IMG/VR virus record: IMGVR_UViG_3300050821_006746
Location: 45,142 to 109,141 of that record
DNA length: 64,000 bases
Origin: a virus
Strand: one strand, 5' to 3'
Shown: positions 1 to 64,000 of the stretch, in pieces
How the letters are laid out: every line of letters begins with the position of its first letter
Position numbering within the stretch: the first letter of the stretch is position 1
Made by a program: the position numbers and the translations under genes
Notes under the pieces: generated by a model
Databases searched by the model: none
Seen by the model: only the letters and a program-made list of their open reading frames with translations
Told to the model about the DNA's origin: nothing

Positions 1-400
1 TACCATGCAATACATCCTGTGGCCAAACGGAAACGATGCCATATTCACATCTCGTGACGACGCCATAGAGGCTTGTAAACAATTCGAGGAGACGAAAACA
101 AAATGAGCGAAGAGAGACAAATTGAAATTCGCCCTTTTGGCCAAATTGTTTGTCATCGCACGCCGTCTAACCCGAAGTTTATGCGAGACCAGCATGTGAT
201 ACGTCGCAACGCTACCGATGAGAGCAAGTTGGGCAACTTTGTAGCCTACTGCGAGGATGCGCGGCTTGCTTGGGTCTTCTGGGCAGGCGAGACTGAGGCA
301 AGGAAAGTGCTACTCTCGAATTTGGCATCTATCGAGGATTGGCGTGTTGCTCGTGAACAACAGGCTAACCTTGCGAATTATTGGAAATAGGAGCATCAAC

Positions 401-724
401 ATGGAAAAACCGACTATTGTCTGTCTCTGCGGTTCCACTCGCTTCTCAGATGCATTTCACGAAGCCAACTTACGCGAAACCCTGGCAGGCCGCATTGTCT
501 TATCCATCGGTTGCGATTTCAAGAGTGACACCGACCTTTTGCTAGCCGGTGAACTCACTACGGCAGACAAACATCGCCTAGACGAGCTGCACCTGCGTAA
601 GATCGATTTAGCCGATGAGGTGCTTGTGCTCAACGTTGGCGGATACATCGGACAATCGACAAGCAACGAGATTGCCTACGCCCAAAACCACAACAAGCCT
701 ATTCGTTGGCTGGAAGCTTTGTAG
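401..724 (+). CDS. Nucleoside 2-deoxyribosyltransferase-like / DUF4406-type protein
   Basis: IVCLCGSTRF...HLRKIDLADEVLVLNVGGYIGQSTSNEIAYA pattern; RBS AGGAG before ATG 401. Confidence 0.65.
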   Translation: MEKPTIVCLCGSTRFSDAFHEANLRETLAGRIVLSIGCDFKSDTDLLLAGELTTADKHRLDELHLRKIDLADEVLVLNVGGYIGQSTSNEIAYAQNHNKPIRWLEAL

Positions 725-761
725 TTCGTATTTTACTCCTTCAGTGACAGGAGAACACATC

Positions 762-1133
762 ATGTACACACTCGAAGAACGAGACGGCGCATTATACGCC
801 AAAGAAACGAGCATTAACGAATGGCTTCCGCGCCAGGACGAAAACTGGTACTTGCTCGCCACCCCTTACCGAAATTTCGTTTCGTGGTTTGCTTCTGAGG
901 AAGCAGCTCGCCAACTTCTCGGCATGGAAATCCGTGCTACCATCAACAATCCTGCGGTGGTTTTCCGAAATCACTTAGGTTGGCTTTTCCATCGGGCCGA
1001 CGCCAGTTCTAAACCCGCCTATACCGAATCTACCCCCATACCTTCGCCAAAGATCAAAGGTCGCTGCAAGGTTGTGTGGCACAAAGGCGCATGGCACAAG
1101 GAAACCGTGAAGGGATTGGTGAAAGTCGCATGA
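762..1133 (+). CDS. Hypothetical phage protein
   Basis: RBS AGGAG then ATG 762; coupled to next ORF by ATGA. Confidence 0.6.
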   Translation: MYTLEERDGALYAKETSINEWLPRQDENWYLLATPYRNFVSWFASEEAARQLLGMEIRATINNPAVVFRNHLGWLFHRADASSKPAYTESTPIPSPKIKGRCKVVWHKGAWHKETVKGLVKVA

Positions 1134-1327
1134 AACCAAGCCTCAAACTACTCTACTACTCGCTAGAACGAGCGAGCATGACCTACGCCGAAACAGGCTC
1201 ACCCTATGCTCAGCAACGCGCAATTGAACTCATCGGAGAATTGCACCAATGTCTAGACGATGTTGAACAAATCATCCTCTCAGAAGAGCGCACGCCCACT
1301 ACAGGCGAATCGGAGGCGCAAGGATGA
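1130..1327 (+). CDS. Hypothetical phage protein
   Basis: ATGA overlaps on both sides. Confidence 0.55.
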   Translation: MKPSLKLLYYSLERASMTYAETGSPYAQQRAIELIGELHQCLDDVEQIILSEERTPTTGESEAQG

Positions 1328-2016
1328 AAGTTCTTATCGTAGATGAAAATTCTAATATGGTCCACATGCTCTCTGGCCTGCTCAAGCATCAAGTGGGTAT
1401 CGATGTACTGGAGGCCAGTTCTCTCAGGCAAGTCGAGCAAGGCTGGCAGTGGAAACCTGATCTTGTACTCATTGACCCTCTAGACGATACGGGCATCGAC
1501 TTTTGCACCCAACTGCGCAAGAAACATGACCCGCTCATCCTGGCAATGAGCAGAGACAGAGCAAACGAAGCGCCCTATCTCGAAAACGGCGCTGATGCTT
1601 ACATTCAGAAGCCGTTCCTGCCTGAGAAAGTTCTTGCGCATATCCATGCTCTTGCTCGTAGACCACGTTCGCAAGCCAGTATCAATAGCGGCATTATGCG
1701 CATAGGCAACCTGACTATTGACTCAGTGCGCAACCAGGCTCAAGCACAAGACTCTACGATTGCGCTGACTACCATAGAGTGCCGATTGCTCTGGTATCTC
1801 GCCAACAATGCACCGCGTATTTGCTCATATGCTTTGCTAGTCGATTATGCATGGAATATCAATATCCCTTGTGTCCGAGAAAAAACGGACACCAACTTGC
1901 TCAAAGTGTTCATGTTCCATTTGCGCAAGAAACTGGCAACACTTGGCCGCATGGGAACAGTCGAGAATGTTGTAGGCACTGGATATCAATTTATCCCAGC
2001 AGAGGAGCAATCATGA
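1324..2016 (+). CDS. OmpR/PhoB-family response regulator (receiver + winged helix), orphan
   Basis: MKVLIVDE..., PDLVLID, GADAYIQKPF, LTTIECRLL, LKVFMFHLRKKL, ENVVGTGY. Confidence 0.9.
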   Translation: MKVLIVDENSNMVHMLSGLLKHQVGIDVLEASSLRQVEQGWQWKPDLVLIDPLDDTGIDFCTQLRKKHDPLILAMSRDRANEAPYLENGADAYIQKPFLPEKVLAHIHALARRPRSQASINSGIMRIGNLTIDSVRNQAQAQDSTIALTTIECRLLWYLANNAPRICSYALLVDYAWNINIPCVREKTDTNLLKVFMFHLRKKLATLGRMGTVENVVGTGYQFIPAEEQS

Positions 2017-2375
2017 GCGACAACGACCTACATCTTGAGATTAACGATAAATGCATCGATAAGGGAACGCCTGTTTTATTGGGCAAAAACACAGTCTTTC
2101 ACTTTTCGCCGCCGCTCAACGAGGATTACTGGATATTCCGTGTCATGCTACACAAAGATCAGGCAGTTGTGGGATTTCCGAAGTACTCAGGAATAGGCAT
2201 TGGCTTTGCTCAAGAGGAGCACTACAACGTTAACCTGCCATACAGGTGCAATGCTGCAATGGTCTACGATCACATCGAAGAGAACAAGCGCTACGATGAG
2301 ATCACCAAAGAGCAGTGCATACAGGCAATACACCTGATCCAAGAAGCAGCAGAACGGTACCAGCAATCACAATGA
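2013..2375 (+). CDS. Hypothetical phage protein
   Basis: RBS GAGGAG, ATGA coupling. Confidence 0.6.
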   Translation: MSDNDLHLEINDKCIDKGTPVLLGKNTVFHFSPPLNEDYWIFRVMLHKDQAVVGFPKYSGIGIGFAQEEHYNVNLPYRCNAAMVYDHIEENKRYDEITKEQCIQAIHLIQEAAERYQQSQ

Positions 2376-2494
2376 CCAGAGACCATCTTTGGCTCGCACT
2401 CAGCGGCGCTCTGCTCGTGGCGTTCGCGCTTGCCGCTATTTGGCTGTTTAGTGCGCATTATTCGCTATTATTTGTTTCGTTTTAGGAGCATTTT

Positions 2495-2941
2495 ATGAGT
2501 AAAAGTGGTGGATACCTTGATGTGGTTAATGACGATCTTATCTCTCGACGTGGCTTGACGCTCAGACCACACCCAAAGCAGGTTGTGCTTGAAGGCATCC
2601 AATCTGTGGAGGATAATCGCTTTCCAGATGGTCGTGCCCTGGCACCAATAATTAGCAAACACGAATGTGCGTGCTGGGTATGCCATCCTGAGATGTTTCC
2701 TGATGGTGAAGTTGAGGAAGGGACTGTGAGCGTGCGCAAATGGCTTACACCACGTTTCTGGAAAACGACTCTCGATGGACAACCATGCGGGTTTGTCAAA
2801 GAGGCAAAACCAGGACGACAGGGTCATGTGTGGGTATCACGAACGCCGCCACATGCCTGCTCTTGTGGTAGTCACTATTCTTGCACAATGATGTTGCATG
2901 GCAACGTAACGGTCACACCTGACGGAGATGATTACAAATGA
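2495..2941 (+). CDS. Hypothetical Cys/His-rich protein
   Basis: RBS AGGAG; CxCxxCH motif. Confidence 0.55.
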   Translation: MSKSGGYLDVVNDDLISRRGLTLRPHPKQVVLEGIQSVEDNRFPDGRALAPIISKHECACWVCHPEMFPDGEVEEGTVSVRKWLTPRFWKTTLDGQPCGFVKEAKPGRQGHVWVSRTPPHACSCGSHYSCTMMLHGNVTVTPDGDDYK

Positions 2942-3174
2942 TTGTACAGCAACCCATCACAGCACAGCAAAAAGCCGAGATGAAGACCCTGGCAAAGCAG
3001 TGCAAGGCAAAGGTCTCATTCAGTGGGCCACACATCGCACTCACAACCAAGTGCTTCTCAGGGCGCTATCCCAACAACATGGACGGCTATAGCGCCGCAC
3101 TGGCAATACTTGAGAAGTTAACGCCGAAACAATCGTAGTGCATCACTTATCCCGTCAGTGATCGGGAGGACATC

Positions 3175-3786
3175 ATGAATACGCTTATACCCATTGATCC
3201 AATAGAGAATAATTTGTTAGGCAAAAGCAATGAATGGTACACACCATCTCGCTATATCGAAGCCGCAAAGGAAGTCATGGGCGGCATTGATCTTGACCCT
3301 GCTTCGAGTGAAGTAGCCAACAAAACCGTTAAGGCAGCAAGGTACTACACCATCAAGGATAACGGACTCCTGCAGGATTGGCGTGGTCGCATATGGCTCA
3401 ATCCCCCCTATGGACGCACGACTAAAATGCAGGGTCAGCACAAAAGCACCATCTATTTGTTCACCGAAAAGCTTATCAAATCCTATGAGAGCGGAGAAGT
3501 TGAGCAAGCTATCATTTTGGCAACCACTGAGGTAAATGCGCGGTGGTTTTATCCGCTCTGGAAATATCCCATATGCATACCTGACCATCGCGTCCATTTT
3601 ATGGTTGATGAGAAGCTAGAAAAATATTGCCAGATGTTTGGCACCTGCTTTGCTTACCTCGGACCTAACGAAGCTCATTTTACAGAAGTCTTTTCTAGGT
3701 TTGGGCATGTTGTCAAAACCGTTGGACGGCCAGCGCCAAAGCCAATAGCACTAGACCTGTGGACACCAACAAGCGTGGCACCGTAA
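3175..3786 (+). CDS. Phage DNA N6-adenine methyltransferase (Dam-like family), copy 1
   Basis: NEWYTP, IDLDPAS, WLNPPYG motifs. Confidence 0.9.
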   Translation: MNTLIPIDPIENNLLGKSNEWYTPSRYIEAAKEVMGGIDLDPASSEVANKTVKAARYYTIKDNGLLQDWRGRIWLNPPYGRTTKMQGQHKSTIYLFTEKLIKSYESGEVEQAIILATTEVNARWFYPLWKYPICIPDHRVHFMVDEKLEKYCQMFGTCFAYLGPNEAHFTEVFSRFGHVVKTVGRPAPKPIALDLWTPTSVAP

Positions 3787-3936
3787 CGCGTTCCTTAGCC
3801 TCTCAGCACGAGGTGACCCATGACATCATTCAGCGCCTATGCGCTTACTAATAGATACAGATTCACCAACAATAGTTGCAGATTCTTGCAATCACTTGCA
3901 TTTCACGGCAAATTCGTATATCCTAGTACTGACACG

Positions 3937-3965
3937 TTGACTTCGTTAGATCAGTGTGTTATCAT
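3937..3965 (+). promoter_or_regulatory. Sigma70-type promoter
   Basis: TTGACT-N17-TATCAT upstream of HTH gene. Confidence 0.65.
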
Positions 3966-3991
3966 GATAACGAGCGAACAGGAGAACCAAC

Positions 3992-4192
3992 ATGTTTATG
4001 GCAGAAATAGCGTACACGCCAGAGGAGGTAGCAAAGAGGCTCAGCATCACGCCGCGCATGGCAACAGAGTATCTACGAACGGGCAAAATACCGGGTGGGT
4101 ACAAGGTAGCTGGTCAGTGGAGAATAGACGAGCCAGACCTCACGAACTTTATAACAGAGCAGAAGCGCAAGGCTTCACAAAAGGACTCATAG
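3992..4192 (+). CDS. Excisionase-like helix-turn-helix protein (HTH_17)
   Basis: YTPEEVAKRLSIT...YLRTGKIPGGYKVAGQWRI. Confidence 0.85.
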   Translation: MFMAEIAYTPEEVAKRLSITPRMATEYLRTGKIPGGYKVAGQWRIDEPDLTNFITEQKRKASQKDS

Positions 4193-4323
4193 GGGTTATC
4201 CCCAAAAACGACATTGAGCCACCTAAACTTTGGCGAGTAGCAGGTGGCCCATGAACAAAGATCTCAGCAGAACGTTTAATGCGTTCTGACGAGCGACTTT
4301 GTGTCCATTCACTGGACAAATTA

Positions 4324-4352
4324 ACTATACACTATCCGGCAAGCCGCGTCAA
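4324..4352 (-). promoter_or_regulatory. Antisense sigma70-type promoter
   Basis: Minus strand TTGACG-N17-TATAGT, pointing into hairpin-rich region and HTH gene. Confidence 0.55.
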
Positions 4353-4412
4353 GGTGAAACACCAACGACGACTTGAAACAGCGAGACACATACAAGCGAA
4401 AGAAGGAGAGCG

Positions 4413-7400
4413 ATGAGCACACAACCAACGCCATTGATGATTAAAACTCTAGAGCAAATTGGGAACGACACCGTAACTGGATGGGGCTACAACAACAACC
4501 CGAATGGACAGCGCAACCTCAATGCCAACATAACCCACGCATTGATTAAACGTGGACTGCTAGAGCCTGCTGGTGAAATGTCATGGAGTGGGCAGAACAC
4601 GCCTGTGTACCGTCTCTCTGAGTCAGGGAAGCAAGCATTGAGTGCTGCACTACCGCCCACGACACCGAAAGATGAGTCTTGGAAATTAGTGTTTGCGAGA
4701 GGTGAACAATGGGCATAACAAAAATCACGTCAGCGCAACAGCAGATCCTCAACCAAATGCGCAGAGGCTATGCGCTCATTTCTCATATGGACACCAAATA
4801 CCGTTCATTCAACATGCCTGCTGAGCATGGCGGATACCTGCTCAACACAGCGTCTTGTGCCATGAAGCCCGTTCTTCTCTCGACAATTAAAGCCATGCTT
4901 GGTAAAAATCTGATTGCCGAGGAAAAGCGCTATGTCTCATCAGATGGCTTCTGTGGTGAACACCAGACGGAGAGGTGGCGCATTCACTACAAACTCAACC
5001 TGTGCATTCACTGCTATGAGCAGCCTGCTAGCGATCAGTTCAATGGCATGTTCTGCGCTGCATGCGCCAATGAGATGGGTGAGCAGTGGGAAACCGAACA
5101 AAACGAGCGTGTGAAGGAGATGGCGCAATGAACAAAAGAATGATCACGGCTATTACACCCAGGTCTGATTTTGTTGAGGTCGATCTAGCCTGTGGGCACA
5201 CAATACGGTGGTTCCCGTTTAGCGAACAAACCCCTCAGCAATTGGCAGAGCACATGCAAAACCTAACACCCAAGCCAATACAAGTAGGCAAGACAAAGTT
5301 AAATTGCAAGGAGTGCACACAATGAGCAACGAAGAACGACAAGTATCGTGGATTGGCACACTCCACGTCACGTACAAAGCAGGCGATACCGGTATGATTA
5401 TCCCCGAATATATCCTTGCCCGCATGACACCAGAACTGGTAGCAAGCGAATTGGAAAGCATCGCACGACAAATCAGAGACGGTCAAGTACCGGATCAAGT
5501 CAAGCCGATCGATGAGGTTGATATTCTCCACCTGCGGCAAATTGCAGAGTGGCTAGAGCAACGCTATGGCACATCCAAGGAAACCATCGCGCTCCAGCCA
5601 CAAGCGAAAGGACAACAACAATGATTACTGACGAGGCGATACTACAAGCAATCGAATACAGGATGGATCAGTTAAACGCAACATTCAGCCTTGAGGATGG
5701 GCACATTTGCAGCAATAACGCTGATCTAGGAACCATTTCAAAAGTGTATCATCTTCCACTTCATTGTCTTGCCCAACTAATCTGGAAAAGTAAGGAAGAG
5801 GCAGAGGTGAAAGCATGACACCAATCACAGCCGCCGCCACTATCCAGCGCATTGCTGACAGTGGACTCGATATCAGCACTGAGGATTATCGGGCACTGGT
5901 AGAGGTTGCCCAATGGCTAGCGACGTTGCAAGAGCCAGTGAGCACGGAACTTGACGACATAATTGACACACTCGACGAAACAATTGATGAGATTGTAGAT
6001 ACCATCCTTGACGACAACAATGTTGACACCCTCAACGATGAAGAAAGAGTTTCGCCAGAAACGTGGCTTTCTGCAAAAACAGAAATTTTGGCATTGTTGG
6101 CTCAGCGCAAGGAGAAGGCACAATGAGCAAACTCAGTTTCGCTTGTGGTCACACCGAAGAGCAAGAGCACGCACTGGTCAATGAGTTCTTTGACGGCTTG
6201 CGCGCTTACATGAAACAGTGTGGGCGCTTCATGGGCAAGCCGATTGCCGAGAACTGGCAAACACTCGACGAGCAAGCAAAAGATCACCACATTAATGTTC
6301 TGTTTGTGCGCCATGCGGTTACGCTCACAAAGTTGGCACACGACGCGATACACGAGGCGACAAAAGCATGAACCACGAAGGCAAGCACTACATACACACC
6401 ACTAAAGCGTGGTACTACGCTGATTGGGCACCACAGGAGTGGCAAGACGAAATTCGCTTTTTCACAGAGGGATCGGGAGCAATGTACATGCGCTGGTATG
6501 CTCGTCCCAACTTAACATCACGTTTAGAGGTGAACATAGGCGAGATGTATGCACTGACGACACAAACGGAACTACTTTCAACGTTGGCTCACATTGCTGT
6601 GAGCGGCGAGAAAATGGCACCCGATGATTTTCGCGAGATCCTTGAGGAATGTGGTTTTGTGGATAGCACGCCTCTTACACAAAAAGGGCACCCCAACGAG
6701 GAGACACAATCATGATAGGGTTATCAGACATCGCAGAACAGGGCGAAGAATCGGGAAGAGAAGAAGCGGCATGTGATTATCCGTTCCTTCCTGATCCTCT
6801 AGATTATCGAGAATTGCGTCAATATGGGCGTGGTCGTGCGCAAGGCTTATACCGATTACGCGGCAAAGCAGCACGTGTGTTTGCGCACAACTGGTCTATA
6901 GGCTACATAGCTGAGTGCAATTTATATAAACTGGTTTGCTCAGCAGAATTGCAGGAGGCGCAATCATGATAACACTCACCACAGGTGCACATCTCGCCAG
7001 TGTGCGAGAACGCCTCACAGCGCCGCTAGACGAGCAAAGCTATAACGACCTGGCAGTGGTAGCGCTCTTCTACTCGACGCACGCCACGACTGAGCAGCGT
7101 GTTGAGGCGGCATTGCTCTATGTGGAGGTGGTTCGCAAGGCGGCAGAGGCGAGACGAGCAACGCGACAAGATGATATAGCATGACACGTTGACATAATGT
7201 TGAGACAAGCGAGCAGTAAGGATAGCAACATGGAACAAGAGAAGCCACTCACAATCGAGCAGCGCATTACTCGTATCCGCCAATGTATGCAGGCTGCGGG
7301 CGAGGATTGCGTAGCATTGGGTAATCAGTGGAGCGAGTTTGGCGATTGGAACAATGGGCCACGCTTCTCTGTTCGCAGTCAGATAATGCCTGAGAATATG

Positions 7401-7638
7401 CAGGAAGCCACAAAGGAGACGCCACAAAATGCAATTTGAGCAAGCAACCAAGAACCTGACAGATCGCACTGACTGCAACCCGAATGATTATGAGGCAATT
7501 CAATACTTCCTCATCGAGTTTGCGGAGCACATTCTTATGCATACTACACCTGCGGCAGGGAGCACGATCAAGAAGTATCAGGGGATGTCTGTAGAGCAAA
7601 TCGTGGTGGCTCTTCCCGATATGCCAGAAATGGAGTGA
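4413..7638 (+). other. Run of about 11 small, mostly translationally coupled hypothetical phage genes
   Basis: Consecutive 60-140 aa ORFs with GGAG RBS and ATGA-type overlaps. Confidence 0.7.
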
Positions 7639-7641
7639 CCT

Positions 7642-8067
7642 ATGAGCAGAGAACTACTTTTCCGCGCCTGGACTGGCAAGACGATGATGTACCAAGATCG
7701 GCAATACTTGGGATCATTCATCCGTCGCGTGGTCATACAAGTCTTGATGGATCACGATTTTCCCGAAGCGATGAAGCGCAAAAGCTACTTGCCCAAAGGG
7801 ACCAAAATTGACGATTATCTCATGCAATACATCAACAATGAGGATATCTGCGGCAAAAAAATCTACGACGAGGACATTGTGATGCTACGTGGTAGCAACT
7901 ACCCGACGCGCTATCAAGTGTACTGGAATGTGGATCAGTGGGACGTGAAAGATGCTCAGGGCAATGGCTATGATCGTGGCTACTACGAGAGTGGCTCTAT
8001 TAACTGGAGAAGTGGCTTGGAAGTTATCGGCAATATGCGCGAAACCCCTAACTTACTCAACAATTAG
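7642..8067 (+). CDS. YopX-family protein
   Basis: MSRELLFRAW, LMQY...GKKIYDEDIV, LEVIGNMRETPNLL. Confidence 0.85.
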   Translation: MSRELLFRAWTGKTMMYQDRQYLGSFIRRVVIQVLMDHDFPEAMKRKSYLPKGTKIDDYLMQYINNEDICGKKIYDEDIVMLRGSNYPTRYQVYWNVDQWDVKDAQGNGYDRGYYESGSINWRSGLEVIGNMRETPNLLNN

Positions 8068-8145
8068 CCTGCCCTACGGCAGTGTACATAGAGGTGTCCA
8101 GTGACCACCAACATCAGCGCCCAGCGCGCATATGATACAATCGAC

Positions 8146-8188
8146 TTGACATTAGCCAACAGATCAAGTAAAATGGCATTAGCCAACA
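8146..8188 (+). promoter_or_regulatory. Promoter with duplicated operator-like CATTAGCCAACA
   Basis: TTGACA-N17-TAAAAT; 12-bp direct repeat at 8150 and 8177. Confidence 0.65.
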
Positions 8189-8197
8189 AGGAGAATA

Positions 8198-8425
8198 ATG
8201 GATTTGGAAGCAGTAAAGGAGATCATCTCTTCGCAGGGATGGACACCGCAGGAAAGGAAGAAGCAGAGAGGGACGCTCTATTTGTACGCTGCCAAATGGG
8301 ATGTAGAGGAACAAAAAACCATGTGGCGATACATTTGTGCGATATCCCAGGCGGAATATCTCACAGAGGAGCAAATACTAGCAACACTCAGCAGACCACC
8401 GAGAACAAAAAGAAAGCCAGCTTAG
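8198..8425 (+). CDS. Small basic hypothetical protein, possibly DNA-binding
   Basis: Own promoter, RBS AAGGAG. Confidence 0.6.
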   Translation: MDLEAVKEIISSQGWTPQERKKQRGTLYLYAAKWDVEEQKTMWRYICAISQAEYLTEEQILATLSRPPRTKRKPA

Positions 8426-8556
8426 CGCTGGCTAATGATAACAGCGACCCGCCATTGGTTGGCACCCTACGCGGGCCGTAAAACAAACTGAACCGCCAGG
8501 CAACGTGTTCAGCGTTGTCTAGAGGCTACGTGCGCCTTGTGATAGGCACATTGTTC

Positions 8557-8585
8557 ATTTTACCTGATTGAACAAAGGAATGCAA
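8557..8585 (-). promoter_or_regulatory. Antisense sigma70-type promoter
   Basis: Minus strand TTGCAT-N17-TAAAAT. Confidence 0.55.
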
Positions 8586-8643
8586 GGATGGTAGCGAAAT
8601 CGTGACGAATATTCCAGCAAATCAAAAATCATTGTCTTACCCC

Positions 8644-8677
8644 TTGACATTTGCGTTCGTATCGAATACAATACGAA
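8644..8677 (+). promoter_or_regulatory. Promoter with overlapping inverted repeat
   Basis: TTGACA-N17-TACAAT; TTCGTAT...ATACGAA inverted repeat flanks the -10. Confidence 0.65.
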
Positions 8678-8712
8678 TATCAAGTAGTAAACAAACACAA
8701 AGGAGAAAGACA

Positions 8713-8994
8713 ATGAACGATCAAGTATACACACAGATGCTTAAAGATGTCACCACAGAGGTCAATTTTGAGAAGGCTTGCGAGATGCTAACGCAGATCC
8801 ATCAGGAGTGTGATTGTCGCACCACTGAGTACTACGGTGGCAAACGCACACAACGCTCCATCAAGAGCCGCGCCTTTGTCTGTGCCGCAAACACTGTGCG
8901 CTGGAATTTCCATAAGTTCGTCACGATGTCAAAAAATGGCCGCTACGAAGTGAACGAGCGCAATCAGCGCATTCAAGACAGGCAGGGATGGTAA
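8713..8994 (+). CDS. Hypothetical phage protein
   Basis: RBS AAGGAG, ATG 8713. Confidence 0.6.
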   Translation: MNDQVYTQMLKDVTTEVNFEKACEMLTQIHQECDCRTTEYYGGKRTQRSIKSRAFVCAANTVRWNFHKFVTMSKNGRYEVNERNQRIQDRQGW

Positions 8995-9191
8995 TGGAAA
9001 AGAAACGCGGTGGACAGGAAGGCAACAAGAACGCTAAGCGGGCAAAACATCCCCGCTTAGCAGTCAGTTATTCGGGTGATCTCCTCGATTTAGCCTATGA
9101 AAAGTTGGCAGATCAAGGGAATACTGCACCTACAGAGGATCAAATAAAGGATTTTATCCGCGCAATGACAAGGAAGGGATTGGAGCAATGA
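8988..9191 (+). CDS. Small putative DNA-binding protein
   Basis: KRGGQEGNKNA N-terminal motif, coupled to methyltransferase gene. Confidence 0.5.
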   Translation: MVMEKKRGGQEGNKNAKRAKHPRLAVSYSGDLLDLAYEKLADQGNTAPTEDQIKDFIRAMTRKGLEQ

Positions 9192-9946
9192 AACCATTCA
9201 CCTTTGGCTCACTTTTCTCTGGCGTTGGTGGTATTGATTTAGGCTTGGAGCGGGCTGGTATGCAGTGCGCTTGGCAGGTGGAGATAGATGATTATGCAAC
9301 AAAAGTACTTGAAAAACAGTGGCCCAATGTTACCCGGTTTCGAGACGTGCGAACCGTTGGAAAACGCAACCTGCCAACAGTTGACCTTCTGGCAGGTGGA
9401 TTCCCCTGCCAACCTCATAGTCTCAATGGCAAAAGAAAAGCCAGCGAAGACGAACGCGATCTCTGGCCAGAATTTCGCCGGCTTATTTGCGAGCTTAAAC
9501 CCGCTTGGGTGTTGGCTGAAAACGTCATGGGGCTACTTAGTTCAGAAAATGGTCACTTCTTCGGCGGCATTCTCAGGGACTTGGCCGCGCTCAGGTATGA
9601 TGCACAATGGCAAGTGCTACCAGCTTCCTCCTTTGGCGCACCACACCGAAGAGAAAGAGTCTTCATTGTGGCCTACCCTCAGAGCCTCTATGTGGAAAAA
9701 TCGCAAATGGTCCAATCACAGAAAAGACCACCATTTCAATTTGGAAGAATATCTTCCAACGATTTATCCAGAAATCAATGGAAAACCAATCAACCCTCAT
9801 TTTCTGGAATGGATGATGGGATTCCCTATTGGGTGGACAGAAGTAAGGGACTCGGAAACGCAGTTGTTCCACAAATAGCAGAGAGCATTGCTTATCGCAT
9901 TCTCATGGCAGATGCAGCAAGCAAGGATGAAACGGAAGTAGCATAA
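9188..9946 (+). CDS. DNA (cytosine-5) methyltransferase, main polypeptide
   Basis: FSGVGG (I), GGFPCQ (IV), ENV (VI), HRRERVF (VIII), LGNAV (X). Confidence 0.92.
   Translation: MKPFTFGSLFSGVGGIDLGLERAGMQCAWQVEIDDYATKVLEKQWPNVTRFRDVRTVGKRNLPTVDLLAGGFPCQPHSLNGKRKASEDERDLWPEFRRLICELKPAWVLAENVMGLLSSENGHFFGGILRDLAALRYDAQWQVLPASSFGAPHRRERVFIVAYPQSLYVEKSQMVQSQKRPPFQFGRISSNDLSRNQWKTNQPSFSGMDDGIPYWVDRSKGLGNAVVPQIAESIAYRILMADAASKDETEVA
9288..9878 (+). CDS. Alternate-frame (beta-type) subunit of the C5 methyltransferase
   Basis: 196-codon +1 frame nested in the MTase; ends INPHFLEWMMGFPIGWT, the motif-IX-like segment absent from the main frame; start uncertain (ATG 9327 possible). Confidence 0.7.
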   Translation: MIMQQKYLKNSGPMLPGFETCEPLENATCQQLTFWQVDSPANLIVSMAKEKPAKTNAISGQNFAGLFASLNPLGCWLKTSWGYLVQKMVTSSAAFSGTWPRSGMMHNGKCYQLPPLAHHTEEKESSLWPTLRASMWKNRKWSNHRKDHHFNLEEYLPTIYPEINGKPINPHFLEWMMGFPIGWTEVRDSETQLFHK

Positions 9947-10032
9947 CCTGGCAGTGCCAGTAATATAGAGGTTTGATTATGGCACAAGTAGCACGACCAC
10001 AAGAGGGCAAAGAAAAGCAAGGATGGTAGCGC

Positions 10033-10659
10033 ATGTACGAGAAATCTTACCAAGCCTGGAAAGAGTTTAAGGAAAAGCTCTATGGAAAATCTAAGGAGCA
10101 ATTCGAGGATGCAACGCCAGAAGAAAAGCGGGCGTTGCTAGACAAGATGAATGCTTCTGACGATGAACAGATACAGCAGAAAGAGATAGAGCTAAATGAG
10201 CTATTTAGCAAAATGCAAGATCTTACTCAGGAAATAGCTCGTTTAACGGAATATTCAACAGGACATCAAGTTAGGATCATTCAACACGCCACAAGTGCTC
10301 TCAATAATTTTGTTCGCAATGGCATCCCCGATATGTTCCATTTTCCACGAGAAGACATGGACAAAATTATTCGCGCCATAGAGCAGGATCGTCGTACTCA
10401 GGCGCAAAGAGAAACGCTTGAGGGAATGCCGTATGATGCCTATCTGAAAACAGAGGCATGGCAAATAAGGCGTTCACAGGCTCTCAAAGACGCCAAGAAT
10501 AGGTGTCAGTTATGTTACAGTACAAAACTTCTCAATGTCCACCACAAGACCTATGAGCGGCGCGGACACGAACTGCCAGAGGATTTGATTGTACTCTGCA
10601 ACGATTGTCACGCAAAACATCACGACAAAATTGGCAAAAAGAATTCATGGAATTTTTAG
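10033..10659 (+). CDS. HNH endonuclease with N-terminal coiled coil
   Basis: YLKTEAW...RCQLC...LNVHHKTY...LIVLCNDCHAKHH. Confidence 0.85.
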   Translation: MYEKSYQAWKEFKEKLYGKSKEQFEDATPEEKRALLDKMNASDDEQIQQKEIELNELFSKMQDLTQEIARLTEYSTGHQVRIIQHATSALNNFVRNGIPDMFHFPREDMDKIIRAIEQDRRTQAQRETLEGMPYDAYLKTEAWQIRRSQALKDAKNRCQLCYSTKLLNVHHKTYERRGHELPEDLIVLCNDCHAKHHDKIGKKNSWNF

Positions 10660-10677
10660 ATAGATTTTCGAGGTAGC

Positions 10678-12318
10678 ATGATGGCAAACGCAGTTAGCCC
10701 ACAGGATGAGCAGAAGATCAGCGAAAAGCAAAACACACCCTGGCGTGTGAAATTTACCTGCGACAAGAAAAACCCATCCTATCAAGAAATCCGCAAGGAT
10801 CTTTTTGTTGCCTGTTGGGGCAATGCCAAGATGGTAGAGGTGCTATTTCACTTCCTGAATACTGGTAGTTGGAAAGCGCATCACAACCACATGGACGAAA
10901 ACACACGTGTGATTGTCCTCCAAGAAAAGCACTCTGAGATTTTAGCTAAAGTTAAACTTAAAGTCTCAGAGCCTACGCTTATCACATTCCTCAAGATGTT
11001 TGCTCAAGTTGGCTATGTTCGCAAAGCAGCCCGCAAGGGAGCACAAGAGATCAACTTTGAGGCCGTAGAGAAAGCATTCACAAACCCGCCTGAGAAGCCG
11101 GTTATCAGCAAGGATTTAAACTTAAATTTAAGTTTAAATAGTGAGCGGTCAAATGAGGTGGATAACCTACGTCAAGAGGTCGTCAATTTGCGCGAACAAG
11201 TGCAGGATTTAAGTTTAACTTTAGTTGGATTTAAGTCACTGTACGCTCAATTTGAGCACGAATTTAAGTTTAACTTTAGCTCGCGAACTAAAGAATTTAA
11301 CTTAAATGAATCGCCTGAGAGCACACAGGAAGCCAGCTCAGACCCACTTTTTTTTCCTAAGAATCCTTCTTTAGATATAAGAGATAGAGAAGAAGATGAA
11401 GAGAGTAAGAAGGACGATTGCGCTATCGCGCCGCTCGCACCTACATTTTTCGCTTTGCTTCCCTGGCTTTGGTCGGATGGGCTGGAAACACCCACAAGGT
11501 TACTTGTGGAATTAAACTCCACTATGCCAGTTGGTGAACAACAAAGGCGCTTATGGGCCACTGAGCAGTACAAGCAGGAATTAGCTTCTAAAGGTTGCCC
11601 TGTGATGGTAGAGATGGTTTCAGAGCCTCCACAGAACGCCATTGATGCTGCTGCTACTCCTGAGTGGATTCTGGTTCTCATGGAGCCAGCACAACCCAAA
11701 CAAGTATACGCTTCATATAGCCAGGAGTCACCTACACCCCCAGAGCAAAGTATAAAAGATACGGAGGTTGGTGCGGCGCGTGGCTATATGCAAAGTACAG
11801 ATGCAAATATACCTTCTGAGCAGAATAAGTCCACAAAGCGCACACGTGGCAAGAAAGCAGAGAAGGTTGAACAGTCAAGCCTCCCTTTTGACAAGGGCAT
11901 CGCGCTAAACGAGGATGAACAGCGCATTTCTGATTGGTTCTGCAAGTTCTGGTTTATCAAAATCCCGCCAACAGTAAACGCATTGTACAAAAAACATTGT
12001 GGAACTTTAGTGCCTTTTGTCCATTCTTGGGAAGAAATGCAGAGTTTAGAGAAAGTGGCGCGAGTTTGGTTGCAAAGCCAACTTAAACCAGGGACAAAGG
12101 TTGGTGGATTGCATCTAGGTAATTTCACAAACACCAATGTTTTGAATAATTGGCAGCCAGATTTACCAGACAATATTGTCGCTATCGACTCAAAACAACG
12201 ATCTGGGGTTGATACCTTTGCGCATGTACCAGCCTTTGGAGGGAAAACCGAAGAGCAATTAGATGCTGAGTTGCCGGAGACTCTTGAGTTTCTTCGTGCG
12301 AGAGGCATAGCCATCTAG
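10678..12318 (+). CDS. Putative replication initiator protein
   Basis: Immediately upstream of DnaC-like ATPase; contains internal AT-rich iterons. Confidence 0.65.
   Translation: MMANAVSPQDEQKISEKQNTPWRVKFTCDKKNPSYQEIRKDLFVACWGNAKMVEVLFHFLNTGSWKAHHNHMDENTRVIVLQEKHSEILAKVKLKVSEPTLITFLKMFAQVGYVRKAARKGAQEINFEAVEKAFTNPPEKPVISKDLNLNLSLNSERSNEVDNLRQEVVNLREQVQDLSLTLVGFKSLYAQFEHEFKFNFSSRTKEFNLNESPESTQEASSDPLFFPKNPSLDIRDREEDEESKKDDCAIAPLAPTFFALLPWLWSDGLETPTRLLVELNSTMPVGEQQRRLWATEQYKQELASKGCPVMVEMVSEPPQNAIDAAATPEWILVLMEPAQPKQVYASYSQESPTPPEQSIKDTEVGAARGYMQSTDANIPSEQNKSTKRTRGKKAEKVEQSSLPFDKGIALNEDEQRISDWFCKFWFIKIPPTVNALYKKHCGTLVPFVHSWEEMQSLEKVARVWLQSQLKPGTKVGGLHLGNFTNTNVLNNWQPDLPDNIVAIDSKQRSGVDTFAHVPAFGGKTEEQLDAELPETLEFLRARGIAI
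10932..11307. repeat. Iteron-like repeats, probable replication origin
   Basis: TTTAAGTTTAACTTTAG at 11208 and 11263, inverted at 10946; perfect 26-bp palindrome 11114-11139. Confidence 0.7.
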
Positions 12319-12332
12319 AAAGGGTAACGGTT

Positions 12333-13289
12333 ATGGATAAGAAAGCAAAAGAGCGTATGCAACAAGCCATTGAGGATGCCAAGCGCAGACGAGAGCACAT
12401 CTGTGATGATCCACAACCTCTAGGCAACCTGCTTCCAACATTGCCCAAAATTGTTGCCTTGACGGGTGTATACCCTGAATTTTTGTTTGAGACGCAGCCG
12501 AGCAATTATAGCCGCAATCCAGATGATCTCATGTATCTTTGTCCAACGTGTGGACAATGTTTCGGTGTAATCAGAAAGTCAAATGGCTATCGGCGGCGTC
12601 CTTGTCAGTGTATGCAAGACGAATACGACCGTCAGGATAGACTACGCTTTCAGGAGAGTGTGCGCCAAGAGCGCCTGGCAGTGCCAGTCAAGGAGCGAGT
12701 GACTTACACCTGGCTTGGTATGGACTATAGCGCGTTGGCAGAGCACTCACTGTCCAATTTTGAGATGCAGTATCAGCGCAACGCTTTTACGTTGGTTGCT
12801 GGCTACGTCAAGCAAAATTTAGCCCGTAGTGCCGAAAAGGATAACCTCTTGATTTATGGCGAGAAGGCAGGCTTGGGTAAGACTCATCTTGCGGCGGCAT
12901 TACTTAATCTCTGCTACGAGGATGGCTATTCTTGTTTGTTCATGCTCGCAAAGGATTACTTCGATGCGCTATGGGCATCTGACTTCAAGGACCGCTTGGC
13001 ATTGCGTCAACGAGCGAGCAAGGCTGATTTCTTGCTCATAGACGACATTGACAAAGCTGAGCAAAAAGATACGAGCGCTCAAAAGTCAGAATTTTTTCAA
13101 TTGCTCAATTTGCGTTATGAGGCTGGTCGTCCAACATTCTTCACGGCAAACTCTGCTGATCTTTCTAGGTGGTTCAATGAGTGGACAATAAGCCGGGTAC
13201 AAGAGCGCTTATTGAGGATACCCGTTGCTGGTAAAGATTATCGAGAGATTCGCGCTGAACGTGCAAGGCAAGGGATAAACGCAGGCTAG
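12333..13289 (+). CDS. DnaC/IstB-like AAA+ helicase loader
   Basis: Zn motif CPTC...CQC; Walker A GEKAGLGKTH; Walker B FLLIDD; RYEAGRPTFFTAN; GKDYR. Confidence 0.88.
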   Translation: MDKKAKERMQQAIEDAKRRREHICDDPQPLGNLLPTLPKIVALTGVYPEFLFETQPSNYSRNPDDLMYLCPTCGQCFGVIRKSNGYRRRPCQCMQDEYDRQDRLRFQESVRQERLAVPVKERVTYTWLGMDYSALAEHSLSNFEMQYQRNAFTLVAGYVKQNLARSAEKDNLLIYGEKAGLGKTHLAAALLNLCYEDGYSCLFMLAKDYFDALWASDFKDRLALRQRASKADFLLIDDIDKAEQKDTSAQKSEFFQLLNLRYEAGRPTFFTANSADLSRWFNEWTISRVQERLLRIPVAGKDYREIRAERARQGINAG

Positions 13290-13948
13290 TGTTAAGAAAG
13301 GATACACTCACCATGAGTTACATGCCATTTAACGATGATAACCAACCATTATATGCTGATGAGAACGAAAATATTCTTTTACGTGTGAAAGACCTCAAAA
13401 AGTTGATTGAGGATGATGTGCATTTGTCCGTTATTGATTTGAAGTCGATGAGCGTAAACAGCGACCCTGAAAAACTGCAAGAACTATATCCTGCTCTTAT
13501 GCCAGATCGCGTGTGGTTTGTTTGGGCTACGTTTCAAGCACCAGAAGGTTTAAAAACCTCACGGGCCTTTGTCATGTTGAAGGATGGTCAACTTTCTCTT
13601 CCTCTTGGGATGTTTCTTCATCTGGAGACGTTTCTTGCTGCTCATCGAAAACAGGCAAAGCGAGATATACCTGATTTGACACTGGATTATATTGAGACGT
13701 TGGAATCGATCATTGCTGACGATTGGCGTTTCTGGCGTGATTTTGTATATTTCCTTGATCGTCACCATGCTCAGTTATTCGTTCAGGGAACACTCAAACC
13801 GCAATTTGAGAGACAGATCGTTGATTTGTATAAAAATTTTAGGTCAGTTAACTTTTTTTCAACGGAAAATGAGGCAATTGATCCATTCCCTGGCGGCAAG
13901 TTTAGTTTTGTGGAGAAGCGCGATATCGAACGCAAGAAGGAAGAATAA
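13289..13948 (+). CDS. Hypothetical protein
   Basis: 219-codon ORF in operon; likely start ATG 13313. Confidence 0.6.
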   Translation: MLRKDTLTMSYMPFNDDNQPLYADENENILLRVKDLKKLIEDDVHLSVIDLKSMSVNSDPEKLQELYPALMPDRVWFVWATFQAPEGLKTSRAFVMLKDGQLSLPLGMFLHLETFLAAHRKQAKRDIPDLTLDYIETLESIIADDWRFWRDFVYFLDRHHAQLFVQGTLKPQFERQIVDLYKNFRSVNFFSTENEAIDPFPGGKFSFVEKRDIERKKEE

Positions 13949-13950
13949 TC

Positions 13951-14349
13951 ATGGCACAATGTACAGCGCTCGCTTGTCCACGTTTGCACGCTGATCCCGA
14001 AGATCGCACAATGGCTATCGACTTCTCGTCTTCACTGGTTACGCGTGACGCGCTCGGCAATACGTGGTGCAACTATTGCATCAAACAATGTGAACTCATA
14101 AATTGGGGGAAGGCGCATAACTGGCCTGAAATCCATGTCACTGGAGAGCGAGGTAGATATGCCATAGCACAAGGTCAATGGCATTGGCTGACGAGCGTGA
14201 TGGGAAGTAACCAGGATGCGATAGACGCCTACCATGCCGCTGTGATAGCTGGGAACGAGGCTATGGAGCAGGAGATCGCGGAGAGTGTGGAGCGGGCGCA
14301 TGATGCGAGGTTGCAGGCGAGGCGCGAACGTTGGTTGCACACGAGATAG
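13951..14349 (+). CDS. Hypothetical Cys-containing protein
   Basis: RBS, CxxxxC...CxxC. Confidence 0.6.
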   Translation: MAQCTALACPRLHADPEDRTMAIDFSSSLVTRDALGNTWCNYCIKQCELINWGKAHNWPEIHVTGERGRYAIAQGQWHWLTSVMGSNQDAIDAYHAAVIAGNEAMEQEIAESVERAHDARLQARRERWLHTR

Positions 14350-14998
14350 CCTTGTGCAACAATGATAATGGATGAGATAAGCCAGAGGAGAGATAGAATG
14401 GATCAGTTAACCGTATATGCTGTGTTTTTCTATATGGATGATGACGTGCCCGATGTTTACTGTCTAGACGAAGCAGTTGCCAGGCAGATGGCTAGCAACT
14501 ATGAGTCTGGCGATTATATCCTGTTGCAGGTGAGTGAGCAGGAATGGATGAGCCTGTTGAGAGGAGAGCGATAGTGGGTTGGTATACAGATGTGGTTGTC
14601 CACGTATCCATTTTGGAAAACGACGATGAGCAGGATAATTTGCGCCTCTTGCCTGAATTGCAAGCCGTGGCGCGGTTATTTCCTGTGCCAGACTGCTCGC
14701 ATTTTTACGCTGGCACAACCAAAGGCTCTCACATTGATGTGATACTAAAGGGCATCGGTGCTATCAAGTGGGAATATCCCGAAGACGTGCAGGTGTGGTA
14801 CAAAGACGAGCACGACGAGACTTTCAGGCTTGTTATGGGTGTGGAAGAGCAGGATAAGCGGATTGTGGAGCGGGATAGATTGCTGTATGAGGCGTGGGAT
14901 TTGCTTATGGATGTGCAGGTATTTATACCACCTGAGAATTACGATTTGACTTGCGTGAAGAATTGGATTGAGAAATACAAACAGTTGAAGGGCGAAGA

Positions 14999-15463
14999 AT
15001 GAAAATAATCCCTGTGGGCTATGGCAACCCGAAGCACCGTGAACTTATCCCTGTGCTCATGCAAGATCCTGATGCCGTGCTAGTGAGTGCGTGCCACTCA
15101 GATCGTGCAGCGCTCTACACATGGAGTGTTGCCAATCTTATAAAGCGCTATGGTGAACAATTCAGGTGGATACCTCCACTTGGCAATATTCACTACAAAC
15201 ATCCTGAGTTTGGCATCCAGATTGCCGATCTCGACACCGGCTTATCTGATGTCTACGATTTGTTGTTGTTGGGTAAAACGGCGCTGATTATGTGTGGATG
15301 CGGAACGATGGAACCAACGAAGAAACATCCACACGGGTGTCATCGGCGCATTATTTGCGATGCGATGGCAGTGAGGTATGCAGATGTGGAGATTGTTCTA
15401 CCTGAGACGATCTCGCCAGACGGCACGATTAGCGCACGTCAGGCGGGCGTGATGACACGTTGA
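14999..15463 (+). CDS. DUF488-like protein
   Basis: IIPVGYG, WIPPLGN, ALIMC...CHRRII pattern. Confidence 0.65.
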   Translation: MKIIPVGYGNPKHRELIPVLMQDPDAVLVSACHSDRAALYTWSVANLIKRYGEQFRWIPPLGNIHYKHPEFGIQIADLDTGLSDVYDLLLLGKTALIMCGCGTMEPTKKHPHGCHRRIICDAMAVRYADVEIVLPETISPDGTISARQAGVMTR

Positions 15464-15560
15464 CCGTGTTGGACGTGGGATTTTTATGTTGCGATTTGTG
15501 GGGCTTTTAACGTGGCTCTCAACGCGTTAAAATGGGTATAGCGAAAAGGAGCAAACAGAA

Positions 15561-15947
15561 ATGATTAAGAATTGCCCACAATGTGGCGGATTGATCGGCT
15601 TGAATGCCGAAAAGATAGCGCGAACGTTGGAGAATACTTTTGTCTGTGAAGGGCACCCTCAGCCATCGCCACAAGATACGCAGTTTCGTCAATGGGCTAC
15701 TGCTGTCTGGGATAAACTGTTGGGCGATAGCCGCTACATCGACGTGTCAACGGGCATGGGCACTGAATTGGACACAGAGGACAGTGATCACAAGCCATAT
15801 ATCGATATCCTTGCGCGTGCAGGTTATGTGCTTGTAGAGCATACATTTACGGAATTTTGGAGCGGGGCAGACGCAGAGGTAGGGCATTATCCTGACATGG
15901 AATCTATCCCTGATTTGCCAGAGTTACCAGAGGAGAAGACAAGATGA
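15561..15947 (+). CDS. Hypothetical protein, ARAGY/IPDxP paralogue family
   Basis: TQFRQWA...ILARAGYVLVEH...IPDLPELPEE. Confidence 0.7.
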   Translation: MIKNCPQCGGLIGLNAEKIARTLENTFVCEGHPQPSPQDTQFRQWATAVWDKLLGDSRYIDVSTGMGTELDTEDSDHKPYIDILARAGYVLVEHTFTEFWSGADAEVGHYPDMESIPDLPELPEEKTR

Positions 15948-16225
15948 ACAGGGATAATCAATTTGCCGGATCGGCAAAGGCGGTCTATGAGAAATTTGTG
16001 CGAAATGTTCTCTTGTCCGATAAGGGGATGGACATTGAAGCCTTTAAGCAAGAGCAAGAAACTATTCTTGCACGTGCTGGCTATGCTCTTGTGAAGCAAG
16101 CGATAGACGAAGCCCATTCAGTACTGAATGGGAATTGTACGGATTGCTACGAACACATCACCGCTTATGATGTTTTGCGTGACATACCAGATATGCCCAC
16201 ATTGCCAGAGGAGACGACAAAATGA
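15944..16225 (+). CDS. Hypothetical protein, ARAGY/IPDxP paralogue family
   Basis: NQFAGSA...ILARAGYALVKQ...IPDMPTLPEE. Confidence 0.7.
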   Translation: MNRDNQFAGSAKAVYEKFVRNVLLSDKGMDIEAFKQEQETILARAGYALVKQAIDEAHSVLNGNCTDCYEHITAYDVLRDIPDMPTLPEETTK

Positions 16226-16710
16226 GTATTGATAATCCCACTAAACACATCCTTGTAAAAGATGTACATCAGTTTGAATGGATGCTCTACCGGCGTGGCT
16301 GCACATCGTTTGCTTCGTGGAGTGATGTGCATGGAATGGTGTACGCGACGATGCTTGGTAATGAGGTATATCAGTTTCGAGAAGACTTTTTCTTGCACGA
16401 GACTGTAGAGATTGTTTCTCATCGTCTAGAGGTTATGATGGGCAACGGGATGCACTTTGTTTGGTGCAAGCAGTGCCACGAGCCATTGTTGAAAATAGAG
16501 ACAGGACATGCAGAATGGATTGAAACTGGTGGCGATGCGTATCAGATGTATGATAATGCGATTATGCTGATGCCAGGCGTTGCCTTTGAGATGACAATCG
16601 AATATCGTAGCGCGAAGGCTGGACCCGCTTCACCTGTGATCGAGTCTTGTGTAAATTGTGGCGTGTTGTTGGACGGGAACACTAGCGAGATCGAAGATTG
16701 CCAGGATTAG
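16222..16710 (+). CDS. Hypothetical Zn-finger protein
   Basis: CKQC...CVNC; ATGA coupling. Confidence 0.6.
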   Translation: MSIDNPTKHILVKDVHQFEWMLYRRGCTSFASWSDVHGMVYATMLGNEVYQFREDFFLHETVEIVSHRLEVMMGNGMHFVWCKQCHEPLLKIETGHAEWIETGGDAYQMYDNAIMLMPGVAFEMTIEYRSAKAGPASPVIESCVNCGVLLDGNTSEIEDCQD

Positions 16711-16887
16711 GCCCAAGAAAAAGAAATAGCCAGTGACCCAACGTACCAGAGAAGCGCACATGAGTATGCACCAGTTTGGTATCTCTCGTGTGCGCTTTAT
16801 ATTGCATTGCAATATATCAATACGCGGCAATTCGTGCTAGAATGTGCTCAGAATTCCAATCCTTCACAGTGACGAGGAGACACCATC

Positions 16888-17247
16888 ATGAGCTTTCTAG
16901 ACCGTATCCGATTACAACGACCCACCTATGCCACAAAGATTATCGTGCCCGAAGAGATCAAGGCATTCGATCCCATTACGCCACTTCCTGAGCCACCAAC
17001 GCCGCTTGTCGTACAAGTGCAGACGTGCGGTTATTGTGGCGGTCCATGCGAGAGTGAGCCGCATCAGTTCACAAATGGTGATTTGTACTTGAAGCGGTTG
17101 CCTTTCTCTTTCTTGTGCAACTCTTGTTGGAAGATGCGTGAGGACTTGCGCACACGGCATAATGTGGCTAACACCAATACCCTTGTAGTGGGCAAGCCGC
17201 AGCGTATGCGCAAGGTAGAGGCGCGAGCAGAGGCAGAGCAGGCGTAG
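16888..17247 (+). CDS. Hypothetical Zn-finger protein
   Basis: CGYC...CNSC; RBS GAGGAG. Confidence 0.6.
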   Translation: MSFLDRIRLQRPTYATKIIVPEEIKAFDPITPLPEPPTPLVVQVQTCGYCGGPCESEPHQFTNGDLYLKRLPFSFLCNSCWKMREDLRTRHNVANTNTLVVGKPQRMRKVEARAEAEQA

Positions 17248-17256
17248 GGCAAAGAG

Positions 17257-17284
17257 AGAGGCTAGCGTTGGTTGCGCTAGCCTC
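17257..17284. terminator. Hairpin between convergent gene blocks
   Basis: GAGGCTAGCG-loop-CGCTAGCCTC. Confidence 0.6.
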
Positions 17285-17294
17285 GTGGGATTGA

Positions 17295-19650
17295 CTAGAG
17301 GTCACTGTAGTGTTCCCACGGCCAAGTACCATCATCGTACATCCACTGCCACTCTGCTGTGCTAAATGTTTGCAGGTGCTTATCGTGCTGATAGACGTGG
17401 ATAATTTCTGAATCGTTCTCATCCTCCTTGAGCGTGATATGGCAATCCTCAAGTGCGTTGGTCAAGACGCCTGCTTGATCCATCTCGAAACACGATGTTG
17501 CGTTGTCGTCGCCTGCTGCATCAGAGTTGTTCTCGTGTGAGTAGATAGCCTCTACAGCGGCGCGCACCACGTAGACCTCGCTGAGCAGAGCGCTTAGGTG
17601 CTTGTGTAGGCGCTGGTTCTCTTTGCGTAGCGCTTCCAGTTCGGTTAGGGGCTGTTGTGGTTGGTCGTGCATGTGCTATTCTCCTTCTAACCAAAGTGTG
17701 GTATGTATTCCGGTTGAAACTCACGATCAATAAGTTGCTCTGCTTTTGCCTGTGCCTCTTCTTGCGTGGCTTCGGTTGCCTCAGTCACACTAAACGGCTT
17801 CTTGACGCGATAAAACCACATGCCGTCATCTGCTGGTTTAACGAATGCGCGAATGCCGTTTCTGTTGTCTCGATTGGCAAAAACGATGTGGAGTGTGTCG
17901 GTGTTATGGGCACGACGCCAGTAGTAGAATTTCATGGTTGTTCTTCCTCTGTGACTTTGCTAAGTTTCCGTTTGAGTTCTCGTTTATGCTCACTCGATAG
18001 GTTGATAGCCTTCTCCAGATCGTCTAGAAGATCATCAGGTGCTTCCAAGATGAGCAAGAGCGTTCGCACAAAGAACTGTACGAGATAGTCGTGCGTTGAT
18101 TCGTATTCATGGCGTCGTTCCTGCGTTTTCAAAACAATCCTCCCATTTTCGTGATCTGCCTTGCGTCGAATAAACGCGCTTATCGTTTTCGTCGAGGATC
18201 ACATAATAGCCGCTGTACACCGTCGCATGATCCCAATTGGCCGCTTGCTGTGCCTCTTCTAGCGTCTCCCACGTTAGCGGTGGTGAGTGCCCGATTGCGC
18301 CGTGTGTGAGGACGTGGAAGCCCTCACAGCCACTATAAGCCATACGATACATACTAAAACCCCGCTATTTTCGTTGTATCTTTGCCCATACGGTTGAGCA
18401 TCCGATAGATGTTGTTTTGTGCCCACTCCGCAGCGAGCCAACAATCATCAACATAGAGGTACTGGATTTGTTGGATCTCCTCCAGTGTGATCGTTTTCCA
18501 CTCAGGCTCTCCCAAGCGGATGTACATTTCATCTAGCCAACTTGAGAGACGTGGAGCGCTCTGCTCGTAGTGTCGAACAGCTTCCGCAAGGAACTGCTTG
18601 AACTTTTCGACAGATAGAAACTGTTTAGGCACTATCGATTCTCCCTTATGGCTTGCAGGTGTTGGCACATGGTACGCCCGCCGTCGAATTTGGTAAACAT
18701 TGTGCTTAATGCCATCTCTAGTCCCTGATTGCCCTCCGCCATTTTCCAGATAGCCGCCTGCGCTGCATCGTCATTGGCGTCAAATGCCTGAGCGTACTCC
18801 ATCAGGTAATCGCGCTTGCCTGCGTTGATACGTTCTAGGCGGGCCTGTGCCGCCTCTCTAGCCAGGTCAAACACGTAGTCGTTATGCAGCGCCTTCATGA
18901 GGCTGAGCGCCGTGTTATAGCGTGCCAGAGCAGCGCGGCGCTCTCCTGAAAATTCCGGTGCGTACATCGCGTGACGGGCTTTATCGCCCGCTACCTCTGG
19001 GTTAATGGCTAGACGCTGGCATTCAGCGATGGAGGCGTCGAGTTCGCTCTGGCGTTGGGTGCCCAATGGGCTAGATTTGCAGTTCTTACACATGTTGTGC
19101 TCCTGACCGGGAATAACGCGCCCGGTCTCGCGTGTGGTGGTGGTTATTTATGTGTTTGCGTGCGTTCGTTTAACATTGCGGTTTCTGATTGATCGGCTTC
19201 ATCGCGCATGCGATCTAATTTGCGCAGGAGTTCCATTGCTATTCTTGCGAAATTTTTATTTCCATCATGGGCATCCATTTCAACGACTCCGCGTAAATAG
19301 AACAGTTCAGCGCGTGTCAATTTGGTCTCTGCCATCTCATTTCTCTTCCCCAGGCGGATTATCGCGCCGCCTGCCCGCGAACTAATCGATTGCCAATCTT
19401 CTTGTTGACGTCTTGCCACTGGTGCGCTGTACACGCGTTGGGTTACGAGATCAGCGGGTGATGGTTGGCGTGGCTCTGGCTTGACTGGCGTGCCATCTTC
19501 ATGGTGACGAATGAAGCACTGAATTTCATGATCCTCTGGGCGACGTACTGTGCGACCCCAAACCTTGCGAGCGGCTTTGCGTGCGCCGATTTGCGTGTTA
19601 GCCTCTACGGCAGCGGTGCGCGTGCCCCAAGTGCAGTCCCATACGAACAT
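17295..19650 (-). other. Leftward operon of small hypothetical genes
   Basis: Consecutive minus-strand ORFs with RBSs. Confidence 0.65.
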
Positions 19651-19702
19651 TGTCTCTATCTCCTCTTGGGAGACCAGCGAACCAGCCTCCCGATAATCTC
19701 AA

Positions 19703-20218
19703 CTATGCGACTTTGAGCGGAACCATGCGTCCGCCTAGTTCAGCGATTGGAGCTACCACGAAGCCGCGTCCGGTCAATTGTGTGTTGCACTGTTTGGCGG
19801 CACGTCCATTGGCAACCTTTGCCTCAAACTTCGTGTGCAGTTCCTCTTTGTGTTGTGTGACCATCTGTGCCATAAAAGCCGTATCTCCCATGCGCTCTTT
19901 CACAACCGGCTTAGCAACGATCTTCTCCGCCTCAGCAACAGCCTCTTCTCCTTGTGCTTGTATCAGCTCGGCCTTTGCAATCAACACTTCTTGAACGGCT
20001 TTGATGTGACAGCACTCAGAGTAGCCCCAAAGGTGTGCGTCGCAATCACAGAAGAAGACGCGAGTACCGCCAACGACTTCAGAGCGAACCTGGTAGTATT
20101 GGCTGGAAGAATTGCTCTTTACGGACCAACCCAGCACTTTACCAGTCAGTTTGTCAATCGCGGTGGCGATAGAGGCGGCTTTGATGAGCGGCTTGGCGGT
20201 TTTCTGCTTGCGTGCCAT
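19703..20218 (-). CDS. SWIM zinc-finger protein
   Basis: YQV...CDC...CCHIKAV (CxC-n-CxH). Confidence 0.75.
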   Translation of the reverse strand: MARKQKTAKPLIKAASIATAIDKLTGKVLGWSVKSNSSSQYYQVRSEVVGGTRVFFCDCDAHLWGYSECCHIKAVQEVLIAKAELIQAQGEEAVAEAEKIVAKPVVKERMGDTAFMAQMVTQHKEELHTKFEAKVANGRAAKQCNTQLTGRGFVVAPIAELGGRMVPLKVA

Positions 20219-20322
20219 GTTATTATCTCCTTGTGATGAGGGCTAAGGCTGTCAAATCTGTAACCCTCATCCGGTGAATGGCGCTTCGTAAGAGGCGCTT
20301 TTCTTTTTGTTTCTATATCATA

Positions 20323-20411
20323 ATTATACACTACGTTGTTAATTAATTGCAAGTGTTTTTGTGTGAGTTTTTGTGTTCCCTTGAAAATTGCAAGAACGTC
20401 GTTTATAATTA
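20323..20411. promoter_or_regulatory. Divergent promoters
   Basis: Leftward TTGCAA-N18-TATAAT; rightward TTGAAA-N17-TATAAT. Confidence 0.7.
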
Positions 20412-20438
20412 GCAAAACATACCAGACAGGAGATAGAT

Positions 20439-20651
20439 ATGAGCGATATTGACTTGAAGAATAGCTTTCTTCCCGACGAAGCTGCTAAGTACCTGGGGAT
20501 TAACGTCCAGAAGCTCAATAGATTAAGGCGTTTAGGCCGTCTACATGGTACTCAGGTAGGAACAACCAATCTTTTTACATATACCTTGGACGATCTGAGA
20601 AAAGCAGATTTGTCTGAAAAGAAGCGAGGACCAAAACCACATGGCACTTGA
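20439..20651 (+). CDS. Helix-turn-helix DNA-binding protein (HTH_17-like)
   Basis: PDEAAKYLGINVQKLNRLRRLGRL; KRGPKP tail. Confidence 0.8.
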   Translation: MSDIDLKNSFLPDEAAKYLGINVQKLNRLRRLGRLHGTQVGTTNLFTYTLDDLRKADLSEKKRGPKPHGT

Positions 20652-20712
20652 CTTTATTGATGTCGTCGTTTATAATTATTTTGTGAAAGACGCAGTGCAG
20701 TAATTATAAACG
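20648..20712 (+). promoter_or_regulatory. Promoter with repeated operator CGTTTATAATTA
   Basis: TTGACT-N17-TATAAT; operator at 20667, inverted at 20701, also at 20400. Confidence 0.65.
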
Positions 20713-20725
20713 GAGGTTTCCCTTT

Positions 20726-21361
20726 ATGAAGGAGAATGAGAAACGATGTTCTGTATGTAAAAAAGATTTACCTGCCACTCCAGAATTTTTTTATCGTAAG
20801 CGATCCCGTAAAGATGGTTTTAGTTCTAAGTGTAAGGGATGTGAAAACGAGAAAATCAAAGAACGCTTGTCATTGCCAGATGTTAGGGAGCGCAAATTGG
20901 CTTATGACAAAGCGTATGCTAGACGTTTAGAGGTGCGCGAGCATCGTAAGAAGTATTGCGATGTTTATTTTAGTGATCCAGAGGTCCAAAAACATGCTAC
21001 CGTTCGGCGCAAAGGTTATCGTCAACTTCCCAAAGTTCGGGGCAACAGGCGTGTTGCGGATCACACTCGTAGAATGCGAAAGAAAGCAATTTTAGGTGTA
21101 TTTACTTCTCGACAGATCCAAGAACAGTTAAAACGGCAACGCTACCGCTGTTACTATGCGGCGTGTGGTTATGCCAAATTTGAAAAATGTGACGGGAAAT
21201 ACATCTATCATATCGATCATACTTTTCCCGTTAGCCGCATTGCTGGTATGGATATCCCAGCAAATGATATCGGCTATTTGGTATTAGCGTGTCCTTCTTG
21301 CAATCACAAGAAAAGCAACAAATTCCCATGGGAATGGCCTGAAGGTGGAAGATTGCTATAG
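20726..21361 (+). CDS. HNH homing endonuclease
   Basis: CSVC...CKGC Zn finger; HIDHTFP, LVLACPSCNHKK; WPEGGRLL end. Confidence 0.88.
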   Translation: MKENEKRCSVCKKDLPATPEFFYRKRSRKDGFSSKCKGCENEKIKERLSLPDVRERKLAYDKAYARRLEVREHRKKYCDVYFSDPEVQKHATVRRKGYRQLPKVRGNRRVADHTRRMRKKAILGVFTSRQIQEQLKRQRYRCYYAACGYAKFEKCDGKYIYHIDHTFPVSRIAGMDIPANDIGYLVLACPSCNHKKSNKFPWEWPEGGRLL

Positions 21362-21418
21362 TTGAATTAACAATTAACATAGTGGGGCGGCTAATCCCGC
21401 CTCTGAGGAGAAACTGCA

Positions 21419-22527
21419 ATGAACGCACAGAACGCGCAATCAATCGGCTATGAGGATGGCAAGACCTACATTAGTGGTTTCCTTGCCAATCGCGAAATGA
21501 CGTTTGCCGAAGCAAGCAAACTGATGGATCTCGAATTTATTACTTTGCAGGCTGCACGCAATGTGGCAGAGCACACATATCGCGTACAGAGCAAGCGTAC
21601 TGTCGATTTGTATGTGCAGGGTGCGCATGATGCATGGGAGGCTTGTGTGGCAACGTCTCAACGTGAAGCCGAAGAATCGGCGCGGCGTGCTGCTGTGGAG
21701 CACAACCCGAATACGCGATTTTGCACGTGCGCGGCGTGTAGCGGTAAAGGAGAATAGCATGATAGGTTACTATGTTTGGTTTAATCATACGATCCATCGG
21801 TATGCGTTTACGCGTCAACATGTAAAGCCAACGAATGATCCGACGTGGGAATGGGTGGGACATACTGATCACGGTGTTTTCGCTCAGGCGTATCTGCAAG
21901 AAGGTGGACCTGACTACTACAAAGTTGGAGAGAAAATAGCATGAATGATAACCCCATGCGCGATGTTATCGAGCAGATGAAAGCCGCTGCTCAACGCGAA
22001 GGCAAGCAGCAGACTAGCTTACAGGCGAAGGCGGCAATGGAGCTAAACAGAATCGACATTGAGATGATTATCAGCCAATTGCTGATTGCTGGCATGGAAC
22101 AAGAGCGGATTGCTGAGAAGGTGAGGGTACCGGATGGCTATCTGGAAATGGCGCAGTACTTTCGGGATCTCTCGGCACGCATGAAAGCGTTTTGTGATGG
22201 GTCTAGTGCTGAGAAGTTTGTGCTGCGGGAAGGGGAATAGACATGAGCGAATTGGCATGGAAAATTATCGCTGCCTTCTTTGTTGGTGAGGGGTTTAATC
22301 GTTTTACACAGGAAGGGATGTCGTGCTCTCTTGCGGGATGGACATTGAAAAAATTGTTAGATACTGACGAATCCATCGATGCCGCTCAAGTGCTGCATGG
22401 AAGCGAGTTAACGCAAAGTAAATGGGAGTGCGCATTGCGCGAGTTGGTGGATCTGGGATTGATCGAAGAGAACCCGAATTTGGGAGAACGCTGGCGATTG
22501 GTGGTAAAGACTTCTAAGCAGCAATAG
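21419..22527 (+). other. Four small hypothetical genes
   Basis: Coupled ORFs with RBSs. Confidence 0.6.
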
Positions 22528-22566
22528 CACACATCTACACAACATGCTATACTCTTCCCAATGTTG

Positions 22567-22593
22567 GCGACTTGCTCAGCAGGTCGCTTTTTT
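22567..22593 (+). terminator. Rho-independent terminator
   Basis: GCGACTTG-CTCAG-CAGGTCGC followed by T run. Confidence 0.65.
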
Positions 22594-22607
22594 GTTTGGA
22601 GCACAAC

Positions 22608-23252
22608 ATGCCATTTCAGTCAATCGATTTGCTTAAAGACGCCTCTATAACCATAGGAGAGCATACCTATCCAATTACACACTTCGCCTCATCCACGTCA
22701 GAGATGATCGATCAGGTTGCACATTTTAGCCGCACGTGGGATGAACGGCGTGGCGATATCCATTTTGAAACGTACACGGATGTAGAGTTAACCCCCTATG
22801 GAAGAGCAGTTATACAAGAATACCTCTCTAATGGACAATGCTGCGATGTCACGATCAATTATGGTTATTCCCCTGTGGTAGCATCGTCTAGGCGACCGTG
22901 CCCACGCAACACCCGCATTCAGCGAGTGCAAGCCAAACGTAAGGCACTGTACCTGGGCCACAATGGCAAATGTTGCTCGCTACGCACTCGTAAAGCGTCG
23001 CTAGCACTCAGGAAGGCAGAGCAACGCTGGTATCTCGATATGAGCGCTGAGCAGCCTGTGGCGAGCGAATATGAGCGTGTGTCTCCACGAGTAGCTAGGA
23101 AGCAGGCGAGCGATGCGAGGCGGTTCTATCGGAGCTTTGGGCCACTAAAGAATGATCCCAACTATCTCGATTTGGGTGAATACTTCGATCGAGAGATTGC
23201 GTACGCATTTACTGTGCCTGACCATGAGATTGGAGAAACATATAATGGATGA
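22608..23252 (+). CDS. Hypothetical protein
   Basis: RBS GGAG, ATG 22608. Confidence 0.6.
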   Translation: MPFQSIDLLKDASITIGEHTYPITHFASSTSEMIDQVAHFSRTWDERRGDIHFETYTDVELTPYGRAVIQEYLSNGQCCDVTINYGYSPVVASSRRPCPRNTRIQRVQAKRKALYLGHNGKCCSLRTRKASLALRKAEQRWYLDMSAEQPVASEYERVSPRVARKQASDARRFYRSFGPLKNDPNYLDLGEYFDREIAYAFTVPDHEIGETYNG

Positions 23253-23632
23253 GCACGAGATACTTGGTAAGATTGCCTACGAGGCGTATGAGCAAGCTTA
23301 CAGTTGGGTTCGTCGTGGGCTGCTTGGATGGGATAAGTTGAGAGAGGACGAGAAACAGCCGTGGATAGCCGTTGGGCAAGCCGTCGCTGAGCGGGTGATA
23401 GCAGATTTGCAAACAGCGGTGGAGGCTAGCGAATGACTTTATATGTTTCCAAAGAGCAGGCCAGGAGTATGATGGTTGAGCACTGCTTGAGGTGCCACAA
23501 AGTACGTAGCCTGGGCTTTTATCAGCTAACTGAGCAAACACCTGTGATGATTTCCGTGAGCGAGGATCGACTGACGCAAGCAGTAAGTATACAAGAGTTT
23601 TGTGATTGTGACGAGCGAAAAGAGGCGAGTGA

Positions 23633-23862
23633 ATGACAGATGAGCAGTTACGTCTTATGGCTGAGATACTTGCTCGCTTGTTTTAGGCAGCGATTGGACT
23701 GTGCTATACAACGCGTGGGGTGCGAATGTGGGTCAGTGTCGCTATTGCGGTGCGGTTGGGGAAATCTACTATCCCGATATCCACTATAAGCACCAGGAGA
23801 AATGCCCCATTAATTTGTGTGTACAATTAAACCAGTCATTGCAGGTTAACGCCGCCCCATAA
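23633..23862 (+). pseudogene. Frameshifted small Zn-finger gene
   Basis: Coupled ATG, stop after 17 codons at TGTTTTAG; -1 frame continues LGSDW...CRYC...HQEKC to TAA 23862. Confidence 0.5.
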
Positions 23863-23865
23863 AAG

Positions 23866-23910
23866 AGATGGCAGGTAATCCGTACTTACATTCTGGATTA
23901 CCCACCATCT
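23866..23910. terminator. Long hairpin between convergent blocks
   Basis: AGATGG-CA-GGTAATCC...GGATTACC-CA-CCATCT. Confidence 0.6.
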
Positions 23911-24054
23911 AAGCCTACTCGTTTGGTTATTCTAAAATTTGTGGCGTATTTGCGAGCCTGGATATCTGTTTATCCAAAGAGTATGCTATGAGTAGACGTG
24001 AGCAGAATAGCATATCTCGACATCCTGTGCAAGAGCAATCAGCCAAACAGGCTA

Positions 24055-26756
24055 CTACTCTAAATCTGGCAGCGGTATTGTGTTGCTGAGTTCCAGACAT
24101 TCTCGTACATCGTAGAGCGGTGTGATTATCGGCTTTTTGCCCATATAGGGGTTGTATATGTATGCCGATGGCTCTTGTGTAACTACACGATTGGTGGCTT
24201 CTACCTCTTCCTTGCGCATCAGCCATTGCGGTGCGGCGGCATGTGCAAAATAGCACACCTTGCCGAGACATTGCTCTGCGTTGGCGTCCGTTGCTCTGGT
24301 GAAAGTGAGCGTGCAGACAGTGCATCGGTATCTGAGCGTTGGCTTGCCGTAGATATTATCTACGTGTTCTCCCACGAGCTGATGTGCGAGGTGCGGTTTG
24401 CGGGTAAAGATTTTGAACATGATTATCTCCTGTACTCAGGTGGTGGCAATAGTATCTTACAGCCAGGGCACGCCCAAATTCTTGTGTCATTGGCGTAGTA
24501 CTCATACCATTGCTTGCGGAGCGGGTTTACTTCGGTGGGATCTAAGGCTGCTTGTTCTCTTTCCGTTGGCGTGCTCATGCTTGCTCCCTCTTTTTCTGTT
24601 CTACCAGTGTGGTGCATCGTTCTGGAATACCTTCAACCATTGAAAGTATGTGAAGTGTATGTCCTTGTCGATCGCCTTCAGGAAAATACTTTTCTACGCT
24701 TTCTTTAATTTGAGCCAATGCCCCTGACAAGAATCGCATGTGGTTTATTATCTCTTCTTTATCGTCTGGCGTTATCTTACTCATTAGTGCTCCTTCATTC
24801 TCCAGTGGATTGTCTCTTGCAACGCCTGATTAGGCGAGAAGCCTAACCGTCCATCCATGCGCTTATTGCGATAGCCGAAGTAACGGCATAAGAGGAGAAA
24901 TAGTGCATTTTCGTCGATGTCGAGTGCTTCTAGCACTTCAATATTTTCGCGGTCTTCGTCACTGAGTTTCATTAGTGCTCCTCTTCTCGTCTTTGTGCAT
25001 CCATAGTCAATCTGGTCAAGTAGCGATGCCAGTCCCATTTACGATCCTCCGAATAAATCCAGCCTGGCAACACTACGCCGGGACCTATTTTGCTGTCTCT
25101 CGTGTCGTTGTTGTAGACAAGCGTGTCAATTGCCATCGCTAAGGCTGTGCGGTAGACACGCAACTCTTCCTCTGGGCTACTATAACCAGAATTGTATCTA
25201 TCACTCAGTTTCCACCGAAGATCAGCAAGATTTCTGTTTTGGTCTTCGGTGCCGTCTGTAAAAGAATTGTGAATCATGATTGTGCTCCTTGCTCTGACTC
25301 AGGATCTATCTTTTCGCCCAAATACCGCATGAGCACCCAGTCCGCGCCCACTTTCCGTGTAGGGTCGTAGTCTTCGGGCGTGCCATTCCATTCCTCGATA
25401 GCCTTGAGCAGCGATTGTCGCTCTTTGTCGGGGAGAAAACTGAGATCAAAGTCATTGCACCCATGATTGCTATATTGATCGGATGCGAGATCAAGCAACA
25501 TTGCTATGAGTTTGCGTTCATAGGATTTGAGTCTTGCCATTAATGTGTCCCTTTATTTGCTCTACGTTTCTTCTTCAACCCGAAATGATAAATCCATTGC
25601 TCAGTTTGTATGTGAAACCAGCAGTACACGCCACTATTCGGGCATATGGGCATCTCTTTGCCGGATTCCAGGCAGAGTGGACAAAGTTGCTTTTTCATCA
25701 ATGTGCTCCCTTTAAACATGGACATGGTAGTTATCGCTACAGTCATACATGAGAGCGAACTCGCTTCCGTTGCAGTTTTCAATGTGATGCATTGCAATAT
25801 CTTTTAGCCCATCTAATTCGTAAAATTGGATGATACTTCGCGAAAGCGCAAGGTCAAAGCCTCTTTGCCGATTTGTTTTAAGTCTTGCGGCAATGACTGG
25901 CATTCGATCATGCACGCGATAAACGATGGTTATGGTAAAGTCGTGCTCTTCTATGAGTGTTGTGAGCGTTTGTATGATGTCCTCTTCATTCATGACGTGC
26001 TCCCTTTAGCCTCGCCTCAAGTTCTGCGATTTGCTTCTCGTACTTCTGTGCTCCCTCCTGATAAGTGAGCATGTTCTTGCATGCGCTCTCCGCTCGTTTT
26101 TGTGCATCTTGCAATTCGTGTTGCAGTTCTCTCAGGTTCTCCCAATCTGAACCGCTTTTCTTGATCCACTCTTCCAACGTGCCTTCGGGATCTCGCATGT
26201 ACTCAGCAATGTCTTTGGCGGCATTGGCTGCTACTTGTGACTGTGAGAGATCACCGCAATAATCACTGTACTCTCTGATAAAAGGTTGCTGGTCTTTGCG
26301 TGCAGGCGGATACGTGACAGTGCAATCTGTTTTGCTGTCACCATCATAGTTGCTGTGCGTGTAGATGATGTGGATATCAAATTCGTGTACTTCGGTTGGC
26401 ATGGGTTAATTCTCCTGTTTCAGTGCCATTCGCTCAATATAGCTGCGTGATGCCTCTCCCTCTGCTGTGGTAGCAGGGACAACTCGCACAGCCACAGCCA
26501 CGCTATTGTCATTATCCGAGTATGGTACCTGCCAATCCTCTGTTTGCATGGTGTTGTTAGCGTTATGGAATACATCTGTTACGATAAAGAGGAGTGGCGT
26601 TTGATGCGGCAAGTCCTCGCCCGTTGGGGTGCGTATATGAGCAGTGAGACGAAGCGAGATCTTTTCTCCAATGCGCGGAACAACGGGCGAGCGATACGCA
26701 CCAATCTCTACTATGACCCCGGTTCTGTCATTCACTGCCTCTAAATAAATATCCAT
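24055..26756 (-). other. Leftward operon of about 10 small hypothetical genes downstream of recombinase
   Basis: Coupled minus-strand ORFs with GGAG RBS. Confidence 0.65.
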
Positions 26757-26862
26757 GTATATGCTCCTTTACTCTATGCCGAGCAATGCGGCCAATTGAT
26801 CGCCATGCTTGTTCTCTGCTCGTTTCAGACTTGCCAGATAGCGGCCTGTGGTTGCGAGTGAT

Positions 26863-27798
26863 TTAATACATGTTATCCGTTTTACCGGCTTCCAGTTCAT
26901 CTAGTACATAATGGTCTACGGTTGTTTGTATTCTTTTGTGCCTTAAAGCTTTTTGGGCGAGTCTGATATCTTCTTTGGCTAAGATCGTGCCTACGAAGCG
27001 CCGAAAGTCATGCGGCTTAATATGCTCCAATTCACAACGACTGGCGTACTTTTGCACTGCATTCCAGATTGCTTGAGGTGTGATTGGTTTAAGGAGTATT
27101 TTTTCTCCTCTGCCCGTGAATGACGTAAAGATGTATTCGCATTCTATTGGACGTGCTATAAGCCATGCTGTTATGGATGTGTGCGCCTCTTTGCTCAGGA
27201 AGGCGCTTACTGGCTTGATCTCGTTCTTGCCGCGTACTTTCAGCACATAGCCACCTTCTTGCTCCTCTATCTGGCTTTGTTTGAGTGTTGCCAGTTCGCT
27301 AGCTCGTATGCCAGAACTGGCAAGGGTATGGAGTAGAGCGCGGTCACGCAATCCTACCAGTGTAGCCGTGTTTGGCATCTCGCAGAGACGGCGCATATCC
27401 TCTGGTTTGATGCGAGTTCTAGCGTGTGGTTTGAGTTTGTCAGGATCGATCTTGACGCCTTCAATGTCTCTGAACTCTTCATAGATGGACCTGTCAATGA
27501 GTTTTCGTTTTTGAGCCTCTTTTATTATGCGTTTGATTGCTGACATCATACGATTGATCGTGTTGCTACTTTTGAAGGTTCCATCCTCTTGAGGCGTTAG
27601 AAGCATCCAATCGCGCCACTCTCGCATGGTTTGCGCGTCCATAATGTCTAGCTCTTTCTCTGATGCGAAATGCTGATAACTAGAAATGGAGTACTTGTAC
27701 ATTTTAATAGAAGAGTCAGCCAGATCATAGGTGAGCCAGTTTTGTAAATTCTGGCTCACTGTATGGAGTGCGCTGTGTGGTACAAGTTGCCGATCCAT
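26863..27798 (-). CDS. Tyrosine recombinase/integrase
   Basis: RDRALL...SGIRASEL, HDFRR, LRH, TTVDHY catalytic R-H-R-H-Y; RBS GGAGG before ATG 27798. Confidence 0.92.
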   Translation of the reverse strand: MDRQLVPHSALHTVSQNLQNWLTYDLADSSIKMYKYSISSYQHFASEKELDIMDAQTMREWRDWMLLTPQEDGTFKSSNTINRMMSAIKRIIKEAQKRKLIDRSIYEEFRDIEGVKIDPDKLKPHARTRIKPEDMRRLCEMPNTATLVGLRDRALLHTLASSGIRASELATLKQSQIEEQEGGYVLKVRGKNEIKPVSAFLSKEAHTSITAWLIARPIECEYIFTSFTGRGEKILLKPITPQAIWNAVQKYASRCELEHIKPHDFRRFVGTILAKEDIRLAQKALRHKRIQTTVDHYVLDELEAGKTDNMY

Positions 27799-28277
27799 TA
27801 AACTTCCTCCTGTACGTAGCTCTCGATATACTGCAAAAGTGATTTTACTCTTTCCGGTTTTTCTTCCAGCAAACCAAGAGCCTGATTGCATGCACTACAT
27901 AGCAAGCCTCTGACTCTTCCTGTGGTATGGCAGTGATCGACATGGAGCATAGGAATACGGTTTATTGTGCGCTTGCTTCTACCCGCATTATTGGTTTCTG
28001 GTTTTCCACAACAAGCGCATACACCGCTCTGCCCTTCTAGCATCCTCTCGTAGTCCTCTAGGTTAATGCCATATGCAACTCGAAGTTGTGCATCCTTCAT
28101 TTTTCGGTAGTCGTATGATGCGTGTTTATGTGATGCAACGCAGACCTTACACCACGACTCTACCCCAAATGCTTTCTTGGGAGCAGGTGAATACTCAGAT
28201 AGATTTTTGTGTTCTTTGCATCTCGAACATAGTTTTCTTCCCAGAGCATCTAATTCAACGCGCTGACCTCTTGCCAT
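27798..28277 (-). CDS. Endonuclease VII-family (His-Me) homing endonuclease
   Basis: YGINLEDYERML..Q..VCACC; LHVDHCHTTGRVRGLLCSACNQALG. Confidence 0.92.
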   Translation of the reverse strand: MARGQRVELDALGRKLCSRCKEHKNLSEYSPAPKKAFGVESWCKVCVASHKHASYDYRKMKDAQLRVAYGINLEDYERMLEGQSGVCACCGKPETNNAGRSKRTINRIPMLHVDHCHTTGRVRGLLCSACNQALGLLEEKPERVKSLLQYIESYVQEEV

Positions 28278-28492
28278 GAAAATCTTCCTTTCAAAACCAT
28301 CACGGGCTAAATAGGCATTTAATCAACCTATCTTCTCCTTGATTATAGCAGATCATACCCCACTTGTCCACACTTTATCGATGCATATCAAATCGTCCTA
28401 TGCTACTCGACGTGTTCCAGGTTGGCACGTATTGCGAGTTTGCGATGCCTGGCAGAAAAGAGTATGATAGGCGAAATAGCAGAGGAGTAAAT

Positions 28493-28771
28493 ATGCAAGA
28501 ATATTCAGACTTTATCGAGCAAATAGTAGCGGCAATGAAACCGCTCATTGGTAGCATCGAAACAAGCGAGGTCAGGAAGTACGGATTGGAAGCGGCTTCT
28601 GTTGTATATGATAGGCTGATCCCTCATTGGAATACTGGCGGCGGTTCTGGTATGCCTAACCCACAGGTAACGCCAAAGGAGGTGGCTGTAGCAGAGACGT
28701 TCACTAAGGCTTGCCACAAATTGCAACTTACCGTGGAGCATGAGGTGAACATGATGCACAAGGCTGGCTAA
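28493..28771 (+). CDS. Hypothetical protein
   Basis: RBS GAGGAG, upstream TATGAT box, downstream terminator. Confidence 0.6.
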   Translation: MQEYSDFIEQIVAAMKPLIGSIETSEVRKYGLEAASVVYDRLIPHWNTGGGSGMPNPQVTPKEVAVAETFTKACHKLQLTVEHEVNMMHKAG

Positions 28772-28792
28772 GGATTAACCTCTAGACAATAC

Positions 28793-28827
28793 GAGAGCGC
28801 TGAGCAGGTAGCCAGCGCTCTTTGTTT
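28793..28827 (+). terminator. Terminator hairpin
   Basis: GAGAGCGCTG...CAGCGCTCTTTGTTT. Confidence 0.65.
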
Positions 28828-28849
28828 GCTCGTTATGCTATAATCGTCA

Positions 28850-29340
28850 CGTGGTCCCCAATCCACGAAGCTAACAGTGAGGGATGTTGACGATAGATGC
28901 TCGTCCTGCAAGTTGAACATCAATCAGTCAACATCCTCGTCGGAATGGTTCACCATCGGCGTAAGAGGTACGGTATAGCCGCTAAGTATCTGGTACTCAC
29001 TCCAGTAAACCTCGCAAAAAGAGCACGACCTATGCATCCTTCGGGATAGCGGGTAACGCGCTCTTTTTGTTTGATTGACAGTCGTGATAGCATATATTTG
29101 GTTCACCTGTATGCAAATGGTAAGCATAGGGTCGCGCCCAAGATTGCAGGTTTCGATCCCTGGCAGGTGCATTGCTCACCTGCCATGTGCAGGAAGAGCA
29201 ACGGTGTCGCTACTAAGGGACAAGCGAAGTGTACATGCGCCCCAACCAACGACGCTAGCAAACGACCTCTTGTAGAGGGAAGTGCTCTCAGCAGAGTGAG
29301 AGGATAGCACCGGAGAATTAACTAGCTCCGGTGCTATTTT
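28850..29340 (+). ncRNA. Putative structured non-coding RNA(s)
   Basis: Extended -10 TGCTATAAT at 28836; series of hairpins incl. C(UUCG)G tetraloop; strong terminator at end; no convincing ORF. Confidence 0.6.
29103..29171 (+). ncRNA. tRNA-like element with truncated anticodon arm
   Basis: CACCTG/CAGGTG acceptor-like stem, D-like arm ATGC-AAATGGTAA-GCAT, T-like arm CAGG-TTTCGATC-CCTG; anticodon arm only GGGTCGCGCCC. Confidence 0.55.
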
Positions 29341-29349
29341 TGTTTTTTT
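29304..29349 (+). terminator. Rho-independent terminator
   Basis: ATAGCACCGGAG/CTCCGGTGCTAT 12-bp stem plus T tract. Confidence 0.8.
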
Positions 29350-29807
29350 GCGTGTTACACAAGAATATTTCTTGGCTCAATGTTGAACCCCAACCAATCT
29401 GCCAAATCCATAAACTCTTGATGCGTCATTGTAATAGCGCAAGTATCATTGATGGGATTATCTGTGATTTGCAGACCTCTTTGGCAAAATCCGGCGATAT
29501 ATGCTTCACAGAAGCATCGGCGCAACATACTTCATAAACCATGTTGGTGCTGAATATACCCGCTCAGACCCCTTCCAGGCTTATCTGACGTGTATCAAAT
29601 TGAAAGAAAGCCAAGATATTCTTGGCTTTCTCAGACAGGCGGTTCTATTGAAAAGGTTGCTCGGACTGCGGCAAGATATGCATCACAGGGCCATTCTGAT
29701 ATATCCCACACAAACCAAAATACATCCTTTACAAGTGACCATTTTGGGCCTATAATACAAAGTGTTGTGACCGAAAATGGTCACTTATCAAGAAAGGGAT
29801 ATGTGAT

Positions 29808-30305
29808 ATGACCCAAAAACAATGGCTGATGGAGCATGAGCATCTCTGGGATCTTGTGTTTGCTCTGGGAACAGAAATCGAGCGGATAAAGGCCAATGAT
29901 GGTGTTGACAGTCTGCATCTGAAAAAGCTGAAAAAACTCCGAGAGCTTTTTCAGGCCATGATCGAGAATGCCGAATGGGAGTACCACGAGGACACTGGAG
30001 AGCGTCACCGGCCCGCAGAGCGGGTGATGATCTCGCTCATCCCACATAGCGACGATTGGTGGTCCGATCCTTACGCTGTGGTCCCTGTTGCGGGCCAAAC
30101 GGCAACCATGGGCAAGCAGCGATGGGCAGTTCTCGAGAAAGGGGCAGGCCGCCCTGTGGGAGAGAAAACCTACTCTCAGAAGACCCACGCCTACCGCGCT
30201 TGTCGCAGGCTCAACGATGCGGCCCGGCAGGCATTTGAGGACAAGCGCGGATGGTTTCCGACTCCTGCCCTGGCTACTGAAGCGGAGAGCAGCCTGGCGC
30301 AGTGA
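29808..30305 (+). CDS. Hypothetical protein
   Basis: 165 aa ORF, visibly GC-richer than its flanks. Confidence 0.6.
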   Translation: MTQKQWLMEHEHLWDLVFALGTEIERIKANDGVDSLHLKKLKKLRELFQAMIENAEWEYHEDTGERHRPAERVMISLIPHSDDWWSDPYAVVPVAGQTATMGKQRWAVLEKGAGRPVGEKTYSQKTHAYRACRRLNDAARQAFEDKRGWFPTPALATEAESSLAQ

Positions 30306-31486
30306 ATTTATGTGAAGCATCTAATGGCCCGTGAAGCATATTTTGGCAGTGAACATTCGGGACAAAAGCATCAAATGCTCTGAAAAGAGAACAAAATGAC
30401 TCACTGCTTCAATATGCTTCACAAATCAGAATCGCTGCCAACATATCCTACAGAAAACCTATTAGCTCGTTAGTGTCAAGCCGCTTCTGGCGTCAAGGCA
30501 CTGCCACGATATGGGTAATAGCCGTTGTCAGAATATGCATAAAATCACATTATCAGTGTTATCGGGGCAGCAGAGAATAGAGATGAAATCGTCGTTCTCC
30601 CTAAATTGCAACTCGCTATCAATGCCGCGTATTGACCATACTCCCATTATGCCCTCTCTTTGTCGTCGCTTTTCTCAACATTTCGTATTGCCACATAGCC
30701 ATCTCGCCACCCTGCAATTTCCATCGGTTTTCCAGGGATATTCAGCGTCCACTTTGAATCGTTGTCTTCTTCTTGTGTGACCGCCTCCGTGATTTGCCGC
30801 AATCGCTCTACTCGCTGATCCTCTGGCAGTTCACGCAGCCAGAACAAGACCAGGCTTTGCATCTCATCATTGGTGAGCGGTGAGTACGAGAAGCCCCATT
30901 CGTCGCATCCTTGCCCTGTTTTTATCTCGATATCGTCGCAACAGTTTGTGATAACTGTAACCTCATCGGTGATTCTTTGCTGGCTCATTGCGGCTGCTTC
31001 CCATGCTTTTCCAGAATGCGCATCCACATGCGATCTTTCTTCTGCTCTTCCACTGAGAGATGCTAGGGCAATGGGTGATCCACAATGTGACGATAATCGC
31101 CTAGTGCTATGCGTTTGCCGCAGATGCTACAAGGCACGCCTCTAATGAGAATTGACGCTGGAATGATACAGAGTAACAAGAGCACGATCATTGCTACAAG
31201 GAAAAAGTAAATCATTTTAACCTCCTGATTCTCGCGATTATACCATAGTCGCCACAAAGCTAAAACAACCTGAAACAAGACGGACAACATGAAATGAACT
31301 GGCACGGTTGTATAGACAAGCGATATAGAGTACAATTGCTGTGGATAGTGGTTTTCGTTCTGCTTTGGAGTGGTCATTGTTGGTAGCTCTCCTTATCGCA
31401 ATTGAAACTGCCAATCCGGTGCGGTTGGCAGCGTGCTCTAGCCGATCATGTACGTGTGATTGGCGTTTTTGCATGTCTGGAGATCA

Positions 31487-31984
31487 GTGGTGAGCACCGA
31501 TGATACACCAGAGGAGAGCGCAAAGGCTTATCAGGCTTTTCTCGATTATCGTGACATGGGTGTGAATAGAAGCCTGGCGAAACTTAACGAGCGATACGGC
31601 AAAAAAGCGTCATATATACGTCAATTACAAAAGTGGTCTGCCTTGTATGATTGGCAGGCACGCATAAAGCAATTTGAGCAGGAACAAGCAGAGGAGCGAG
31701 CGGCCAAGATCCAAGCAGATCTTGATGAGATGAACGAGCGTCATGTGAAATTGGCGGTTGAGCAACAAGAGAAAGCCAGGAAGCAAATTGAGGATCTTAT
31801 CAATGCTAGGGCATTTGGGAGTCAGGCGGTTGTGCAGTTGCTCAAAATCGCAACGGACCTAGAACGGTTGGCGCGTGGTGCTCCAACTGAGCGAGAAGAA
31901 ATAACAGGTAGTATCAGCCATAAGGTTGTTTTTATGGTTCCACAGAAAGGGGAGAAGCGCAACAATGATAACGATGTCTCCTGA
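31487..31984 (+). CDS. Terminase small subunit (putative)
   Basis: ESAKAYQAFLDYRDMG..RSL...WSALYDWQAR; directly upstream of TerL; GTG start after GGAG. Confidence 0.75.
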   Translation: MVSTDDTPEESAKAYQAFLDYRDMGVNRSLAKLNERYGKKASYIRQLQKWSALYDWQARIKQFEQEQAEERAAKIQADLDEMNERHVKLAVEQQEKARKQIEDLINARAFGSQAVVQLLKIATDLERLARGAPTEREEITGSISHKVVFMVPQKGEKRNNDNDVS

Positions 31985-33512
31985 TGTGGAAATACAACCC
32001 GGTGATACTGTTATCAAGGCTCAAGAAGGACCACAAACCACATTTCTTGAGAATGATGCAGACATTTGTATTTATGGCGGGAGTGCAGGCGGCGGCAAGT
32101 CATGGGCATTGCTGCTTGACGCGCTCTACTATGCTGCACTAGATCCTGTTCCTGGCTTCGGCGCTGTTATTTTTCGTCGCACGTCTCCACAAATTACACA
32201 AGAAGGTGGTTTGTGGGATGAGGCGGCTAAATTGTATCCCCTCGCAGGTGGCATTCCTAAAACAACGCGCCTTGAGTATGTCTGGCCGCGCAATCAAACC
32301 AAAGTGCGCTTTGCCCACATGCAGTATGATAGCGACCGCTTTAACTGGCAGGGCGCACAAATTGCCTATATTGGATTTGATGAGCTTACCCATTTCACCG
32401 AAGAACAGTTCTTTTATATGCCAAGCCGCAACCGTAGCGTTTGTGGCGTTAAACCTCGCATGCGTGGGACCGTCAATCCTGATGCTGACTCATGGGTGAA
32501 ACGTTTCCTTGCTCCTTGGGTAGATGAGGAATGGCCAGTGGAGGATAGGGCGGTGTCTGGTGAGAAGCGCTGGTTTATTCGTGATGGTCGGCAAATTGTT
32601 TGGCTCAAAAAGGGCGAAATGCATCCTGATGCCAAGTCGGTTACGTTTATCAGGGCAAGTGTCTACGATAATAAGATTTTACTCCAGACCAATCCTGAGT
32701 ACCTAACTAACCTCAAGTCATTGCCGCTGATTGAGCGCGAACGTTTGCTTAACGGCAACTGGTCTATTCGTCCTGAAGGTGGTCAGTACTTCAAGAAACA
32801 TTGGTTTCCTGTCCTGAGTGTTCGTCCTGGGGATATCGAAGTAGAATGCCGTTATTGGGATAAAGCCGCTACTGAGATTGTACCGACTAGTAGTAAGAAG
32901 CAAGATCCTGACTATACCGCTTCTGTGCTCCTTGGCAGGCGCAAGGCAGGCGCTTATCCTCGCTACGTGGTGTTAGATGCCACATGGGATAGAAAGTCAC
33001 CAGGCGGCGTTGAGAAGCTTGTTAGACAAGTAGCAGAGCATGACGATGAGTGTTATGCAGACGAACAGGGCGCGTTGATTCACGGTAAATATGTTCGTGT
33101 GTGCATCGAAGAAGAAGCCGGGTCCTCTGGCAAGGATGACACCTATACCTTTGTGACAAAGGTCCTTGACGGGTTTGACGCTCACGGTATACGGGTGACA
33201 GGAAGCAAGGAAGTGCGCGCCAAGGCTCCATCAGCTCAGTCTGAGCAAGGGAACATAGCTCTACTTAAAGCATCGTGGAATGCTGCTTTTCTTGACTTCC
33301 TGGAAGCGTTTCCTAATCCGAAAGTACACGATGATCCTGTTGATGCCTTCGATGGTTCTTATGGCCAACTTAGCGTGTCACGCGTACCATTGGATGGTGA
33401 GCCTGAGATAGCAGAAGCGCAAGTAGAAGTGCCAATCCTGCAAGAAATCATCAAACAACAATCTGATCCATTTGGCTATTTTGATCGATTGCATGGGGAG
33501 GATTGGACGTGA
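31965..33512 (+). CDS. terL: Terminase large subunit
   Basis: Walker A GGSAGGGKS, Walker B IGFDE, nuclease RYWDKAA...DYTA...HDDPVDA. Confidence 0.95.
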   Translation: MITMSPDVEIQPGDTVIKAQEGPQTTFLENDADICIYGGSAGGGKSWALLLDALYYAALDPVPGFGAVIFRRTSPQITQEGGLWDEAAKLYPLAGGIPKTTRLEYVWPRNQTKVRFAHMQYDSDRFNWQGAQIAYIGFDELTHFTEEQFFYMPSRNRSVCGVKPRMRGTVNPDADSWVKRFLAPWVDEEWPVEDRAVSGEKRWFIRDGRQIVWLKKGEMHPDAKSVTFIRASVYDNKILLQTNPEYLTNLKSLPLIERERLLNGNWSIRPEGGQYFKKHWFPVLSVRPGDIEVECRYWDKAATEIVPTSSKKQDPDYTASVLLGRRKAGAYPRYVVLDATWDRKSPGGVEKLVRQVAEHDDECYADEQGALIHGKYVRVCIEEEAGSSGKDDTYTFVTKVLDGFDAHGIRVTGSKEVRAKAPSAQSEQGNIALLKASWNAAFLDFLEAFPNPKVHDDPVDAFDGSYGQLSVSRVPLDGEPEIAEAQVEVPILQEIIKQQSDPFGYFDRLHGEDWT

Positions 33513-34024
33513 ATAACCATCTCTTCCACCACACAAAGCATCCGCATGCCGCTCGCAATGTGAATGAGATTCATGAAAGCCAAATGGGTATAGGGGCAAA
33601 GATTGCCGATGCGGTTACTGGCGTTATGGGGTCGTGGAAATTCATTATCATTCAAACGGTAATTGTCGCTTTCTGGATTACTGCGAATGTGTGGCTCTTA
33701 TCTCATCCCTTTGATCCATTTCCGCTAATTTTACTGAATCTCGTTTTCAGCACACAAGCGGCCTACGCGTCACCACTTATCCTGATGTCTCAAAACAGAC
33801 AGTCTATTAAGGACCGTATCACAGCAGACGAGACGTACAGGAATGCACAAAAGGGTGAAGAGGAAACTCGCGCCGTTATGGAGCATCTGACTTCACAAGA
33901 TACGGAGTTGCTTACGCAGACACGCGAGTTGTTGAAGCAAACTGATCTTCTTGAAGCACAAGCCGCACGAATTGAAAAGTTGCTCAAGCGCATCGATGCT
34001 GCAACAGGAAGAGGCGCGGCATGA
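33509..34024 (+). CDS. DUF1003-family membrane protein
   Basis: IADAVT..MGSWKFII...FDPFPLILLNLVFSTQAAYASPLILMSQNRQ. Confidence 0.9.
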   Translation: MNNHLFHHTKHPHAARNVNEIHESQMGIGAKIADAVTGVMGSWKFIIIQTVIVAFWITANVWLLSHPFDPFPLILLNLVFSTQAAYASPLILMSQNRQSIKDRITADETYRNAQKGEEETRAVMEHLTSQDTELLTQTRELLKQTDLLEAQAARIEKLLKRIDAATGRGAA

Positions 34025-34395
34025 TAGAACCAAACATCGATTTAGCCACGTTCAGGAAGAATCTACGCAATCTGTTGCATTGGAACCTAGATCCGCTCTC
34101 TACTGCTGAGATACTTAAATCTGGTGATGCTTTGCATTGTCCTGAGTGCAAGAAATTGCGATATGTGATGTTCAAAACTGCTACCACCGAAACGCCTTTG
34201 CTCTATTTCGGTGATTATTGCGTGTGTCCATCGCAAGAAGATGTACAAGAGTACGAGCAGGCTCTTGCGCTGGTTCGTGATTTCCCACCGATACGAGAAA
34301 TGGCAGAGGTGGCTGATGATCCAAATGCAGGCATCCTTACCCACGAAAAGATGACGACGTTCTTGGATGATTTGAAAAGTGGGAGGGTTGGCTGA
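34021..34395 (+). CDS. Hypothetical protein
   Basis: Coupled ORF, CPEC...CVC. Confidence 0.55.
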   Translation: MIEPNIDLATFRKNLRNLLHWNLDPLSTAEILKSGDALHCPECKKLRYVMFKTATTETPLLYFGDYCVCPSQEDVQEYEQALALVRDFPPIREMAEVADDPNAGILTHEKMTTFLDDLKSGRVG

Positions 34396-34498
34396 TGAAC
34401 GCTGTTGCCGCTTCTGGACTGGCTATGCTCATCTCTATGGCGTTTGTGTGCGGGATTGTGGCGTATTTGATACGGGATACGGTTGTGGAGGGGAATAA

Positions 34499-35077
34499 GT
34501 GATGGTTGCATTAGCGAAGCCTTTTGTTAGAACATCAACAAGCAATGAGTGGTACACGCCTTTCCAATATGTAGAGGCTGCTAGGTTGCTTATGGGCACA
34601 ATAGACCTCGATCCTGCCAGCAGTTCAGATGCCAATATGACTATCAGGGCTACGGTTTACTATGACGCTCAGGCCAATGGCCTGAGCGTCCCGTGGAGTG
34701 GCAGGGTGTGGCTCAATCCACCCTACGGCACAACAAATGGGCAAAGCAATCAGGGAATTTGGACACGACGCTGTATCTATGAGTATCAAGTCGGCAATGT
34801 AAAAGAAGCCATTTTGCTTATCACGGCAGCAACGGATATGAAGTGGTTTCAAGTGCTTTGGAACTACCCACTTTGTTTTGTCGATCATGGGATTTACTTC
34901 TATCGTCCTCAAGAAAATGACGAAATGAAGCATGGGCAAGGTTCTTGTGTTGCCTATTTGGGACATCAAGAAGGGCGTTTTACTGATATCTTTCGCAAGT
35001 TTGGCCCAATCATGCGCCGTGTCGATAAGCCTTGTGAGATTGCACCTCTCAGTTTATGGGAGGTGAGCAATGTCTAG
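34499..35077 (+). CDS. Phage DNA N6-adenine methyltransferase (Dam-like family), copy 2
   Basis: NEWYTP, IDLDPAS, WLNPPYG. Confidence 0.9.
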   Translation: MMVALAKPFVRTSTSNEWYTPFQYVEAARLLMGTIDLDPASSSDANMTIRATVYYDAQANGLSVPWSGRVWLNPPYGTTNGQSNQGIWTRRCIYEYQVGNVKEAILLITAATDMKWFQVLWNYPLCFVDHGIYFYRPQENDEMKHGQGSCVAYLGHQEGRFTDIFRKFGPIMRRVDKPCEIAPLSLWEVSNV

Positions 35078-36791
35078 ACGCTACTCCTCTGCACAAAAAC
35101 AGGCTCAGGTATTACGTCGTCGTGTTGAGCGCCAAGAGAAAGTTAACCCTTTGTACGCGGGATATTCTGTAATATCTGATATGTCGCAACCGCGTACTAT
35201 GTCTCGTGATATACGAACTTACATCAATGAAGGTTACTGTGGCAATGATACCCTTAACAAAGTAATCGGGTATGGTATAACAAATGGTGCGGCTATACCT
35301 CCTGTGCTCTTTACAGACCGAACGATGAAAAAGCGGATTAATAATCATCCAATCCTCGATAAATTGGAAAATCCAAACTCTGAGATGGATGGTGTGTTTT
35401 ATCGAGAGTGTGTGCTTGGCTGGTTTCTGCTTGCAGGATCTAGTTTTATGTATATCAATCGTGTTGCCAAAGCAGGCCCACCCGATGAAATGTGGGTGCT
35501 TGAGTCAAACAAGGTCAAACCAATCCCTGATGAGAAGCGCGGCATTACAGGCTACGAGTATGCTGATTTTCCTGCTGAGAAAAACCCGATCAAGCCAAAT
35601 CTTATTGGTCATATGCGCAATTGGAATCCGCGAGATCCTTTCTTTGGCTTGTCTCCAATCACTGTAGCGGCAATTCTTGTTGACCAACAATCAGCAATCA
35701 GGAAGTGGAATTTAGCGCTCTTACAGAACTTTGCAAAGCCTCCTGGTGCGTGGGTAACTGATGCTATTCTTGCTCCAAACGATAGGGCAAAACTTGAGGC
35801 AAGAGTCAATGAGAAGTTAACCGGATTTCGCAACGCCGGTAAGACGCCAGTGCTAGACGGCGCTCTCAAGTGGATGCCATCGGCGGTTTCGCCCGCTGAT
35901 ATGGATTGGTTAGAGAGCACTAAGTACAATGCTGGTGCTATTGCAAATGTTTTTAACATGCCGCCCCAATTAATTGGTGATACATCATCCACAACATTTG
36001 ATAACATGCAGGAAGCCAAAGCCGCAAGTTACACAGAATACATTTTCCCGATGCTGGATAAAGAATACAGCACATTGCGTCGTTGGCTTGTGCCTATGTA
36101 CCCTGATCTGTGCGATAGAAGCGGCAAGCCAGTTGCTTATCTCTACTATGACAAAGAGAGTGTTGAGGTAGTCCAGGCTGTTATACAAGCACGTAAAACC
36201 GCTGCTTCCCAAAGGGCCAATCAGTCATGGTCACAAGGCGCGGCGTCCTCCTGTACGCTCAATGAAGCCAGAGAGATGCAAGGATTGCCGCCTGATCCTC
36301 AAGGCGATATCTACCGTATTGGCGGTGTGTACGTGCGAAAAACCGATCTGGACAAATACGCAGAGCAATCACTGACAGTTCCCGCAGCGCCGCCTATGCC
36401 TATCCCTGAGCCAATCGAGGATACTGGCAATCCGAGCAACCCAAGTAACCCGAATAATACACAAGACGACACGCAACCTGCGAACGGCACAAAGCCGACG
36501 CCTGGAAAGAAGCCCAATGCAACTAATCCTGGCGATAGCAATAGCGGTAATAGCAAGCCTGGCAATAAGCCTGCCGCTAAACCTGCTAGTAAGCCGAAGA
36601 GTCGTGAGATCGGAGATCCAGAAGCACTTGATCTTACGAGCAAGCAGGATAAGGACACCAACCGAGCGGTGGAAGTCGAGAGAGAGCGATGGACCGACGA
36701 CGCTTCCGAGCGCATAGACGTGGGAAGCAATGATGAGAAGCGTATCAAGCGAGAAAATTATAGAAAATTTATGGATGAGGTATTAGTATGA
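35070..36791 (+). CDS. Portal protein (HK97 family) with low-complexity C-terminal extension
   Basis: HPILDKLENPN, GLSPI, PGA..., IANVFNMPPQLIG, TLNEAREMQGLPP. Confidence 0.93.
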   Translation: MSRRYSSAQKQAQVLRRRVERQEKVNPLYAGYSVISDMSQPRTMSRDIRTYINEGYCGNDTLNKVIGYGITNGAAIPPVLFTDRTMKKRINNHPILDKLENPNSEMDGVFYRECVLGWFLLAGSSFMYINRVAKAGPPDEMWVLESNKVKPIPDEKRGITGYEYADFPAEKNPIKPNLIGHMRNWNPRDPFFGLSPITVAAILVDQQSAIRKWNLALLQNFAKPPGAWVTDAILAPNDRAKLEARVNEKLTGFRNAGKTPVLDGALKWMPSAVSPADMDWLESTKYNAGAIANVFNMPPQLIGDTSSTTFDNMQEAKAASYTEYIFPMLDKEYSTLRRWLVPMYPDLCDRSGKPVAYLYYDKESVEVVQAVIQARKTAASQRANQSWSQGAASSCTLNEAREMQGLPPDPQGDIYRIGGVYVRKTDLDKYAEQSLTVPAAPPMPIPEPIEDTGNPSNPSNPNNTQDDTQPANGTKPTPGKKPNATNPGDSNSGNSKPGNKPAAKPASKPKSREIGDPEALDLTSKQDKDTNRAVEVERERWTDDASERIDVGSNDEKRIKRENYRKFMDEVLV

Positions 36792-37174
36792 AGACGAATG
36801 CAGAGCTTTTTAATAGAGCAACGCATGCAGGCTATGACTATAAAAAAGTCTTTGGCGTATATCCCGAAAAGATTGGCATTGCATATGACCGCATGAAGCA
36901 CTTTCTCTATACAAGTGTTAATTTTCCTGAAATGGAAGATGCCACGATTGCATCCTTTTCTCTTGTTGACGAGAATTGGCCAACTGTCGGATTCCATACA
37001 GTCCCTTTTGTTCCTATTCTGGGAGATACCATTGATCCCGATGAAGTCTATCTGCCAGATCCGAAAATGGGCGACAAAGCTTTTAGTGGTTTGGCGCTTT
37101 GTCGCATGGTTGAGACAAATGGGGCTTTCTATGAAATGATGCTTTATCAAATGGCAAGAGAGGTATTGGTATGA
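36788..37174 (+). CDS. Hypothetical protein
   Basis: Coupled ORF between portal and protease. Confidence 0.6.
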   Translation: MKTNAELFNRATHAGYDYKKVFGVYPEKIGIAYDRMKHFLYTSVNFPEMEDATIASFSLVDENWPTVGFHTVPFVPILGDTIDPDEVYLPDPKMGDKAFSGLALCRMVETNGAFYEMMLYQMAREVLV

Positions 37175-37710
37175 GCATATTAAGATTCGTAAAGTGTGAA
37201 ATGTGCAAAAATACATTTCAATTGCCATTGGTATCATCTCTTGCCCCCTACGAGTTACCCGCTCTTTGGCTAACTCTTTACGAAGGCAACTCAGCAAATC
37301 ATGAAGGTAAGCATTTTTGCTCTGAGGAATGCCTGCGGCAATATTTTCAGATAGCGACTATGCCGCAAAAAACAGAGCTACCGTCGCTTGACGAAGATGA
37401 CGACCTACCACCAGATGAGTTCTTGCCATTCAGAGGCAAGTGTTTGCCTGATGGTCGCGTTGTGTCTTTGGCTGATGGGGCTATTTATATTCCAGAGCCA
37501 CAAGAGAATCCAGATTGCAAGGCGCGGCGCTTCCTTCTTGCAGATGGTGAGACAGCGGAGTTTACCGATGGTGTGAAGTGGGGCGATGGGAAGGTTTCCA
37601 TTGAAGCAAAAAATCAGAATGAAATATGGACATACGATGCATGGGATGATTTGAAAAAAGCGAATCAAGGCTCTGGCGTGCAATGGATCGATCAGGAGGT
37701 GAGCAAGTGA
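37171..37710 (+). CDS. Hypothetical Zn-binding protein
   Basis: CEMC...HFCSEECL. Confidence 0.6.
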   Translation: MSILRFVKCEMCKNTFQLPLVSSLAPYELPALWLTLYEGNSANHEGKHFCSEECLRQYFQIATMPQKTELPSLDEDDDLPPDEFLPFRGKCLPDGRVVSLADGAIYIPEPQENPDCKARRFLLADGETAEFTDGVKWGDGKVSIEAKNQNEIWTYDAWDDLKKANQGSGVQWIDQEVSK

Positions 37711-38198
37711 GTATGCCGCCTAGTAAGATTGATATCTACATCGATGGGCAAAAACTTACCTACGGTTTGTTGCTTGATAAGCCGCAAGAGGGACGCCGCG
37801 CCATTTTCTTGCTTGCTCAAAGTTATGGTAAGCATGAGCATCATAGCGTTGCTGATTTGGAATGCGGGAATATTGCCAGGGTTTTGGATGGACGCCAGAC
37901 AGCATTGAGAGAAGCTGCTGCTAATCGCTTTCCTGAAGATCCACGATCTACAAGAATACATGCTTTGCATTATAAGGCTGTAGAGAAAACACCAAACTAT
38001 CTTGCATGGAAATATGTGTGGCGAAATATCCAGCAAAAGCATATAGATTGGCTCTATCAATTGCGTGGTTGCGGCTTTATCAGTGGGCTTATTGTTGACT
38101 ACGATTCTGAGTATCAAGGTGACATCATCCCACCTGGTCAAATGGCGATTGTTGGCGAAGCTGGTAACGATGAAATCGTGTATGGAGGTACTGAGTGA
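37707..38198 (+). CDS. Hypothetical protein ending in a tape-measure-like motif
   Basis: C-terminal AIVGEAGNDEIVY. Confidence 0.6.
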   Translation: MSMPPSKIDIYIDGQKLTYGLLLDKPQEGRRAIFLLAQSYGKHEHHSVADLECGNIARVLDGRQTALREAAANRFPEDPRSTRIHALHYKAVEKTPNYLAWKYVWRNIQQKHIDWLYQLRGCGFISGLIVDYDSEYQGDIIPPGQMAIVGEAGNDEIVYGGTE

Positions 38199-39907
38199 GC
38201 AACAGTTTGACAGCAACACAGAATAACAAATCTATTCGAGAAGAAAAGACGATCCAATTTAAGATTGAAGCCAAAGGCATTTCCACAAATGCGCAAGGGC
38301 AACAGGTTGGCAAGATAGAAGCATTTGGGGCAATGTACAACAACGTTGACGATGGGGGAGATAAGATCTTGCCGACAGCTTTCTCTCGCACTGTCAAAAA
38401 TAGCAAAACGCGTGCCGAATCGAGAAACAAGCCCTACTTGCTCAAGATGTTGTGGCAGCATAAAACCGATGAGGTTATTGGCGGCTGGTATGATGTCGAT
38501 CCTAACGATCCCGAAGGGCTGCGCTGCAAGGGAGATATTTTGCTTTCTACCCAGCGAGGGCAAGAGTATTACGATCTGGCAATTGCCGAAATGATGGATG
38601 AGTTTTCAATCATCTATGAAGTAATGCCTGGTGGTTCTACCTGGACCAAAGATGGTGTGCGCGAATTGTCTGAATTACGCCTTTTCTCTGTAGATCCTGT
38701 TACCTGGGGCATGAACGACAAAACATACACGGTTGGTATTAAATCAATGGATACAGAGCAAAAAACCGCATGTGGCAGTACATCCGGTCCAATCGGGCCA
38801 CGTGACGAATCGTGGAGTGGGAGCGCCGCCGAAAAGTGGATATGGGGCAAGGCACTAGGCGATGACGACAAAGTAAAATCTGCCATTGCCAAGAAATACT
38901 TCATGAAACTTGACGGAGATCCAACGCTTAAAGGCTCATACGGGTATCCATTTTGGATCAACGACCATATCAGCGTTGGTGGCGTTAAGGCAGTTGCGGG
39001 CGCTCTCTCAGGTGCCAGAAACGCCGATGCTGGTGGGGATACAGCAGGCATGAAGAAGAAAGTGGAAACACTTTATCGGCGCATAAATTCTAAGTATCCC
39101 GAAGCAGATCCGCTTACGCCGCCGTGGAAAGACGACGATGGTAAGTCTGGAGGAAGAGATATGCAACTTAAGACTCTCATGGAGCACTACAATCAGCAAA
39201 TGGCCTGTGATTTGCTGAGGGACTGGTCAGATGTTTACCTGGCTTCACTTACTCAGGCTATCTTTGACGCCTTTACCGTTGGGGATGTCGATAGCGATGT
39301 ATCACAGGCGCTTGACGACTTCAAGGCGCTCATTTTGGGTAAGTTTGTGCAGCAAGCAGAAGACGTGGATCTATGCGGCTATCTTGCCGACAACTCCTAT
39401 TCCTATACACCTGGTCTATCTGCCATGCAGAATGGCTCAGGAGGTTATGGATACATGTCTCGTTCTAGCCAGATGGACCAGAAGGCAGGTAAGCCAATCA
39501 GCGCCGCCAATCAGAAGATCATTGATGACCATGTGAAGGCTATGAAGTCTATGGCGAAACAAGCCAAAGCTGATATGCAAACGCATGTCGATTCAATGAA
39601 CGATACCGTTGACAGTATGTCTGGTAGCAGTAGCGATAGTGGCAAATCTCTTGGCACTCTTGCCCAAAAAGCAGGACGCCCCTTGAGTGCAACTAACGCT
39701 AATGCACTGCACGATATGGCTGATAAGGCTATGTCGATTATGCAGGATCACACGAAGGCACTCAGCAAAGCCGCCAATGGATTAGCTGATGCTGTGACGC
39801 CACCTGTGAGTGATACCGATGGTGAAGATCCTATGGATGACCAGGATGAACAGGTAGAAAAGAGCCTGAGAGATGGCTTGCTAGAACTCAAGGCACTCTC
39901 AGCATAG
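38195..39907 (+). CDS. HK97-family prohead protease with long C-terminal extension
   Basis: NNVDDGGDKI..AF, MLWQH...IG, FSIIY, LFSVDPVTWGMN. Confidence 0.9.
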   Translation: MSNSLTATQNNKSIREEKTIQFKIEAKGISTNAQGQQVGKIEAFGAMYNNVDDGGDKILPTAFSRTVKNSKTRAESRNKPYLLKMLWQHKTDEVIGGWYDVDPNDPEGLRCKGDILLSTQRGQEYYDLAIAEMMDEFSIIYEVMPGGSTWTKDGVRELSELRLFSVDPVTWGMNDKTYTVGIKSMDTEQKTACGSTSGPIGPRDESWSGSAAEKWIWGKALGDDDKVKSAIAKKYFMKLDGDPTLKGSYGYPFWINDHISVGGVKAVAGALSGARNADAGGDTAGMKKKVETLYRRINSKYPEADPLTPPWKDDDGKSGGRDMQLKTLMEHYNQQMACDLLRDWSDVYLASLTQAIFDAFTVGDVDSDVSQALDDFKALILGKFVQQAEDVDLCGYLADNSYSYTPGLSAMQNGSGGYGYMSRSSQMDQKAGKPISAANQKIIDDHVKAMKSMAKQAKADMQTHVDSMNDTVDSMSGSSSDSGKSLGTLAQKAGRPLSATNANALHDMADKAMSIMQDHTKALSKAANGLADAVTPPVSDTDGEDPMDDQDEQVEKSLRDGLLELKALSA

Positions 39908-40076
39908 AAATAACAAACAGACAGAAGGAACCACAGACAGCGTTCTGAAGTTCGCCCGTGAGTGTCCGCGCAATACTCACACCGAGCAAAGTACACCCGC
40001 CTGAGAAGCACTGTACAGAGAAGATCGACTGCACTACGTACCGGAGTCGCATGAAAAACGACAAAGGACTAAGTAC

Positions 40077-41396
40077 ATGTCAGTTTCAGCTTTAGAAGTT
40101 AAAGAGTTGGTGGACGAGACGAAATCTCTCCACGCAAAACTCATGCAGCGTGTGGATGAATCCGACAAAGAGCGGAAAGAAGCACACGAAAGCCTGACCA
40201 GTCAGACCGCCAAGATGTTTGGCGAAGCAACGGCAACCATCGAGCGCATTAACGCTGAGTTTGCCAAGTTGCAGGAAAAGTACGATGCACTTGACCGTGA
40301 GCGCAAAGAGGCACAACTTGCCGCTAATCGCCCACCGTTCCACGGAGTCGAGTTTGGCAAGAAGCAGCGATCCGATGCCCACAAGGCATGGATGAAGGCT
40401 ATCAAGACTCGTGACAACGGCCTTCACCTGACATCAGAAGAGAAGTCGCTGATTATCCCTGCCTACATGCCAATGGAGCAGAAAGCTCTGTACGCTGCCG
40501 ACGCGACCACAGGTGGCTACTTTGCTGCTACGGATTTCTTGGACGAACTGCTCGCCTATCGCTTGCTGATCTCGCCTATGCGCTCGATTTGCCGTGTGCA
40601 GGCTACTTCGGGTGAAAAGGTTCAGATGCCCTCTCTGGCAAACGATACCACGGTCTTCTGGGCTGCTGAGCAAGCGGCGTTCCAGAACTCGCAAGATCCA
40701 TCCACGAGCATGGTTGAGATCCCTGTGCATGAGATCCGTGCATTACTCAAAATCTCTCAGCAGAACTTGGAAGATAGCCAGTTCAATCTGGAAGATTTTA
40801 TGAAACAAAGGATGATGCTCGGTTTCGCAAAAAAAGAAGGTTCTGCATTTGTTGCTGGTAGCGGCAATGGACAGCCCCAAGGCATCATGACCTTCCCGAC
40901 GAAGGCTACTACATCCTACGCAGGTGGAAGTGCTGGTAAAAACAATGTTACCGATGCTATCCCATACGTGCTTTCTGGCGGCGCTGCTGGCAACATCATT
41001 CAGGAAGACATCACCAATGTGCTGATGGACCTGAAAGCCGATTACGACAACGCCAACACGGCATACATCTTCACTCGTGGAACACTCAACACGATCAGAC
41101 TCTTCAAGGACTCCATCGGTCGTCCTCTGTGGATTCCCTTTGGCGCTGATGTCCCCTCCACGGTTAACAATCGCAAATATGTCGAGATGCCTGATATGCC
41201 TGAAATTGCGAGCGGAAACTTCCCAATTGCGGTTGGCGATTTCAGCAACTACATGATCGTTGATCGTGTGAACCTGGCTATTCGCGAGCTTGACGAGTTG
41301 TTTGCTGTTTCCGGTCTCGTAGGCTTTATTGCCCGTATGCGAGTTGGCGGCCAATGCTTGCTTCCCGAAAGTTTTCGTGAGCTTAAAATCAACTAG
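40077..41396 (+). CDS. Major capsid protein (HK97 fold, N-terminal delta/scaffold domain)
   Basis: Coiled-coil N-terminus, GGYF, GSGNGQPQGI, KDSIGRPLW, GDFSNY, RVGG. Confidence 0.95.
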   Translation: MSVSALEVKELVDETKSLHAKLMQRVDESDKERKEAHESLTSQTAKMFGEATATIERINAEFAKLQEKYDALDRERKEAQLAANRPPFHGVEFGKKQRSDAHKAWMKAIKTRDNGLHLTSEEKSLIIPAYMPMEQKALYAADATTGGYFAATDFLDELLAYRLLISPMRSICRVQATSGEKVQMPSLANDTTVFWAAEQAAFQNSQDPSTSMVEIPVHEIRALLKISQQNLEDSQFNLEDFMKQRMMLGFAKKEGSAFVAGSGNGQPQGIMTFPTKATTSYAGGSAGKNNVTDAIPYVLSGGAAGNIIQEDITNVLMDLKADYDNANTAYIFTRGTLNTIRLFKDSIGRPLWIPFGADVPSTVNNRKYVEMPDMPEIASGNFPIAVGDFSNYMIVDRVNLAIRELDELFAVSGLVGFIARMRVGGQCLLPESFRELKIN

Positions 41397-41422
41397 TGTA
41401 AAAGTACATAGGAGATAAATAA

Positions 41423-41941
41423 ATGCGTGATATTGTATCTGAGGTTGGTACGTTTTACACAGGCTTAACGGCTTGCCCGACCATCTCTAGCACACAGACA
41501 TCCGCTGGCGTGGCGTTGTCAGGCTTCGATGGAGCTATGGTTTATATCCTCAATCCCACGGCCACGAGCGCTGGTACCATGACACCTGTTATCCAGGTCA
41601 CAAACGACAACGCGGGATCGCCAAACTCGTCTAACTGGACAAACGTCGCTGCTACTGACCTTGTATGCTGGAACGCTACGAGCAACAGCGTCTACACGCC
41701 GGCTAAGGTCAATGATGCTAATGGCTTGCCTACTGGCAACAGTCAGCCTACGGTACTCAATTCCAGTACAGCGATTAACCAGCGTATTGGCTACATTGGC
41801 ACGAACTTTACCACAGGCGGTGGTACCACCCTCGAAGCTGATTGGATTCGCGTTGTGTCTACCGTCGCATCGTCCTGGTCGGCGCCGTATGACGTGATTA
41901 TCTGCCTGGGACGTGCTCGTGTGAAGCCTAGTGCGGTATAG
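41423..41941 (+). CDS. Putative capsid decoration/structural protein
   Basis: Directly after capsid gene; S/T-rich beta-type composition. Confidence 0.55.
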   Translation: MRDIVSEVGTFYTGLTACPTISSTQTSAGVALSGFDGAMVYILNPTATSAGTMTPVIQVTNDNAGSPNSSNWTNVAATDLVCWNATSNSVYTPAKVNDANGLPTGNSQPTVLNSSTAINQRIGYIGTNFTTGGGTTLEADWIRVVSTVASSWSAPYDVIICLGRARVKPSAV

Positions 41942-41958
41942 AGAAGGAGCAATAAATC

Positions 41959-42519
41959 ATGGCTTATCCTACTGTTCCTACTCAGCCGTCGTTGCAATCC
42001 GCGCCGCTTGATGGACAAAAAGCGACCTATTCGGCATCTGCGCTCAAGCTTGGTGTTGCAACGGGCGCGAATGTGGTTTTTACGCTGACAGGTAGCGCTA
42101 CGAAAACCGTTCGTGTCACGCGCATTGAGATGTCAGGCACATGTGCGACTACTGCCAAAGACATCAACTTTTTCATTGCAAAGTACTCAACTGCTGCTAC
42201 AGGCGGCACTACTGGTACTGCTCCAACGATTGCGCCTCACGACGCCAATAGTGCGGCGGCATCGGCGGCGGTTGCTGTTTACACAGCCGATCCTACCGCT
42301 GGTACATCTGTCGGAACTATCCGCTCAGGCAACCTGTTTATGGCGGTTACTGGAGGCACTGTTGCAACTGGCATGTATGCCGCTAACTTTGGTGATCGCC
42401 CATCACAAGATCTCGTGTTGCGCGGCATTGCTCAGCAGCTCGCTATCAGTCTTAATGGCGAAAATACTGCTACATCGGTCATGGATATAGTGGTTGAATG
42501 GGTAGAAGACAATAGCTAA
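41959..42519 (+). CDS. Putative virion structural protein
   Basis: A/T/G-rich, strong RBS, head region. Confidence 0.55.
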   Translation: MAYPTVPTQPSLQSAPLDGQKATYSASALKLGVATGANVVFTLTGSATKTVRVTRIEMSGTCATTAKDINFFIAKYSTAATGGTTGTAPTIAPHDANSAAASAAVAVYTADPTAGTSVGTIRSGNLFMAVTGGTVATGMYAANFGDRPSQDLVLRGIAQQLAISLNGENTATSVMDIVVEWVEDNS

Positions 42520-42530
42520 ATGAACGCTGT

Positions 42531-42569
42531 TCTGGGAAGCGAAAGAAGCATTTCTCCTCGCTTCCCAGA
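42531..42569 (+). terminator. Hairpin after head genes
   Basis: TCTGGGAAGCGA/TCGCTTCCCAGA 12-bp stem, no U-tract. Confidence 0.45.
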
Positions 42570-42593
42570 CGGATATGCCAGGAGGGCATCTAA

Positions 42594-43289
42594 GTGGCTG
42601 GAACTGTACTCGGATCAGAGGGCTTTATCGTCCTAACACCGCCAAGTGTTGAGCCTATCACACTAAGCGATGTGAAGGATTGGATCAACGTCGATTTTAG
42701 CGACAAAGACGCACTGATAAGCAAGCTTATCACACGTGCGAGGCGTCGTGCTGAGACGCTGACAGGTAGAGCACTCGCTTCTCAGCAGATCCAGTGTACT
42801 TTTCCGATCACTAGGTCGCAAGGTGGGGAGTTGAGCGGGCCAATTGACCACGGACCAGACTGGTATCAATTTAACGAACAATTGGGCGCAAATCCGTTTG
42901 GAGCGGCAATGTTCTATTTTGACCTACCAATGGCACCAATAGATGTAAATCAGGCAGTATTGATAGAAACAAAAGTAACGGCCTTTGAGAATTGGTCAAC
43001 GTTTGCTTCTGGCCTACCTTCGGCGCTCACAGCGAACGTGTGGATTGACAACAATCAAGAACCGGCAAGGATGTATTTCTCTGATCCTGTTACAAGCAAT
43101 TTCTGGCGATTTACGTACTATGCTGGCTATGGCTCTAATACCTTTCCATTGCCCGAAGATCTGGCAGAAGCACTTTTTGAACTCGTAGCGGTGTGGTACG
43201 ACTGGCGAGATGGTAGCGCTCCTGCTACACAGATTCAGCAAATCGAGAGCAAGTTTTTGTCTAGACGCATATCAACGGCATGGATATAG
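42594..43289 (+). CDS. Head-tail connector (gp6/gp15-like)
   Basis: PPSVEPITLSDVKDW...D.LI..LITRAR..AE..TGRAL; YYAGYG...P.DL. Confidence 0.85.
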   Translation: MAGTVLGSEGFIVLTPPSVEPITLSDVKDWINVDFSDKDALISKLITRARRRAETLTGRALASQQIQCTFPITRSQGGELSGPIDHGPDWYQFNEQLGANPFGAAMFYFDLPMAPIDVNQAVLIETKVTAFENWSTFASGLPSALTANVWIDNNQEPARMYFSDPVTSNFWRFTYYAGYGSNTFPLPEDLAEALFELVAVWYDWRDGSAPATQIQQIESKFLSRRISTAWI

Positions 43290-44669
43290 GAGGATTATGG
43301 AAGAGAAAAACAAGCATGCAACTGAGAATGATGTGCTTGCATGGTGTCGTGAGCATGGGGTATCAATTCGGTTCCTGAAAGGCTCGGTACGGATTGAGGC
43401 AGATCCTAAAGGGCTTCTTTTGGGTAAAGGAGAAACGCTCTTACATGCGTTTCAGGATCTTCAGGAGAAACACAATCCTGAACGCCTGGCTCTGATTGAT
43501 GTTGCGCATCAAGCGTACTATGGATTGCTTATGGCGAATCCGCAAGATGCTTCTGCATATGATGAAGCATATGGTGACAATGAGCGATGGGCGTTAGTGG
43601 TCAAAGCTATTGTCCGTTATCTCAAGTCTCACGGAATTCCATCCTGCTTTATGGGTGAGGATTAAATGTTAGCAAAGAAGCCAAAACGACAACCGAAGAA
43701 GAAGCCTGAAAAGCCCGTTGAGCAGGCTGTAGTGAGCGTGCCTGAGAGCAAGGAAACGGTTGTTGAGTTTGATTTCTTTTTGCCATATTGCGGCATCAGG
43801 AGAGCGAAATGACCAAGCATGAGGAAAGTAACAAGGAAGAGGCGTCGAGTAGCATTCCACCCACTGTAGAGCAAGCATTGGCGGGACAGGCCGATTGGGT
43901 ACGGGCAATTGTGCGCGAGGAAATAGCCAAGTGGGAGAAGCGGCAACTTCACGAGCGCCGATTTGGTGTGCCGTATCCGCCAAAAGAAGTCAAATAGCAG
44001 AGGCGCAATCATGGATGATCGATACAAGACGTTTCAGATCGTGATGTGGGGCCAAATTGTGACGATAGAGACAGCCAAGATGATTGCGCTGGTTACGAGA
44101 ATAGAACAATGGATATGGAGGCTTAGGAGAAGATATGGACGATAAGGAAGATGCAGTATGCCCGCATCCACAAGAGTTTCAGGCGAAGATGCTGAGTCTT
44201 GGTTGGGACTCAAGGACATGGGTGCCAACGCCCGGTGTCACGGATGAGGCAACAGAGTTCTACGTCACGCTTGGTAATCGCCACATCCATATTATAAGCA
44301 TTGCCGAAGCTATGGCGCTCTCAGATGATGAGTTGCGTACTCGCATAGAGCAAGCTGCTGGAATGAGTAAACATGACCTATGTGAGCAATACGGTGCTAA
44401 TAGTGCCGAAGAGTGGCGAGAACGGTACGGCAATCTTGAGCAAGAGGTAATTCTATGAATGATAAGGAAGAGCAGCAAACTACGCACATCTATCTTGATG
44501 GCATGGCTATTTCGAGGGAGTTGGGTGAAGAATTGGTATTTGTGCCTGCGGGATCAAAGCTCAAGGAAGCGTTAACTGAGGCTGATTTAATGTGGCTTAC
44601 TGACGAGATTGGCAAGAGGCTAGCAAATCGTATGAGAAGCAGCATGATAAGCCATATGGGTATAAGGGC

Positions 44670-44969
44670 ATGAGCGACGAAGCAGCAACACAACCGCTAC
44701 AAGAGCCTGAGCAAGCACAGGACCAACAGATGGTGAGCAAAGACACGCAATTTGCAGGTTTTGCCGAATTGCTGCTCGAAGAGCTGTTGAACAAACGCGA
44801 CGGTATGATAGACACATCGGATTGGTGGAAAGAGCAGGCAAAAGTTACTATTGCCCGGCGTGTCTATGATCTTGCTTGTCATGTTTCCACCCAAACACTG
44901 CTGATAGCACATGGCGATATGAGCAAGATACCGGATATGACTACGTGGACAGAGGAGACGAGCAAGTGA
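44670..44969 (+). CDS. Hypothetical protein, ARAGY/IPDxP paralogue family
   Basis: TQFAGFA...IARRVYDLACH...IPDMTTW. Confidence 0.65.
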   Translation: MSDEAATQPLQEPEQAQDQQMVSKDTQFAGFAELLLEELLNKRDGMIDTSDWWKEQAKVTIARRVYDLACHVSTQTLLIAHGDMSKIPDMTTWTEETSK

Positions 44970-45167
44970 GCGAACGGCGCAAGATCAAAATTGTCACTGA
45001 TGCTGTGGGGATACCTCATGTGTATGTGATTGGGACAGACATAGAACTCGACGGCGTGCTCTCCTGCAATGTGGTTGTCAAGCCAACGGATGTCCCTGTT
45101 GTTCAGATAGAGATCATGGAGCCGGAAGTCGAAATAAAACCAGTGTCTAGAAAGTAGGGACAACAGG

Positions 45168-45395
45168 ATGGATGACAGAAAACAGGGGCTAGTAGATCGG
45201 ATCAACAACGACTTCGTGTATCATCAGCCGAAGCCAGGTCAAGCAGAGCGCTATGTCCAGTTACGAGATAAGGCAAAGGAACTAGCCTTGCTCATTGTTG
45301 ATCTGACGCCAATCTCACGTGAGCAGTCGTTAGCATTGACTGAACTGGAGAAGTCAATCTTTTTCGCAAACGCATCTATTGCTCGCAACGAGTAG
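45168..45395 (+). CDS. Acb2/Tad1-like helical hairpin protein (candidate immune-signal sponge)
   Basis: FVYHQP..GQAERY..LR...P.SREQSLALTELEKSIFFANASIAR. Confidence 0.6.
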   Translation: MDDRKQGLVDRINNDFVYHQPKPGQAERYVQLRDKAKELALLIVDLTPISREQSLALTELEKSIFFANASIARNE

Positions 45396-45644
45396 GAGTG
45401 TGATATGAAATATCGCTGGTCTCATCCACCGAAGATCAAGCCACTTGCAATATAGTGGCGATCGGAAAGGTGAGTATGCATGAGAAAGATGCTCAAGAGG
45501 AAAAGCAAATCATTATGTGTAATGTGCAAATACTACAAGACCAATGGCGGGTGTAGGTGGACAGACAAAGAGAGAGATGCAATTAAACGATTTGCGAGAG
45601 CAGTCAAAGAACAACGATGCGAAGATTTGTAAGGAAGGGCAATC

Positions 45645-45977
45645 ATGTTCACGCCATATAAGAACCACACCACGAGGCTAGCCGCTACCATGTACGCGCC
45701 ATGTGCAAGCGTTGGCTGTATTGAGCACGCCAAGCCTGAGAACGCCATAGAGGCAAAACTAGACATCTTTGGCTCTCCACTGGTGCATGTGTGCTTCTGT
45801 GATGGTCATTATGGTTTTCTGATGGGCGATACAGCGGAGCATGAGATTATACCGGATATTGCGGTAGAGGAGAAACCACTACACACAGGCGGCATTGCCA
45901 TTGTTGGCGAAGCTGGTAACGATGAAATCGTGTATCTGCCACAAGGCAGTAGCGTTTATCCAGTGGCTAAGGAGTAG
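45645..45977 (+). CDS. Small Cys/His protein ending in tape-measure C-terminal motif
   Basis: C..xxC...CxxH; HTGGIAIVGEAGNDEIVYLPQGSSVYP. Confidence 0.65.
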   Translation: MFTPYKNHTTRLAATMYAPCASVGCIEHAKPENAIEAKLDIFGSPLVHVCFCDGHYGFLMGDTAEHEIIPDIAVEEKPLHTGGIAIVGEAGNDEIVYLPQGSSVYPVAKE

Positions 45978-46258
45978 GTATGGGGCAAGGCATCATCTCA
46001 GTAAGCAGCGCAATGTTTGAGGAGCGAGAGCAACCGCGAACATTGGCAGAATGGCATGCATTGCTGATGTTGCCAGTGGAGTACAGAGTGCTTGAGGCGA
46101 AGGCTGATGCTATGTATCCGCTCTGGCTTATCACTGTGGAGAATGATGCTATTCCAGTGGTCAAGGGTAAGAAGTTGTCGAAAGGGTATTATCTTGAGCG
46201 TATCGAGATCGACAAGCCAAAGAAACGTGTAATTTGGTCACGAGAGGAGCAAGCATAA

Positions 46259-46648
46259 ATGGCGCGAGATGTGCATATTGACGCTGGCTACTTTAACAAG
46301 CCAATCCAGTTCCAGTCCGAGCAAACTACTCCTGATGGATCAGGTGGTAGTACAGCAACGGGATGGACAACTGCTTATAAGTGCATGGCTCATATCGATA
46401 ATCTTACCGATTCGACAACAGCGATTAGACGCATAGCAACACGGCCATTTCAGTTCATGCAGCTCTATCCTCAGATGGACGCATTGATGTCTATACGCTA
46501 TCAAGCAAGCACGGCGCTTACACCAGCAATGACCATACTTTATAGAAATCGACGATATCAAATTATTGATTTGATTACTCCACATGAGGAGTTAGTTGCG
46601 ATTGTAATACCCGTAGTGCTCTATCAAGCGCCTGGTACACCGGGATAA
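46259..46648 (+). CDS. Head-tail adaptor/head closure protein (gp16-like)
   Basis: AG.FN..I.FQ...PDGSGG...W; IRY...MTILYRNRRYQI. Confidence 0.85.
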   Translation: MARDVHIDAGYFNKPIQFQSEQTTPDGSGGSTATGWTTAYKCMAHIDNLTDSTTAIRRIATRPFQFMQLYPQMDALMSIRYQASTALTPAMTILYRNRRYQIIDLITPHEELVAIVIPVVLYQAPGTPG

Positions 46649-46657
46649 GGGGGTAGT

Positions 46658-47083
46658 ATGACGATTGTAGGCGGATCATCGCTGCTTCCAACACAGGAGG
46701 CGGTCTACACGGTACTCACTGGCAATGCAGGCTTTACTAGCATCTGCGCAGGTCCTTTCGATCCAGCCCCGATAAATCAGGCGTTTCCTTATAGTGCGTT
46801 TGGGGCACATACCGAGTCCGCTTGGTATCAATTCCAGAAAACCAGCAAGCAGATTGATTTCGTTATTCATGTTTATAGCAAGCAACCAACATTTGCAGAA
46901 GCGATGACCATCTTGAATGTGATTAATGGCTTGATCGAGGGACAAACGCTGAGTTTAACAAGCGGGAATTACACCAACGCTGAGAATGGTGTGCTATTTG
47001 TTAGTGCTCGCAAGGTTGAGGAGCCTGATGGACTCACACGACATCTCGAATGTAGATGGCATATCTATAACAATGCCAACTAG
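46658..47083 (+). CDS. Tail completion/terminator protein (DUF3168-like)
   Basis: QEAVYTVLTG...FD..P...FPY..FG; IHVYS; DGLTRH. Confidence 0.8.
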   Translation: MTIVGGSSLLPTQEAVYTVLTGNAGFTSICAGPFDPAPINQAFPYSAFGAHTESAWYQFQKTSKQIDFVIHVYSKQPTFAEAMTILNVINGLIEGQTLSLTSGNYTNAENGVLFVSARKVEEPDGLTRHLECRWHIYNNAN

Positions 47084-47096
47084 GAGGCGTGACGCA

Positions 47097-47626
47097 ATGA
47101 CACCAGAACAAGAACAGGCACTCACTGACAAGATGGCTGGTATCGGCTACCCAGATTTCGATGTGATGCCAGGCGAAGAGAGTGTGCTCATGCTCCATGT
47201 ACAGAGTAAGCTGATTGGTGGCACGCTCTATGCATTGGGATTGCCAGATGAGCAGTTGAAGGCACTGATTGATGAGACGGTGGCAGGAGGACAAAGCTGA
47301 TGGGCGCAATCCGATTGGAGCACGCAAAGGGTAGGAATTTCACTGCTGAGGAGTTGGTTGGGCGACAAATCAGGATTGAAGGGCCAGTTCCTAAGAGGGG
47401 AACGCAGCCTATTGGGTACAACATGCTGATCGTTGCCGATGATGAGAGTATCGATAATGCGTGCAAGCTTGAGTTGAGCATAGAGCCTGATGCTGTAATT
47501 GAAGCAAGGGTGACGCTCTATCGCTTTGACTTGGCAACCGCAGAAGAACGTGTGCCGACTGAGGTGGTTACGCTGAGGGATAACATCGAAGTGTCGTTCT
47601 CTGCTATCGTATCGGAGGTGGAATGA
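47097..47626 (+). other. Two small hypothetical genes
   Basis: Coupled ORFs 47097-47300 and 47300-47626. Confidence 0.55.
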
Positions 47627-48030
47627 TGGGCGCAAGAGTCATTATCGAATGGGATGGGTTGGAGCAGGTAATCTCCAATCTCGCGGATCTTGGGGAGAAA
47701 GCACCGCAGAACCTTGAGCATCAGATGGCAGAACTGGCAAGCGCAACGGAGGATGCATGGAAAGAGAGCACGCCGCGACGAACGGGCAGGCTGCAAGAAG
47801 CAGATATCGTGGAGACGGGTGGCATGTCATTTACGCTGAATAATGCTACCCGGTACTACGATTGGGTAGATCGGGGGCACATGACTCCAGCAGGTTGGCG
47901 TACCAGACATGGCTATCGTCCCGCCAAACGCCGGTCTCATGTTGAGGGGCAAGAGATGACTGATAAGGCTGTTCAGTTTATTGAGGAGAATATTGAGGAT
48001 TATCTCTCGAAGTTCTTGGATAACATATAG
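47623..48030 (+). CDS. HK97 gp10-like tail component
   Basis: GLEQV, TPRRTGRL, YYDWVDRGH. Confidence 0.8.
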   Translation: MMGARVIIEWDGLEQVISNLADLGEKAPQNLEHQMAELASATEDAWKESTPRRTGRLQEADIVETGGMSFTLNNATRYYDWVDRGHMTPAGWRTRHGYRPAKRRSHVEGQEMTDKAVQFIEENIEDYLSKFLDNI

Positions 48031-48038
48031 GTGTTGCA

Positions 48039-48236
48039 ATGGAGAATTCAGTAAAAATACATTGCGAAACAACAGGGAAGCTCCTTGCGCGCCGTGATGA
48101 GAATGGCGTTTATTTATGGTGCAAAGAATGTAAGGTTGAGCATTTTATTTCGTGGGTTCCCAAAGATAACAAGAGTGAGGAAAATGCCGATAAAGTAGTT
48201 TCTGGAGAGGTTTTATGCTATAATCTGAGTATATAA
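48039..48236 (+). CDS. Com-like zinc-finger regulator
   Basis: IHCETTGKLLAR...LWCKECKVEH resembles Mu Com (C..C.KLL...C..C); second Cys replaced. Confidence 0.6.
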   Translation: MENSVKIHCETTGKLLARRDENGVYLWCKECKVEHFISWVPKDNKSEENADKVVSGEVLCYNLSI

Positions 48237-48335
48237 ATTGTGTGCCTCTGCAAGTGCGCTAACACTCCAGAGGCCGACCCTGAGTGTAAGTTCAAGGCAA
48301 GGTTATTATACCTTGTTAGGAAAGGGGTTTCTACC

Positions 48336-49061
48336 ATGTCTGGGCCAAAAGGCAACAAGAATGCTTTGGGATATCGACACACTGAGGAGGCAAAGAAACA
48401 TCTAGCGGATATCGCAAGAGGTAAGGAGGGATCAGAGAAACAGCGGCAAACTGTAATTGCTCTAAACAAATCAAGATCGGGCCAACCTGGACATCTCCAC
48501 ACAGAGGAGTCACGTCGAAAAATAGCAGAAGCCCATCGAGCACGCTGGAATGATCCCGAATGGAGAGCTAAAAGAGCCAAACAACTAAGGGAGGCTTTTG
48601 AGCAACCTGAAGCGATAGAGAAGATGAGAGAAGGCGTCACTGCCCATTGGTCAACCATTAGTTACGAAGAGAGACTAGAGCGCAATGCTGCAGGGCGAAA
48701 GGCTTCTCTGGAAGCAAATCCAACGAGCATTGAAATAAAGGTAAGTCAATACTTAGAAAATCTTGGCATTCAATTTATTGAGCAAAAGCAGGAAGGCCCA
48801 TACTTTCTAGACTTTTATCTTCCTGTAAAGAGGGTCATTGTAGAGGCGATGGGATGCTATTTTCATTCTTGTGCTGTTTGTGGGAAGCAAAATGCTTACA
48901 AGCCCGATGCTCCTGCTTATGACGCAAGGCGTAAGAATTATCTAGAAAAGAGGGGGTATCACGTCATTTGGATATGGGAACATGATATTAACAGGGATGT
49001 TGAGTTTGTACTTCGCCCTCTCTTGGAAAAATGTGGGGCGATAGAATACCCTACGGGGTAA
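48336..49061 (+). CDS. NUMOD3-repeat + DUF559/Vsr-like endonuclease
   Basis: HTEEAKKHL, HTEESRRKIAEA; PTSIE...LDF...IVEAMGCYFH...D..R...GY.V..IWEHD. Confidence 0.85.
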   Translation: MSGPKGNKNALGYRHTEEAKKHLADIARGKEGSEKQRQTVIALNKSRSGQPGHLHTEESRRKIAEAHRARWNDPEWRAKRAKQLREAFEQPEAIEKMREGVTAHWSTISYEERLERNAAGRKASLEANPTSIEIKVSQYLENLGIQFIEQKQEGPYFLDFYLPVKRVIVEAMGCYFHSCAVCGKQNAYKPDAPAYDARRKNYLEKRGYHVIWIWEHDINRDVEFVLRPLLEKCGAIEYPTG

Positions 49062-49102
49062 CGCAAAATTAGAGTTTTGTCAGAACAATAGAAAACGCAA
49101 AA

Positions 49103-49216
49103 GAGCCTTGAGCCACGGAACTGAGCATATCAGTATCGTGGCTTTTTTGATAAGTAGCCTTGAGCCTTGAGCCTTTTGACTACCAGTATCTTTTGGTAAG
49201 AAAGGCAGAAAAGGCA
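49103..49216 (+). promoter_or_regulatory. GAGCCTT repeats overlapping a terminator and an RBS-sequestering hairpin
   Basis: GAGCC at 49103, 49110, 49162, 49169 (TAGCC 49155); AGCCACG/CGTGGCT+T run; GCCTTTT/AAAAGGC. Confidence 0.6.
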
Positions 49217-49600
49217 TTGACAGCTTTAGCAGGAATCGGCGCGTCGGTCCAAGAATCTAGCACGGCCTTTACTGATTCAAGTAAATGGACTCTATCCCTC
49301 AAAAACGCCACCAAAGATGTCACCCCATTCGGGGCATCTGGCAGTTGGGCTATAAACATCCCCACGATCAACTCATGGACCGCAAAGGTATCTGTGTTCA
49401 TTGATCCTAGCGACACAGCACAATCAAACCTCAACGCACTGCTTGGGACAGTCGTATCACTCACGCTCAATGTGAGTGGTACGCCTCATGGCTGGACAGG
49501 TAGCGCAATCCTCGCAGGCATCGATCCTAGTGTGGACGCCCAGAGTGCGGAAACATGCGATTACTCCTTTACTGGAAGCGGATCGATCGCTTATTCCTGA
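49217..49600 (+). CDS. Tail tube-like protein 1
   Basis: WTLS...KDVTPFG...I.TINSWT; FTGSG; TTG start. Confidence 0.8.
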   Translation: MTALAGIGASVQESSTAFTDSSKWTLSLKNATKDVTPFGASGSWAINIPTINSWTAKVSVFIDPSDTAQSNLNALLGTVVSLTLNVSGTPHGWTGSAILAGIDPSVDAQSAETCDYSFTGSGSIAYS

Positions 49601-49632
49601 GCTTAAAAACAAACGGAGAGGAGGTAACCGCC

Positions 49633-50331
49633 ATTAGCGCATATGCAGGCATAAATGGGGATGTTTGGCTTTCCACGTCACCCCCAACGGCACTTGGCTC
49701 ACCCGAATCAGTCGCTGACTCAGGTGATCATATTCATTACTTCACAGCAACACATCCGGCGTGGGATTGGACAAAGACGTTGACTGTCCAGTGCTCACCA
49801 AATGGCTCGTCAGGCTGGGCAACCGTGACTGACTACATCTTTTTCTGGCCAGCCGGTGAAGTTGTGTTTAACACGGCGCGCGTACCTGGCACGAATAACT
49901 TCGTGCGCCTATCTGCTGGCAGTTACTTCACACTCTCTGCTCTGGGGGGCGCGCACATGTGGAAAGCGACTGGAAAGGCTGCCACCAAAGATGTGACGCC
50001 GTTCCAGGCCAGCGGTCATTATCAGCAAAACATAGCGACCATCAAATCGTGGACGTTCTCTGTGGACTGCTTCTCTCAGGATGCCAGAATCATGAACGAA
50101 ATGGTCACGGGAATGAGCGGCATCAACACCTCTGGGGGAGTGATCGTTTGCCAGTTGTGGTGGGACGAGACGAATGGCAGGCGCTATCAGTTTTTCGCGC
50201 TCCCAACACAACTGGACACAACTGTTGTGTCCAGCGACGTGGACAAGCAGACGGTGCAAATGACAGTCACCGGGCCACTCTATCAGATCACATCGAACAC
50301 ATTCACGACAGCAACTGTCACACGGATGTAG
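49633..50331 (+). CDS. Tail tube-like protein 2 with inserted domain
   Basis: KDVTPFQ...IATIKSWT paralogous to previous gene; likely ATT start after GGAGG. Confidence 0.75.
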   Translation: MSAYAGINGDVWLSTSPPTALGSPESVADSGDHIHYFTATHPAWDWTKTLTVQCSPNGSSGWATVTDYIFFWPAGEVVFNTARVPGTNNFVRLSAGSYFTLSALGGAHMWKATGKAATKDVTPFQASGHYQQNIATIKSWTFSVDCFSQDARIMNEMVTGMSGINTSGGVIVCQLWWDETNGRRYQFFALPTQLDTTVVSSDVDKQTVQMTVTGPLYQITSNTFTTATVTRM

Positions 50332-50342
50332 AAAGCACATAC

Positions 50343-50819
50343 ATGGCAAAGATAGTAGAACTGGACACAACACAGGAAAAAGCGTCGCCAAACGGCCATG
50401 ACGATACATGGCAGAGTTTTGATAGCGACATTGCACTGCTGCAACACATTCTCTCGAAGAAGCCTGCTGAGAAGCTAGTAGACGTACCAGAGTGGAACGT
50501 GCGTGTGCTTTGTCGTGCGCTCACCGCTGAGCACCGCATTGATGTGGAGACAAGGGCATACAACGCGGAAACAAAGAGAACCAATTACAGCGTTGTCTCG
50601 CACCTGATCTTGATGTATGGCTGCTATAACCCAAGCACCGGCAATCCCGTTTTCTATGGTCTAGACGATAGCGAGGCTGCGCGAAAGCAAAAAGAAGCCA
50701 CCATGAAGACGGTACTCATGCGAGAACAAGACGGCGGCGCTATTGAGCGCCTGTCGTTTGCCATCTTGCGTCTCTCTCGCATGCTGTTCAACGATGCTGA
50801 AAACGCGAAAAAAAACTAG
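50343..50819 (+). CDS. Tail assembly chaperone (G-type)
   Basis: VDVPEW..V..RALT; ends AKKN at A8 run. Confidence 0.85.
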   Translation: MAKIVELDTTQEKASPNGHDDTWQSFDSDIALLQHILSKKPAEKLVDVPEWNVRVLCRALTAEHRIDVETRAYNAETKRTNYSVVSHLILMYGCYNPSTGNPVFYGLDDSEAARKQKEATMKTVLMREQDGGAIERLSFAILRLSRMLFNDAENAKKN

Positions 50820-51166
50820 AAATTCGGTCTTTCTATGACGCTTATAGGCTCACTGAGCGGCTTGGCTATCGGCACATTGAGGATCTCCTGCAAGAGATGA
50901 CGAGCGCGGAGCTGACCGGATGGCTTGCCTACTTGCAGGTGGATGACGAGGTACAGGTACAGCGTCTGGCTTATGCCATTGTCAAAGCGTTCAATGGCGA
51001 TCAAAAAGGGCCGACGAAGAAGCCAGCGAAGCGCATAGAAGAGGATGAGGAAGTCATAGACACGACCGATCCTAAATTCGCTGAGCAATTTCAAGGCTTT
51101 ACGTATGCGAAGCCACAGCCACGCGTGCCAACTAGGCAGAGCAGCACGGAAATACTTTTCGGGTGA
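50807..51166 (+). CDS. Tail assembly chaperone frameshift extension (GT), -1 frame
   Basis: Slippery GAAAAAAAAC; -1 frame open LEIRSF...MTSAELTGWLAY to 51166. Confidence 0.8.
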   Translation, partial: EKKLEIRSFYDAYRLTERLGYRHIEDLLQEMTSAELTGWLAYLQVDDEVQVQRLAYAIVKAFNGDQKGPTKKPAKRIEEDEEVIDTTDPKFAEQFQGFTYAKPQPRVPTRQSSTEILFG

Positions 51167-51325
51167 GAAAGAAATACGGTATAAATGACGATATTGGCAG
51201 TTGATACAAAGTGGCATAAGTTGGCTTGTAGAGCCAATCTATGGTATAATATGGGTACAAAAAAGATGTTCGCTCTGGCGGTGCTGGAACACCCCAGAGC
51301 TGATGACAAGAAAGGAACTCTCGTC

Positions 51326-52051
51326 ATGTCCTCAAGTATACCACGCCCTAAAAAGCCTGCCCTGGAACGTTTCCTCTCGTTTGTTGCCGTGCAAGAAGAC
51401 GGTTGTTGGCTGTGGACGGGATGCATAACTAAAGGTGGATATGGAAGTTTTAGAAATGAACACGGGAAAACCGAAAATAGCCATAAATGGGCTTACAAGG
51501 TCTTTATTGGACCTGTCCCTGAGGGGTTAGAACTCGACCACCTTTGCCGAAATCGTGCCTGCGTAAATCCAAATCATCTAGAACCTGTTACTCGTTCCCA
51601 GAATACTGTTCGTGGACTAAAGGGAATACTTAAACCAGGCAAAATATCTAAATATGTAGGCGTGTATTGGACCGAACGCCTACATAAGTGGCGATCCACC
51701 ACGAAAATCAATGGCAAAAGTTACTATCTGGGGCATTTTTCCAGCGAAGAAGAGGCGCATCAAGCATATGTACAGGCTTGTAAATCTTATGAAGCAGATG
51801 GAACAATCCCGGTAAAACTACTTACAGCAAAGAAAACATCTCGCTATCCAGGGGTATCATGGCACAAACGTAAAGAGAAATGGGGGGCATCAGTACGCAT
51901 AAATGGCAAACAATGTTACATTGGCTACTTTGTGTCTGAGGAAGAGGCATATCAGGCATATGTAACCGCCAAAACGAACTTTGAACAATATGGCATTCTC
52001 CCTCAACCAAGATCGTATGCAAGGAAGTTGCAAGAGAGAGGGGGTGATTGA
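51326..52051 (+). CDS. HNH homing endonuclease with two AP2 domains
   Basis: CWLWTG...GYG, LDHLCRNRACVNPNHLEPVT; two SKY.GV.W...W...YLG.F..EEEA repeats. Confidence 0.92.
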   Translation: MSSSIPRPKKPALERFLSFVAVQEDGCWLWTGCITKGGYGSFRNEHGKTENSHKWAYKVFIGPVPEGLELDHLCRNRACVNPNHLEPVTRSQNTVRGLKGILKPGKISKYVGVYWTERLHKWRSTTKINGKSYYLGHFSSEEEAHQAYVQACKSYEADGTIPVKLLTAKKTSRYPGVSWHKRKEKWGASVRINGKQCYIGYFVSEEEAYQAYVTAKTNFEQYGILPQPRSYARKLQERGGD

Positions 52052-55000
52052 TATCAGCGACATTGGCGAAATAAAAGCTCGTGTGACCATCTCTTATGAC
52101 GGCGCGGGGATCGACGAAGCAAAGAAAGACCTCTCAAGCCTCTCGGATATCGTCGGCGGTGGACTGACAGAGAATGTAGGCACCGCGAATGAAGCACTGG
52201 CGTCGCTTGACGAGCAAATGGGCAAGAATGCGGGAAGTGCCAGCGATCTCGTCTCCTCTGTTGGCGCGATCGAAAAACCTATGCAGGCCAGCGCTGATGC
52301 CGTCTCCTCTGTCAATGAAGTCCTGGGTGAGCAGCAAGCGGCGGTAGAAAATGCTGGTACGGCACTGGAGGGCATGCAAAAGCCACTCGAAGATACGACG
52401 ACGCTCATGCAAAATGCCGCACCTCCTATGAAAACCGTTGTCGAGAATGCGACGGCAATGCAGGCACCTCTGGACGCCGCCAACACCGGCTTCGTTCAGA
52501 TGTCCGAAAGCCTCAACAACGCTGTGCCACTTATGCCTCAAATGGCGTCGGGCATAAGTGGCGTTGCTGAGGCACTTGATCCTAAAGCGCTCGGACTCAG
52601 CGCGGCCACCGATAATCTTGCGGTTTTTCAGGATGCGCTGAGCAATCCTCAGCCGTACCAACTAATCGGTGCGCATCTCGACAGCACCGGACAGAGTTGG
52701 GGTGATTTCTTCTCCTCTGTTGGAACCACCAGTGCCACATTTTCACAACAGATGATTGACAATGCTAAGGCGTCCCAGGCGTCGTTCGGCACTATATCAT
52801 CTGGTGCTCAAAGCGCAGAACAGTCATTTTATGTGGTAGGGAATCAAACCAATGCACTAAGCCAATCCATTGCCGGTATCAACACCTCTGGCGGCGTAGG
52901 AACTGCGCTTTACGGACCAGCAGATTCATGGAGCAAACTAAATGCTGGCCTGGCGAGCACGGAAGAGGGGATCAATAAACTCGGTGGCGTGGGGGCAAAT
53001 CTCTATGGCCCAGAAGTGCCCATCAATCTGGGTAGCATGTTTGATGATATATCGGGGAGCATGGGTAAAGGTTTTGGGGGCTTCGTACAGAGCTTCGATA
53101 GCTTTATGAGGCCATTGATGTACCTCCAAATGGCCGGTATGATGGTTGGCGCGGTTTCAACTGGAATTTATAATATGGCGGCTCTGGCAGAGGGGCCAGC
53201 CGCGCACTCGATCGGGTCCTTCACCGGGGCTATTGATGTGATGGGGCAGCAAGCGCAACAGACGGGGCAACAATTCTCAGAGGGTCTAGGTCAAGGCATC
53301 CTGCCGATGATCAATGCGATGAATAATGTCAGCGGCAACAGCAAAAATACTGACTTTTGGGGTGCCGTGGGTACGGGCATTGGTCAAGTGGGTAGCTTGC
53401 TCGGAACGGTTGGACAAGTTGCTGCTGGTGCGATTATGGATCTGCCGTGGCTTGCCTTTACGCCGAGCACGAATATCTCGTCTATGCCAGGCAATAACTT
53501 GATGCAGCAAGGATGGGAGGGACTGCAAAACCTCTGGGCGCAAATCACAGGAGGAAAAGAACCCTTTCCAACCCCTGGTACACCTGGATCACAGGTATCG
53601 TCAGTCCAAGCGTCAATCAATGCAGGCATCCCCGCTATGTATGCGCAAGCGAATGATCCAGGGTACCTGGCCGCTCAGGCGTACGCAAGCAGTCAGATGG
53701 GCTACGCGACACTAGGACAAACTCGCTACGATGTGTCACATCTCAGCGGTTTTGATACTGCCCCCTGGTATCAAGGCGTACCTACAGCAGCAGCGGGTCC
53801 ACTTAACTATGCACCGCAAGCGTATCAACAATCCTTAATGCCACAGATCCTCGCAACTGGTGGTGCCGGGTCCGGTCTTGACGCTGTGGACCTGAACCGG
53901 CTGTACTTTGAAGCGGCGGACGCGCGGGCTGCACTGGTTGCGCCAGAAACCCCTGGTTGTTTCCCTGCTGGCACTCCTGTCTTGCTCGCTGATGGCACTG
54001 AGAAGGCCATTGAAACTCTGCACAGTGGAGATCGAGCGCTTGCCCACGATGGCACCAAACAGGTCACTACAACGATTTTAGCACTTATCAAGCCGCCTCC
54101 AAAGCTCGTTTACAAACTGGCTTTTGACGATGGCAATACATTAACGCTGACTGATTCTCATCCTGTATCGACGGATCGGGGTTGGAAATCACTCTCACCT
54201 GATGCAACGCGAAAAGAGAATCCTGATTTTGCCGTAACAGTATTGCAGATCGGGGATCGCATCCACACGGTTGGCGGCACCTGCACACTGCTGGCAATAC
54301 AGCCATGCGAGATCGTCCAAGTCTACAACATCACGGTTGGCGAGCAGCACACGTTCTATGCTGGTGGTATCCTCGTCCACAACAAAATATCAATGACTGG
54401 TACGCAAGTTATGCAAAACGTGGCGAATACCACCGTGCCTGACATGGACATGAAGAATACCAATCTCATCCAAAGCCTGGCAAGCAACTTTACCGGAGCC
54501 GATATCTCACACACGTTCACAGCGTCGGTCAATTGGGCAGCAACAGGCGACTTAGCGCATACCTTTCAGGGTTCTCCAGGCTGGGCAACAGTCGGTGAGT
54601 TGGCACATATATTTCTGGGTGCTCCTGATTGGGCAACAGTCGGTGAGTTAGCCCACACATTTCAGGGCATTGCTAATTGGGTGGCAACGGGTGGCTTGCA
54701 ACACTCCTTTGAGGGGATTCTCAACTGGGTAGTTCCACCAGAGATTCAACACACGTTCGAGGGTATTGCTAATTGGGTGACATCGGGCGAAATGGCCCAC
54801 ACATTTCAGGGATGGGCGTCGTGGGTTGGACAGGAACTCACCCACACATTCACTGCCGTCGCGAATTGGGTGGTATCTGGGCTCTCGCAAACAGCTTCTG
54901 TGCCTGGATTCGCTGCTGGTGTTCAAAATTTCGGCGGCGGTCTCGCTGTCGTGGGTGAGTACGGGCCTGAGCTGGTGCATCTACCTCAAGGCACCAGCGT

Positions 55001-55178
55001 GTACCCGCAATCAGCAACAGGCGGCTTTTCTGGCCTCAACATGGGCAGTATCGGTGATAGTGGGCAACTCAATCTTACCATCAATCACACAACGATGCTC
55101 AATGGCAAGGTCATGGCACAAGAGACGATCCCTTTGATTGCTCCAATCCTTAGAAGCCAGATGGCGGTGCGCCGATGA
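52044..55178 (+). CDS. Tape measure protein containing a Hint domain and 16-aa repeats
   Basis: Follows G/GT chaperones; A/G/S/Q-rich; C-terminal FAAG...VVGEYGPELVHLP; start GTG 52044 or ATC 52053. Confidence 0.85.
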   Translation: MIDISDIGEIKARVTISYDGAGIDEAKKDLSSLSDIVGGGLTENVGTANEALASLDEQMGKNAGSASDLVSSVGAIEKPMQASADAVSSVNEVLGEQQAAVENAGTALEGMQKPLEDTTTLMQNAAPPMKTVVENATAMQAPLDAANTGFVQMSESLNNAVPLMPQMASGISGVAEALDPKALGLSAATDNLAVFQDALSNPQPYQLIGAHLDSTGQSWGDFFSSVGTTSATFSQQMIDNAKASQASFGTISSGAQSAEQSFYVVGNQTNALSQSIAGINTSGGVGTALYGPADSWSKLNAGLASTEEGINKLGGVGANLYGPEVPINLGSMFDDISGSMGKGFGGFVQSFDSFMRPLMYLQMAGMMVGAVSTGIYNMAALAEGPAAHSIGSFTGAIDVMGQQAQQTGQQFSEGLGQGILPMINAMNNVSGNSKNTDFWGAVGTGIGQVGSLLGTVGQVAAGAIMDLPWLAFTPSTNISSMPGNNLMQQGWEGLQNLWAQITGGKEPFPTPGTPGSQVSSVQASINAGIPAMYAQANDPGYLAAQAYASSQMGYATLGQTRYDVSHLSGFDTAPWYQGVPTAAAGPLNYAPQAYQQSLMPQILATGGAGSGLDAVDLNRLYFEAADARAALVAPETPGCFPAGTPVLLADGTEKAIETLHSGDRALAHDGTKQVTTTILALIKPPPKLVYKLAFDDGNTLTLTDSHPVSTDRGWKSLSPDATRKENPDFAVTVLQIGDRIHTVGGTCTLLAIQPCEIVQVYNITVGEQHTFYAGGILVHNKISMTGTQVMQNVANTTVPDMDMKNTNLIQSLASNFTGADISHTFTASVNWAATGDLAHTFQGSPGWATVGELAHIFLGAPDWATVGELAHTFQGIANWVATGGLQHSFEGILNWVVPPEIQHTFEGIANWVTSGEMAHTFQGWASWVGQELTHTFTAVANWVVSGLSQTASVPGFAAGVQNFGGGLAVVGEYGPELVHLPQGTSVYPQSATGGFSGLNMGSIGDSGQLNLTINHTTMLNGKVMAQETIPLIAPILRSQMAVRR
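53958..54383 (+). other. Hint (intein-like) domain, 142 aa, no homing endonuclease
   Basis: CFPAGTPV (block A), LTDSHP (block B), VYNITV..HTFYAGGILVHN (F/G); next residue is K. Confidence 0.92.
54504..54880 (+). repeat. Eight ~48-bp coding repeats (HTFxGxxxW)
   Basis: LAHTFQGSPGWATVGE-type 16-aa units. Confidence 0.85.
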
Positions 55179-58100
55179 GCATCACATGCACCATCAGCGG
55201 CGTCTCTGTCACGGTTGGCAACGCTTCATTTAGCTTGCAAGACCCGCTTGAGAACAGATCCATCCTCACGTTTACCGTGTTGGACTCAGCAGGCACCGCA
55301 ATATACACGCGTGGACAGCCGGTCACGTTCTCAGATCCCGGCATCCTGAGTTACGTTGGCTATGTCCAATCCGACGCGCCAACCAAAGACGGTTTGGTAC
55401 TGCCGTATGTCGAACACATCGTCACCTGCATGGATGGTCAATATCTGCTCGATAAGCGCTCAAACTCAGTAAATTACCTCAACTGGATAGCGGGCAACAT
55501 CGTCGTTGACTTTGTGCGCAGAGACCTCGCGAATGAGGGCATAACGATTAGCGCTGCAATGCGTCACGACACAACAGTTAGTGACTTCAATCAGGGCAAT
55601 CTCGACGGGACGGTGGGAGCAATCAATACTACTCCTGCCACTACGCTGAATGGGGTTATAAGCACTACAGATGACGGAGATCTAGAGATAGCGGGAGCTG
55701 GTAGTAATCTCACCATTTCCGAATCAACGACAGCACAATTTGCCGCTGGTACGCTCACTAACGTTGCTGCATCGAACAATGCGCTCTCACCATCAACGGT
55801 AAGCGCCTTGTCATTCACAGCGACTTTGCCGGTGGCACTCGCCACAAACAACCTCTATATGGAAATCTGGTCGGGATCTCAGGTTGTGGGCACCAATGAC
55901 ACGCTCAATTATGACATCTGGATCAGTTCAACGTCACCAGCGTTCAATGCAGGTGTCGATCTCAATTTCAGTGATAGCACCAGCCTTAACACTTACGTGG
56001 GTCCAACCGATGACAACACCCTGGCAGCCTCGCCTACAACCGATCTTTCAGGGTACGCCAAAGACACATGGTACACGCGCTCTATCGCACTCGGCACTGT
56101 CATCAATGGCAAAACGGTCAATAGCGTGTGTGTAGCCGTGGCTGGCAACAGCGCCGGGACGTACAACATTTTCTTTAAGAATATCTATCTCGGCTCGCAC
56201 TCAGGTAGTCCATTCTTTTCGACGAGTGCCACTGCTACCCAGGTCAACCCGTCCACAGTGTTCTCTAACGCGACCTACCCCGGAACGTTGGCATCAACAA
56301 GCGTGGTACAGGCGATCAGCTCGAATACTGTGAACCGGGTTTCGTCTGCCTATTCTATCGACGCCGTGAAGCTAACAAACTCTACCTTTATCACATGGGA
56401 TTCAACCTCCCCATCCAACTCACTTGTGCAAATGTCCGTGTCCTACGATGGCAACGCATTCTTGCTCTGTACGAATGGCGCGCCGCTACCGGGTCTACCT
56501 GCCGGGTCAAACGTGGCTGGAACATCGCTCTACCTGCAAGAGATCTTCGTCACGGGTATCACACCGACCGCGTTTCCGTCCCTCTCAGCGGTGACGGTGA
56601 CGCTTACAACGGCACCCAATGCCACGAAGAGTGATGTCACAACCAGTTACGGCACCTCTGCACAGTGGAACGCAGGGACGCTCACTGGTGTGGCACCCAA
56701 CGCAAACGGGGATCTGACTTTACTCAATTCAGTACGCACATGGAACGATAACCTGATCACTAATCAGACATTTTTTCCATCGTCTGGCGGTTCGCCCACT
56801 CAGTCGGCCAGCGGTGGTACATATAACCAGATTATCCCAGGCAACGGGAGCTTCCCAGGCTTCTGGGCGCTCTCACGGATGGACTTTATTGCGGCAAGGG
56901 CGGATTTCTCCCTTGATGTTGATACAACCTTTGCCTTTTCCGGCTCAGGAACGCCCGTAGGGAAGATAGGCATTGTCTACCGTGGCACAGGGTGGTCTTC
57001 GGCTGACCAGAACTACGCCTATGTCGTGCTTGTCACCTGGACAAGCAGCCCAACCATCGAGATTGGTTACGGATCGAATAGTAGCGGAGGTTCGACTGGC
57101 ACCTACACGCTGGTCAAGAACGCCTCAGTCGCGCTTGGTACCGGCTCGAATCATCTCAAGATTGTCGTAAGTGGCAAAACGCATCAAGTCTTCTGGGCGG
57201 GATCGTCAAGCCCGATTCTCACCGCAACCGACTCAACCTATATGAGTGCGGGTCAGTTCGGCATTATCACCTACGGCGACGATGTAAGCGCGACTGAAAC
57301 ATTGACTGGCAAGTATGACAATCTGGTGGTTTCCTCGAATATCGGCACGTGGCAATCGGGTTCTGTCTCCCTGGCTGCGCTCACAACCATCGAGGGAAGT
57401 AACATCTCCTGGCTGGAAACGCTGGCTACAGGTGTCCCATCGGCCACGGCCATCGTCTCAACGAGTATCGACGGTGGCACGACTTGGAAGCCATGCACGA
57501 ACAATGCACCCATTCCCCAACTGCTAGAGGGAACAAACGTGTCGTCCCTCTCACTGATTGCGCGCATCATCTTGTTCAGTGCGACTTATGCCGCCAACCC
57601 CGTCATCGGTGGCTTGAACTGGCGCGTACTGGGCGCATTCCCAACGGTGACAGGCACGCGGGACACGGCACCGTTGGGCAATGATATGCAGATCACGCGT
57701 ACGGTCGGTAGCGGCTGGGGCAATGCGTTTGATAGCCAAACCTGGACACAGGCAGGCACAGGCGCTACAGCAGTGGCGACAGGCGAAGCGACGATCACCA
57801 ACACGACCGGGACCGTCTATATGCGGCTCGGTACGCGCACCGGGACCAACATCCAGGGCACGCACCGCTTCTCTCTCTCGTCCAGCGCGGAGACGGCGGG
57901 AATCTTTCTGCGTTACGTGGACACCAACAACTACTACGCGCTCGCTGCCACGACGAGCACAACCTCCATTCTTAAGAGACTGGCAGGCGTAACCACGACA
58001 TTGGCAAGTGTGAGTATGGCGCTGAGCATCAATACTCCGTACCAGATGCACTTTTTGACAGCAAACTCTGGGCCAGTCTCGCTCTTTGGCAATATGTGGG

Positions 58101-58180
58101 CGGATGGAAGCCTAGAACCAACGGTAAATTCACTAGGCCAGTGGAATGATAGCCTCTGGGTTATCACAGCACTTGATTAG
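55175..58180 (+). CDS. Tail tip/hub protein N-terminal part with beta-sandwich domains
   Basis: Coupled to tape measure; S/T/G-rich; lectin-like repeats. Confidence 0.75.
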   Translation: MSITCTISGVSVTVGNASFSLQDPLENRSILTFTVLDSAGTAIYTRGQPVTFSDPGILSYVGYVQSDAPTKDGLVLPYVEHIVTCMDGQYLLDKRSNSVNYLNWIAGNIVVDFVRRDLANEGITISAAMRHDTTVSDFNQGNLDGTVGAINTTPATTLNGVISTTDDGDLEIAGAGSNLTISESTTAQFAAGTLTNVAASNNALSPSTVSALSFTATLPVALATNNLYMEIWSGSQVVGTNDTLNYDIWISSTSPAFNAGVDLNFSDSTSLNTYVGPTDDNTLAASPTTDLSGYAKDTWYTRSIALGTVINGKTVNSVCVAVAGNSAGTYNIFFKNIYLGSHSGSPFFSTSATATQVNPSTVFSNATYPGTLASTSVVQAISSNTVNRVSSAYSIDAVKLTNSTFITWDSTSPSNSLVQMSVSYDGNAFLLCTNGAPLPGLPAGSNVAGTSLYLQEIFVTGITPTAFPSLSAVTVTLTTAPNATKSDVTTSYGTSAQWNAGTLTGVAPNANGDLTLLNSVRTWNDNLITNQTFFPSSGGSPTQSASGGTYNQIIPGNGSFPGFWALSRMDFIAARADFSLDVDTTFAFSGSGTPVGKIGIVYRGTGWSSADQNYAYVVLVTWTSSPTIEIGYGSNSSGGSTGTYTLVKNASVALGTGSNHLKIVVSGKTHQVFWAGSSSPILTATDSTYMSAGQFGIITYGDDVSATETLTGKYDNLVVSSNIGTWQSGSVSLAALTTIEGSNISWLETLATGVPSATAIVSTSIDGGTTWKPCTNNAPIPQLLEGTNVSSLSLIARIILFSATYAANPVIGGLNWRVLGAFPTVTGTRDTAPLGNDMQITRTVGSGWGNAFDSQTWTQAGTGATAVATGEATITNTTGTVYMRLGTRTGTNIQGTHRFSLSSSAETAGIFLRYVDTNNYYALAATTSTTSILKRLAGVTTTLASVSMALSINTPYQMHFLTANSGPVSLFGNMWADGSLEPTVNSLGQWNDSLWVITALD

Positions 58181-58200
58181 ATCGAAAGGACATATCACTT

Positions 58201-58722
58201 ATGGGAGCAGCGACAGTTTTGGCCGAAGCGGGGACAGGAGCATCAGTCTCCTGGGCCACCGCAGAGGGCGGCGTTACCTGGAATCTGGCGGATAGTATCA
58301 CCGCGACGACGCCAGTTGCGATCCCGACAGCGACCGGGACCAATTTTTCATGGATCAAAAATCTCGTCTTGTACGTGACGGTTGCCGGTACCACGGCCTT
58401 TACCAACCGCACCGTCAAGGAATCGAGCAGTCTATCAACTGGCCTCGCGTTCTTCTTCAAAGATGTGGCCGTTGCTTCCTATGCTCAATCCGCGTCAGGC
58501 AACAGGCCGGCATCGTCAGGATCAAATGGGGCAACGCCAGCAGGTTATACAGCTATGACAACTACGGCACAGCAATGGGACAACACAAGCCACTCTTCGG
58601 GCAGCACAGGGCCAAACGGGGATATATGCGTAATCGTGGCAGGAGTAGACAATACTTACGTCGGTGGTGCAGGAAACGCAATTTCAATGAATAATGTGAT
58701 CCTATCCTACGATGAGGCATAG
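58201..58722 (+). CDS. Putative tail structural protein
   Basis: T/G/A/S-rich, ends SYDEA. Confidence 0.6.
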   Translation: MGAATVLAEAGTGASVSWATAEGGVTWNLADSITATTPVAIPTATGTNFSWIKNLVLYVTVAGTTAFTNRTVKESSSLSTGLAFFFKDVAVASYAQSASGNRPASSGSNGATPAGYTAMTTTAQQWDNTSHSSGSTGPNGDICVIVAGVDNTYVGGAGNAISMNNVILSYDEA

Positions 58723-59055
58723 ATGAAAAAAGATGTATATGCGTGGGCTGTTCTGTATCACGACGGCTCGTCCATTCAGGAATACGATCGCCCCGATGGA
58801 CACGGATTTGCCGTCGTTGACAGCGCACAAGTCAGGCGCCTCACGCTGACATCCCCTGACTGCTCACATTCCGTGGTGGTGCCCACCGGGGCTATGCCCG
58901 TCTTTTTTCGACGCAGGAGCATCGCATTGCAGCCAGGCGGTGATCCGATTCCGACTGTGCATTGCATCGGGTGGAAGCGCGAGGACAAGGCTGTTTATCT
59001 CTTCATTTCTGAGGATGGATCAACGCTGGCTACGGAAAATCTACAGGCGGTGTAA
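58723..59055 (+). CDS. Hypothetical tail-region protein
   Basis: W..LY.DG...YD; PVFFRRR; CIGW. Confidence 0.6.
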   Translation: MKKDVYAWAVLYHDGSSIQEYDRPDGHGFAVVDSAQVRRLTLTSPDCSHSVVVPTGAMPVFFRRRSIALQPGGDPIPTVHCIGWKREDKAVYLFISEDGSTLATENLQAV

Positions 59056-59085
59056 ATTGTCACACCGCCTGTTAAAAGTTATCGA

Positions 59086-60081
59086 TCAGAATAATCGCCC
59101 GCCTTCGGGCCATTCATGGGGTAATTTGACATGTTTTCGGTAATTACATGTCGGGCATGCAAGCACCAGATTATCAGGCCAATTAGTACCGCCTCTAGAA
59201 AGTGGTATTACATGGTCAATATGATATTGTTCCAAATGTTTTTGACAGTAGTAACACTTGGATTTTTGGGCTTGCAACTTATGTTGAATATCCTGTGCGG
59301 TGTATCTTCCTGGAGCAGCAAGATAGCGAGCGCGCCTAATATGACTCGCTATTCTGACTCGTATTTTTACATCCTCTCGCTGGAAATATCGCGATCTGTA
59401 GGCTTGGTATTGCTCAGTTTCCCTCCATGCGCGATGTTTTTCTCTATAATATTCTGCTCGTTCTCTTCTGTATTGGCGAGCGTATGCTCTACTATGTTGC
59501 TTATAATGCTCAGTTGCACGCTGCTTCTTGCGCGAAAGTACCGCACGCTCAGGATTTTCTTTTCGCCAACGAGCATTCTTTGCTCGCTCTTTCGCGAGTG
59601 CATTTGGGTTGTTCCGACGAAGTTTACGATTGTATTTATTCATGCAGTCTTTGCACTTTATATACAATCCAGTTGGAGAATAACTATTCTTGCCAAAGTA
59701 TTCCAATGTTGCAGGCTTGTTTATACCACACTCAACACAAGTGAGAGTAGGAGGAGGCTCAACTTTTTGGGTTTTACGCATAAGGTCATAGTTTTTGATG
59801 CACTCTTTGCACCAGGATGTAACTCCATAAAGCCCTCGCTTGCTTTTACTGAAGTTCTCAATAGGGAAGATAAGTTTGCATTGAGTGCATCGCTTATGCC
59901 CAAGTGGAAAATTTTCAGGCGTTTTTCTAATGCGTCGATCCCTATGATACTTGTTGATACAATCTTTCCTGCAAAGATTAAAACCATCTTTTCTATGCCC
60001 ATCACGAGGGAAAAACTCAGAGGTGAGTGGCTTAAACTGCTCACACTTAGTGCAATACTTTTGGGGTATACTGGTATCCAT
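59086..60081 (-). CDS. HNH homing endonuclease with three Zn-finger repeats
   Basis: Three CxxC...CK.C units; HIDHVIPLSRGGTN...NLVLACPTCN; WPEGGRLF end. Confidence 0.92.
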   Translation of the reverse strand: MDTSIPQKYCTKCEQFKPLTSEFFPRDGHRKDGFNLCRKDCINKYHRDRRIRKTPENFPLGHKRCTQCKLIFPIENFSKSKRGLYGVTSWCKECIKNYDLMRKTQKVEPPPTLTCVECGINKPATLEYFGKNSYSPTGLYIKCKDCMNKYNRKLRRNNPNALAKERAKNARWRKENPERAVLSRKKQRATEHYKQHSRAYARQYRRERAEYYREKHRAWRETEQYQAYRSRYFQREDVKIRVRIASHIRRARYLAAPGRYTAQDIQHKLQAQKSKCYYCQKHLEQYHIDHVIPLSRGGTNWPDNLVLACPTCNYRKHVKLPHEWPEGGRLF

Positions 60082-60200
60082 AGTAAGGCTCCAATCCTTG
60101 CTATCAGCCAGGGGGTGTTACCAGCACCGCTCTGGTACCACATTATTACCCCTCAATTATACCATGAAGCAGCCTCTAGAGCAAGTTTAGGGGGTGTTTT

Positions 60201-63200
60201 GTGACAATTTTCTATGGCTCGTCGATTGCGAATGGCACCATTACCACGGCCAATACTGCCTCTACCACTACGGGTGGCACCGAGACCAGTAAGACAAGCA
60301 CGTGGTCCGGTGGCAATCACTTTGCCGAAGTATGGTCACAGGGCGGATCGTCTACACCTGCAACGTCTATCCCGGCAACACCTGACGGGCATGGGTGGGT
60401 CACGGCTGCTCCTGGCGCGGGATCATTTGCGAACGCCAACTGGTCCGCATCTATCGCCCTCGCTCTCTCCAGCAGCTCCACCGTTTCGTGGACGGTGCGC
60501 TTTTTCAAATATAGTTCTGGCACCTATACCTCTATAGGAACGATTGCCACCTCTGCTGCCAGCCTGGGCACCTCGCGTACCGTTATTTCTTTCGCAGCAA
60601 CCTCAATGGCACTGACTACCTTTGGGGCAGCCGATCTGCTGTATGTGGATCTATGGATGCAAGACACGACCGGGGCGGGCGGAGATAACGCGATTGTGTA
60701 CGAGTCGAACAGCGCAACTCAGGGGGTAGCCAATGATGTGCAAATCACCACGAGCACATTTACCCCATCTGGCACTACCAATAGCCGCACTGTTCCCGCT
60801 ACTGCTGCGTTGCTGCAAACCAGTTCACGCACCGTGCCCGCTACCGCTGCCCTCCAAGCAACAAACTCGCGGACTGTACCTGCAACGGTCGCATTGCTCC
60901 AAACCAGTAGCAGAACCGTGCCCGCTACGGCTGCCCTGGCCAACACATTCAGTAGGACCGTTCCCGCTACTATCGCGCTCGACCAGCCTAGCAGCCGAAC
61001 GGTTCCCGCTACTATCGCGCTTTCAGGAACGTTTAGCCGAACGGTTCCCGCTGTTGTTGCTCTCACTCACACGAGCACGCGAACGGTCCCAGCCAGCATC
61101 GCTCTCTCAACGACTGGACATCGGACTATTCCAGCCAGTATGGCGCTGACCATCGAGATTGCCAGTGGCGGATTCGGCGTGTTCGCAAGCGGACCAAACA
61201 CGGTTTCTTTCGACCATCTGAGATTTACCGAGTATCCTGATCCTGCTCTATGCCTCGCGCCTGTGTTGCCGCGTTTGGGTAGCACCACCGTTGCATGGGA
61301 TGAGGCTATCCCGACGAACGGAGCATGCACAGTCAAAACAAGCCTGGATGGGGTCAACTGGACGGCGATTCCTACACCAACGGCCATGAAATTTGATGGC
61401 ACGAGCGGCTATATCAGCCTGCCAACAACGGGACTACCAACTGGGGCTGCAGCGTGGAGTATGGAGTGCTGGTGTCAGATGCCAAATCCGCTACCAACGA
61501 CAGGGACCGGATTCAACACGACTATGAGCATGGGTACGCCTGGCGTCTCAAACGAGTTTGCATACATCTACTACCGCACAACCGCGACTGCATTTCGTAT
61601 TGACGTGGTAAGCACAAGCATTCAAAGCTCGGTAGTTGTTCCAGGTGGCATCTATCACTTGGTTGCTACCTATGATGGCACAACGCTCAAATTTTTTATG
61701 AACGACATATTGCAGGGAAGCGCAACCGTCACGCTCAACATCACTGCCAGCATTGCGCAAATTGGCAATGACAATTCAGGAGACTTCTGGGCAGGAGTTG
61801 AGCAGGCCAGCGCGTTCTACTCTACCGCGCTCTCTGCCGCCCAAGTCAGCAATCACTTCGCAGCCGGGCTAGTTCCCAATACCTACAACGCGGTAGTGCT
61901 TGCTGACTCGCCAATTCGCTTCTACCTGCTCAATGATGCCGGTACGACAGTCGTCGATAGCGGATCACAGGCGCAAAATGGCACAACACATGGCACAATC
62001 TTGGCGAACGTTCCAGGGATCATTGCCAGCACCAACAGTAACACCAACACGATACCGGGCCTGACTGGGCAGCCTGATCCAACCATCGATATTTTTACAG
62101 TAAACTCGTCAGCAAATTATACGAATACAGCCAAATCAGGCGGTAGCGTGTCCACGGTGGCGTATGACACAGCAAACAGCCGCATAACGCTTTCAGGCGG
62201 CTCCGGTGGTCTCTATCTCTATACTGCCATCAACGACAATGATGTGGATTTGATTGCTGATATGGACGAGTCGGACGCAGGCGGCCTCGTGTGGCGATTT
62301 GTTGATACCAACAACTACTACGAGTTGGGCGCATACGATGATAGCTCGTCCAGCGGCTTTACAAATCAGCTGCGCTTGTACAAGGTTGTGGCTGGTACTC
62401 GCTCACTGATCGGAAGTGCTTCTGTCATCTCATGGCCACGTTCAACGCCTGGCAGTAGCCCATACAAGAGAATCCGAGTAACGATGCTCGGAACCACGAT
62501 CACCGTGTATTTTGATGGCACAGTCATGCAAACCGCGACGGATAGCACGTTCGCGAGTGGTCAGATGGGACTACGCAACGACGGGGGCACATCACGCTAC
62601 TATCAGCTTCGATTGCAGGCGGTTGGGGATTATGTGAGCGGCACACCTGCTGGGGATATCGTGACGAGTGATTTTGTCTACACACAAGTAACACTCTCGA
62701 CGACCGATCCCACCGTCAACCCGCGAATCCAAGACTTGACCACAACGGCAAATAGCCCATCCGTTGGCAACGGCCTGGTCATCCCGCAGTTGCATGATCC
62801 AACCAAACCGTTCGCGGCATTCTACAACGCTGAGATGGACTCACTCGCACAATCGAGTGGAGATTTCTATTGGGCTGTTAACAGCAATGCACTTTCCTTT
62901 GTGGGTCGTCAGGCAGTACCCGCGCCCTGGTGTCTTCACAGTGCAGATTTGTTGTTTACCCCAACCGTGAAGCCGACATTCAGCGCGGATCTCTACCGCA
63001 ACCGCATGAAGATCACCAACTGCCTGGGCACAGTCACCATCACTGGCGAGCAGAAGATAGCCGATGGGACAGCTTCTTCGTGGCAGATGGCCTATCCGCT
63101 CTACAGTGAGCCGAGCATAAACGTGCAGGGTGTTTTCAAGACGGTCGGCGTGCAGGGCGGTACTGTTATAGCTGATTTCTACTGGCAAGCGGCATCAAAC

Positions 63201-63659
63201 AGCATTAGCCAAGACCCAAGCGCGGCAAAGATCCCATCGGGCTATGTAATCAGCGTCGATTATACCGGCCAATTTCCGACAACAGTCGTACGTGACAATT
63301 TGCCAGAGCAGGAGGCGCGCAAATCCGTTGAGAACAACACCGGCATTATAGAGATGATCGAGGATGGCAAGCAGATGCTCGTGAGCGCGGCGCAGATCTA
63401 CGCTGATGGCTTGCTTGCCCGCAATGCAAACAACAATACGGTAGAAATCGTGGTCACAACACAAAGGAGCGGATTACAGAAGGGGCAAGTAGTCCCTGTA
63501 TTCTTAGAGGAATTTAACATCAATAATGCGCAACTGCTGATCACGAATGTGGCCACGATCGGAGAGCAACGGGCAGATGGGACAATTTTGTATCAGTGGA
63601 CGATAACAGCAACGAACGGCCCGAACCTTTCTAAGTGGTCATCGTCATTAGGTTTATGA
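60201..63659 (+). CDS. Tail fibre/tip protein with LamG-like domain and hub-like C-terminus
   Basis: 14-aa repeats; FDGTSGYI...WSMECW...YHLVATYDG (LamG/ConA); C-terminal DSLAQSSG.FYW...RN. Confidence 0.8.
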   Translation: MTIFYGSSIANGTITTANTASTTTGGTETSKTSTWSGGNHFAEVWSQGGSSTPATSIPATPDGHGWVTAAPGAGSFANANWSASIALALSSSSTVSWTVRFFKYSSGTYTSIGTIATSAASLGTSRTVISFAATSMALTTFGAADLLYVDLWMQDTTGAGGDNAIVYESNSATQGVANDVQITTSTFTPSGTTNSRTVPATAALLQTSSRTVPATAALQATNSRTVPATVALLQTSSRTVPATAALANTFSRTVPATIALDQPSSRTVPATIALSGTFSRTVPAVVALTHTSTRTVPASIALSTTGHRTIPASMALTIEIASGGFGVFASGPNTVSFDHLRFTEYPDPALCLAPVLPRLGSTTVAWDEAIPTNGACTVKTSLDGVNWTAIPTPTAMKFDGTSGYISLPTTGLPTGAAAWSMECWCQMPNPLPTTGTGFNTTMSMGTPGVSNEFAYIYYRTTATAFRIDVVSTSIQSSVVVPGGIYHLVATYDGTTLKFFMNDILQGSATVTLNITASIAQIGNDNSGDFWAGVEQASAFYSTALSAAQVSNHFAAGLVPNTYNAVVLADSPIRFYLLNDAGTTVVDSGSQAQNGTTHGTILANVPGIIASTNSNTNTIPGLTGQPDPTIDIFTVNSSANYTNTAKSGGSVSTVAYDTANSRITLSGGSGGLYLYTAINDNDVDLIADMDESDAGGLVWRFVDTNNYYELGAYDDSSSSGFTNQLRLYKVVAGTRSLIGSASVISWPRSTPGSSPYKRIRVTMLGTTITVYFDGTVMQTATDSTFASGQMGLRNDGGTSRYYQLRLQAVGDYVSGTPAGDIVTSDFVYTQVTLSTTDPTVNPRIQDLTTTANSPSVGNGLVIPQLHDPTKPFAAFYNAEMDSLAQSSGDFYWAVNSNALSFVGRQAVPAPWCLHSADLLFTPTVKPTFSADLYRNRMKITNCLGTVTITGEQKIADGTASSWQMAYPLYSEPSINVQGVFKTVGVQGGTVIADFYWQAASNSISQDPSAAKIPSGYVISVDYTGQFPTTVVRDNLPEQEARKSVENNTGIIEMIEDGKQMLVSAAQIYADGLLARNANNNTVEIVVTTQRSGLQKGQVVPVFLEEFNINNAQLLITNVATIGEQRADGTILYQWTITATNGPNLSKWSSSLGL
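60780..61157 (+). repeat. Nine 42-bp coding repeats (SRTVPATxAL)
   Basis: Tandem 14-aa units visible in protein and DNA. Confidence 0.9.
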
Positions 63660-63692
63660 GTGGCATTACGCATAACAAGGAAAGAGGCAATT

Positions 63693-63926
63693 ATGAACTG
63701 GTTAAGTGTTTTTACTACGCTTTTTGATATTGTATGGCTTATAGTGCTGCTCTCCGTTTTATGGCGCATTATGCGAAGTTCAGAACGCAACTCAAAGGCC
63801 AATCAAATCATTGCCGAGACGCTGATTGGCACGTCTGCAAGCAACGCTCAGAGCGCAAAAGAAGCGGTCAAAGTGGCACAAGACGCAATTGATTTGCTAA
63901 AGGGACAATTACATGGGGCTAAATAA
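63693..63926 (+). CDS. Small membrane protein, possibly lysis module
   Basis: N-terminal TM helix then coiled coil; after tail genes; followed by another TM ORF truncated at window end. Confidence 0.5.
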   Translation: MNWLSVFTTLFDIVWLIVLLSVLWRIMRSSERNSKANQIIAETLIGTSASNAQSAKEAVKVAQDAIDLLKGQLHGAK

Positions 63927-64000
63927 TCCAAATGTATTTCTGCCAATTATCAGTATTGTTGTCTCTATCCTTGTGGTAGCAGGCGGATTTGCAGCATTCA

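Follow-up and report, generated by a model that had tools for sequence, protein, structure and literature searches.

A gene-free stretch of 514 bases (28836-29349) in the genome of an uncultured phage has, to judge from its sequence, about an even chance of holding one or two moron-like, non-coding transcription units on the + strand. A moron is an insert between phage genes that consists of a cargo with its own promoter and terminator; in the units proposed here the cargo would be RNA. The stretch is best described as a plausible small-RNA locus, and not as a new class of large structured RNA. The first-pass annotation had recognised a stand-alone structured RNA locus of ~500 nt and proposed either one large RNA or several small undescribed phage RNAs. 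The stretch is indeed non-coding and carries promoter and terminator motifs, but a predicted internal terminator (T2) splits it. The second option agrees with the anatomy, which reads promoter, ~225 nt, terminator, ~240 nt, terminator, and with the lack of any Rfam match. Among the two predicted units, U1 is better supported than U2 because its promoter is credible, its terminator strong and its hairpin stable. The features of the locus are, from left to right:

28794..28832, + strand: T1, predicted terminator of the 92-135-aa gene (9-bp perfect inverted repeat, tail TTGTTTGCTCG)
28836..28844, + strand: P1, extended -10 promoter motif TGcTATAAT without a -35 box (motif enrichment in the genome)
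~28851..29073, + strand: U1, predicted RNA of ~225 nt (fold z -3.6, no coding signal)
28881..28937, + strand: 57-nt bulged hairpin with 10-bp perfect arms GGATGTTGAC/GTCAACATCC (-24.6 kcal/mol, z -4.7)
28965..29013, + strand: predicted three-way junction GAGGU/ACCUC, weak (best fold, z -1.0)
29014..29076, + strand: T2, predicted internal terminator with a long stem, UUCG loop and U-tract (-26.4 kcal/mol, z -5.5)
29071..29098, + strand: P2, weak candidate promoter TTGATT-16-TATATT (9/12 consensus matches)
29104..29169, + strand: "tRNA-like" element, marginal resemblance (z -0.2, no tRNA call)
~29105..29345, + strand: U2, predicted RNA of ~240 nt (fold z -3.0, no coding signal)
29161..29185, + strand: 9-bp perfect hairpin/palindrome TGGCAGGTG/CACCTGCCA (inverted repeat, fold)
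29266..29302, + strand: two short hairpins, CCUCU/AGAGG and CUCUCA/UGAGAG, before T3 (fold of 29262-29349)
29303..29349, + strand: T3, predicted terminator with a 13-bp stem, 10-nt loop and tail U5GU7 (z -5.0)

Genome, host and neighbourhood

The analysed window comprises bases 45142-109141 (64 kb) of a 109,141-bp IMG/VR virus record, which represents a single uncultured phage genome. The record has a 97-bp terminal overlap that probably reflects circular assembly. The phage probably infects Ktedonobacteria, which are mycelial Chloroflexota. The best genome match of the large terminase (31926-33512) is in Tengunoibacter tsumagoiensis (51%, two loci), and the DNA of the right flank (29457-29611) recurs in dispersed repeats, 70-93% identical, of eight genomes of this class.

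To the left of the locus, the minus strand carries genes for a tyrosine recombinase (26863-27891, ~1 kb away) and an endonuclease VII (27798-28277), and a + strand gene of 92-135 codons (28364-28771) lies directly upstream. The intervening segment 28278-28363 is a divergent promoter region. A minus-strand copy of TGCTATAAT (28350-28342, with TGGACA-17 upstream, 11/12 matches) would drive endonuclease VII and the recombinase leftward, and the 92-135-aa gene starts rightward from the same gap. The next gene downstream of the locus encodes 165 aa (29808-30305, + strand) and is followed by two small minus-strand genes (30647-31027 and ~31063-31213) and, from 31460, by the packaging genes for the small terminase, large terminase and portal.

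Absence of a coding signal

Nowhere in the 109-kb genome is there a non-coding interval larger than 28772-29807. The same gap contains the longest stretch of the window without an ORF of >=90 aa in any of the six frames (1,009 nt, compared with 489 nt for the next). Coding potential was scored with a codon-position Markov model trained on the long ORFs of the genome. ORFs inside the 514-base stretch reached -0.048 to +0.006 bits/nt, compared with 0.030-0.055 for the flanking genes, 0.048 +/- 0.028 for the training genes and a mean of -0.036 for out-of-frame shadow ORFs. A well-spaced ribosome-binding site was found for none of the ORFs in the stretch, and a Pfam search with them gave no match. 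The earlier statement that the stretch has no credible ORF is thus borne out. That a small ORF is a real gene, be it the one of 50 aa (28897-29049, +), 54 aa (29111-29275, +) or 82 aa (28924-29172, -), is extremely improbable. The 82-aa ORF does have AGGTGA 3-4 nt before its ATG. However, the three candidates score only -0.024, -0.017 and -0.013 bits/nt, respectively, they cross terminator hairpins and lack Pfam matches, and a search of 28500-30500 revealed no minus-strand promoter from which transcription could enter the stretch from the right. Decayed coding remnants or paralogues of the stretch were not detectable elsewhere in the genome, nor was there any duplication among U1, U2 and their flanks.

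Predicted terminators divide the locus into two units

T1, T2 and T3 each consist of a GC-rich hairpin followed by a U-tract on the + strand, as expected of intrinsic terminators. They are spaced 245 and 273 nt apart and have matching U-rich tails. The two outer ones had been recognised before and stand as described: in T1, bases 28794-28802 pair with 28813-28821 and are followed by TTGTTTG, and T3 has 12-13 perfect pairs (29304-29315 with 29326-29337) and a U-run that extends to 29349. The long stem capped by UUCG had been taken for a structural helix. It is real (z -5.5) but is more than that, because UUUUUGUUUG lies directly 3' of the stem, and a UUCG stem with such a U-tract is predicted to be an internal intrinsic terminator. 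The locus would therefore comprise two units instead of one. The tail GCTCTTTTTGTTTG and the 3' half of T2 are similar to those of T1 and T3 (repeat families D1 and D2), and an A-tract upstream of T2 makes this terminator look bidirectional. Perfect-stem terminator-like sites are rare, with ~9 in the whole genome and 0-3 in shuffled sequences. At least two are at the locus, and the 1-kb gap contains three, besides the bulged T2. A consensus terminator scan, which accepts loops of up to 8 nt, missed those on the + strand, whose loops are longer or whose stems contain bulges. T3 makes sense only if transcription on the + strand arrives there.

Promoter motifs

The extended -10 motif annotated at the left edge is present as TGCTATAAT at 28836-28844. 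It lies 15 nt after T1 and is oriented into the stretch. Sigma-70-type polymerase reads extended -10 boxes without a -35 element. The genome contains nine copies of TGNTATAAT compared with 3.65 in shuffled sequences (2.5-fold enrichment), and at least five of the other eight copies immediately precede a ribosome-binding site and gene start. The genes behind those copies are the endonuclease VII operon, a small membrane-protein gene and three homing-endonuclease genes. This enrichment and the placement before genes indicate that P1 belongs to a promoter class that the phage really uses. Plain TATAAT, in contrast to TGNTATAAT, is depleted (47 copies, 64.6 expected), which suggests that the phage depends on extended -10 promoters for its small independent units. 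Sites like P2 are no more common than chance would have it (six found, 3.8 expected from shuffled sequence).

A strong promoter, ~225 nt of structured non-coding RNA and two strong tandem terminators could also make up a terminated leader that places an operon under antitermination control, similar to lambda pR'-tR' or HK022 put. Polymerase starting at P1 would then halt at T2 and T3 unless a phage factor, or the leader RNA on its own, altered it. The position of the small terminase gene 2.1 kb downstream would suit such a leader, as would the small gene directly upstream. However, a separate near-consensus promoter precedes the next + strand gene (29808-30305), two minus-strand genes separate the locus from the packaging operon, and the upstream protein matches no PHROG, Pfam, Q-type or other antiterminator family. 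A leader function is thus quite improbable.

Folding of U1 and U2

The ends of U1 were placed ~7 nt past the -10 box and within the U-tract of T2; we infer transcription of both units, like these ends, from the motifs. The predicted U1 contains, in this order, a small 5' hairpin, the 57-nt bulged hairpin, a short hairpin and the predicted three-way junction. U2 would consist of the "tRNA-like" stretch, the 9-bp hairpin, an unstructured segment, two short hairpins and T3. The whole 514 nt fold better than shuffled sequences (z -4.6). Windows of 240 nt at the locus have z values of -5.8 and -4.2, which are below, or nearly below, those of all 208 other windows of the same genome (-0.48 +/- 1.29). 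Both strands of the stretch fold equally well. In the first-pass annotation the stretch was read as a run of consecutive helices. This holds for two hairpins and the terminators, but about half of the claimed helices match shuffled sequences. The bulged hairpin GGATGTTGAC/GTCAACATCC is one of the two that hold, with a z value of -4.7. The GAGGT/ACCTC three-way junction does appear in the best fold, yet with a z value of only -1.0 shuffled sequences do as well, and the segment 29186-29262 is unstructured (z +1.3). Besides the terminators, only the bulged hairpin and the 9-bp CAGGTG hairpin count as real structure. In addition, 13 nt of U1 (28898-28910) are complementary to U2 (29188-29200).

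Three CACCTG sites lie within 80 bp (29104, 29164 and 29177) and form the only such cluster in the window, where the average is one site per 1,280 bp. The CACCTG/CAGGTG cluster permits alternative RNA pairings but could equally represent DNA-binding sites, and the perfect palindromes in the stretch can equally be read as sites at which proteins bind DNA. According to this second reading the locus would be a DNA-level control region (attachment site, origin, pac site or operator), and GGATGTTGAC-N35-GTCAACATCC, TGGCAGGTG-N7-CACCTGCCA and the third CACCTG would bind a repressor, a recombinase or a replication or packaging protein. Besides the CACCTG density, the tyrosine recombinase gene 1 kb to the left and the equal folding of both strands are consistent with such a role. 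So is an 11-bp inverted repeat around the -10 box of the next promoter in the same gap: its arm at 29735-29745 is upstream of the transcript start, and therefore the repeat would act at the DNA level and operators of such a kind would exist in the gap. However, the U-tracts after the stems of T1 and T3 are on the + strand only, as for terminators. Moreover, iterons are lacking, GGATGTTGAC has no further copies elsewhere, and no attachment-core identity to 169 Ktedonobacteria genomes, which may not include the true host species, or to host tRNA genes was found. A control region at the DNA level is therefore improbable.

The tRNA-like element and Rfam families

The segment 29104-29169 had been annotated as a tRNA-like element, a claim that did not survive closer inspection. 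Its stability equals that of shuffled sequences (z -0.2). ARAGORN detected no tRNA or tmRNA gene in the window or the whole 109-kb genome, even at a relaxed threshold, and the same genome gave no hit to Rfam model RF00005 at E<=10, although this model matches in 14 of 14 control genomes. The cloverleaf is the best fold only of the excised segment 29100-29172 (-20.8 kcal/mol, z -0.2). Once the segment is extended by 18 bases, CACCUGCCA further downstream captures the CAGGUG strand, and the hairpin at 29161-29185 outcompetes the cloverleaf. The element has an 8-nt T-like loop and an 11-nt mini anticodon arm but no CCA end. Its alignment to 36 distinct tRNAs from two Ktedonobacteria genomes is marginal, with a best score of 13 compared with 9.0 +/- 1.9 for random segments, 12 of 300 of which reach 13. 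A true tRNA at this position was rejected on the grounds of the negative ARAGORN and RF00005 results, the shuffle-level stability and the stronger competing hairpin.

Across the 64-kb window, no Rfam family, GOLLD and ROOL included, reached its gathering score. At E<=10, the region 28600-29600 gave only chance matches driven by the terminators, for example to rli40 (18.6 bits, cut-off 100). The proposed likeness to GOLLD and ROOL, large RNAs encoded next to tRNAs, fails because the genome has no tRNA gene. It is very unlikely that an anti-defence decoy or protein sponge is encoded here, be it as a single large structured RNA (~500 nt) or as a genuine mimic of tRNA. The overall fold (z -4.6) and the 13-nt complementarity between U1 and U2 would agree with this reading, as would the cloverleaf-like fold of 29100-29172 in isolation, with its D-loop-like AAAUGGUAA and T-loop-like UUCGAU, and the start of this element at the expected transcription start of P2. 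These features are outweighed by the internal terminator that divides the stretch, the missing Rfam and tRNA model matches, the absence of tRNA genes nearby and genome-wide, the failure of the tRNA-like fold against the local hairpin, and the lack of homologues (see below).

A variant of this reading combines both units in one lineage-specific structured RNA system of Ktedonobacteria phages. The 5' end of U2 would be a tRNA mimic without an anticodon, whose CAGGUG acceptor strand can switch from the tRNA-like fold to the hairpin at 29161-29185 and back. Its role would be to signal processing or to act as a decoy that distracts a host enzyme or defence aimed at tRNAs, and U1 would pair with U2 through the 13-mers at 28898-28910 and 29188-29200. 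Very little credence is given to this scenario.

Search for homologues

BLAST searches of the locus against phages and plasmids revealed no homologue. Scans of IMG/VR with exact and gapped patterns found none either, apart from matches that proved on inspection to be due to chance. Likewise, nhmmer and BLAST searches of 174 loci around related large terminases (from IMG/VR, genomes and metagenomes) recovered no homologue, and the upstream 92-135-aa protein, used as a search anchor, was a singleton without homologue. When 28780-29810 was compared by BLAST with 169 Ktedonobacteria genomes, only the neighbouring repeat matched. The part 28780-29456 had no match in this set, which possibly does not include the true host species. 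Single-sequence covariance models of 28851-29016 (R1) and 29100-29262 (R2) matched only themselves in a search of 151 Ktedonobacteria genomes, five related virus records and 11 relative loci.

The sequences most similar to the large terminase, 77-88% identical, occur only in assembled public sequencing runs (P0002, 81%, on a 43-kb contig; P0003, 77%; P0004 and P0005, both 88%). Elsewhere the closest sequences are 38-44% (IMG/VR), 60% (metagenome contigs) and 51% (genomes) identical. This confinement of close relatives to assembled public runs indicates that the lineage is poorly sampled. Relatives with large terminases of 55-60% identity have no comparable gene-free gap within 2-8 kb upstream of their terminase genes, which suggests that the locus is lineage-specific or was recently acquired.

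Mobile and operator-like elements in the right flank

Among the matches of 29457-29611 in Ktedonobacteria are some at contig ends and some beside transposase genes, which include an IS6-like ORF in locus L087 and the gene of a 447-aa transposase in locus L088. Short copies of the repeat are found at 29498, 29675, 30311, 30330 and 30411, and around the 165-aa gene there is a cluster of five GATATGCTTCACA motifs. The segment 29457-29611 and its copies look like debris of transposon ends or of a miniature element (MITE). A further MITE-like segment of 113 bp (30311-30423) has the perfect 10-bp terminal inverted repeat TGTGAAGCAT ... ATGCTTCACA and begins 6 nt past the stop codon of the 165-aa gene. 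It is overlapped by a translated match to the host locus L088, and a target-site duplication is not evident.

Upstream of the 165-aa gene, the near-consensus promoter TTTACA-17-TATAAT, which would drive this gene, has its -10 box enclosed by the arms of the perfect 11-bp inverted repeat GTGACCATTTT / AAAATGGTCAC (29735-29745 and 29775-29785). The repeat is a candidate operator, and the 240-nt window around it had the most extreme fold score seen (z ~ -8). A terminator-like site, one of the few in the genome, lies on the minus strand at 29605-29631 and comprises the perfect 12-bp hairpin AGAAAGCCAAGA/TCTTGGCTTTCT with TTCAATTT behind it; the related AAGAATATTTCTTGGCT is at 29361-29378.

Since the debris lies immediately to the right of the locus, part of the gap may be junk. 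The whole stretch could be a functionless junction or insulator, a mosaic boundary in which stacked terminators have accumulated together with decayed or mobile DNA and an orphan promoter. RNAs made there would be by-products, and the sole function would be to block read-through between the neighbouring transcription units. Three tandem + strand terminators in 550 nt would suit this purpose. The similarity of 29457-29611, and of copies up to 30423, to dispersed Ktedonobacteria repeats next to transposases points in the same direction. Furthermore, relatives with 55-60% identical large terminases lack a comparable gap, half of the stretch has shuffle-level structure, and homologues were not found. 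However, a mere boundary would hardly explain a perfect extended -10 box of the class that precedes genes, placed 15 nt after T1 and pointing inward. Termination also requires neither the 57-nt bulged hairpin nor the 9-bp hairpin, coding remnants and paralogues are undetectable in the genome, and the segments show no duplication. A functionless junction is thus unlikely, though it deserves serious consideration.

Proposed mode of action

If the locus consists of moron-like RNA units, the sigma-70-type polymerase of the host would start U1 ~7 nt past TGcTATAAT (28836-28844) and stop at T2 (29014-29076), giving an RNA of ~225 nt dominated by the 57-nt bulged hairpin. U2 (~240 nt, to T3) would arise from the weak P2 or from read-through of T2. 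The products may act as trans-acting regulatory small RNAs that pair with other RNAs or bind proteins through the hairpin loops and the unstructured segment 29186-29262. Regulation in trans is the most likely action by analogy with the small RNAs of prophages (PMC4104026, PMC7067206). A duplex-energy search for targets among 185 translation start regions of the phage found no pairing better than those of shuffled RNAs.

Comparison with known systems

GOLLD and ROOL, like the locus, are phage-borne, non-coding and structured. The locus differs from them in its internal terminator, its much lower degree of structure, the absence of neighbouring tRNA genes and the lack of a covariance-model match. 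Domains similar to tRNA occur in tmRNA, in the bacterial Y-RNA YrlA and in the RNase P-processed immunity RNAs P4 CI and P1 c4. By eye, an acceptor stem, D arm and T arm can be drawn for 29104-29169 as well. Unlike those domains, however, this element fails in ARAGORN and RF00005, has an 8-nt T-like loop and lacks an anticodon arm and CCA end.

The lambda pR'-tR' leader is the 194-nt "6S" transcript. The locus shares with it and with HK022 put the order of a promoter, ~200 nt of structured non-coding RNA and one or more strong terminators upstream of packaging genes. In contrast to these leaders, no Q-like gene was recognised at the locus, the downstream gene has its own promoter, and genes on the opposite strand precede the late operon.

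We know of no characterised small-RNA biology, and of no phage biology, in the Ktedonobacteria (Chloroflexota). If transcribed, U1 and U2 would represent the first small-RNA candidates in a phage of this group and, with ~225-240 nt, would be unusually long for phage small RNAs. The locus is an in-silico candidate in a singleton genome and opens no long-standing question; a small-RNA unit flanked by a promoter and terminator in a temperate phage will not surprise the specialist.

Small RNAs are documented from moron positions of prophages, as are novel ncRNAs from their transcriptomes (PMC4104026, PMC7067206, PMC3594210). Examples are the EHEC anti-sRNAs AsxR and AgvB, lambda OOP and the ncRNAs of BTP1 (PMC4104026, PMC7067206, PMC3594210). 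The locus has no sequence or structure homology to any of these moron-type sRNAs, and most of the known ones are 50-100 nt long, whereas ~225-240 nt are predicted here. Like them, however, U1 and U2 would be short non-coding units between phage genes with a host-type promoter and an intrinsic terminator. The known units are absent from related phages; here, relatives with 55-60% identical large terminases show no comparable gap. The locus matches no described family and, if expressed, would belong to a known kind, the small-RNA units of phages.

Follow-up and report, generated by a model that had tools for sequence, protein, structure and literature searches.

Three dissimilar endonuclease genes in a 64,000-nucleotide stretch of viral DNA (hereafter, the window; positions 45,142 to 109,141 of IMG/VR record IMGVR_UViG_3300050821_006746) are each headed by a copy of one two-hairpin module. 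The module fits the opposite strand better than the sense strand and, thus, most likely encodes a small antisense RNA over the nuclease ribosome site. Judging from the sequence, production of a ~70-nt cis-antisense RNA from the cassette head, with repression of the nuclease as its result, is the best reading of these data, and we consider it probable.

A shared module in front of three endonuclease genes

The three genes and the parts of their cassettes are listed below.

48336..49061, plus strand: HEG1, NUMOD3 and DUF559/Vsr-like endonuclease (Pfam); its own SD and ATG are outside the predicted antisense RNA
48216..48224, plus strand: cassette 1 sense extended -10, TGCTATAAT, overlapping the end of the upstream Zn-finger ORF (48039-48236)
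48230..48298, minus strand: cassette 1 predicted antisense sRNA, with P2' at 48298-48277, bulged P1' at 48274-48244, and an A/U-rich tail at 48243-48230
48305..48310, minus strand: cassette 1 antisense -10, TATAAT, with TAGAAA 17 nt upstream (48333-48328)
51326..52051, plus strand: HEG2, HNH_3 and AP2 endonuclease (Pfam)
51221..51250, plus strand: cassette 2 sense promoter, TTGGCT-18-TGgTATAAT, with TGnTATAAT at 51242-51250
51256..51327, minus strand: cassette 2 predicted antisense sRNA, with P2' at 51327-51303 (anti-SD in the loop, ATG covered), P1' at 51300-51272, and a tail containing U6 at 51271-51256
51335..51343, minus strand: cassette 2 antisense extended -10, TGGTATACT (TGgTATACT), within HEG2 codons 4-6
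59086..60081, minus strand: HEG3, Zn-finger HNH endonuclease (Pfam: HNH)
60156..60164, minus strand: cassette 3 sense extended -10, TGGTATAAT (TGnTATAAT)
60080..60152, plus strand: cassette 3 predicted antisense sRNA, with P2' at 60080-60104 (anti-SD in the loop), P1' at 60107-60136, and a tail at 60137-60152
60065..60072, plus strand: cassette 3 antisense -10, GGTATACT, within HEG3 codons 4-6

As originally noted, TGnTATAAT and a bulged hairpin precede all three genes (48216-48224 and 51242-51250 on the plus strand and 60164-60156 on the minus strand). Hairpin 1 (P1 in the sense strand, P1' in the antisense strand) spans 48244-48274, 51272-51300, and 60107-60136, respectively, and combines a bulge in the 5' arm with outer stems of dissimilar sequence. 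Its core, GTGC-N3-4-AACAC, begins 28 to 30 nt past each TATAAT, and the two elements in combination occur at only these three sites across the whole 109-kb genome. The same sites were the only matches, both within the window and over all 109 kb of the genome, to covariance model R2, which was trained on 102 foreign copies and zero window sequences (E values from 4e-8 to 6.5e-6). The R2 scores were 26.5 bits for cassette 1 (48237-48313), 33.8 bits for cassette 2, and 28.2 bits for cassette 3; model R1 gave 38.8 and 39.6 bits for cassettes 2 and 3, respectively. Among 96 distinct copies, 92% of the cells were paired and 14 of 17 pairs displayed compensatory change, which was equaled in 0 of 500 shuffles.

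The second hairpin had been proposed to hold the RBS in its loop next to the ATG. This arrangement was found in copies 2 and 3, where the SD occupies the loop of the second helix and the ATG abuts it, but not in copy 1. The CAAGGU..ACCUUG hairpin of copy 1 is distinct from the second helix of the family; the real second helix (48277-48298) contains no RBS, and the true ATG (48336) is found 23 nt past the module with a separate SD. Copy 1 resembles a fusion just downstream of the module.

Spread of the module and its association with nuclease cassettes

We gathered approximately 250 module copies. Their sources were IMG/VR contigs, prophages from a range of bacterial phyla, predominantly Actinomycetota, and cultured phages of Gordonia and Microcystis; the cultured carriers include Gordonia phages Malisha (gp15) and Spooky (gp31) and Microcystis phage MinS1. 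The carriers include phages and prophages of Actinomycetota, Proteobacteria, Planctomycetota, and Chloroflexota, plus one cyanophage. Most copies head HNH, endonuclease VII, GIY-YIG/T5orf172, or LAGLIDADG genes inserted among conserved late genes, and the foreign copies adjoin terminase, portal, protease, capsid, and tape-measure genes. The tie to nuclease genes is strong. Non-nuclease genes are headed as well, namely HTH/replication-initiator-like genes (7 of 89) and integrase, and certain copies head short ORFs only.

Five syntenic relatives of the phage retain the order of the tail genes and have neither any of the three nucleases nor a match to the model. Thus, promoter, module, and nuclease constitute one insertion cassette. 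The location of the nucleases between conserved genes and their absence from syntenic relatives are those of free-standing homing endonuclease cassettes. Together with the homologous copies elsewhere, the nuclease-free relatives bear out the proposal that the module is portable and moves together with endonuclease cassettes from unrelated families. The P1 loop differs between co-resident copies in 6 of 7 contig pairs and, likewise, among the three copies of the window.

The module matched no known family in Rfam 15. A scan of the window at gathering scores produced 0 matches, and E-value scans of nine module loci returned nothing at the module save a sub-threshold match to ctRNA_pGA1 in one locus. 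Megablast of the region against cultured phages yielded no match, and a full-text literature search for the motif sequences and for descriptions of HNH leaders or antisense RNAs found no description of the module. A catalogue of 8,495 candidate RNAs from IMG/VR (PMC10690425) may include it; a report on translational bypassing (PMC10732093) was irrelevant to the module.

Mismatches and folding energies favor the antisense strand

Read as sense RNA, the P2 helix contains 140 A·C cells versus 25 G·U cells, and P1 contains 23 versus 2. Every such A·C mismatch is a G·U pair in the antisense RNA. The letters that close the P1 loop are C..A, or U·G on the opposite strand, in 192 of 194 copies, a count that is partly forced because most copies were gathered by two exact patterns fixing GTGC..AACAC. 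Only 8 copies fall outside both patterns, and 6 of these retain C..A. At the positions flanking P1, 117 copies have A·C and 43 have G·C.

The antisense strand had the lower folding energy for P1 in 193 of 193 copies, for P2 in 155 (versus 36 for the sense strand), and for the whole module in 181 (versus 12). For cassette 1, the fold energies were -26.8 kcal/mol (z -4.25) for antisense and -19.1 (z -1.88) for sense; for cassette 2, the respective values were -31.5 kcal/mol (z -5.78) and -25.1 (z -3.80). The antisense RNA of cassette 3 reached -26.8 kcal/mol (z -3.47), and its sense RNA did not form the motif (z 0.01). All three antisense RNAs of the window adopt one common clean two-hairpin fold, with 0 of 200 shuffles being as good.

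These data bear on whether the module is solely a sense cis-regulatory leader, in which P2 hides the SD and the start codon, P1 binds a common factor or stabilizes the mRNA, and no antisense RNA is made. Such a leader is consistent with the SD in the P2 loop and the abutting AUG of copies 2 and 3 and most foreign copies, with the sense fold of hairpin 1 in copies 1 and 2, which beats shuffles (z -3.1 and -3.9, respectively), and with the strong sense promoters of the window copies. RBS-hiding hairpins have, moreover, been published for phage homing endonucleases (PMC2677866; see also PMC2988022). However, a sense leader leaves unexplained the A-rich 5' flank, the conservation of the C..A and A·C mismatches, the excess of A·C over G·U cells in P2, and a near-invariant A..UA after the start codon that is kept across reading frames. 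Neither does it agree with copy 3, whose sense RNA does not form the motif and whose hairpin 1 as sense RNA is no better than shuffles (z 0.1), with the lack of an RBS in P2 of copy 1, or with the absence of a recognizable sense -10 from about half of the copies. We regard a sense leader alone as unlikely, but the sense hairpins of copies 1 and 2 and the strong sense promoters of the window make some sense-strand role conceivable.

The original view, in which the module acts mainly in the sense strand as a leader for a common factor or as an RNA cofactor, was not upheld, as the invariant letters and wobble pairs fit the opposite strand only; nor did the hypervariable loop gain support as a factor-binding site. 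Sequestration of the RBS survives in a different form. The RBS would be covered mainly by the predicted antisense RNA, with a possible further contribution from the weaker sense helix P2.

Promoter and terminator signatures on the antisense strand

Right after the start codon, the conserved sense sequence AGnnUA corresponds on the opposite strand to a -10 box, TAnnnT. Across 189 distinct copies, the frequencies of T at -12, A at -11, and T at -7 were 0.94, 0.95, and 0.98, respectively, and G was found at -13/-14 in about 0.55; the -35 region of the same copies displayed no conservation. The box is located 6 to 8 nt from the base of P2' in the 189 copies, the position of a cis-encoded antisense sRNA's own promoter. 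It is retained across reading frames (AGU AUA CC in the window and nAG nnU ACC in most copies) and, despite the shifted start codon, in copy 1, where the antisense -10 reads AUUAUA in sense and aligns with AGnnUA of the family. The reverse boxes of the window are TATAAT, TGgTATACT, and GGTATACT, the first of which was called by a promoter scan. Mutual information found no sense-RNA partner for AGnnUAC, whether in a pseudoknot or in an alternative helix, and in partition-function folds of the sense RNA these letters were 58% unpaired or paired only with the downstream coding sequence. An extra covarying pair (G:C in 79 copies and A:U in 7) closes P2' at the predicted 5' end of the RNA.

The A-rich stretch ahead of sense hairpin 1 is, on the opposite strand, a U-tail behind a GC-rich hairpin. 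The 10 nt past P1' contained 5.0 U on average, as opposed to 1.27 on the sense side of P1, and 4 U or more were found there in 169 of 192 copies. The window copies have weak U-tails, with the U6 of copy 2 starting as late as 7 nt past the stem, and a terminator scan of the three window copies called none.

In public reads, the phage DNA was found in two soil runs, with no joints and no ends. The sole matching contig from an RNA library (metatranscriptome) covers 51427-51660, inside HEG2 and outside the module, in contig data that are strandless.

Proposed mechanism and remaining alternatives

We propose that the nuclease gene arrives as a single insertion cassette, whose ~80-bp conserved head would be a small RNA gene opposite the nuclease. 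The TAnnnT box in the first nuclease codons would start a ~70-nt RNA at the nuclease start codon. The 5' part of this RNA is predicted to form P2', a hairpin with an anti-Shine-Dalgarno sequence in its loop, followed after a short linker by P1', a putative long GC-rich hairpin with a single bulge and a 4- to 5-nt loop of variable sequence; the U-rich tail at the 3' end would act as an intrinsic terminator. Being fully complementary to the 5' leader of the nuclease mRNA, the RNA would probably begin pairing loop to loop, and the pairing should block the ribosome site, expose the duplex to RNase III, or both. The expected outcome is a nuclease kept low after the cassette is established. For copy 1, whose SD and ATG the RNA does not reach, the possible routes narrow to mRNA decay or interference of the two facing promoters.

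An antisense transcript could also have another main job, as a trans-acting sRNA, as an insulator or terminator, or as the product of an outward promoter that restores a cut-off neighbor gene. Such a job would suit cassette 3, where the reverse promoter is co-oriented with the late operon, the putative terminator is weak, and a large tail gene begins at 60201; the modules that head genes other than nucleases, or short ORFs only, are in its favor as well. Yet the RNA is, by construction, perfectly complementary to the 5' UTR of the nuclease, most copies expose an anti-SD in a loop and have a putative terminator within about 70 nt, and no conserved single-stranded seed was seen beyond the linker; such a job appears quite improbable. 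A DNA-level element without RNA function (a recombination site, a cruciform, or a protein operator for cassette mobility) is hardly credible: although the joining of one head to unrelated nuclease ORFs implies recombination at or near the head, and the fusion-like copy 1 agrees with this, the stems covary while their sequence changes, the strand-specific wobble pattern is not expected from double-stranded DNA or a protein site, and promoter-like and terminator-like signals are correctly spaced.

Several resemblances were discarded. An anticodon-stem mimic or thrS-like operator is at odds with the loops, most of which are 6 nt long with no fixed anticodon. An IRE-like aconitase site would agree with the bulged C and the 5-bp upper stem, but the loop is not CAGUGN, and the CUGAUGA of copy 2 recalls a hammerhead core but has no stem II or GAAA. 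T-box UGGN, an RNase P minihelix, CsrA GGA, and boxB/put antitermination, each a likeness of a few letters, were incompatible with the variable loops or with the host range.

The cis-antisense RNA could, in addition, be a private on/off switch for each cassette, a tentative and rather doubtful extension. An interchangeable head would make a countertranscript-like RNA with a variable recognition loop, across many bacterial phyla, so that the nuclease fires only in a naive cell or after cassette loss; orphan heads of decayed nucleases could silence incomers with the same loop. Such a switch would resemble multicopy inhibition or the control exerted by type I toxin-antitoxin pairs. The complement of the P1 loop was enriched at no position in cis relative to shuffled loop assignments.

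Comparison with known systems

RNA-OUT of IS10/Tn10, a stable antisense RNA of ~69 nt whose reverse promoter is located just inside the gene, prevents ribosomes from binding (PMC5006887). As there, a selfish element would restrain its own DNA-cutting enzyme by an RNA (here predicted) complementary to the translation initiation region. In contrast to IS10, the enzymes are homing endonucleases of several unrelated folds, and the predicted RNA, built of two hairpins with a putative U-tail terminator of its own, spans the entire 5' UTR; no relation between the two was found in sequence or Rfam. In symE-symR, EcoRI, and Eco29kI, a reverse promoter inside the toxin or nuclease gene drives a short antisense RNA that covers the leader SD and represses translation, and the facing promoters interfere with each other (PMC3874152). 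The likeness to the symE-symR type I toxin-antitoxin pair is one of gene layout alone; rather than a single chromosomal locus, the module is a portable head common to many gene families across phyla.

The architecture predicted for the RNA is also that of plasmid countertranscripts (CopA of R1 and the ctRNA families): the 5' end forms a small hairpin, a linker leads to a second hairpin that is long, GC-rich, and bulged and ends in a short recognition loop, and the 3' end is a U-tail. The countertranscripts owe their specificity to loop differences. They control replication, whereas the module heads a nuclease. On the antisense strand, one foreign copy matched ctRNA_pGA1 with 26 bits (E = 0.04), below the cut-off of 45, and, thus, the module is not a member of that family.

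Conserved hairpins have been described upstream of GIY-YIG and Vsr-like ORFs in Aeh1 mobE, T4 I-TevI, and the "fractured gene" loci of Dassa et al. (2009); the 3' end of the nuclease overlaps the next gene, and the hairpin persists where the nuclease is lost (PMC2677866). Those hairpins are read as sense RBS-hiding structures tied to T4-type late promoters, whereas the signals of the module favor an antisense RNA gene with a TAnnnT box of the sigma-70/sigma-A type. T4-type control would call for an SD or start codon inside a sense hairpin and for a late promoter in or beside that hairpin that yields a translatable transcript. In the window, sense P2 has an SD in copies 2 and 3, not in copy 1, and P2 contains many A·C mismatches; there is no sense promoter inside the module hairpins, the sense -10 being upstream of both. 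Arbiol et al. (2010) reportedly described the PeSL cassettes of T4-type phages, in which a portable promoter and stem-loop accompany mobile genes; PeSLs are said to bracket genes and were reportedly read as recombination substrates. The module, unlike PeSLs, is found at the 5' head only and has convergent promoters.

Significance

The control that keeps free-standing homing endonucleases harmless to their own phage and its host is understood for only a few T4-type genes, through hairpins and late promoters. The module would serve as an annotation marker for nuclease cassettes and their true start codons; in gp31 of Gordonia phage Spooky, the annotated start falls inside it. If our reading is correct, the module would be a compact RNA family absent from Rfam and would provide a testable case of loop-encoded specificity among co-resident selfish elements. 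Hundreds of nuclease cassettes would then be headed by a conserved antisense-RNA gene, a general control layer of the kind found in transposons, plasmids, and toxin-antitoxin pairs.

A two-hairpin module heads the three nuclease genes

The phage genome is complete (109,141 bp, with terminal repeats), and the window comprises its final 64 kb. All three nuclease genes are housed in the tail module, where their neighbors are tail completion, tail tube and tape-measure genes. Pfam assigned the following domains.

HEG1: 48336-49061, plus strand, NUMOD3 plus DUF559/Vsr-like
HEG2: 51326-52051, plus strand, HNH_3 plus AP2
HEG3: 59086-60081, minus strand, HNH

Each gene is preceded by TGnTATAAT, and a hairpin core, GTGC-N3-4-AACAC, begins 28-30 nt past each TATAAT; the two together occur at no further site in the whole genome. 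On inspection, the hairpin coordinates and stems of the original prediction were correct for all three heads (copies 1, 2 and 3, respectively).

To collect foreign copies, IMG/VR was scanned for exact matches to the core common to copies 2 and 3. The same architecture was present in about 45 of the 103 loci returned, on high-GC phage contigs, and 36 of these copies, with window sequence excluded, were used to build the covariance model R1. A second scan, of IMG/VR and then of bacterial genomes, placed no constraint on the loop or on one stem pair. Among the matches listed, the loop was hypervariable and the free pair alternated between G:C and A:U; 102 of these copies were used to build a second model, R2. 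Both helices, the bulged hairpin P1 and the start codon-proximal P2, covaried: 92% of cells were paired in 96 distinct copies, with compensatory changes in 14 of 17 pairs, in a sample biased by the two seed patterns, of which only 8 copies are free. None of 500 shuffles equaled the observed pairing and covariation, and shifting the structures by 1-3 columns reduced paired cells to 39-52%. No Rfam 15 family matched the module on either strand, a match that would have counted against the original prediction.

R1 matched copies 2 and 3 (E about 1e-9), and R2 matched exactly the three window copies (E = 4e-8, 2e-6 and 6.5e-6) and nothing else in the genome. The early region contains two further HNH-domain open reading frames (ORFs), near 10.5 kb and 21.2 kb, that have no module; thus, the head is not found on every HNH gene of the phage.

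~10504-10629, plus strand: HNH domain, open frame of 209 aa, no module in front
~21188-21322, plus strand: HNH domain, open frame of 224 aa, no module in front

Promoter, module and nuclease as one insertion

Gene order is conserved in five IMG/VR relatives of the phage, whose tail proteins are 45-70% identical. None contains a homologue of HEG1, HEG2 or HEG3, and R2 found no match in them even at E = 0.1, in line with the proposal that the module travels with endonuclease cassettes. The window-only segments at the three sites, roughly 0.9-1.1 kb each, therefore hold promoter, module and nuclease together and, judged by this comparison, constitute a single inserted cassette at each site.

The 3' end of HEG2 (51981-52051) shares ~70 nt with the longest tape-measure open frame (TTG at 51981), and many foreign cassettes run 4-17 nt into the following gene, the feature described by Dassa et al. 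in 2009 (PMC2677866) for nuclease 3' ends. Upstream of cassette 1, a small Zn-finger ORF (48039-48236) terminates within the cassette's sense promoter. Of the five relatives, only L233 has a homologue of this ORF, so the insertion may have remodeled the ORF's C-terminus.

Carriers and associated genes

Carriers were mostly Actinomycetota prophages. Full-length copies were also found in contigs labeled Thauera/Oryzomicrobium, Pseudomonas, Gemmataceae/Planctomycetota, Chloroflexota, Myxococcaceae and others, some of them MAG bins, for which the host assignment is not always certain. Cultured carriers (77-84 bits) were as follows.

Gordonia phage Malisha: gp15, endonuclease VII, flanked by major tail protein and tail chaperone
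Gordonia phage Spooky: gp31, HNH
Microcystis phage MinS1: HNH

The MinS1 copy (2495-2575; 83.8 bits, 63% GC) is near-identical to the actinobacterial consensus, which points to a recent cassette transfer between very different phages. In Spooky, the deposited start of gp31 (2485-3063) lies upstream of the module, in a stretch aligned by the model to hairpin 1. About 70 nt downstream is the start codon of the family, and the annotated start is probably wrong.

As expected from the original prediction, nucleases predominated behind foreign modules. Pfam identified HNH_3 (9), endonuclease VII (4), HNH (3) and GIY-YIG/T5orf172 (1) behind 32 viral copies, and HNH (15), endonuclease VII (6), HNH_3 (5), T5orf172/MUG113 (5) and LAGLIDADG (1) behind 89 genome copies, the bulk of which fell into HNH or endonuclease VII families in PHROGs. 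Non-nuclease ORFs behind genome copies included 7 HTH or replication-initiator-like proteins, along with a few integrases. Genes adjoining foreign cassettes encode terminase, portal, head protease, capsid, tape measure and lysin. A subgroup of actinobacterial copies (L007, L010, L066, L131 and others) has a near-identical sense promoter and spacer, TTGACCTGCGGAAACGGTAGAAT; in these copies the conserved unit reaches further 5' than the RNA module.

Evidence for a probable RNA on the opposite strand

The original prediction read the module as a sense leader, in which the second hairpin holds the ribosome-binding site (RBS). Sense P2 may still contribute to control, but three features do not fit that reading: a conserved A-G-n-n-U-A-C, the mismatches and an A-rich run. 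A-G-n-n-U-A-C lies about 8 nt past the AUG and is maintained across different reading frames; it covaries with no other element, and folding predictions leave it mostly unpaired in the sense RNA. On the opposite strand it reads TAnnnT, with T(-12) at 0.94, A(-11) at 0.95 and T(-7) at 0.98 in 189 copies, about half of which have G at -13/-14; no -35 element is conserved. By its sequence, this conservation matches a bacterial -10 box and resembles the actinobacterial type. From its position, transcription is predicted to begin at the start codon of the nuclease, which is the foot of P2' (P1' and P2' are the antisense helices), where an extra covarying pair (G:C 79, A:U 7) closes P2'.

Mismatch cells were more often A·C than G·U in both P2 (140 versus 25) and P1 (23 versus 2). 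C..A closes the loop in 192 of 194 copies, a count partly forced by the search patterns; at the positions flanking P1, 117 copies have A·C and 43 have G:C. On the opposite strand, all these become G·U or U·G pairs. Folding was better in antisense for P1 in 193 of 193 copies, for P2 in 155 versus 36 and for the whole module in 181 versus 12. On that strand, the A-rich run before P1 reads as a U-rich tail that follows a GC-rich hairpin of 12 bp, with a mean of 5.0 U per 10 nt behind P1' versus 1.27 on the sense side; the window U-tails are weak. All three predicted window RNAs have an identical two-hairpin fold.

Cassette 1 antisense RNA: 48298-48230, minus strand, z -4.25 (sense -1.88)
Cassette 1 reverse -10: 48310-48305, minus strand, TATAAT, also called by a promoter scan, with TAGAAA 17 nt upstream
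Cassette 2 antisense RNA: 51327-51256, minus strand, z -5.78 (sense -3.80)
Cassette 2 reverse -10: 51343-51335, minus strand, TGGTATACT
Cassette 3 antisense RNA: 60080-60152, plus strand, z -3.47 (sense 0.01)
Cassette 3 reverse -10: 60065-60072, plus strand, GGTATACT

The single matching RNA-library contig covers part of HEG2 only.

Copy 1 is a variant. Its reverse -10 box is intact, the family start position reads CAAGG with no start codon, and the NUMOD3-DUF559 ORF begins 23 nt downstream with its own Shine-Dalgarno sequence (SD), as if a new ORF had been fused directly beyond the head. Because this start and SD lie beyond the module, the RNA cannot cover the RBS there. The cassette 3 reverse promoter is directed into a large tail gene that begins at 60201. 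Between the predicted antisense RNA and this gene is a second hairpin followed by a U-rich tail (60173-60203, plus strand); the promoter might feed the tail gene, or its transcription might be attenuated at this hairpin.

Proposed control of the nuclease

In marine phage loci, GIY-YIG and Vsr-like endonuclease ORFs were seen to have conserved hairpins upstream, which were interpreted as sense hairpins hiding the RBS, and a hairpin was retained after nuclease loss (Dassa et al. 2009, PMC2677866). We found no description in the literature of an antisense RNA gene heading homing endonucleases. The build of the predicted RNA recalls that of plasmid countertranscripts, with a weak match to ctRNA_pGA1. 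Its layout is that of IS10 RNA-OUT, in which a short structured RNA over the leader and SD is produced from a reverse promoter lying just within the gene (PMC5006887), and also that of symR and of the reverse promoters of EcoRI and Eco29kI (PMC3874152).

No cis target was found for the variable P1 loop, which usually differs between co-resident copies; both would fit the speculation that the loop encodes specificity. Interference between the two facing promoters, which are separated by about 100 bp, may also occur. From the layout shared with IS10 RNA-OUT, symR, EcoRI and Eco29kI, we infer repression of the nuclease: the reverse promoter just inside the gene would yield a short structured RNA over the leader and SD, which would pair with the nuclease leader and reduce translation or mRNA stability.

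Follow-up and report, generated by a model that had tools for sequence, protein, structure and literature searches.

A zinc-ribbon protein gene and a candidate RNA switch ahead of the tail-tube gene of a soil phage

Introduction

The Com protein of phage Mu consists of an N-terminal zinc ribbon followed by a disordered tail (PMC6483171). SELEX with Com yielded repeats of GAG(N)2CC, and EMSA showed a need for CC(N)2-3GAG with an accessible GA (PMC6483171). The targets are DNA-modification genes, either mom or, in Mu-like prophages, methyltransferase genes (PMC6483171, PMC3299994).

The phage locus described here encodes a protein which, like Mu Com, has about 60 amino acids, an N-terminal zinc ribbon and a disordered C-terminus, and whose first knuckle ('C-x-x-x-x-K-L-L') and second knuckle ('C-x-x-C') are in register with those of Com. 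As with com and mom, the candidate regulator gene directly precedes its target and points the same way, translation of the target begins at a non-AUG codon, the Shine-Dalgarno (SD) sequence and start codon are predicted to be buried in a stem, and CC(N)2-3GAG or GAG..CC repeats adjoin and overlap the 5' side of the putative inhibitory structure. Unlike Com, the family found here mostly has a C3H zinc site with an invariant W-C-x-x-C-x-x-E-H signature and falls below the PF10122 model. Mu mom encodes a toxic DNA-modification enzyme, whereas the candidate targets here code for proteins made in bulk for the virion or its assembly (tail tube, cement-like, scaffold). In mom RNA, Com meets its site in a hairpin loop, whereas the repeats here lie in a single strand and at a stem base; unlike com/mom as described in the cited literature, they mark the foot of a terminator-type hairpin that is followed by a U-run, which suggests a possible transcriptional level of control.

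In the HutP and TRAP systems, the protein decides whether an intrinsic terminator hairpin forms by recognising short repeated RNA motifs (UAG or GAG) that extend into the 5' part of the terminator. The recognition proposed here, of short repeats at the 5' portion of a terminator, resembles that by HutP, LicT/SacY, GlpP and TRAP. These are host-encoded, metabolite-responsive proteins of unrelated folds, unlike a zinc ribbon of about 60 amino acids, and none of them is known to couple antitermination to SD unmasking of the same gene. Lambda N and Q and the HK022 put RNA are, like the candidate system, phage-encoded and let late or structural genes pass terminators. They modify RNA polymerase and act processively over many terminators, whereas the site here overlaps a single terminator stem; neither nut-like or qut-like elements nor N/Q-like proteins are present here.

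Results

Layout of the locus

The stretch of DNA analysed (the window, 64 kb) is part of a complete 109-kb IMG/VR phage, a soil phage. The features of the locus are as follows.

47623..48030, + strand: HK97 gp10-like tail-completion/neck gene (phrog_5, weak PF04883 match)
48039..48236, + strand: gene for a 65-aa zinc-ribbon protein, candidate trans-acting RNA-binding factor (alignments A3/A4, AF2 model)
48336..49061, + strand: free-standing homing endonuclease, NUMOD3 and DUF559/Vsr-like (Pfam and PHROG matches)
49082..49101, + strand: A-rich conserved block AGAACAAUAGAAAACGCAAA (conserved columns in A5/A8)
49103..49116, + strand: direct repeat GAGCCUU-GAGCCAC, sites 1 and 2 (repeat counts, relatives)
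49110..49148, + strand: terminator-type hairpin 49110-49144 with U6 run 49143-49148 (folding, covariation)
49156..49175, + strand: tandem AGCCUUG x2.9, predicted anti-SD arm and second copy of GAGCCUUGAGCC (Tandem Repeats Finder, folding)
49164..49215, + strand: predicted SD-sequestering hairpin (folding; also within the whole-leader MFE)
49217..49600, + strand: tail-tube (major tail protein-like) gene, 127 aa, TTG start (phrog_1407, relatives)
49633..50331, + strand: second, longer tail-tube paralogue, probably ATT start (phrog_1407)

Every feature described in an earlier note on this DNA was located where that note had placed it. The gp10-like gene is the conserved left neighbour of the module and is syntenic in all tail-tube relatives. 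In one relative, L020, the zinc ORF and the gp10-like neck gene share a reading frame that no stop codon interrupts between them. The paralogue at 49633..50331, which has GGAGG 8 nt before ATT 49633 and whose homologue in L004 starts with GTG, is the first gene of the remaining downstream tail operon. Among 50,697 GenBank phages the sole match to this DNA was an HNH fragment, and a scan of genome contigs gave no prophage copies. A tRNA scan of the window found none, and Rfam cmscan of 48000-49700 at E≤10 returned 0 matches.

The zinc-ribbon protein and its relation to Com

The 65-aa ORF is a member of a conserved family of small C3H/C4 zinc ribbons with a Com-like layout, whose relatives fall into 117 clusters at E≤1e-3. 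Alignments A3/A4 point to C9, C28, C31 and H35 as the likely zinc ligands and show R18, W27 and E34 to be invariant. The AF2 model has four β-strands at residues 5-38 with a pLDDT of about 88, and the pLDDT falls below 50 from residue 44, indicating a disordered C-terminus. Foldseek against the PDB gave weak, generic zinc-ribbon rows only (RNA polymerase and ribosomal zinc ribbons, E about 1), and VIA-align Z scores were at most 3.2, a value that says little for a domain just 40 residues long. An NCBIfam search was negative, a wider protein-pattern scan of viral contigs gave no match, and no recognised RNA-binding family emerged for the protein among the family searches. Two candidate relatives were rejected: a second 'WCKQCHE' knuckle at window position 16456, where the family-profile match covers 13 residues only, and an L003 protein found through the peptide GKLLARRD, which has only a weak, sub-threshold match to a DnaJ-type CxxCxGxG finger.

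The protein had been described as a Com-like zinc finger. The likeness in layout holds: the Com architecture of an N-terminal zinc ribbon and then a disordered C-terminal segment is found in the AF2 model of the window protein. The likeness does not extend to PF10122 (Zn_ribbon_Com, gathering score 22.9 bits), on which Mu Com itself scores 36.8 bits. Neither the window protein nor 13 close relatives matched it even at E≤10, a six-frame scan of the 109-kb genome gave no match, and it was absent among the 25 listed of the 40 families matched by 109 remote relatives. The best scores, both sub-threshold, came from two relatives, P0047 (14.5 bits) and P0090 (13.6 bits). In place of a CCCC finger (C-x2-C ... 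C-x2-C) the window protein has C9 ... C28-x2-C31 ... H35, C3H rather than C4, with a single Cys in the first knuckle; a CxC or CxxC first knuckle occurs in a minority (L028/29, P0064, P0085, P0090, P0094 and P0099). With hhalign, A4 aligned to Mu Com with a probability of 17% (P 0.0014) and to a 14-sequence Com alignment with a probability of 9% (P 0.0035), the knuckles being in register both times. In the ESM Atlas, Com is the sole named family among the neighbours, its clusters making up 8 of the 30 nearest at a score of 0.91, but with only 132 shared features. The 65-aa protein thus appears to resemble Com; membership of the Com family is not demonstrable and homology is unproven.

Repeats in the leader

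The 7-nt-period GAGCCTT repeats reported downstream of the endonuclease were recovered by Tandem Repeats Finder as AGCCTTG x2.9, 100% identical, at 49156-49175. On the + strand of the 64-kb window GAGCCTT has three copies, all inside 49103-49175, and the 12-mer GAGCCTTGAGCC has exactly two, at 49103 and 49162, flanking the hairpin. CCUUGAG occurs three times (49106-49112, 49158-49164 and 49165-49171). The 49103-49116 repeat has its equivalent, GGAGCC-N2-5-GAGCC, in 15 relatives, and the lowest part of the terminator stem is built from its second copy. Relatives share an A-rich block (AACAA..AAUAA..CAACC) immediately 5' to the repeats.

The published Com-binding motif CC(N)2-3GAG is contained in the window repeats. 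It was observed 15 times against 2.6 expected in 14 type-A leaders (those with the zinc gene) and 0 times in leaders without that gene; the leaders share descent, so these counts are not independent. In L027, L030, L031 and L123 spacers of 4-5 nt or a missing second GAG leave the strict Com motif unmatched. The GAGCC repeat has no RNA-pairing rationale, yet it matches the Com site. This match could be coincidence or convergence, because membership of Com fails the Pfam test; the motif has only five fixed bases.

A terminator-type hairpin

The hairpin at 49110-49144 consists of GAGCCACGG...UCGUGGCUU and an inner ACUGA/UCAGU helix, and a T6 run occupies 49143-49148. Its folding energy is -20.7 kcal/mol (z -4.5), a stability equalled by 0 of 200 shuffles. 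It escaped a simple scanner on account of its 1x1 internal loops and the scanner's own loop rule. As had been noticed, the repeat pair overlaps the 5' base of the hairpin, and the hairpin covaries among relatives: 99% of cells in the homologous helix are paired, four of eight pairs show compensatory double changes, and the covariation score exceeds those of 500/500 shuffles and all slid controls. The U-run is retained in almost all relatives. The hairpin has the marks of an intrinsic terminator, namely a stable G+C-containing stem, a U-run directly after it and compensatory changes; termination itself is predicted. No sigma-70-like promoter was found between terminator and start codon in a scan that could have missed the host's own promoters.

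The masked Shine-Dalgarno region and the start codon

The structure at 49164-49215 folds at -21.6 kcal/mol (z -2.7; 4/200 shuffles equally stable). GCCUU at 49164-68 pairs with AAGGC at 49211-15 and GCCUUUU at 49171-77 with GAAAGGC at 49200-06, and an apical helix UACCAG/UUGGUA joins 49181-86 to 49193-98. The hairpin covers both SD-like purine tracts and ends 1 nt before TTG 49217. The repeat triplet was correctly seen to overlap the anti-SD 5' arm before this TTG, and the GCCTTTT/AAAAGGC stem described with it is one register of the larger hairpin. The TTG at 49217 is the true start, all relatives aligning from residue 1; tail-tube relatives of the 49217..49600 product are 54-82% identical, and the L081 homologue matches PF06199.

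Of 14 type-A leaders, 9 have a non-AUG start codon (TTG or GTG), against ATG in all leaders without the zinc gene, and masking of the SD or start by anti-SD:SD hairpins is predicted in most type-A leaders. When the 5' sites were blocked in silico, accessibility of the ribosome-binding site rose only modestly, with no rise for the window, L011, L024 and L030. An alternative helix between the terminator 3' arm and a downstream copy of its partner was predicted at -12 to -20 kcal/mol in 10/10 relatives and follows the sequence changes in L011 and L020; its covariation is weak, with one pair changed on both sides and 31/500 shuffles reaching the observed score. Pairing over 5 bp between the start codon and the downstream repeat, considered as support, was no better than background in several relatives and was set aside.

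The module in related phages

Sixteen relatives have in common the zinc gene and GGAGCC-N2-5-GAGCC, the second copy of which forms the base of a covarying hairpin with a U-run; a masked SD and a weak start (TTG or GTG) are usually added. The relatives share descent, so co-occurrence counts are not independent events. A loose DNA pattern scan gave at least 120 rows, mostly chance, and only rows with a matching 3' arm were kept. A covariance model of the leader built without the window found 49081-49158, which includes the A-rich block, as its only real match in the 109-kb genome (24 bits, E 0.001) and gave no false matches in about 85 control loci. From these sequence comparisons the leaders appear to form one family.

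The earlier note had called for a look at phages that lack the endonuclease, and zinc gene and leader are still together in many of them. The leader comes straight after the zinc gene in L005, L020, L024, L025/L140, L027, L030, L031, L106 and L028/29, and one inserted ORF separates the two in the window, L004 and L009. The endonuclease is indeed an insertion, other lineages having other ORFs or nothing at the same spot. Seven tail-tube loci with a different leader lack the zinc gene throughout 2.4-8.4 kb, and in the tail-tube tree the states with and without the gene are interleaved, forcing at least two changes. L081 has the hairpin, its SD is predicted to be open, and the zinc gene is absent from its 5-kb contig. 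The module also stands ahead of genes other than the tail tube, namely a cement-like gene (L024), a tRNA and scaffold (L028/29) and genes without assigned function (L106 and L123), and hence appears to be portable.

Discussion

A terminator ahead of the gene for the most abundant tail protein is counter-intuitive. We consider it somewhat probable that the 65-aa protein binds the repeats in RNA, opening the base of the terminator and the anti-SD arm, and so switches on tail-tube expression; that it binds RNA, that the sign of its effect is activation and that termination is real are points we infer. The protein and the leader at 49082-49216 would form one cis-trans module of the Mu Com/mom kind, wired to a structural gene. 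When the protein is lacking, the 49110-49144 hairpin with its U6 would form and most transcription would end short of the tail-tube gene; in any read-through RNA, the tandem GCCUU would pair with the AAGGC/GAAAGGC tracts and hide the ribosome-binding region before the weak UUG. The protein, encoded just upstream, would bind GAGCC/CC-NN-GAG repeats as single-stranded RNA. At 49103-49116 it would keep the lowest pairs of the terminator stem open and allow read-through, and at 49156-49175 it would keep the anti-SD arm open and allow translation. In most relatives the second effect may be relayed by the RNA: the freed 3' arm of the terminator would pair with GCCAUAC, a further copy of the 5' arm located downstream, which would otherwise stack on the anti-SD hairpin and pair with the start codon.

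It is unlikely, in our view, that the parts are ordinary and unlinked, with a plain terminator or mRNA-stabilising structure between neck and tail units, an SD hairpin that tunes translation, and a zinc protein that is a neighbour by synteny and acts elsewhere, in the virion or its assembly or by DNA binding. The anatomy of the terminator is classical, L081 has the hairpin without a nearby zinc gene, the in-frame ORF of L020 hints at a physical link to the neck, and the zinc protein belongs to no recognised RNA-binding family. Unlinked parts would, however, leave unexplained why GGAGCC-N-GAGCC is kept 5' of every hairpin and why the window has a second copy of the 12-mer on its anti-SD arm; nor would they explain the pairing of gene and hairpin in head, scaffold and unassigned contexts, or the other leader and ATG starts at tail-tube loci lacking the zinc gene.

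Less likely still is a real link of reversed sign, in which the zinc protein on the GAGCC repeats would repress, through stabilised termination, a ribosome block or feedback on its own operon, and keep tail-tube synthesis in check in the manner of TRAP or PyrR. Attenuation by RNA-binding proteins can go in either direction (TRAP, PyrR, HutP and LicT), and the same co-occurrence and motif evidence applies. Yet the sites occupy the terminator's 5' arm and the anti-SD strand and leave the SD and start codon free, so that binding should open both structures; moreover, there is no upstream antiterminator helix for the protein to disrupt, the default already looks OFF (weak start codon, masked SD), and the Com precedent is activation (PMC6483171). 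Very improbable is a DNA-level element, the zinc protein being an Ogr/Delta-type late-gene activator and the GCCATAC/GAGCC copies its operator at a tail promoter, even with three co-varying copies of a 7-9-mer (direct, inverted, direct), an NCBI label of 'DNA-binding transcriptional regulator' on Com relatives and host promoters that may differ from the consensus scanned. RNA is favoured over an operator by the conserved U-run 3' of the inverted repeat, by the tolerance of G-U pairs in the helix and by the 3' arm of L011, whose match to the downstream copy is closer than that to the upstream copy, as fits RNA pairing. In addition, the centre of the inverted repeat lies only about 65-70 nt from the start codon, with no promoter-like hexamers after it.

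Taking activation through RNA as the preferred account, we raise more tentatively the possibility of an undescribed, widespread and portable family of phage zinc-ribbon RNA-binding proteins, in which binding to the repeats blocks a terminator and couples antitermination to translation. The released 3' arm would capture the downstream copy of the 5' arm, and in the window phage the protein would instead bind a duplicated site directly; only antiterminated transcripts would be translatable, the RNA itself carrying a 'memory'. Phages would place such a module before a virion protein needed late and in bulk (tail tube, cement, scaffold).

The module would add a terminator layer to Com/mom-type logic, and it suggests repeated recruitment of that logic, a tiny zinc finger melting an inhibitory RNA structure, to major structural genes in uncultivated soil phages. 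The pair is compact, the protein having about 40 structured residues and the leader about 130 nt, and natural variants and compensatory changes are at hand. It offers a candidate function for more than 100 clusters of small 'hypothetical' phage proteins, and it is relevant to how siphophages control when, and in what proportion to the products of head and neck genes, the tail tube is made.

Gene order at the neck-to-tail junction

The window covers positions 45142-109141 of an IMG/VR virus record, complete at 109,141 bp and bearing direct terminal repeats. The locus lies where neck genes give way to tail genes in a morphogenesis operon of siphovirus type, and no GenBank phage was found to resemble this neck-to-tail region. 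The features are as follows.

46259-46648, head closure protein gene
46658-47083, gp17-like tail completion protein gene
47623-48030, gp10-like protein gene
48039-48236 (+), zinc-ribbon ORF of 65 aa (zinc gene)
48336-49061, endonuclease gene, NUMOD3 and DUF559/Vsr-like
between the endonuclease gene and the first tail-tube gene, untranslated stretch of 155 nt
49217-49600, tail-tube paralogue 1, start TTG 49217
~49633-50331, tail-tube paralogue 2
3' of the tail-tube paralogues, chaperone genes, an HNH-AP2 endonuclease, then a tape measure gene holding a Hint domain

All homologues of the first tail-tube protein align from residue 1 at TTG 49217, which is therefore the real start, as the earlier note had it. 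The second paralogue (232 aa from 49633) has an in-frame ATT preceded 8 nt upstream by a strong GGAGG, the ATG listed for it (49555) falls within the preceding gene, and at the corresponding position its homologue in relative L004 has a GTG start; it therefore seems that neither paralogue starts with AUG. The HNH-AP2 homing endonuclease, which separates the tail chaperone genes from the tape measure gene, and the Hint/intein-like segment (CFPAGT…VHN) of the tape measure ORF (window 51185-52051 and 53900-54400), together with the NUMOD3 enzyme, show a tail module heavily colonised by selfish elements.

Anatomy and conservation of the leader

Every leader element that had been claimed is present in the window. 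GAGCCTT occurs three times on the + strand of the 64 kb, always within 49103-49175, with AGCCTTG in 2.9 tandem copies at 49156-49175 and the 12-mer GAGCCTTGAGCC exactly twice, at 49103 and 49162. The terminator-like hairpin (49110-49144, −20.7 kcal/mol, z −4.5) runs into a U6 tract at 49143-49148. The stem proposed to mask the start region corresponds to a domain at 49164-49215 (−21.6 kcal/mol, z −2.7) ending 1 nt 5' of UUG 49217, in which tandem GCCUU units pair with the purine tracts GAAAGGC and AAGGC, the only Shine-Dalgarno (SD) candidates. No sigma-70-like promoter was found between terminator and start codon, although the host's own promoters may differ from this consensus.

Searches based on the tail-tube protein, on the alignment of zinc proteins and on a DNA pattern yielded 16 leaders of one type, no two of them identical (window, L004, L005, L009, L011, L020, L024, L025, L027, L028, L029, L030, L031, L081, L106 and L123). 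From the 5' end they share an A-rich block (AACAA..AAUAA..CAACC), then GGAGCC, a 2-5 nt spacer and GAGCC running into the hairpin 5' arm (typically GAGCCAUAC / GUAUGGCUC), and a U-rich run after the hairpin. At tail-tube loci the 5' arm recurs (GCCAUAC) after this run, and an anti-SD:SD hairpin and the start codon come next; the arms of the anti-SD:SD hairpin covary with the SD variant (CCUCCU/AGGAGG, CUCCC/GGGAG, CCUUC/GAAGG).

In 12 sequences compared, pairing in the terminator outer helix reaches 99%, with compensatory double changes in four of eight pairs, and its covariation exceeds that of 500/500 shuffles and of every slid control. Trained on 12 relatives, with the window left out, a covariance model found 49081-49158 as its sole significant match across the 109-kb genome (24 bits, E ∼0.001), also recovered L081 (40 bits) and matched none of ∼85 control loci. 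L028 and L029 have diverged beyond the reach of this model, yet at the foot of a strong terminator they have GAGCCUUGAGCC unaltered. Non-AUG starts, found in 9/14 leaders with GAGCC repeats and terminator-type hairpin (type A) and in none of the others, fit a default-OFF design.

The A-rich block (AACAA-N2-3-(G/A)AAUAA-N-CAACC; window 49082-49101, with an equivalent in all relatives) lies directly 5' of the GAGCC repeats; it may belong to the putative protein site, or serve as an RNase E-type cleavage site or a phage-specific promoter. In L106 (190-215), three exact tandem copies of GACGCAAG replace the GCCAUAC copy between terminator and SD. Triple repeats of 7-8 nt thus stand at this position in two lineages, L106 and the window, and differ in sequence.

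Pairing of zinc gene and leader

The adjacency of gene and repeats without the endonuclease, which had been proposed as a check, was borne out, the zinc gene ending 30-60 nt 5' of the leader in ten loci (L005, L020, L024, L025, L027, L028, L029, L030, L031 and L106). A single unrelated ORF intervenes in the window (endonuclease; spacer 48237-49061), L004 (93 aa, 3586-3888) and L009 (141 aa, 1129-1554), while in L123 two tandem HNH endonuclease genes (80-1282) occupy all upstream sequence at hand. As the pairs are either uninterrupted or split by differing ORFs, the window endonuclease is, as had been supposed, an insertion into an already existing pair, and by this comparison ORFs have landed repeatedly in the short spacer.

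A leader of another kind occurs at seven tail-tube loci, where gp10 is directly followed by a long hairpin with no U-run and then an ATG start, and no zinc-family motif was found anywhere in their 2.4-8.4 kb. In the poorly resolved tail-tube tree the two leader states are interleaved, forcing at least two changes. The pair also lies 5' of a cement-like gene (L024) and of a tRNA and scaffold gene (L028/29), and the module precedes genes of unassigned function in L106 and L123. The exception is L081, whose 5-kb contig has the hairpin and a tail-tube gene starting with TTG, yet no zinc gene; here the downstream 5'-arm copy is absent and the SD is predicted to be open.

The zinc-less tail-tube loci L006, L010, L012-L015, L017 and L018 have their own conserved leader ∼100 nt before the ATG, a long imperfect hairpin with CUGAGCAC and a GGAGG-like tract in the 3' arm, without a U-run. 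In L020 (199-483 of a 1-kb metagenome contig), the gp10-like and zinc-ribbon ORFs share one frame with no intervening stop (…SKFLDDV-LARYS-MVTASS…), and where the gp10-like stop usually falls there is a TAG in the +1 frame; the fusion may be genuine, or else the product of a 1-nt indel or a sequencing error. A candidate tRNA gene, read by eye at L028:3175-3260 and likewise in L029, starts ∼10 nt past the U-run of the GAGCC-repeat terminator, 5' of a GP20-type scaffold gene; with anticodon region ..CUGAAAA.. it is probably tRNA-Phe.

The zinc protein and its possible relation to Com

In 14 close relatives C9, R18, W27, C28, C31 and E34 are invariant and K14 almost so, with H35 missing only from the short L028/29 forms. 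Searched by profile, 1.84 billion representatives yielded 117 proteins at E≤1e-3, nearly all of 45-100 aa, with the consensus I-x-C-x-x-T-G-K-L-L-A-R-x-D-x-x-G-x-Y-L-W-C-K-x-C-x-x-E-H and, in a minority, a CxC or CxxC first knuckle. AlphaFold predicts a core of four strands that resembles a zinc ribbon (residues 5-38, pLDDT ∼88), with the tail disordered; structure searches returned nothing beyond generic zinc-ribbon or noise matches.

The protein had been called Com-like. By the PF10122 (Zn_ribbon_Com) test it is not a Com family member: neither the protein, its relatives nor the genome in six frames gave a match, with sub-threshold matches in two relatives. Weak Pfam matches among 109 remote relatives were commonest to DUF5319 (30 members) and Cys_rich_KTR (9 members), PF10122 being outside the 25 most frequent families. 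In hhalign both knuckles and the KLL motif are in register, but at low probability (17% against Mu Com, 9% against a Com alignment). Com clusters, the only named family, make up 8/30 ESM Atlas neighbours, at a score level where chance matches are not rare. On these results a distant relationship to Com is plausible but unproven.

A proposed Com-type switch with a terminator

The zinc finger of Com is reported to pick out RNAs in which GAG(N)2CC recurs, bipartite NGAGNNCC(N)2-3GAGNNCCNN, and its binding to require 5'-CC(N)2-3GAG-3' with an accessible GA; in mom, several CC(N)2-3GAG-type motifs adjoin and overlap the translation-inhibition stem containing the GUG start (PMC6483171). The window leader has three CCUUGAG copies, one across site 1 and the first three nucleotides of the terminator stem and two in the anti-SD arm, with GA just 5' of the stem or in an internal loop. 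The 14 type-A leaders hold 15 CC(N)2-3GAG (2.6±1.7 expected from shuffles) and 29 GAG(N)0-2CC (3.8 expected), against 0 and 4 in leaders without the zinc gene, the counts not being independent events because the leaders are related by descent. The direct GAGCC repeat does not itself take part in pairing as a repeat, a point in favour of a protein site.

Three rival readings rank lower: that hairpins and zinc gene are unlinked ordinary parts, which L081 speaks for and the recurrent pairing against; that the repeats are a DNA operator; and that the zinc protein is a repressor rather than an activator. We infer activation as the sign of regulation, and termination at the hairpin. The model with the best support is a Com-like switch of the tail-tube gene with an added transcriptional layer, the terminator.

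Bearing on this model is a possible alternative helix between the terminator 3' arm and the downstream 5'-arm copy (−12 to −20 kcal/mol in 10/10 relatives), comparable in energy to the terminator outer helix. Of the two 5'-arm copies in L011, the downstream one is the better fit to the 3' arm, and L020 shows joint changes in all three arm copies; the formal covariation test is suggestive at most. Blocking the 5' sites in silico lets the alternative helix form, with increased ribosome-binding-site accessibility in L004, L005, L009, L025, L027 and L031 and no gain in the window, L011, L024 and L030. In the window a duplicate of the putative protein site occupies the place of the downstream copy, so that a direct protein effect is the simpler reading there.

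The proposal of a Com-like zinc finger gating the tail operon by antitermination and translation activation is partly supported, and considerably strengthened by the comparative data. The zinc-protein family and leader are undescribed in Pfam and Rfam, and no paper was found that connects a Com-like factor with structural genes, those of the tail included. The element is best regarded as a novel form of Com/mom-type control. One possible reason for a terminator ahead of the most abundant tail protein is that tail-tube synthesis would be delayed until the head and neck genes and the regulator have been expressed.

Follow-up and report, generated by a model that had tools for sequence, protein, structure and literature searches.

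A lysine-flanked Hint domain in a phage tape measure protein, a candidate for self-excision with re-joining of the ruler

Introduction

What does an autoprocessing Hint domain do inside a phage tape measure protein: cut the ruler from within, or splice it through a lysine? The question is raised by a locus in a 64,000-nucleotide stretch of DNA (hereafter the window) from an uncultured phage of 109 kb, and it touches an old open point in tape measure processing. Proteolytic maturation is known for phage T5, where pb2 yields pb2* and pb2C, and for lambda, where gpH yields gpH*. T5 pb2 is cut between a hydrophobic stretch and its C-terminal domain, and neither piece leaves the tail; the protease acting on either protein is still unnamed in the literature that we consulted on tape measure processing. 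In the locus described here, the chemistry appears to be written into the protein itself. A search of the literature on tape measures together with inteins, Hint or bacterial intein-like domains found no account of Lys-flanked Hints in tape measure proteins; it returned only canonical inteins in actinophage tape measures (bioRxiv 10.1101/2025.01.02.630785) and unrelated cases.

Results

In the window, the tape measure gene follows the genes for the major tail protein and the tail assembly chaperone (49959..50819, + strand, as for all features below; phrog_344, E 2.8e-7), an order that is identical in two related loci, L002 and L011. Its open reading frame (51981–55178) comprises 1065 aa, and the gene caller placed the start at ATG 51990. 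GTG 52044 is the likely true start (gene 52044..55178), because it overlaps the stop of the upstream gene (GTGATTGA) and agrees with the N-termini of the homologues. This upstream gene, situated between those of the chaperone and the tape measure, encodes a free-standing HNH-AP2 homing endonuclease (51185..52051; Pfam HNH_3 and AP2, PHROG HNH endonuclease at E 3e-51) and is separate from the Hint domain. No Pfam or PHROG tape measure match was obtained for the window protein. As PHROGs gave no family for it, nor for the 1001-aa gene downstream, its identity as a tape measure rests on synteny and on its C-terminal motif; five of 34 relatives matched PF24164 (TMP_N) weakly, at a best E of 0.0011. 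Querying 50,697 phage records with tblastn retrieved no whole-length relative of the protein, the matches being confined to inteins in helicase and terminase genes and to short C-terminal stretches of tape measures.

The sequence-only reading had placed a complete 142-aa Hint domain in frame about 640 residues into this protein, with Cys1, Thr-x-x-His and a terminal His-Asn followed by Lys, and each of these elements was confirmed. The domain (53958..54383; aa 660–801) begins after 659 aa by ORF numbering, or after ~638 aa counted from GTG 52044, and its assignment as a BIL-type autoprocessing domain draws on profile, fold model and invariant residues. Cys1 is C660 (53958–53960), the catalytic Thr-x-x-His motif is T724-x-x-H727 (54150–54161), and H800-N801 (54378–54383) forms the C-terminal catalytic pair, so that every residue needed for an N–S acyl shift (Cys1, Thr-x-x-His) is in place, as is the His-Asn pair needed to cyclise Asn. 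Gly659 (53955..53957) stands at −1 of the N-terminal scissile bond, and Lys802 (54384..54386), the hallmark and constant companion of the Hint, stands at +1. Profile searches bear on the kind of Hint, a point that the earlier reading had left to HMM classification. The window protein passed Pfam PF01079 (Hint) with 40 bits and E 4.2e-10 (cut-off 29.7), a model that 33 of 34 relatives also matched. The isolated domain passed two NCBIfam models, intein_Nterm with a score of 26.3 against a cut-off of 24.5, and intein_Cterm with 22.8 against 15.6. The AlphaFold2 model has pLDDT >90 across the whole domain.

By its defining motifs, the domain is type-A BIL-like and not a canonical intein. Type-A bacterial intein-like (BIL) domains are reportedly those treated by Amitai (2003) and Dassa (2004). 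They are defined by an N-terminal Cys, a C-terminal His-Asn and no C-flanking nucleophile (PMC4031507), all of which are found here. Such domains, the C. thermocellum BIL (PDB 2LWY) among them, share the Hint fold with the window domain (match to 2LWY: E 1e-9, target TM-score 0.82), likewise lie in a variable region instead of a conserved motif, and have the chemistry that would be expected here, namely a thioester and Asn cyclisation leading to cleavage and some ligation; the phmmer match of the Hint to 2LWY was marginal (E 0.036). The window family differs from them in its phage tape measure host, in a Lys that is present without exception at +1, +2 or +3 and in long vertical inheritance within one protein family. 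In a Foldseek search of the PDB, the best structural match was BIL2 of the Tetrahymena thermophila BUBL1 locus (PDB 6Y75, 6TMM; E 1.4e-12, target TM-score 0.83, 21% identity), in which the N-extein also ends in Gly and a Lys of the C-flank is the reported nucleophile, its ε-amine forming an isopeptide (PMC8616854). The likeness seen is one of structure, and BIL2 differs in being eukaryotic and zinc-activated, in its ubiquitin-like flanking domains and in also conjugating in trans.

Canonical class 1 mini-inteins (Ssp DnaB, gp41-1, Mtu RecA) share the fold and blocks A, B, F and G with the window domain, and the inteins of actinophage tape measures share the in-frame insertion into a phage structural gene. 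Where class 1 inteins have Cys, Ser or Thr as the +1 residue, the window protein has Lys802 and its family Lys, Ala, Ile, Gly or Pro; its insertion is not in a conserved functional site, and an endonuclease is missing. Canonical HN-Cys inteins from the same search matched the terminal blocks only, with far lower scores. The best sequence match in the PDB was a Pretoxin HINT (PF07591) of polymorphic and Rhs toxins (e.g. PDB 8W20; E 3.7e-8), a type whose presumed function is autoproteolytic release, and an Rhs protein (P0085) contains a related Hint ending in HN-K. The window protein differs in falling below the PF07591 gathering cut-off of 27.7 (20.0 bits for the whole protein, 23.5 for the fragment; 19 of 34 relatives matched at E<0.01), and no toxin domain lies downstream of its Hint, the place being taken by repeats and the tape-measure C-terminal motif.

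The census of the family covered 65 distinct Hint copies, in all of which Cys1, His-Asn and the Hint catalytic residues as a whole are invariant. The residue at +1 is Lys in 44 copies, Ala in 14, Ile in three, Ser in two and Pro or Gly in one each; Cys or Thr occurs there in none of the 65. The lack of a +1 nucleophile, noticed earlier in the window alone, is thus family-wide, and the Lys can be ascribed neither to a sequencing error nor to a normal intein that decayed recently. The nearest Lys after the Hint stands at +1 in 44 copies, at +2 in 20 and at +3 in one, in a flanking hinge where Lys makes up only 0.6–1.0% of residues; in several distinct clades it has switched between +1 and +2, without ever being lost. 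On the other side, Gly occupies −1 in 58/65 copies, as Gly-Gly or x-Gly before Cys1.

Homologues with and without the insert, which the earlier reading had proposed to align, could be compared among 65 full-length relatives, 59 of which (91%) keep the Hint. The six Hint-less relatives are scattered in the tree, forcing at least four changes. Each is one continuous chain across the junction, none has a Lys there, and the comparison revealed no normal intein with Cys or Thr at +1. These continuous chains indicate that cutting the ruler in two is not required for this tail. No form split at the Hint, which would have spoken for cleavage, was found among proteins <585 aa, where P0037 alone was retrieved. 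Short matches, such as P0040, whose sequence stops immediately ahead of the Hint site, may be fragments from the ends of contigs.

Conservation within the tape measure is highest in the Hint, at 62% identity versus 33–40% for the flanks; second only to it is a hydrophobic segment (53091..53330, aa 371–450; mean pairwise identity 58%) with many near-invariant residues. The insertion site is a hinge of variable length, Gly-rich in most members, 232–378 aa from the C-terminus; it is not a conserved motif, and low-complexity sequence blurs the boundaries of the Hint-less alleles. Divergence of the Hint tracks that of the N-terminal part (Mantel r 0.51, 0/2000 permutations), and this correlation exceeds the one between the two flanks. 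As judged from these sequences, the Hint and the tape measure gene descend together and diverge in step, and the Hint is catalytically intact, yet dispensable. A recently mobile intein was also considered and rejected, since the Hint contains no endonuclease and its divergence follows the N-terminal part.

The nearest sequence relatives of the window Hint are other Lys-flanked Hints, found at protein C-termini (including those of tail-fibre-like proteins), in tandem arrays and in one Rhs toxin; canonical inteins are more distant. Of 40 related Hint units from other phage proteins, 39 end in HN-K or HN-x-K, a proportion that may be enriched because the search for these outgroup Hints used patterns and words from the block F/G region of the family. 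Some of them lie at the extreme C-terminus, ending HNK-stop or HNKK-stop. Retention of Asn and Lys at such C-terminal Hints would make sense only if Asn cyclisation follows transfer onto Lys. Collectively, the constancy of Lys with the Hint speaks no less for amine chemistry (re-ligation) than for cleavage alone: Lys accompanies every Hint copy, it is absent without the Hint, and Asn and Lys are kept even with a single residue following.

The module after the Hint comprises 264 aa. A poorly conserved linker (54387..54509; mean identity 33%, low pLDDT) leads to eight H-T-F-x-G-x-x-x-W repeats of 15/16 residues (54510..54890; spacing 16/15 aa), then to the conserved tape-measure C-terminal motif (54888..55004; PGFAxGVxNFGGGLAVVGExGPELV...) and a C-terminal helix (55104..55163; model residues 403–422, pLDDT ~71–77). 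The repeats and the GExGPE end described before are thus present, with the small correction that the repeats fill ~125 of the 264 aa and not the whole module. At the DNA level they are only partly repetitive (48-bp period, 2.4 copies), their modelled fold has low confidence (pLDDT 30–45), and relatives carry 0–13 units of the HTFxGxxxW type or different repeats, e.g. IQLPHIDL. The motif GGLAVVGEYGPELV is 57% identical over 58 aa to P0037, a Pfam PF20155 tape measure protein, matched tape measures from Geobacillus phage GBSV1 and Bacillus phage 1 in the tblastn search, and is modelled as β-hairpins (pLDDT 62–80). The layout is that of T5 pb2, where processing occurs after the hydrophobic stretch and ahead of the C-terminal part bound to the tip. 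The T5 and lambda proteins differ in that no Hint is reported at their cleavage sites in the publication consulted, and the metallopeptidase motif of pb2C has no counterpart in the window module by Pfam scan.

Discussion

The reading that we tentatively favour, at somewhat less than an even chance, is that the Hint excises itself and that the tape measure is re-joined through an amine, probably that of the Lys. After translation, the Gly659–Cys660 bond would be converted to a thioester, which an amine of the C-terminal flank would resolve. The ε-amine of Lys802 is the most likely candidate, by analogy with Tetrahymena BIL2; alternatively, the α-amine freed through Asn cyclisation could act, as in type-A BILs, for which splicing without a +1 nucleophile has been described (PMC4031507). 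Asn801 would cyclise and the 142-aa Hint would leave, giving a continuous ruler like the protein of the Hint-less relatives, together with a share of unligated N- and C-fragments as by-product. The Lys might instead be a catalytic base or a structural residue.

A reading to which we give about a third of our confidence, close to what the sequence-only reading had suggested, is a built-in maturation protease: the Hint would only cleave, with hydrolysis or thiolysis of the Gly659 thioester and cyclisation of Asn801, releasing an N-terminal ruler/membrane fragment and, as a piece of its own, the 264-aa C-terminal tip module. This would happen either while the tail is being assembled or upon ejection into the thiol-rich cytoplasm. 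Cleavage products dominate in assays of type-A BILs (PMC4031507), the tape measures of T5 and lambda are truly cleaved in morphogenesis near the corresponding position, and no copy in the family offers Cys or Thr at +1; the first two of these observations also speak against re-joining through Lys. So does the persistence of the Hint, the most conserved segment of the protein, in so many relatives despite a seemingly easy imprecise loss in the Gly-rich hinge, which hints at a benefit beyond mere self-removal. Cleavage is further favoured by the fixed distance of the Hint to the C-terminal end, in contrast to the variable length of the N-terminal part. Cleavage alone, however, leaves unexplained both the constant company of Lys and the retention of Asn and Lys where nothing follows. 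The six relatives without a Hint manage with one chain, a limited search found the two parts as separate genes in no relative, and a ruler cleaved before tail assembly would lose its connection to the tip initiator.

Transfer of the Gly659 thioester in trans, with the acceptor Lys supplied by a second tail protein or by an adjacent tape measure chain, would covalently cross-link the ruler in the tail tip, much as BUBL BIL2 conjugates a ubiquitin-like domain. This we consider improbable. BIL2, the top fold match, does conjugate to Lys of other proteins, the Gly-ending N-flank of most copies would suit such a reaction, and related Hints sit at the ends of tail-fibre-like proteins; a candidate acceptor is lacking, however, Hint-less relatives need no such cross-link, and the conserved Lys is in cis, at the active site itself. 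Least probable of all, and scarcely credible to us, is a canonical intein whose +1 residue has decayed or was mis-sequenced, or else an inactive remnant retained as a structural spacer. The NCBIfam intein scores and the canonical inteins listed in actinophage tape measures would agree with it, but the non-nucleophilic +1 extends across proteins only 30–58% identical, the invariant catalytic residues show no decay, and the Hint has neither a homing endonuclease nor a conserved motif as its site.

The strongest form of the re-joining reading, in which Hint and Lys make up a self-sufficient splicing cassette, is rather unlikely in our estimate. Here the ε-amine of Lys802 would attack the Gly659 thioester in cis and Asn801 would cyclise, leaving a Gly-(ε)Lys isopeptide as a branched scar, and the same would hold for the whole phage HN-K Hint clade. 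If so, the HN-K Hints of tape measures, tail-fibre-like proteins and tandem arrays would form a natural class of splicing based on lysine, as opposed to thiol or hydroxyl groups. Lysine splicing, if true, would widen the known mechanisms of protein splicing and could also yield a small (142 aa) ligation module with a Cys-free extein and a junction that requires neither Cys nor Ser nor Thr. Whichever the outcome, cutting or lysine-based splicing of the ruler, the Lys-flanked Hint type is widespread in tail proteins of uncultured phages, which gives it relevance well beyond the phage of the window.

The Hint domain and its class

The tape measure ORF (51981–55178, + strand; 1065 aa) contains a complete Hint domain, an intein-like autoprocessing domain, at residues 660–801 (53958–54383, +), with Cys660, Thr724-x-x-His727 and a terminal His800-Asn801 followed directly by Lys802. 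C-terminal to the Hint lie, in order, a linker of low conservation, eight H-T-F-x-G-x-x-x-W units of 15 or 16 residues and a tape-measure end motif. The sequence-only reading had described an in-frame Hint, a Lys at +1, Trp repeats and a tape-measure end, and this description was correct, as every element was located in the sequence. HMM classification, proposed there for telling inteins, bacterial intein-like domains (BILs) and pretoxin HINT domains (PT-HINT) apart, gave 40 bits for the window protein with Pfam Hint (PF01079, cut-off 29.7), and both the N-terminal and C-terminal NCBIfam intein models scored over cut-off on the isolated Hint. None of PT-HINT (PF07591), Vint, Hom_end_hint and Intein_splicing reached its Pfam cut-off on the window protein. 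AlphaFold2 with the family alignment gave pLDDT >90 across the entire Hint. The top Foldseek match of the model in the PDB, and hence the closest solved structure, was BIL2, from the BUBL1 locus of Tetrahymena (E 1.4e-12, target TM-score 0.83), followed by mini-inteins, the C. thermocellum BIL (2LWY) and Hedgehog.

Type-A BILs end in His-Asn with no nucleophile at +1; they can splice via a free amino group, and their products are mostly those of cleavage (PMC4031507). The tape measure Hint fits this published definition, departs from canonical inteins in lacking the +1 nucleophile and in not being inserted at a conserved site, and falls under the PF07591 cut-off of PT-HINT. By definition it would be a type-A BIL-like Hint. 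Canonical inteins are listed in actinophage tape measures (bioRxiv 10.1101/2025.01.02.630785); in the literature on tape measures with intein, Hint or BIL domains, we found no report of a conserved Hint that is flanked by Lys and lacks the nucleophile.

Genomic setting of the tape measure gene

The window covers the right-hand 64 kb of a virus record that is complete at 109,141 bp and has direct terminal repeats. PHROGs assigned the names in the late operon: large terminase (31926), portal (35070), head protease (38195), major head protein (40077), head closure, tail terminator and Neck1 (46259–48030) and tail assembly chaperone (49959–50819). The terminase shares 45% identity with its counterpart in a Methanoculleus virus and about 41% with those of Rhizobium phages, figures that do not settle the host. 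Two adjacent, overlapping ORFs (49160–49600 and 49555–50331, +) both match phrog_1407, a major tail protein family, and look like paralogous tail tube genes; a second endonuclease gene (48240–49061) lies upstream of them. Between the chaperone and tape measure genes is a free-standing HNH-AP2 homing endonuclease gene (51185–52051, +). Its TGA stop overlaps a putative GTG start at 52044 (GTGATTGA), which is preceded by a purine-rich stretch and yields an N-terminus resembling those of homologues; GTG 52044 is therefore the likely start codon of the tape measure ORF.

The window protein matched no curated tape-measure profile in Pfam or PHROGs. Its assignment rests instead on gene order, with major tail protein, chaperone and tape measure homologue also consecutive in two related loci (L002 and L011), on weak matches of 5 of 34 relatives to PF24164 TMP_N, and on the C-terminal motif, which shares 57% identity over 58 aa with a PF20155 tape measure protein and also matches annotated tape measures from Geobacillus and Bacillus phages. 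We regard the assignment as well founded, though short of proof. Far upstream, a small ORF (45645–45977, +) holds a copy of this motif at 45849–45968 (50% identity to aa 315–352 of the Hint-plus-C-terminal fragment, E 3.5e-5). Downstream, the large tail genes 55175–58180 (1001 aa) and 60201–63659 (1152 aa), both on the + strand, had no PHROG match, and Laminin_G_3 in the latter product was the sole Pfam match across the two. This phage lineage has an essentially uncharacterised tail tip.

A lysine follows every Hint of the family

The family is small: the N-terminal 638 aa gave only 45 matches among 1.84 billion cluster representatives. Further members came from word-indexed searches and IMG/VR, and the census comprised 65 distinct Hint copies. 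Cys1 and His-Asn are present in all 65, and Gly occupies −1 in 58. The +1 residue is K in 44, A in 14, I in 3, S in 2, P in 1 and G in 1, and Cys or Thr in none. The fold and the residues for N-terminal thioester formation and Asn cyclisation are present and strictly conserved. Every copy has a Lys no more than three residues after the Asn (+1 in 44, +2 in 20, +3 in 1), in a hinge whose Lys content is just 0.6–1.0%. Several separately supported clades of the tree contain both HN-K and HN-A-K forms in alternation; the Lys has moved repeatedly without ever being lost. Its presence in every copy, at a shifting position, excludes a sequencing error or recent decay, either of which the sequence-only reading had named as fatal to its proposal.

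The Hint is inherited with the gene and dispensable

Mean pairwise identity is highest in the Hint (62%), followed by the hydrophobic segment at aa 371–450 (58%) and the flanks (33–40%). Divergence of the Hint follows N-terminal divergence (Mantel r 0.51, 0/2000 permutations) more closely than the two flanks follow each other. Additionally, the family Hint is without an endonuclease and occurs once per protein, and it lies 232–378 aa from the C-terminal end in all full-length members, while the N-terminal part spans about 500–1285 aa. Collectively, these data indicate that the Hint is carried vertically with the tape measure gene and is not currently mobile.

Alignment of homologues with and without the insert, also suggested earlier, revealed six Hint-less proteins among 65 full-length relatives (P0034, P0041, P0044, P0056, P0061 and P0067). 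In these the chain runs unbroken over the junction; most have a Gly-rich hinge there, and none has a Lys. The Hint is therefore dispensable. Hint-less relatives are scattered among Hint-bearing ones, and four or more changes are needed to account for the well-supported branches (FastTree, Hint columns removed; one long-branch warning, L011 with P0067). The simplest reading would be an ancestral Hint and repeated loss; recombination within a mosaic tape measure gene could contribute.

Lys-flanked Hints in other phage proteins

The nearest Hints beyond the family (28–36% identity) are Lys-flanked Hints of other phage proteins rather than canonical inteins; canonical HN-Cys inteins with LAGLIDADG domains matched in the same search by their terminal blocks only, at far lower scores. 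Lys occurs at +1 or +2 in 39 of 40 distinct non-family units, a set possibly enriched in HN-K since the retrieval words and patterns came from family block F/G. Some of these Hints close tail-fibre-like proteins and are followed by tails of 8–52 aa. In three such proteins (L018:4638–8513, L019:4641–8468 and L026:4407–8540; collagen repeats, DUF5122 beta-propeller, or DUF4815/phrog_358), the Hint ends ILVHNK before 8–21 aa, an arrangement suggesting that it may remove itself from the C-terminus. Proteins of phrog_21587 (734–790 aa; P0081–P0087 and P0090, and about 737-aa ORFs of L021–L025 and L033, e.g. L022:6609–8819) end in two or three tandem Hints, in which the first HN abuts the next Cys1, the middle unit reads HN-[YFL]-K and the last HNK-stop or HNKK-stop. 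P0088 and P0089, which also match PF04280, carry three tandem Hints near the N-terminus with linkers of only K-G or K-G-G-G. P0085, a polymorphic-toxin-like protein of 1657 aa with Rhs repeats, has one Hint ending HN-K and another HN-Q-C.

Re-ligation or cleavage

How the thioester is resolved we infer, and two readings compete. We tentatively favour amine-mediated re-ligation of the tape measure after Hint excision: the amine of the Lys in the C-terminal flank would take over the N-terminal part from the thioester, and Asn cyclisation would follow. This is favoured because the Lys is present wherever the Hint is and missing where the Hint is missing, because the Hint-less relatives demonstrate that an unbroken ruler works, and because BIL2 reportedly uses a Lys of its C-terminal flank for an epsilon-amine isopeptide (PMC8616854). 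Asn and Lys are also kept in Hints with a single following residue, where Asn cyclisation would otherwise be pointless, which argues for transfer onto the Lys; a variant in which conjugation occurs in trans seems improbable.

The earlier proposal, that the Hint cuts the tape measure with no rejoining, is possible and only slightly less likely. Type-A BIL assays are dominated by cleavage products (PMC4031507), and the T5 pb2 and lambda tape measures are cut during tail morphogenesis. T5 pb2 is cut between its hydrophobic stretch and its C-terminal domain; the two pieces remain in the tail, where the C-terminal piece sits in the hub as a trimer (bioRxiv 10.1101/2022.09.20.507954; PMC8616854). 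The window protein shares the T5 pb2 layout, and 91% retention of the Hint, although loss is easy, suggests a benefit. A decayed or inactive domain is very improbable: none of the 65 family Hints has broken catalytic residues, so a working Hint would have to be required wherever one is present. A single reaction may give both outcomes, with re-ligation and cleavage in competition.
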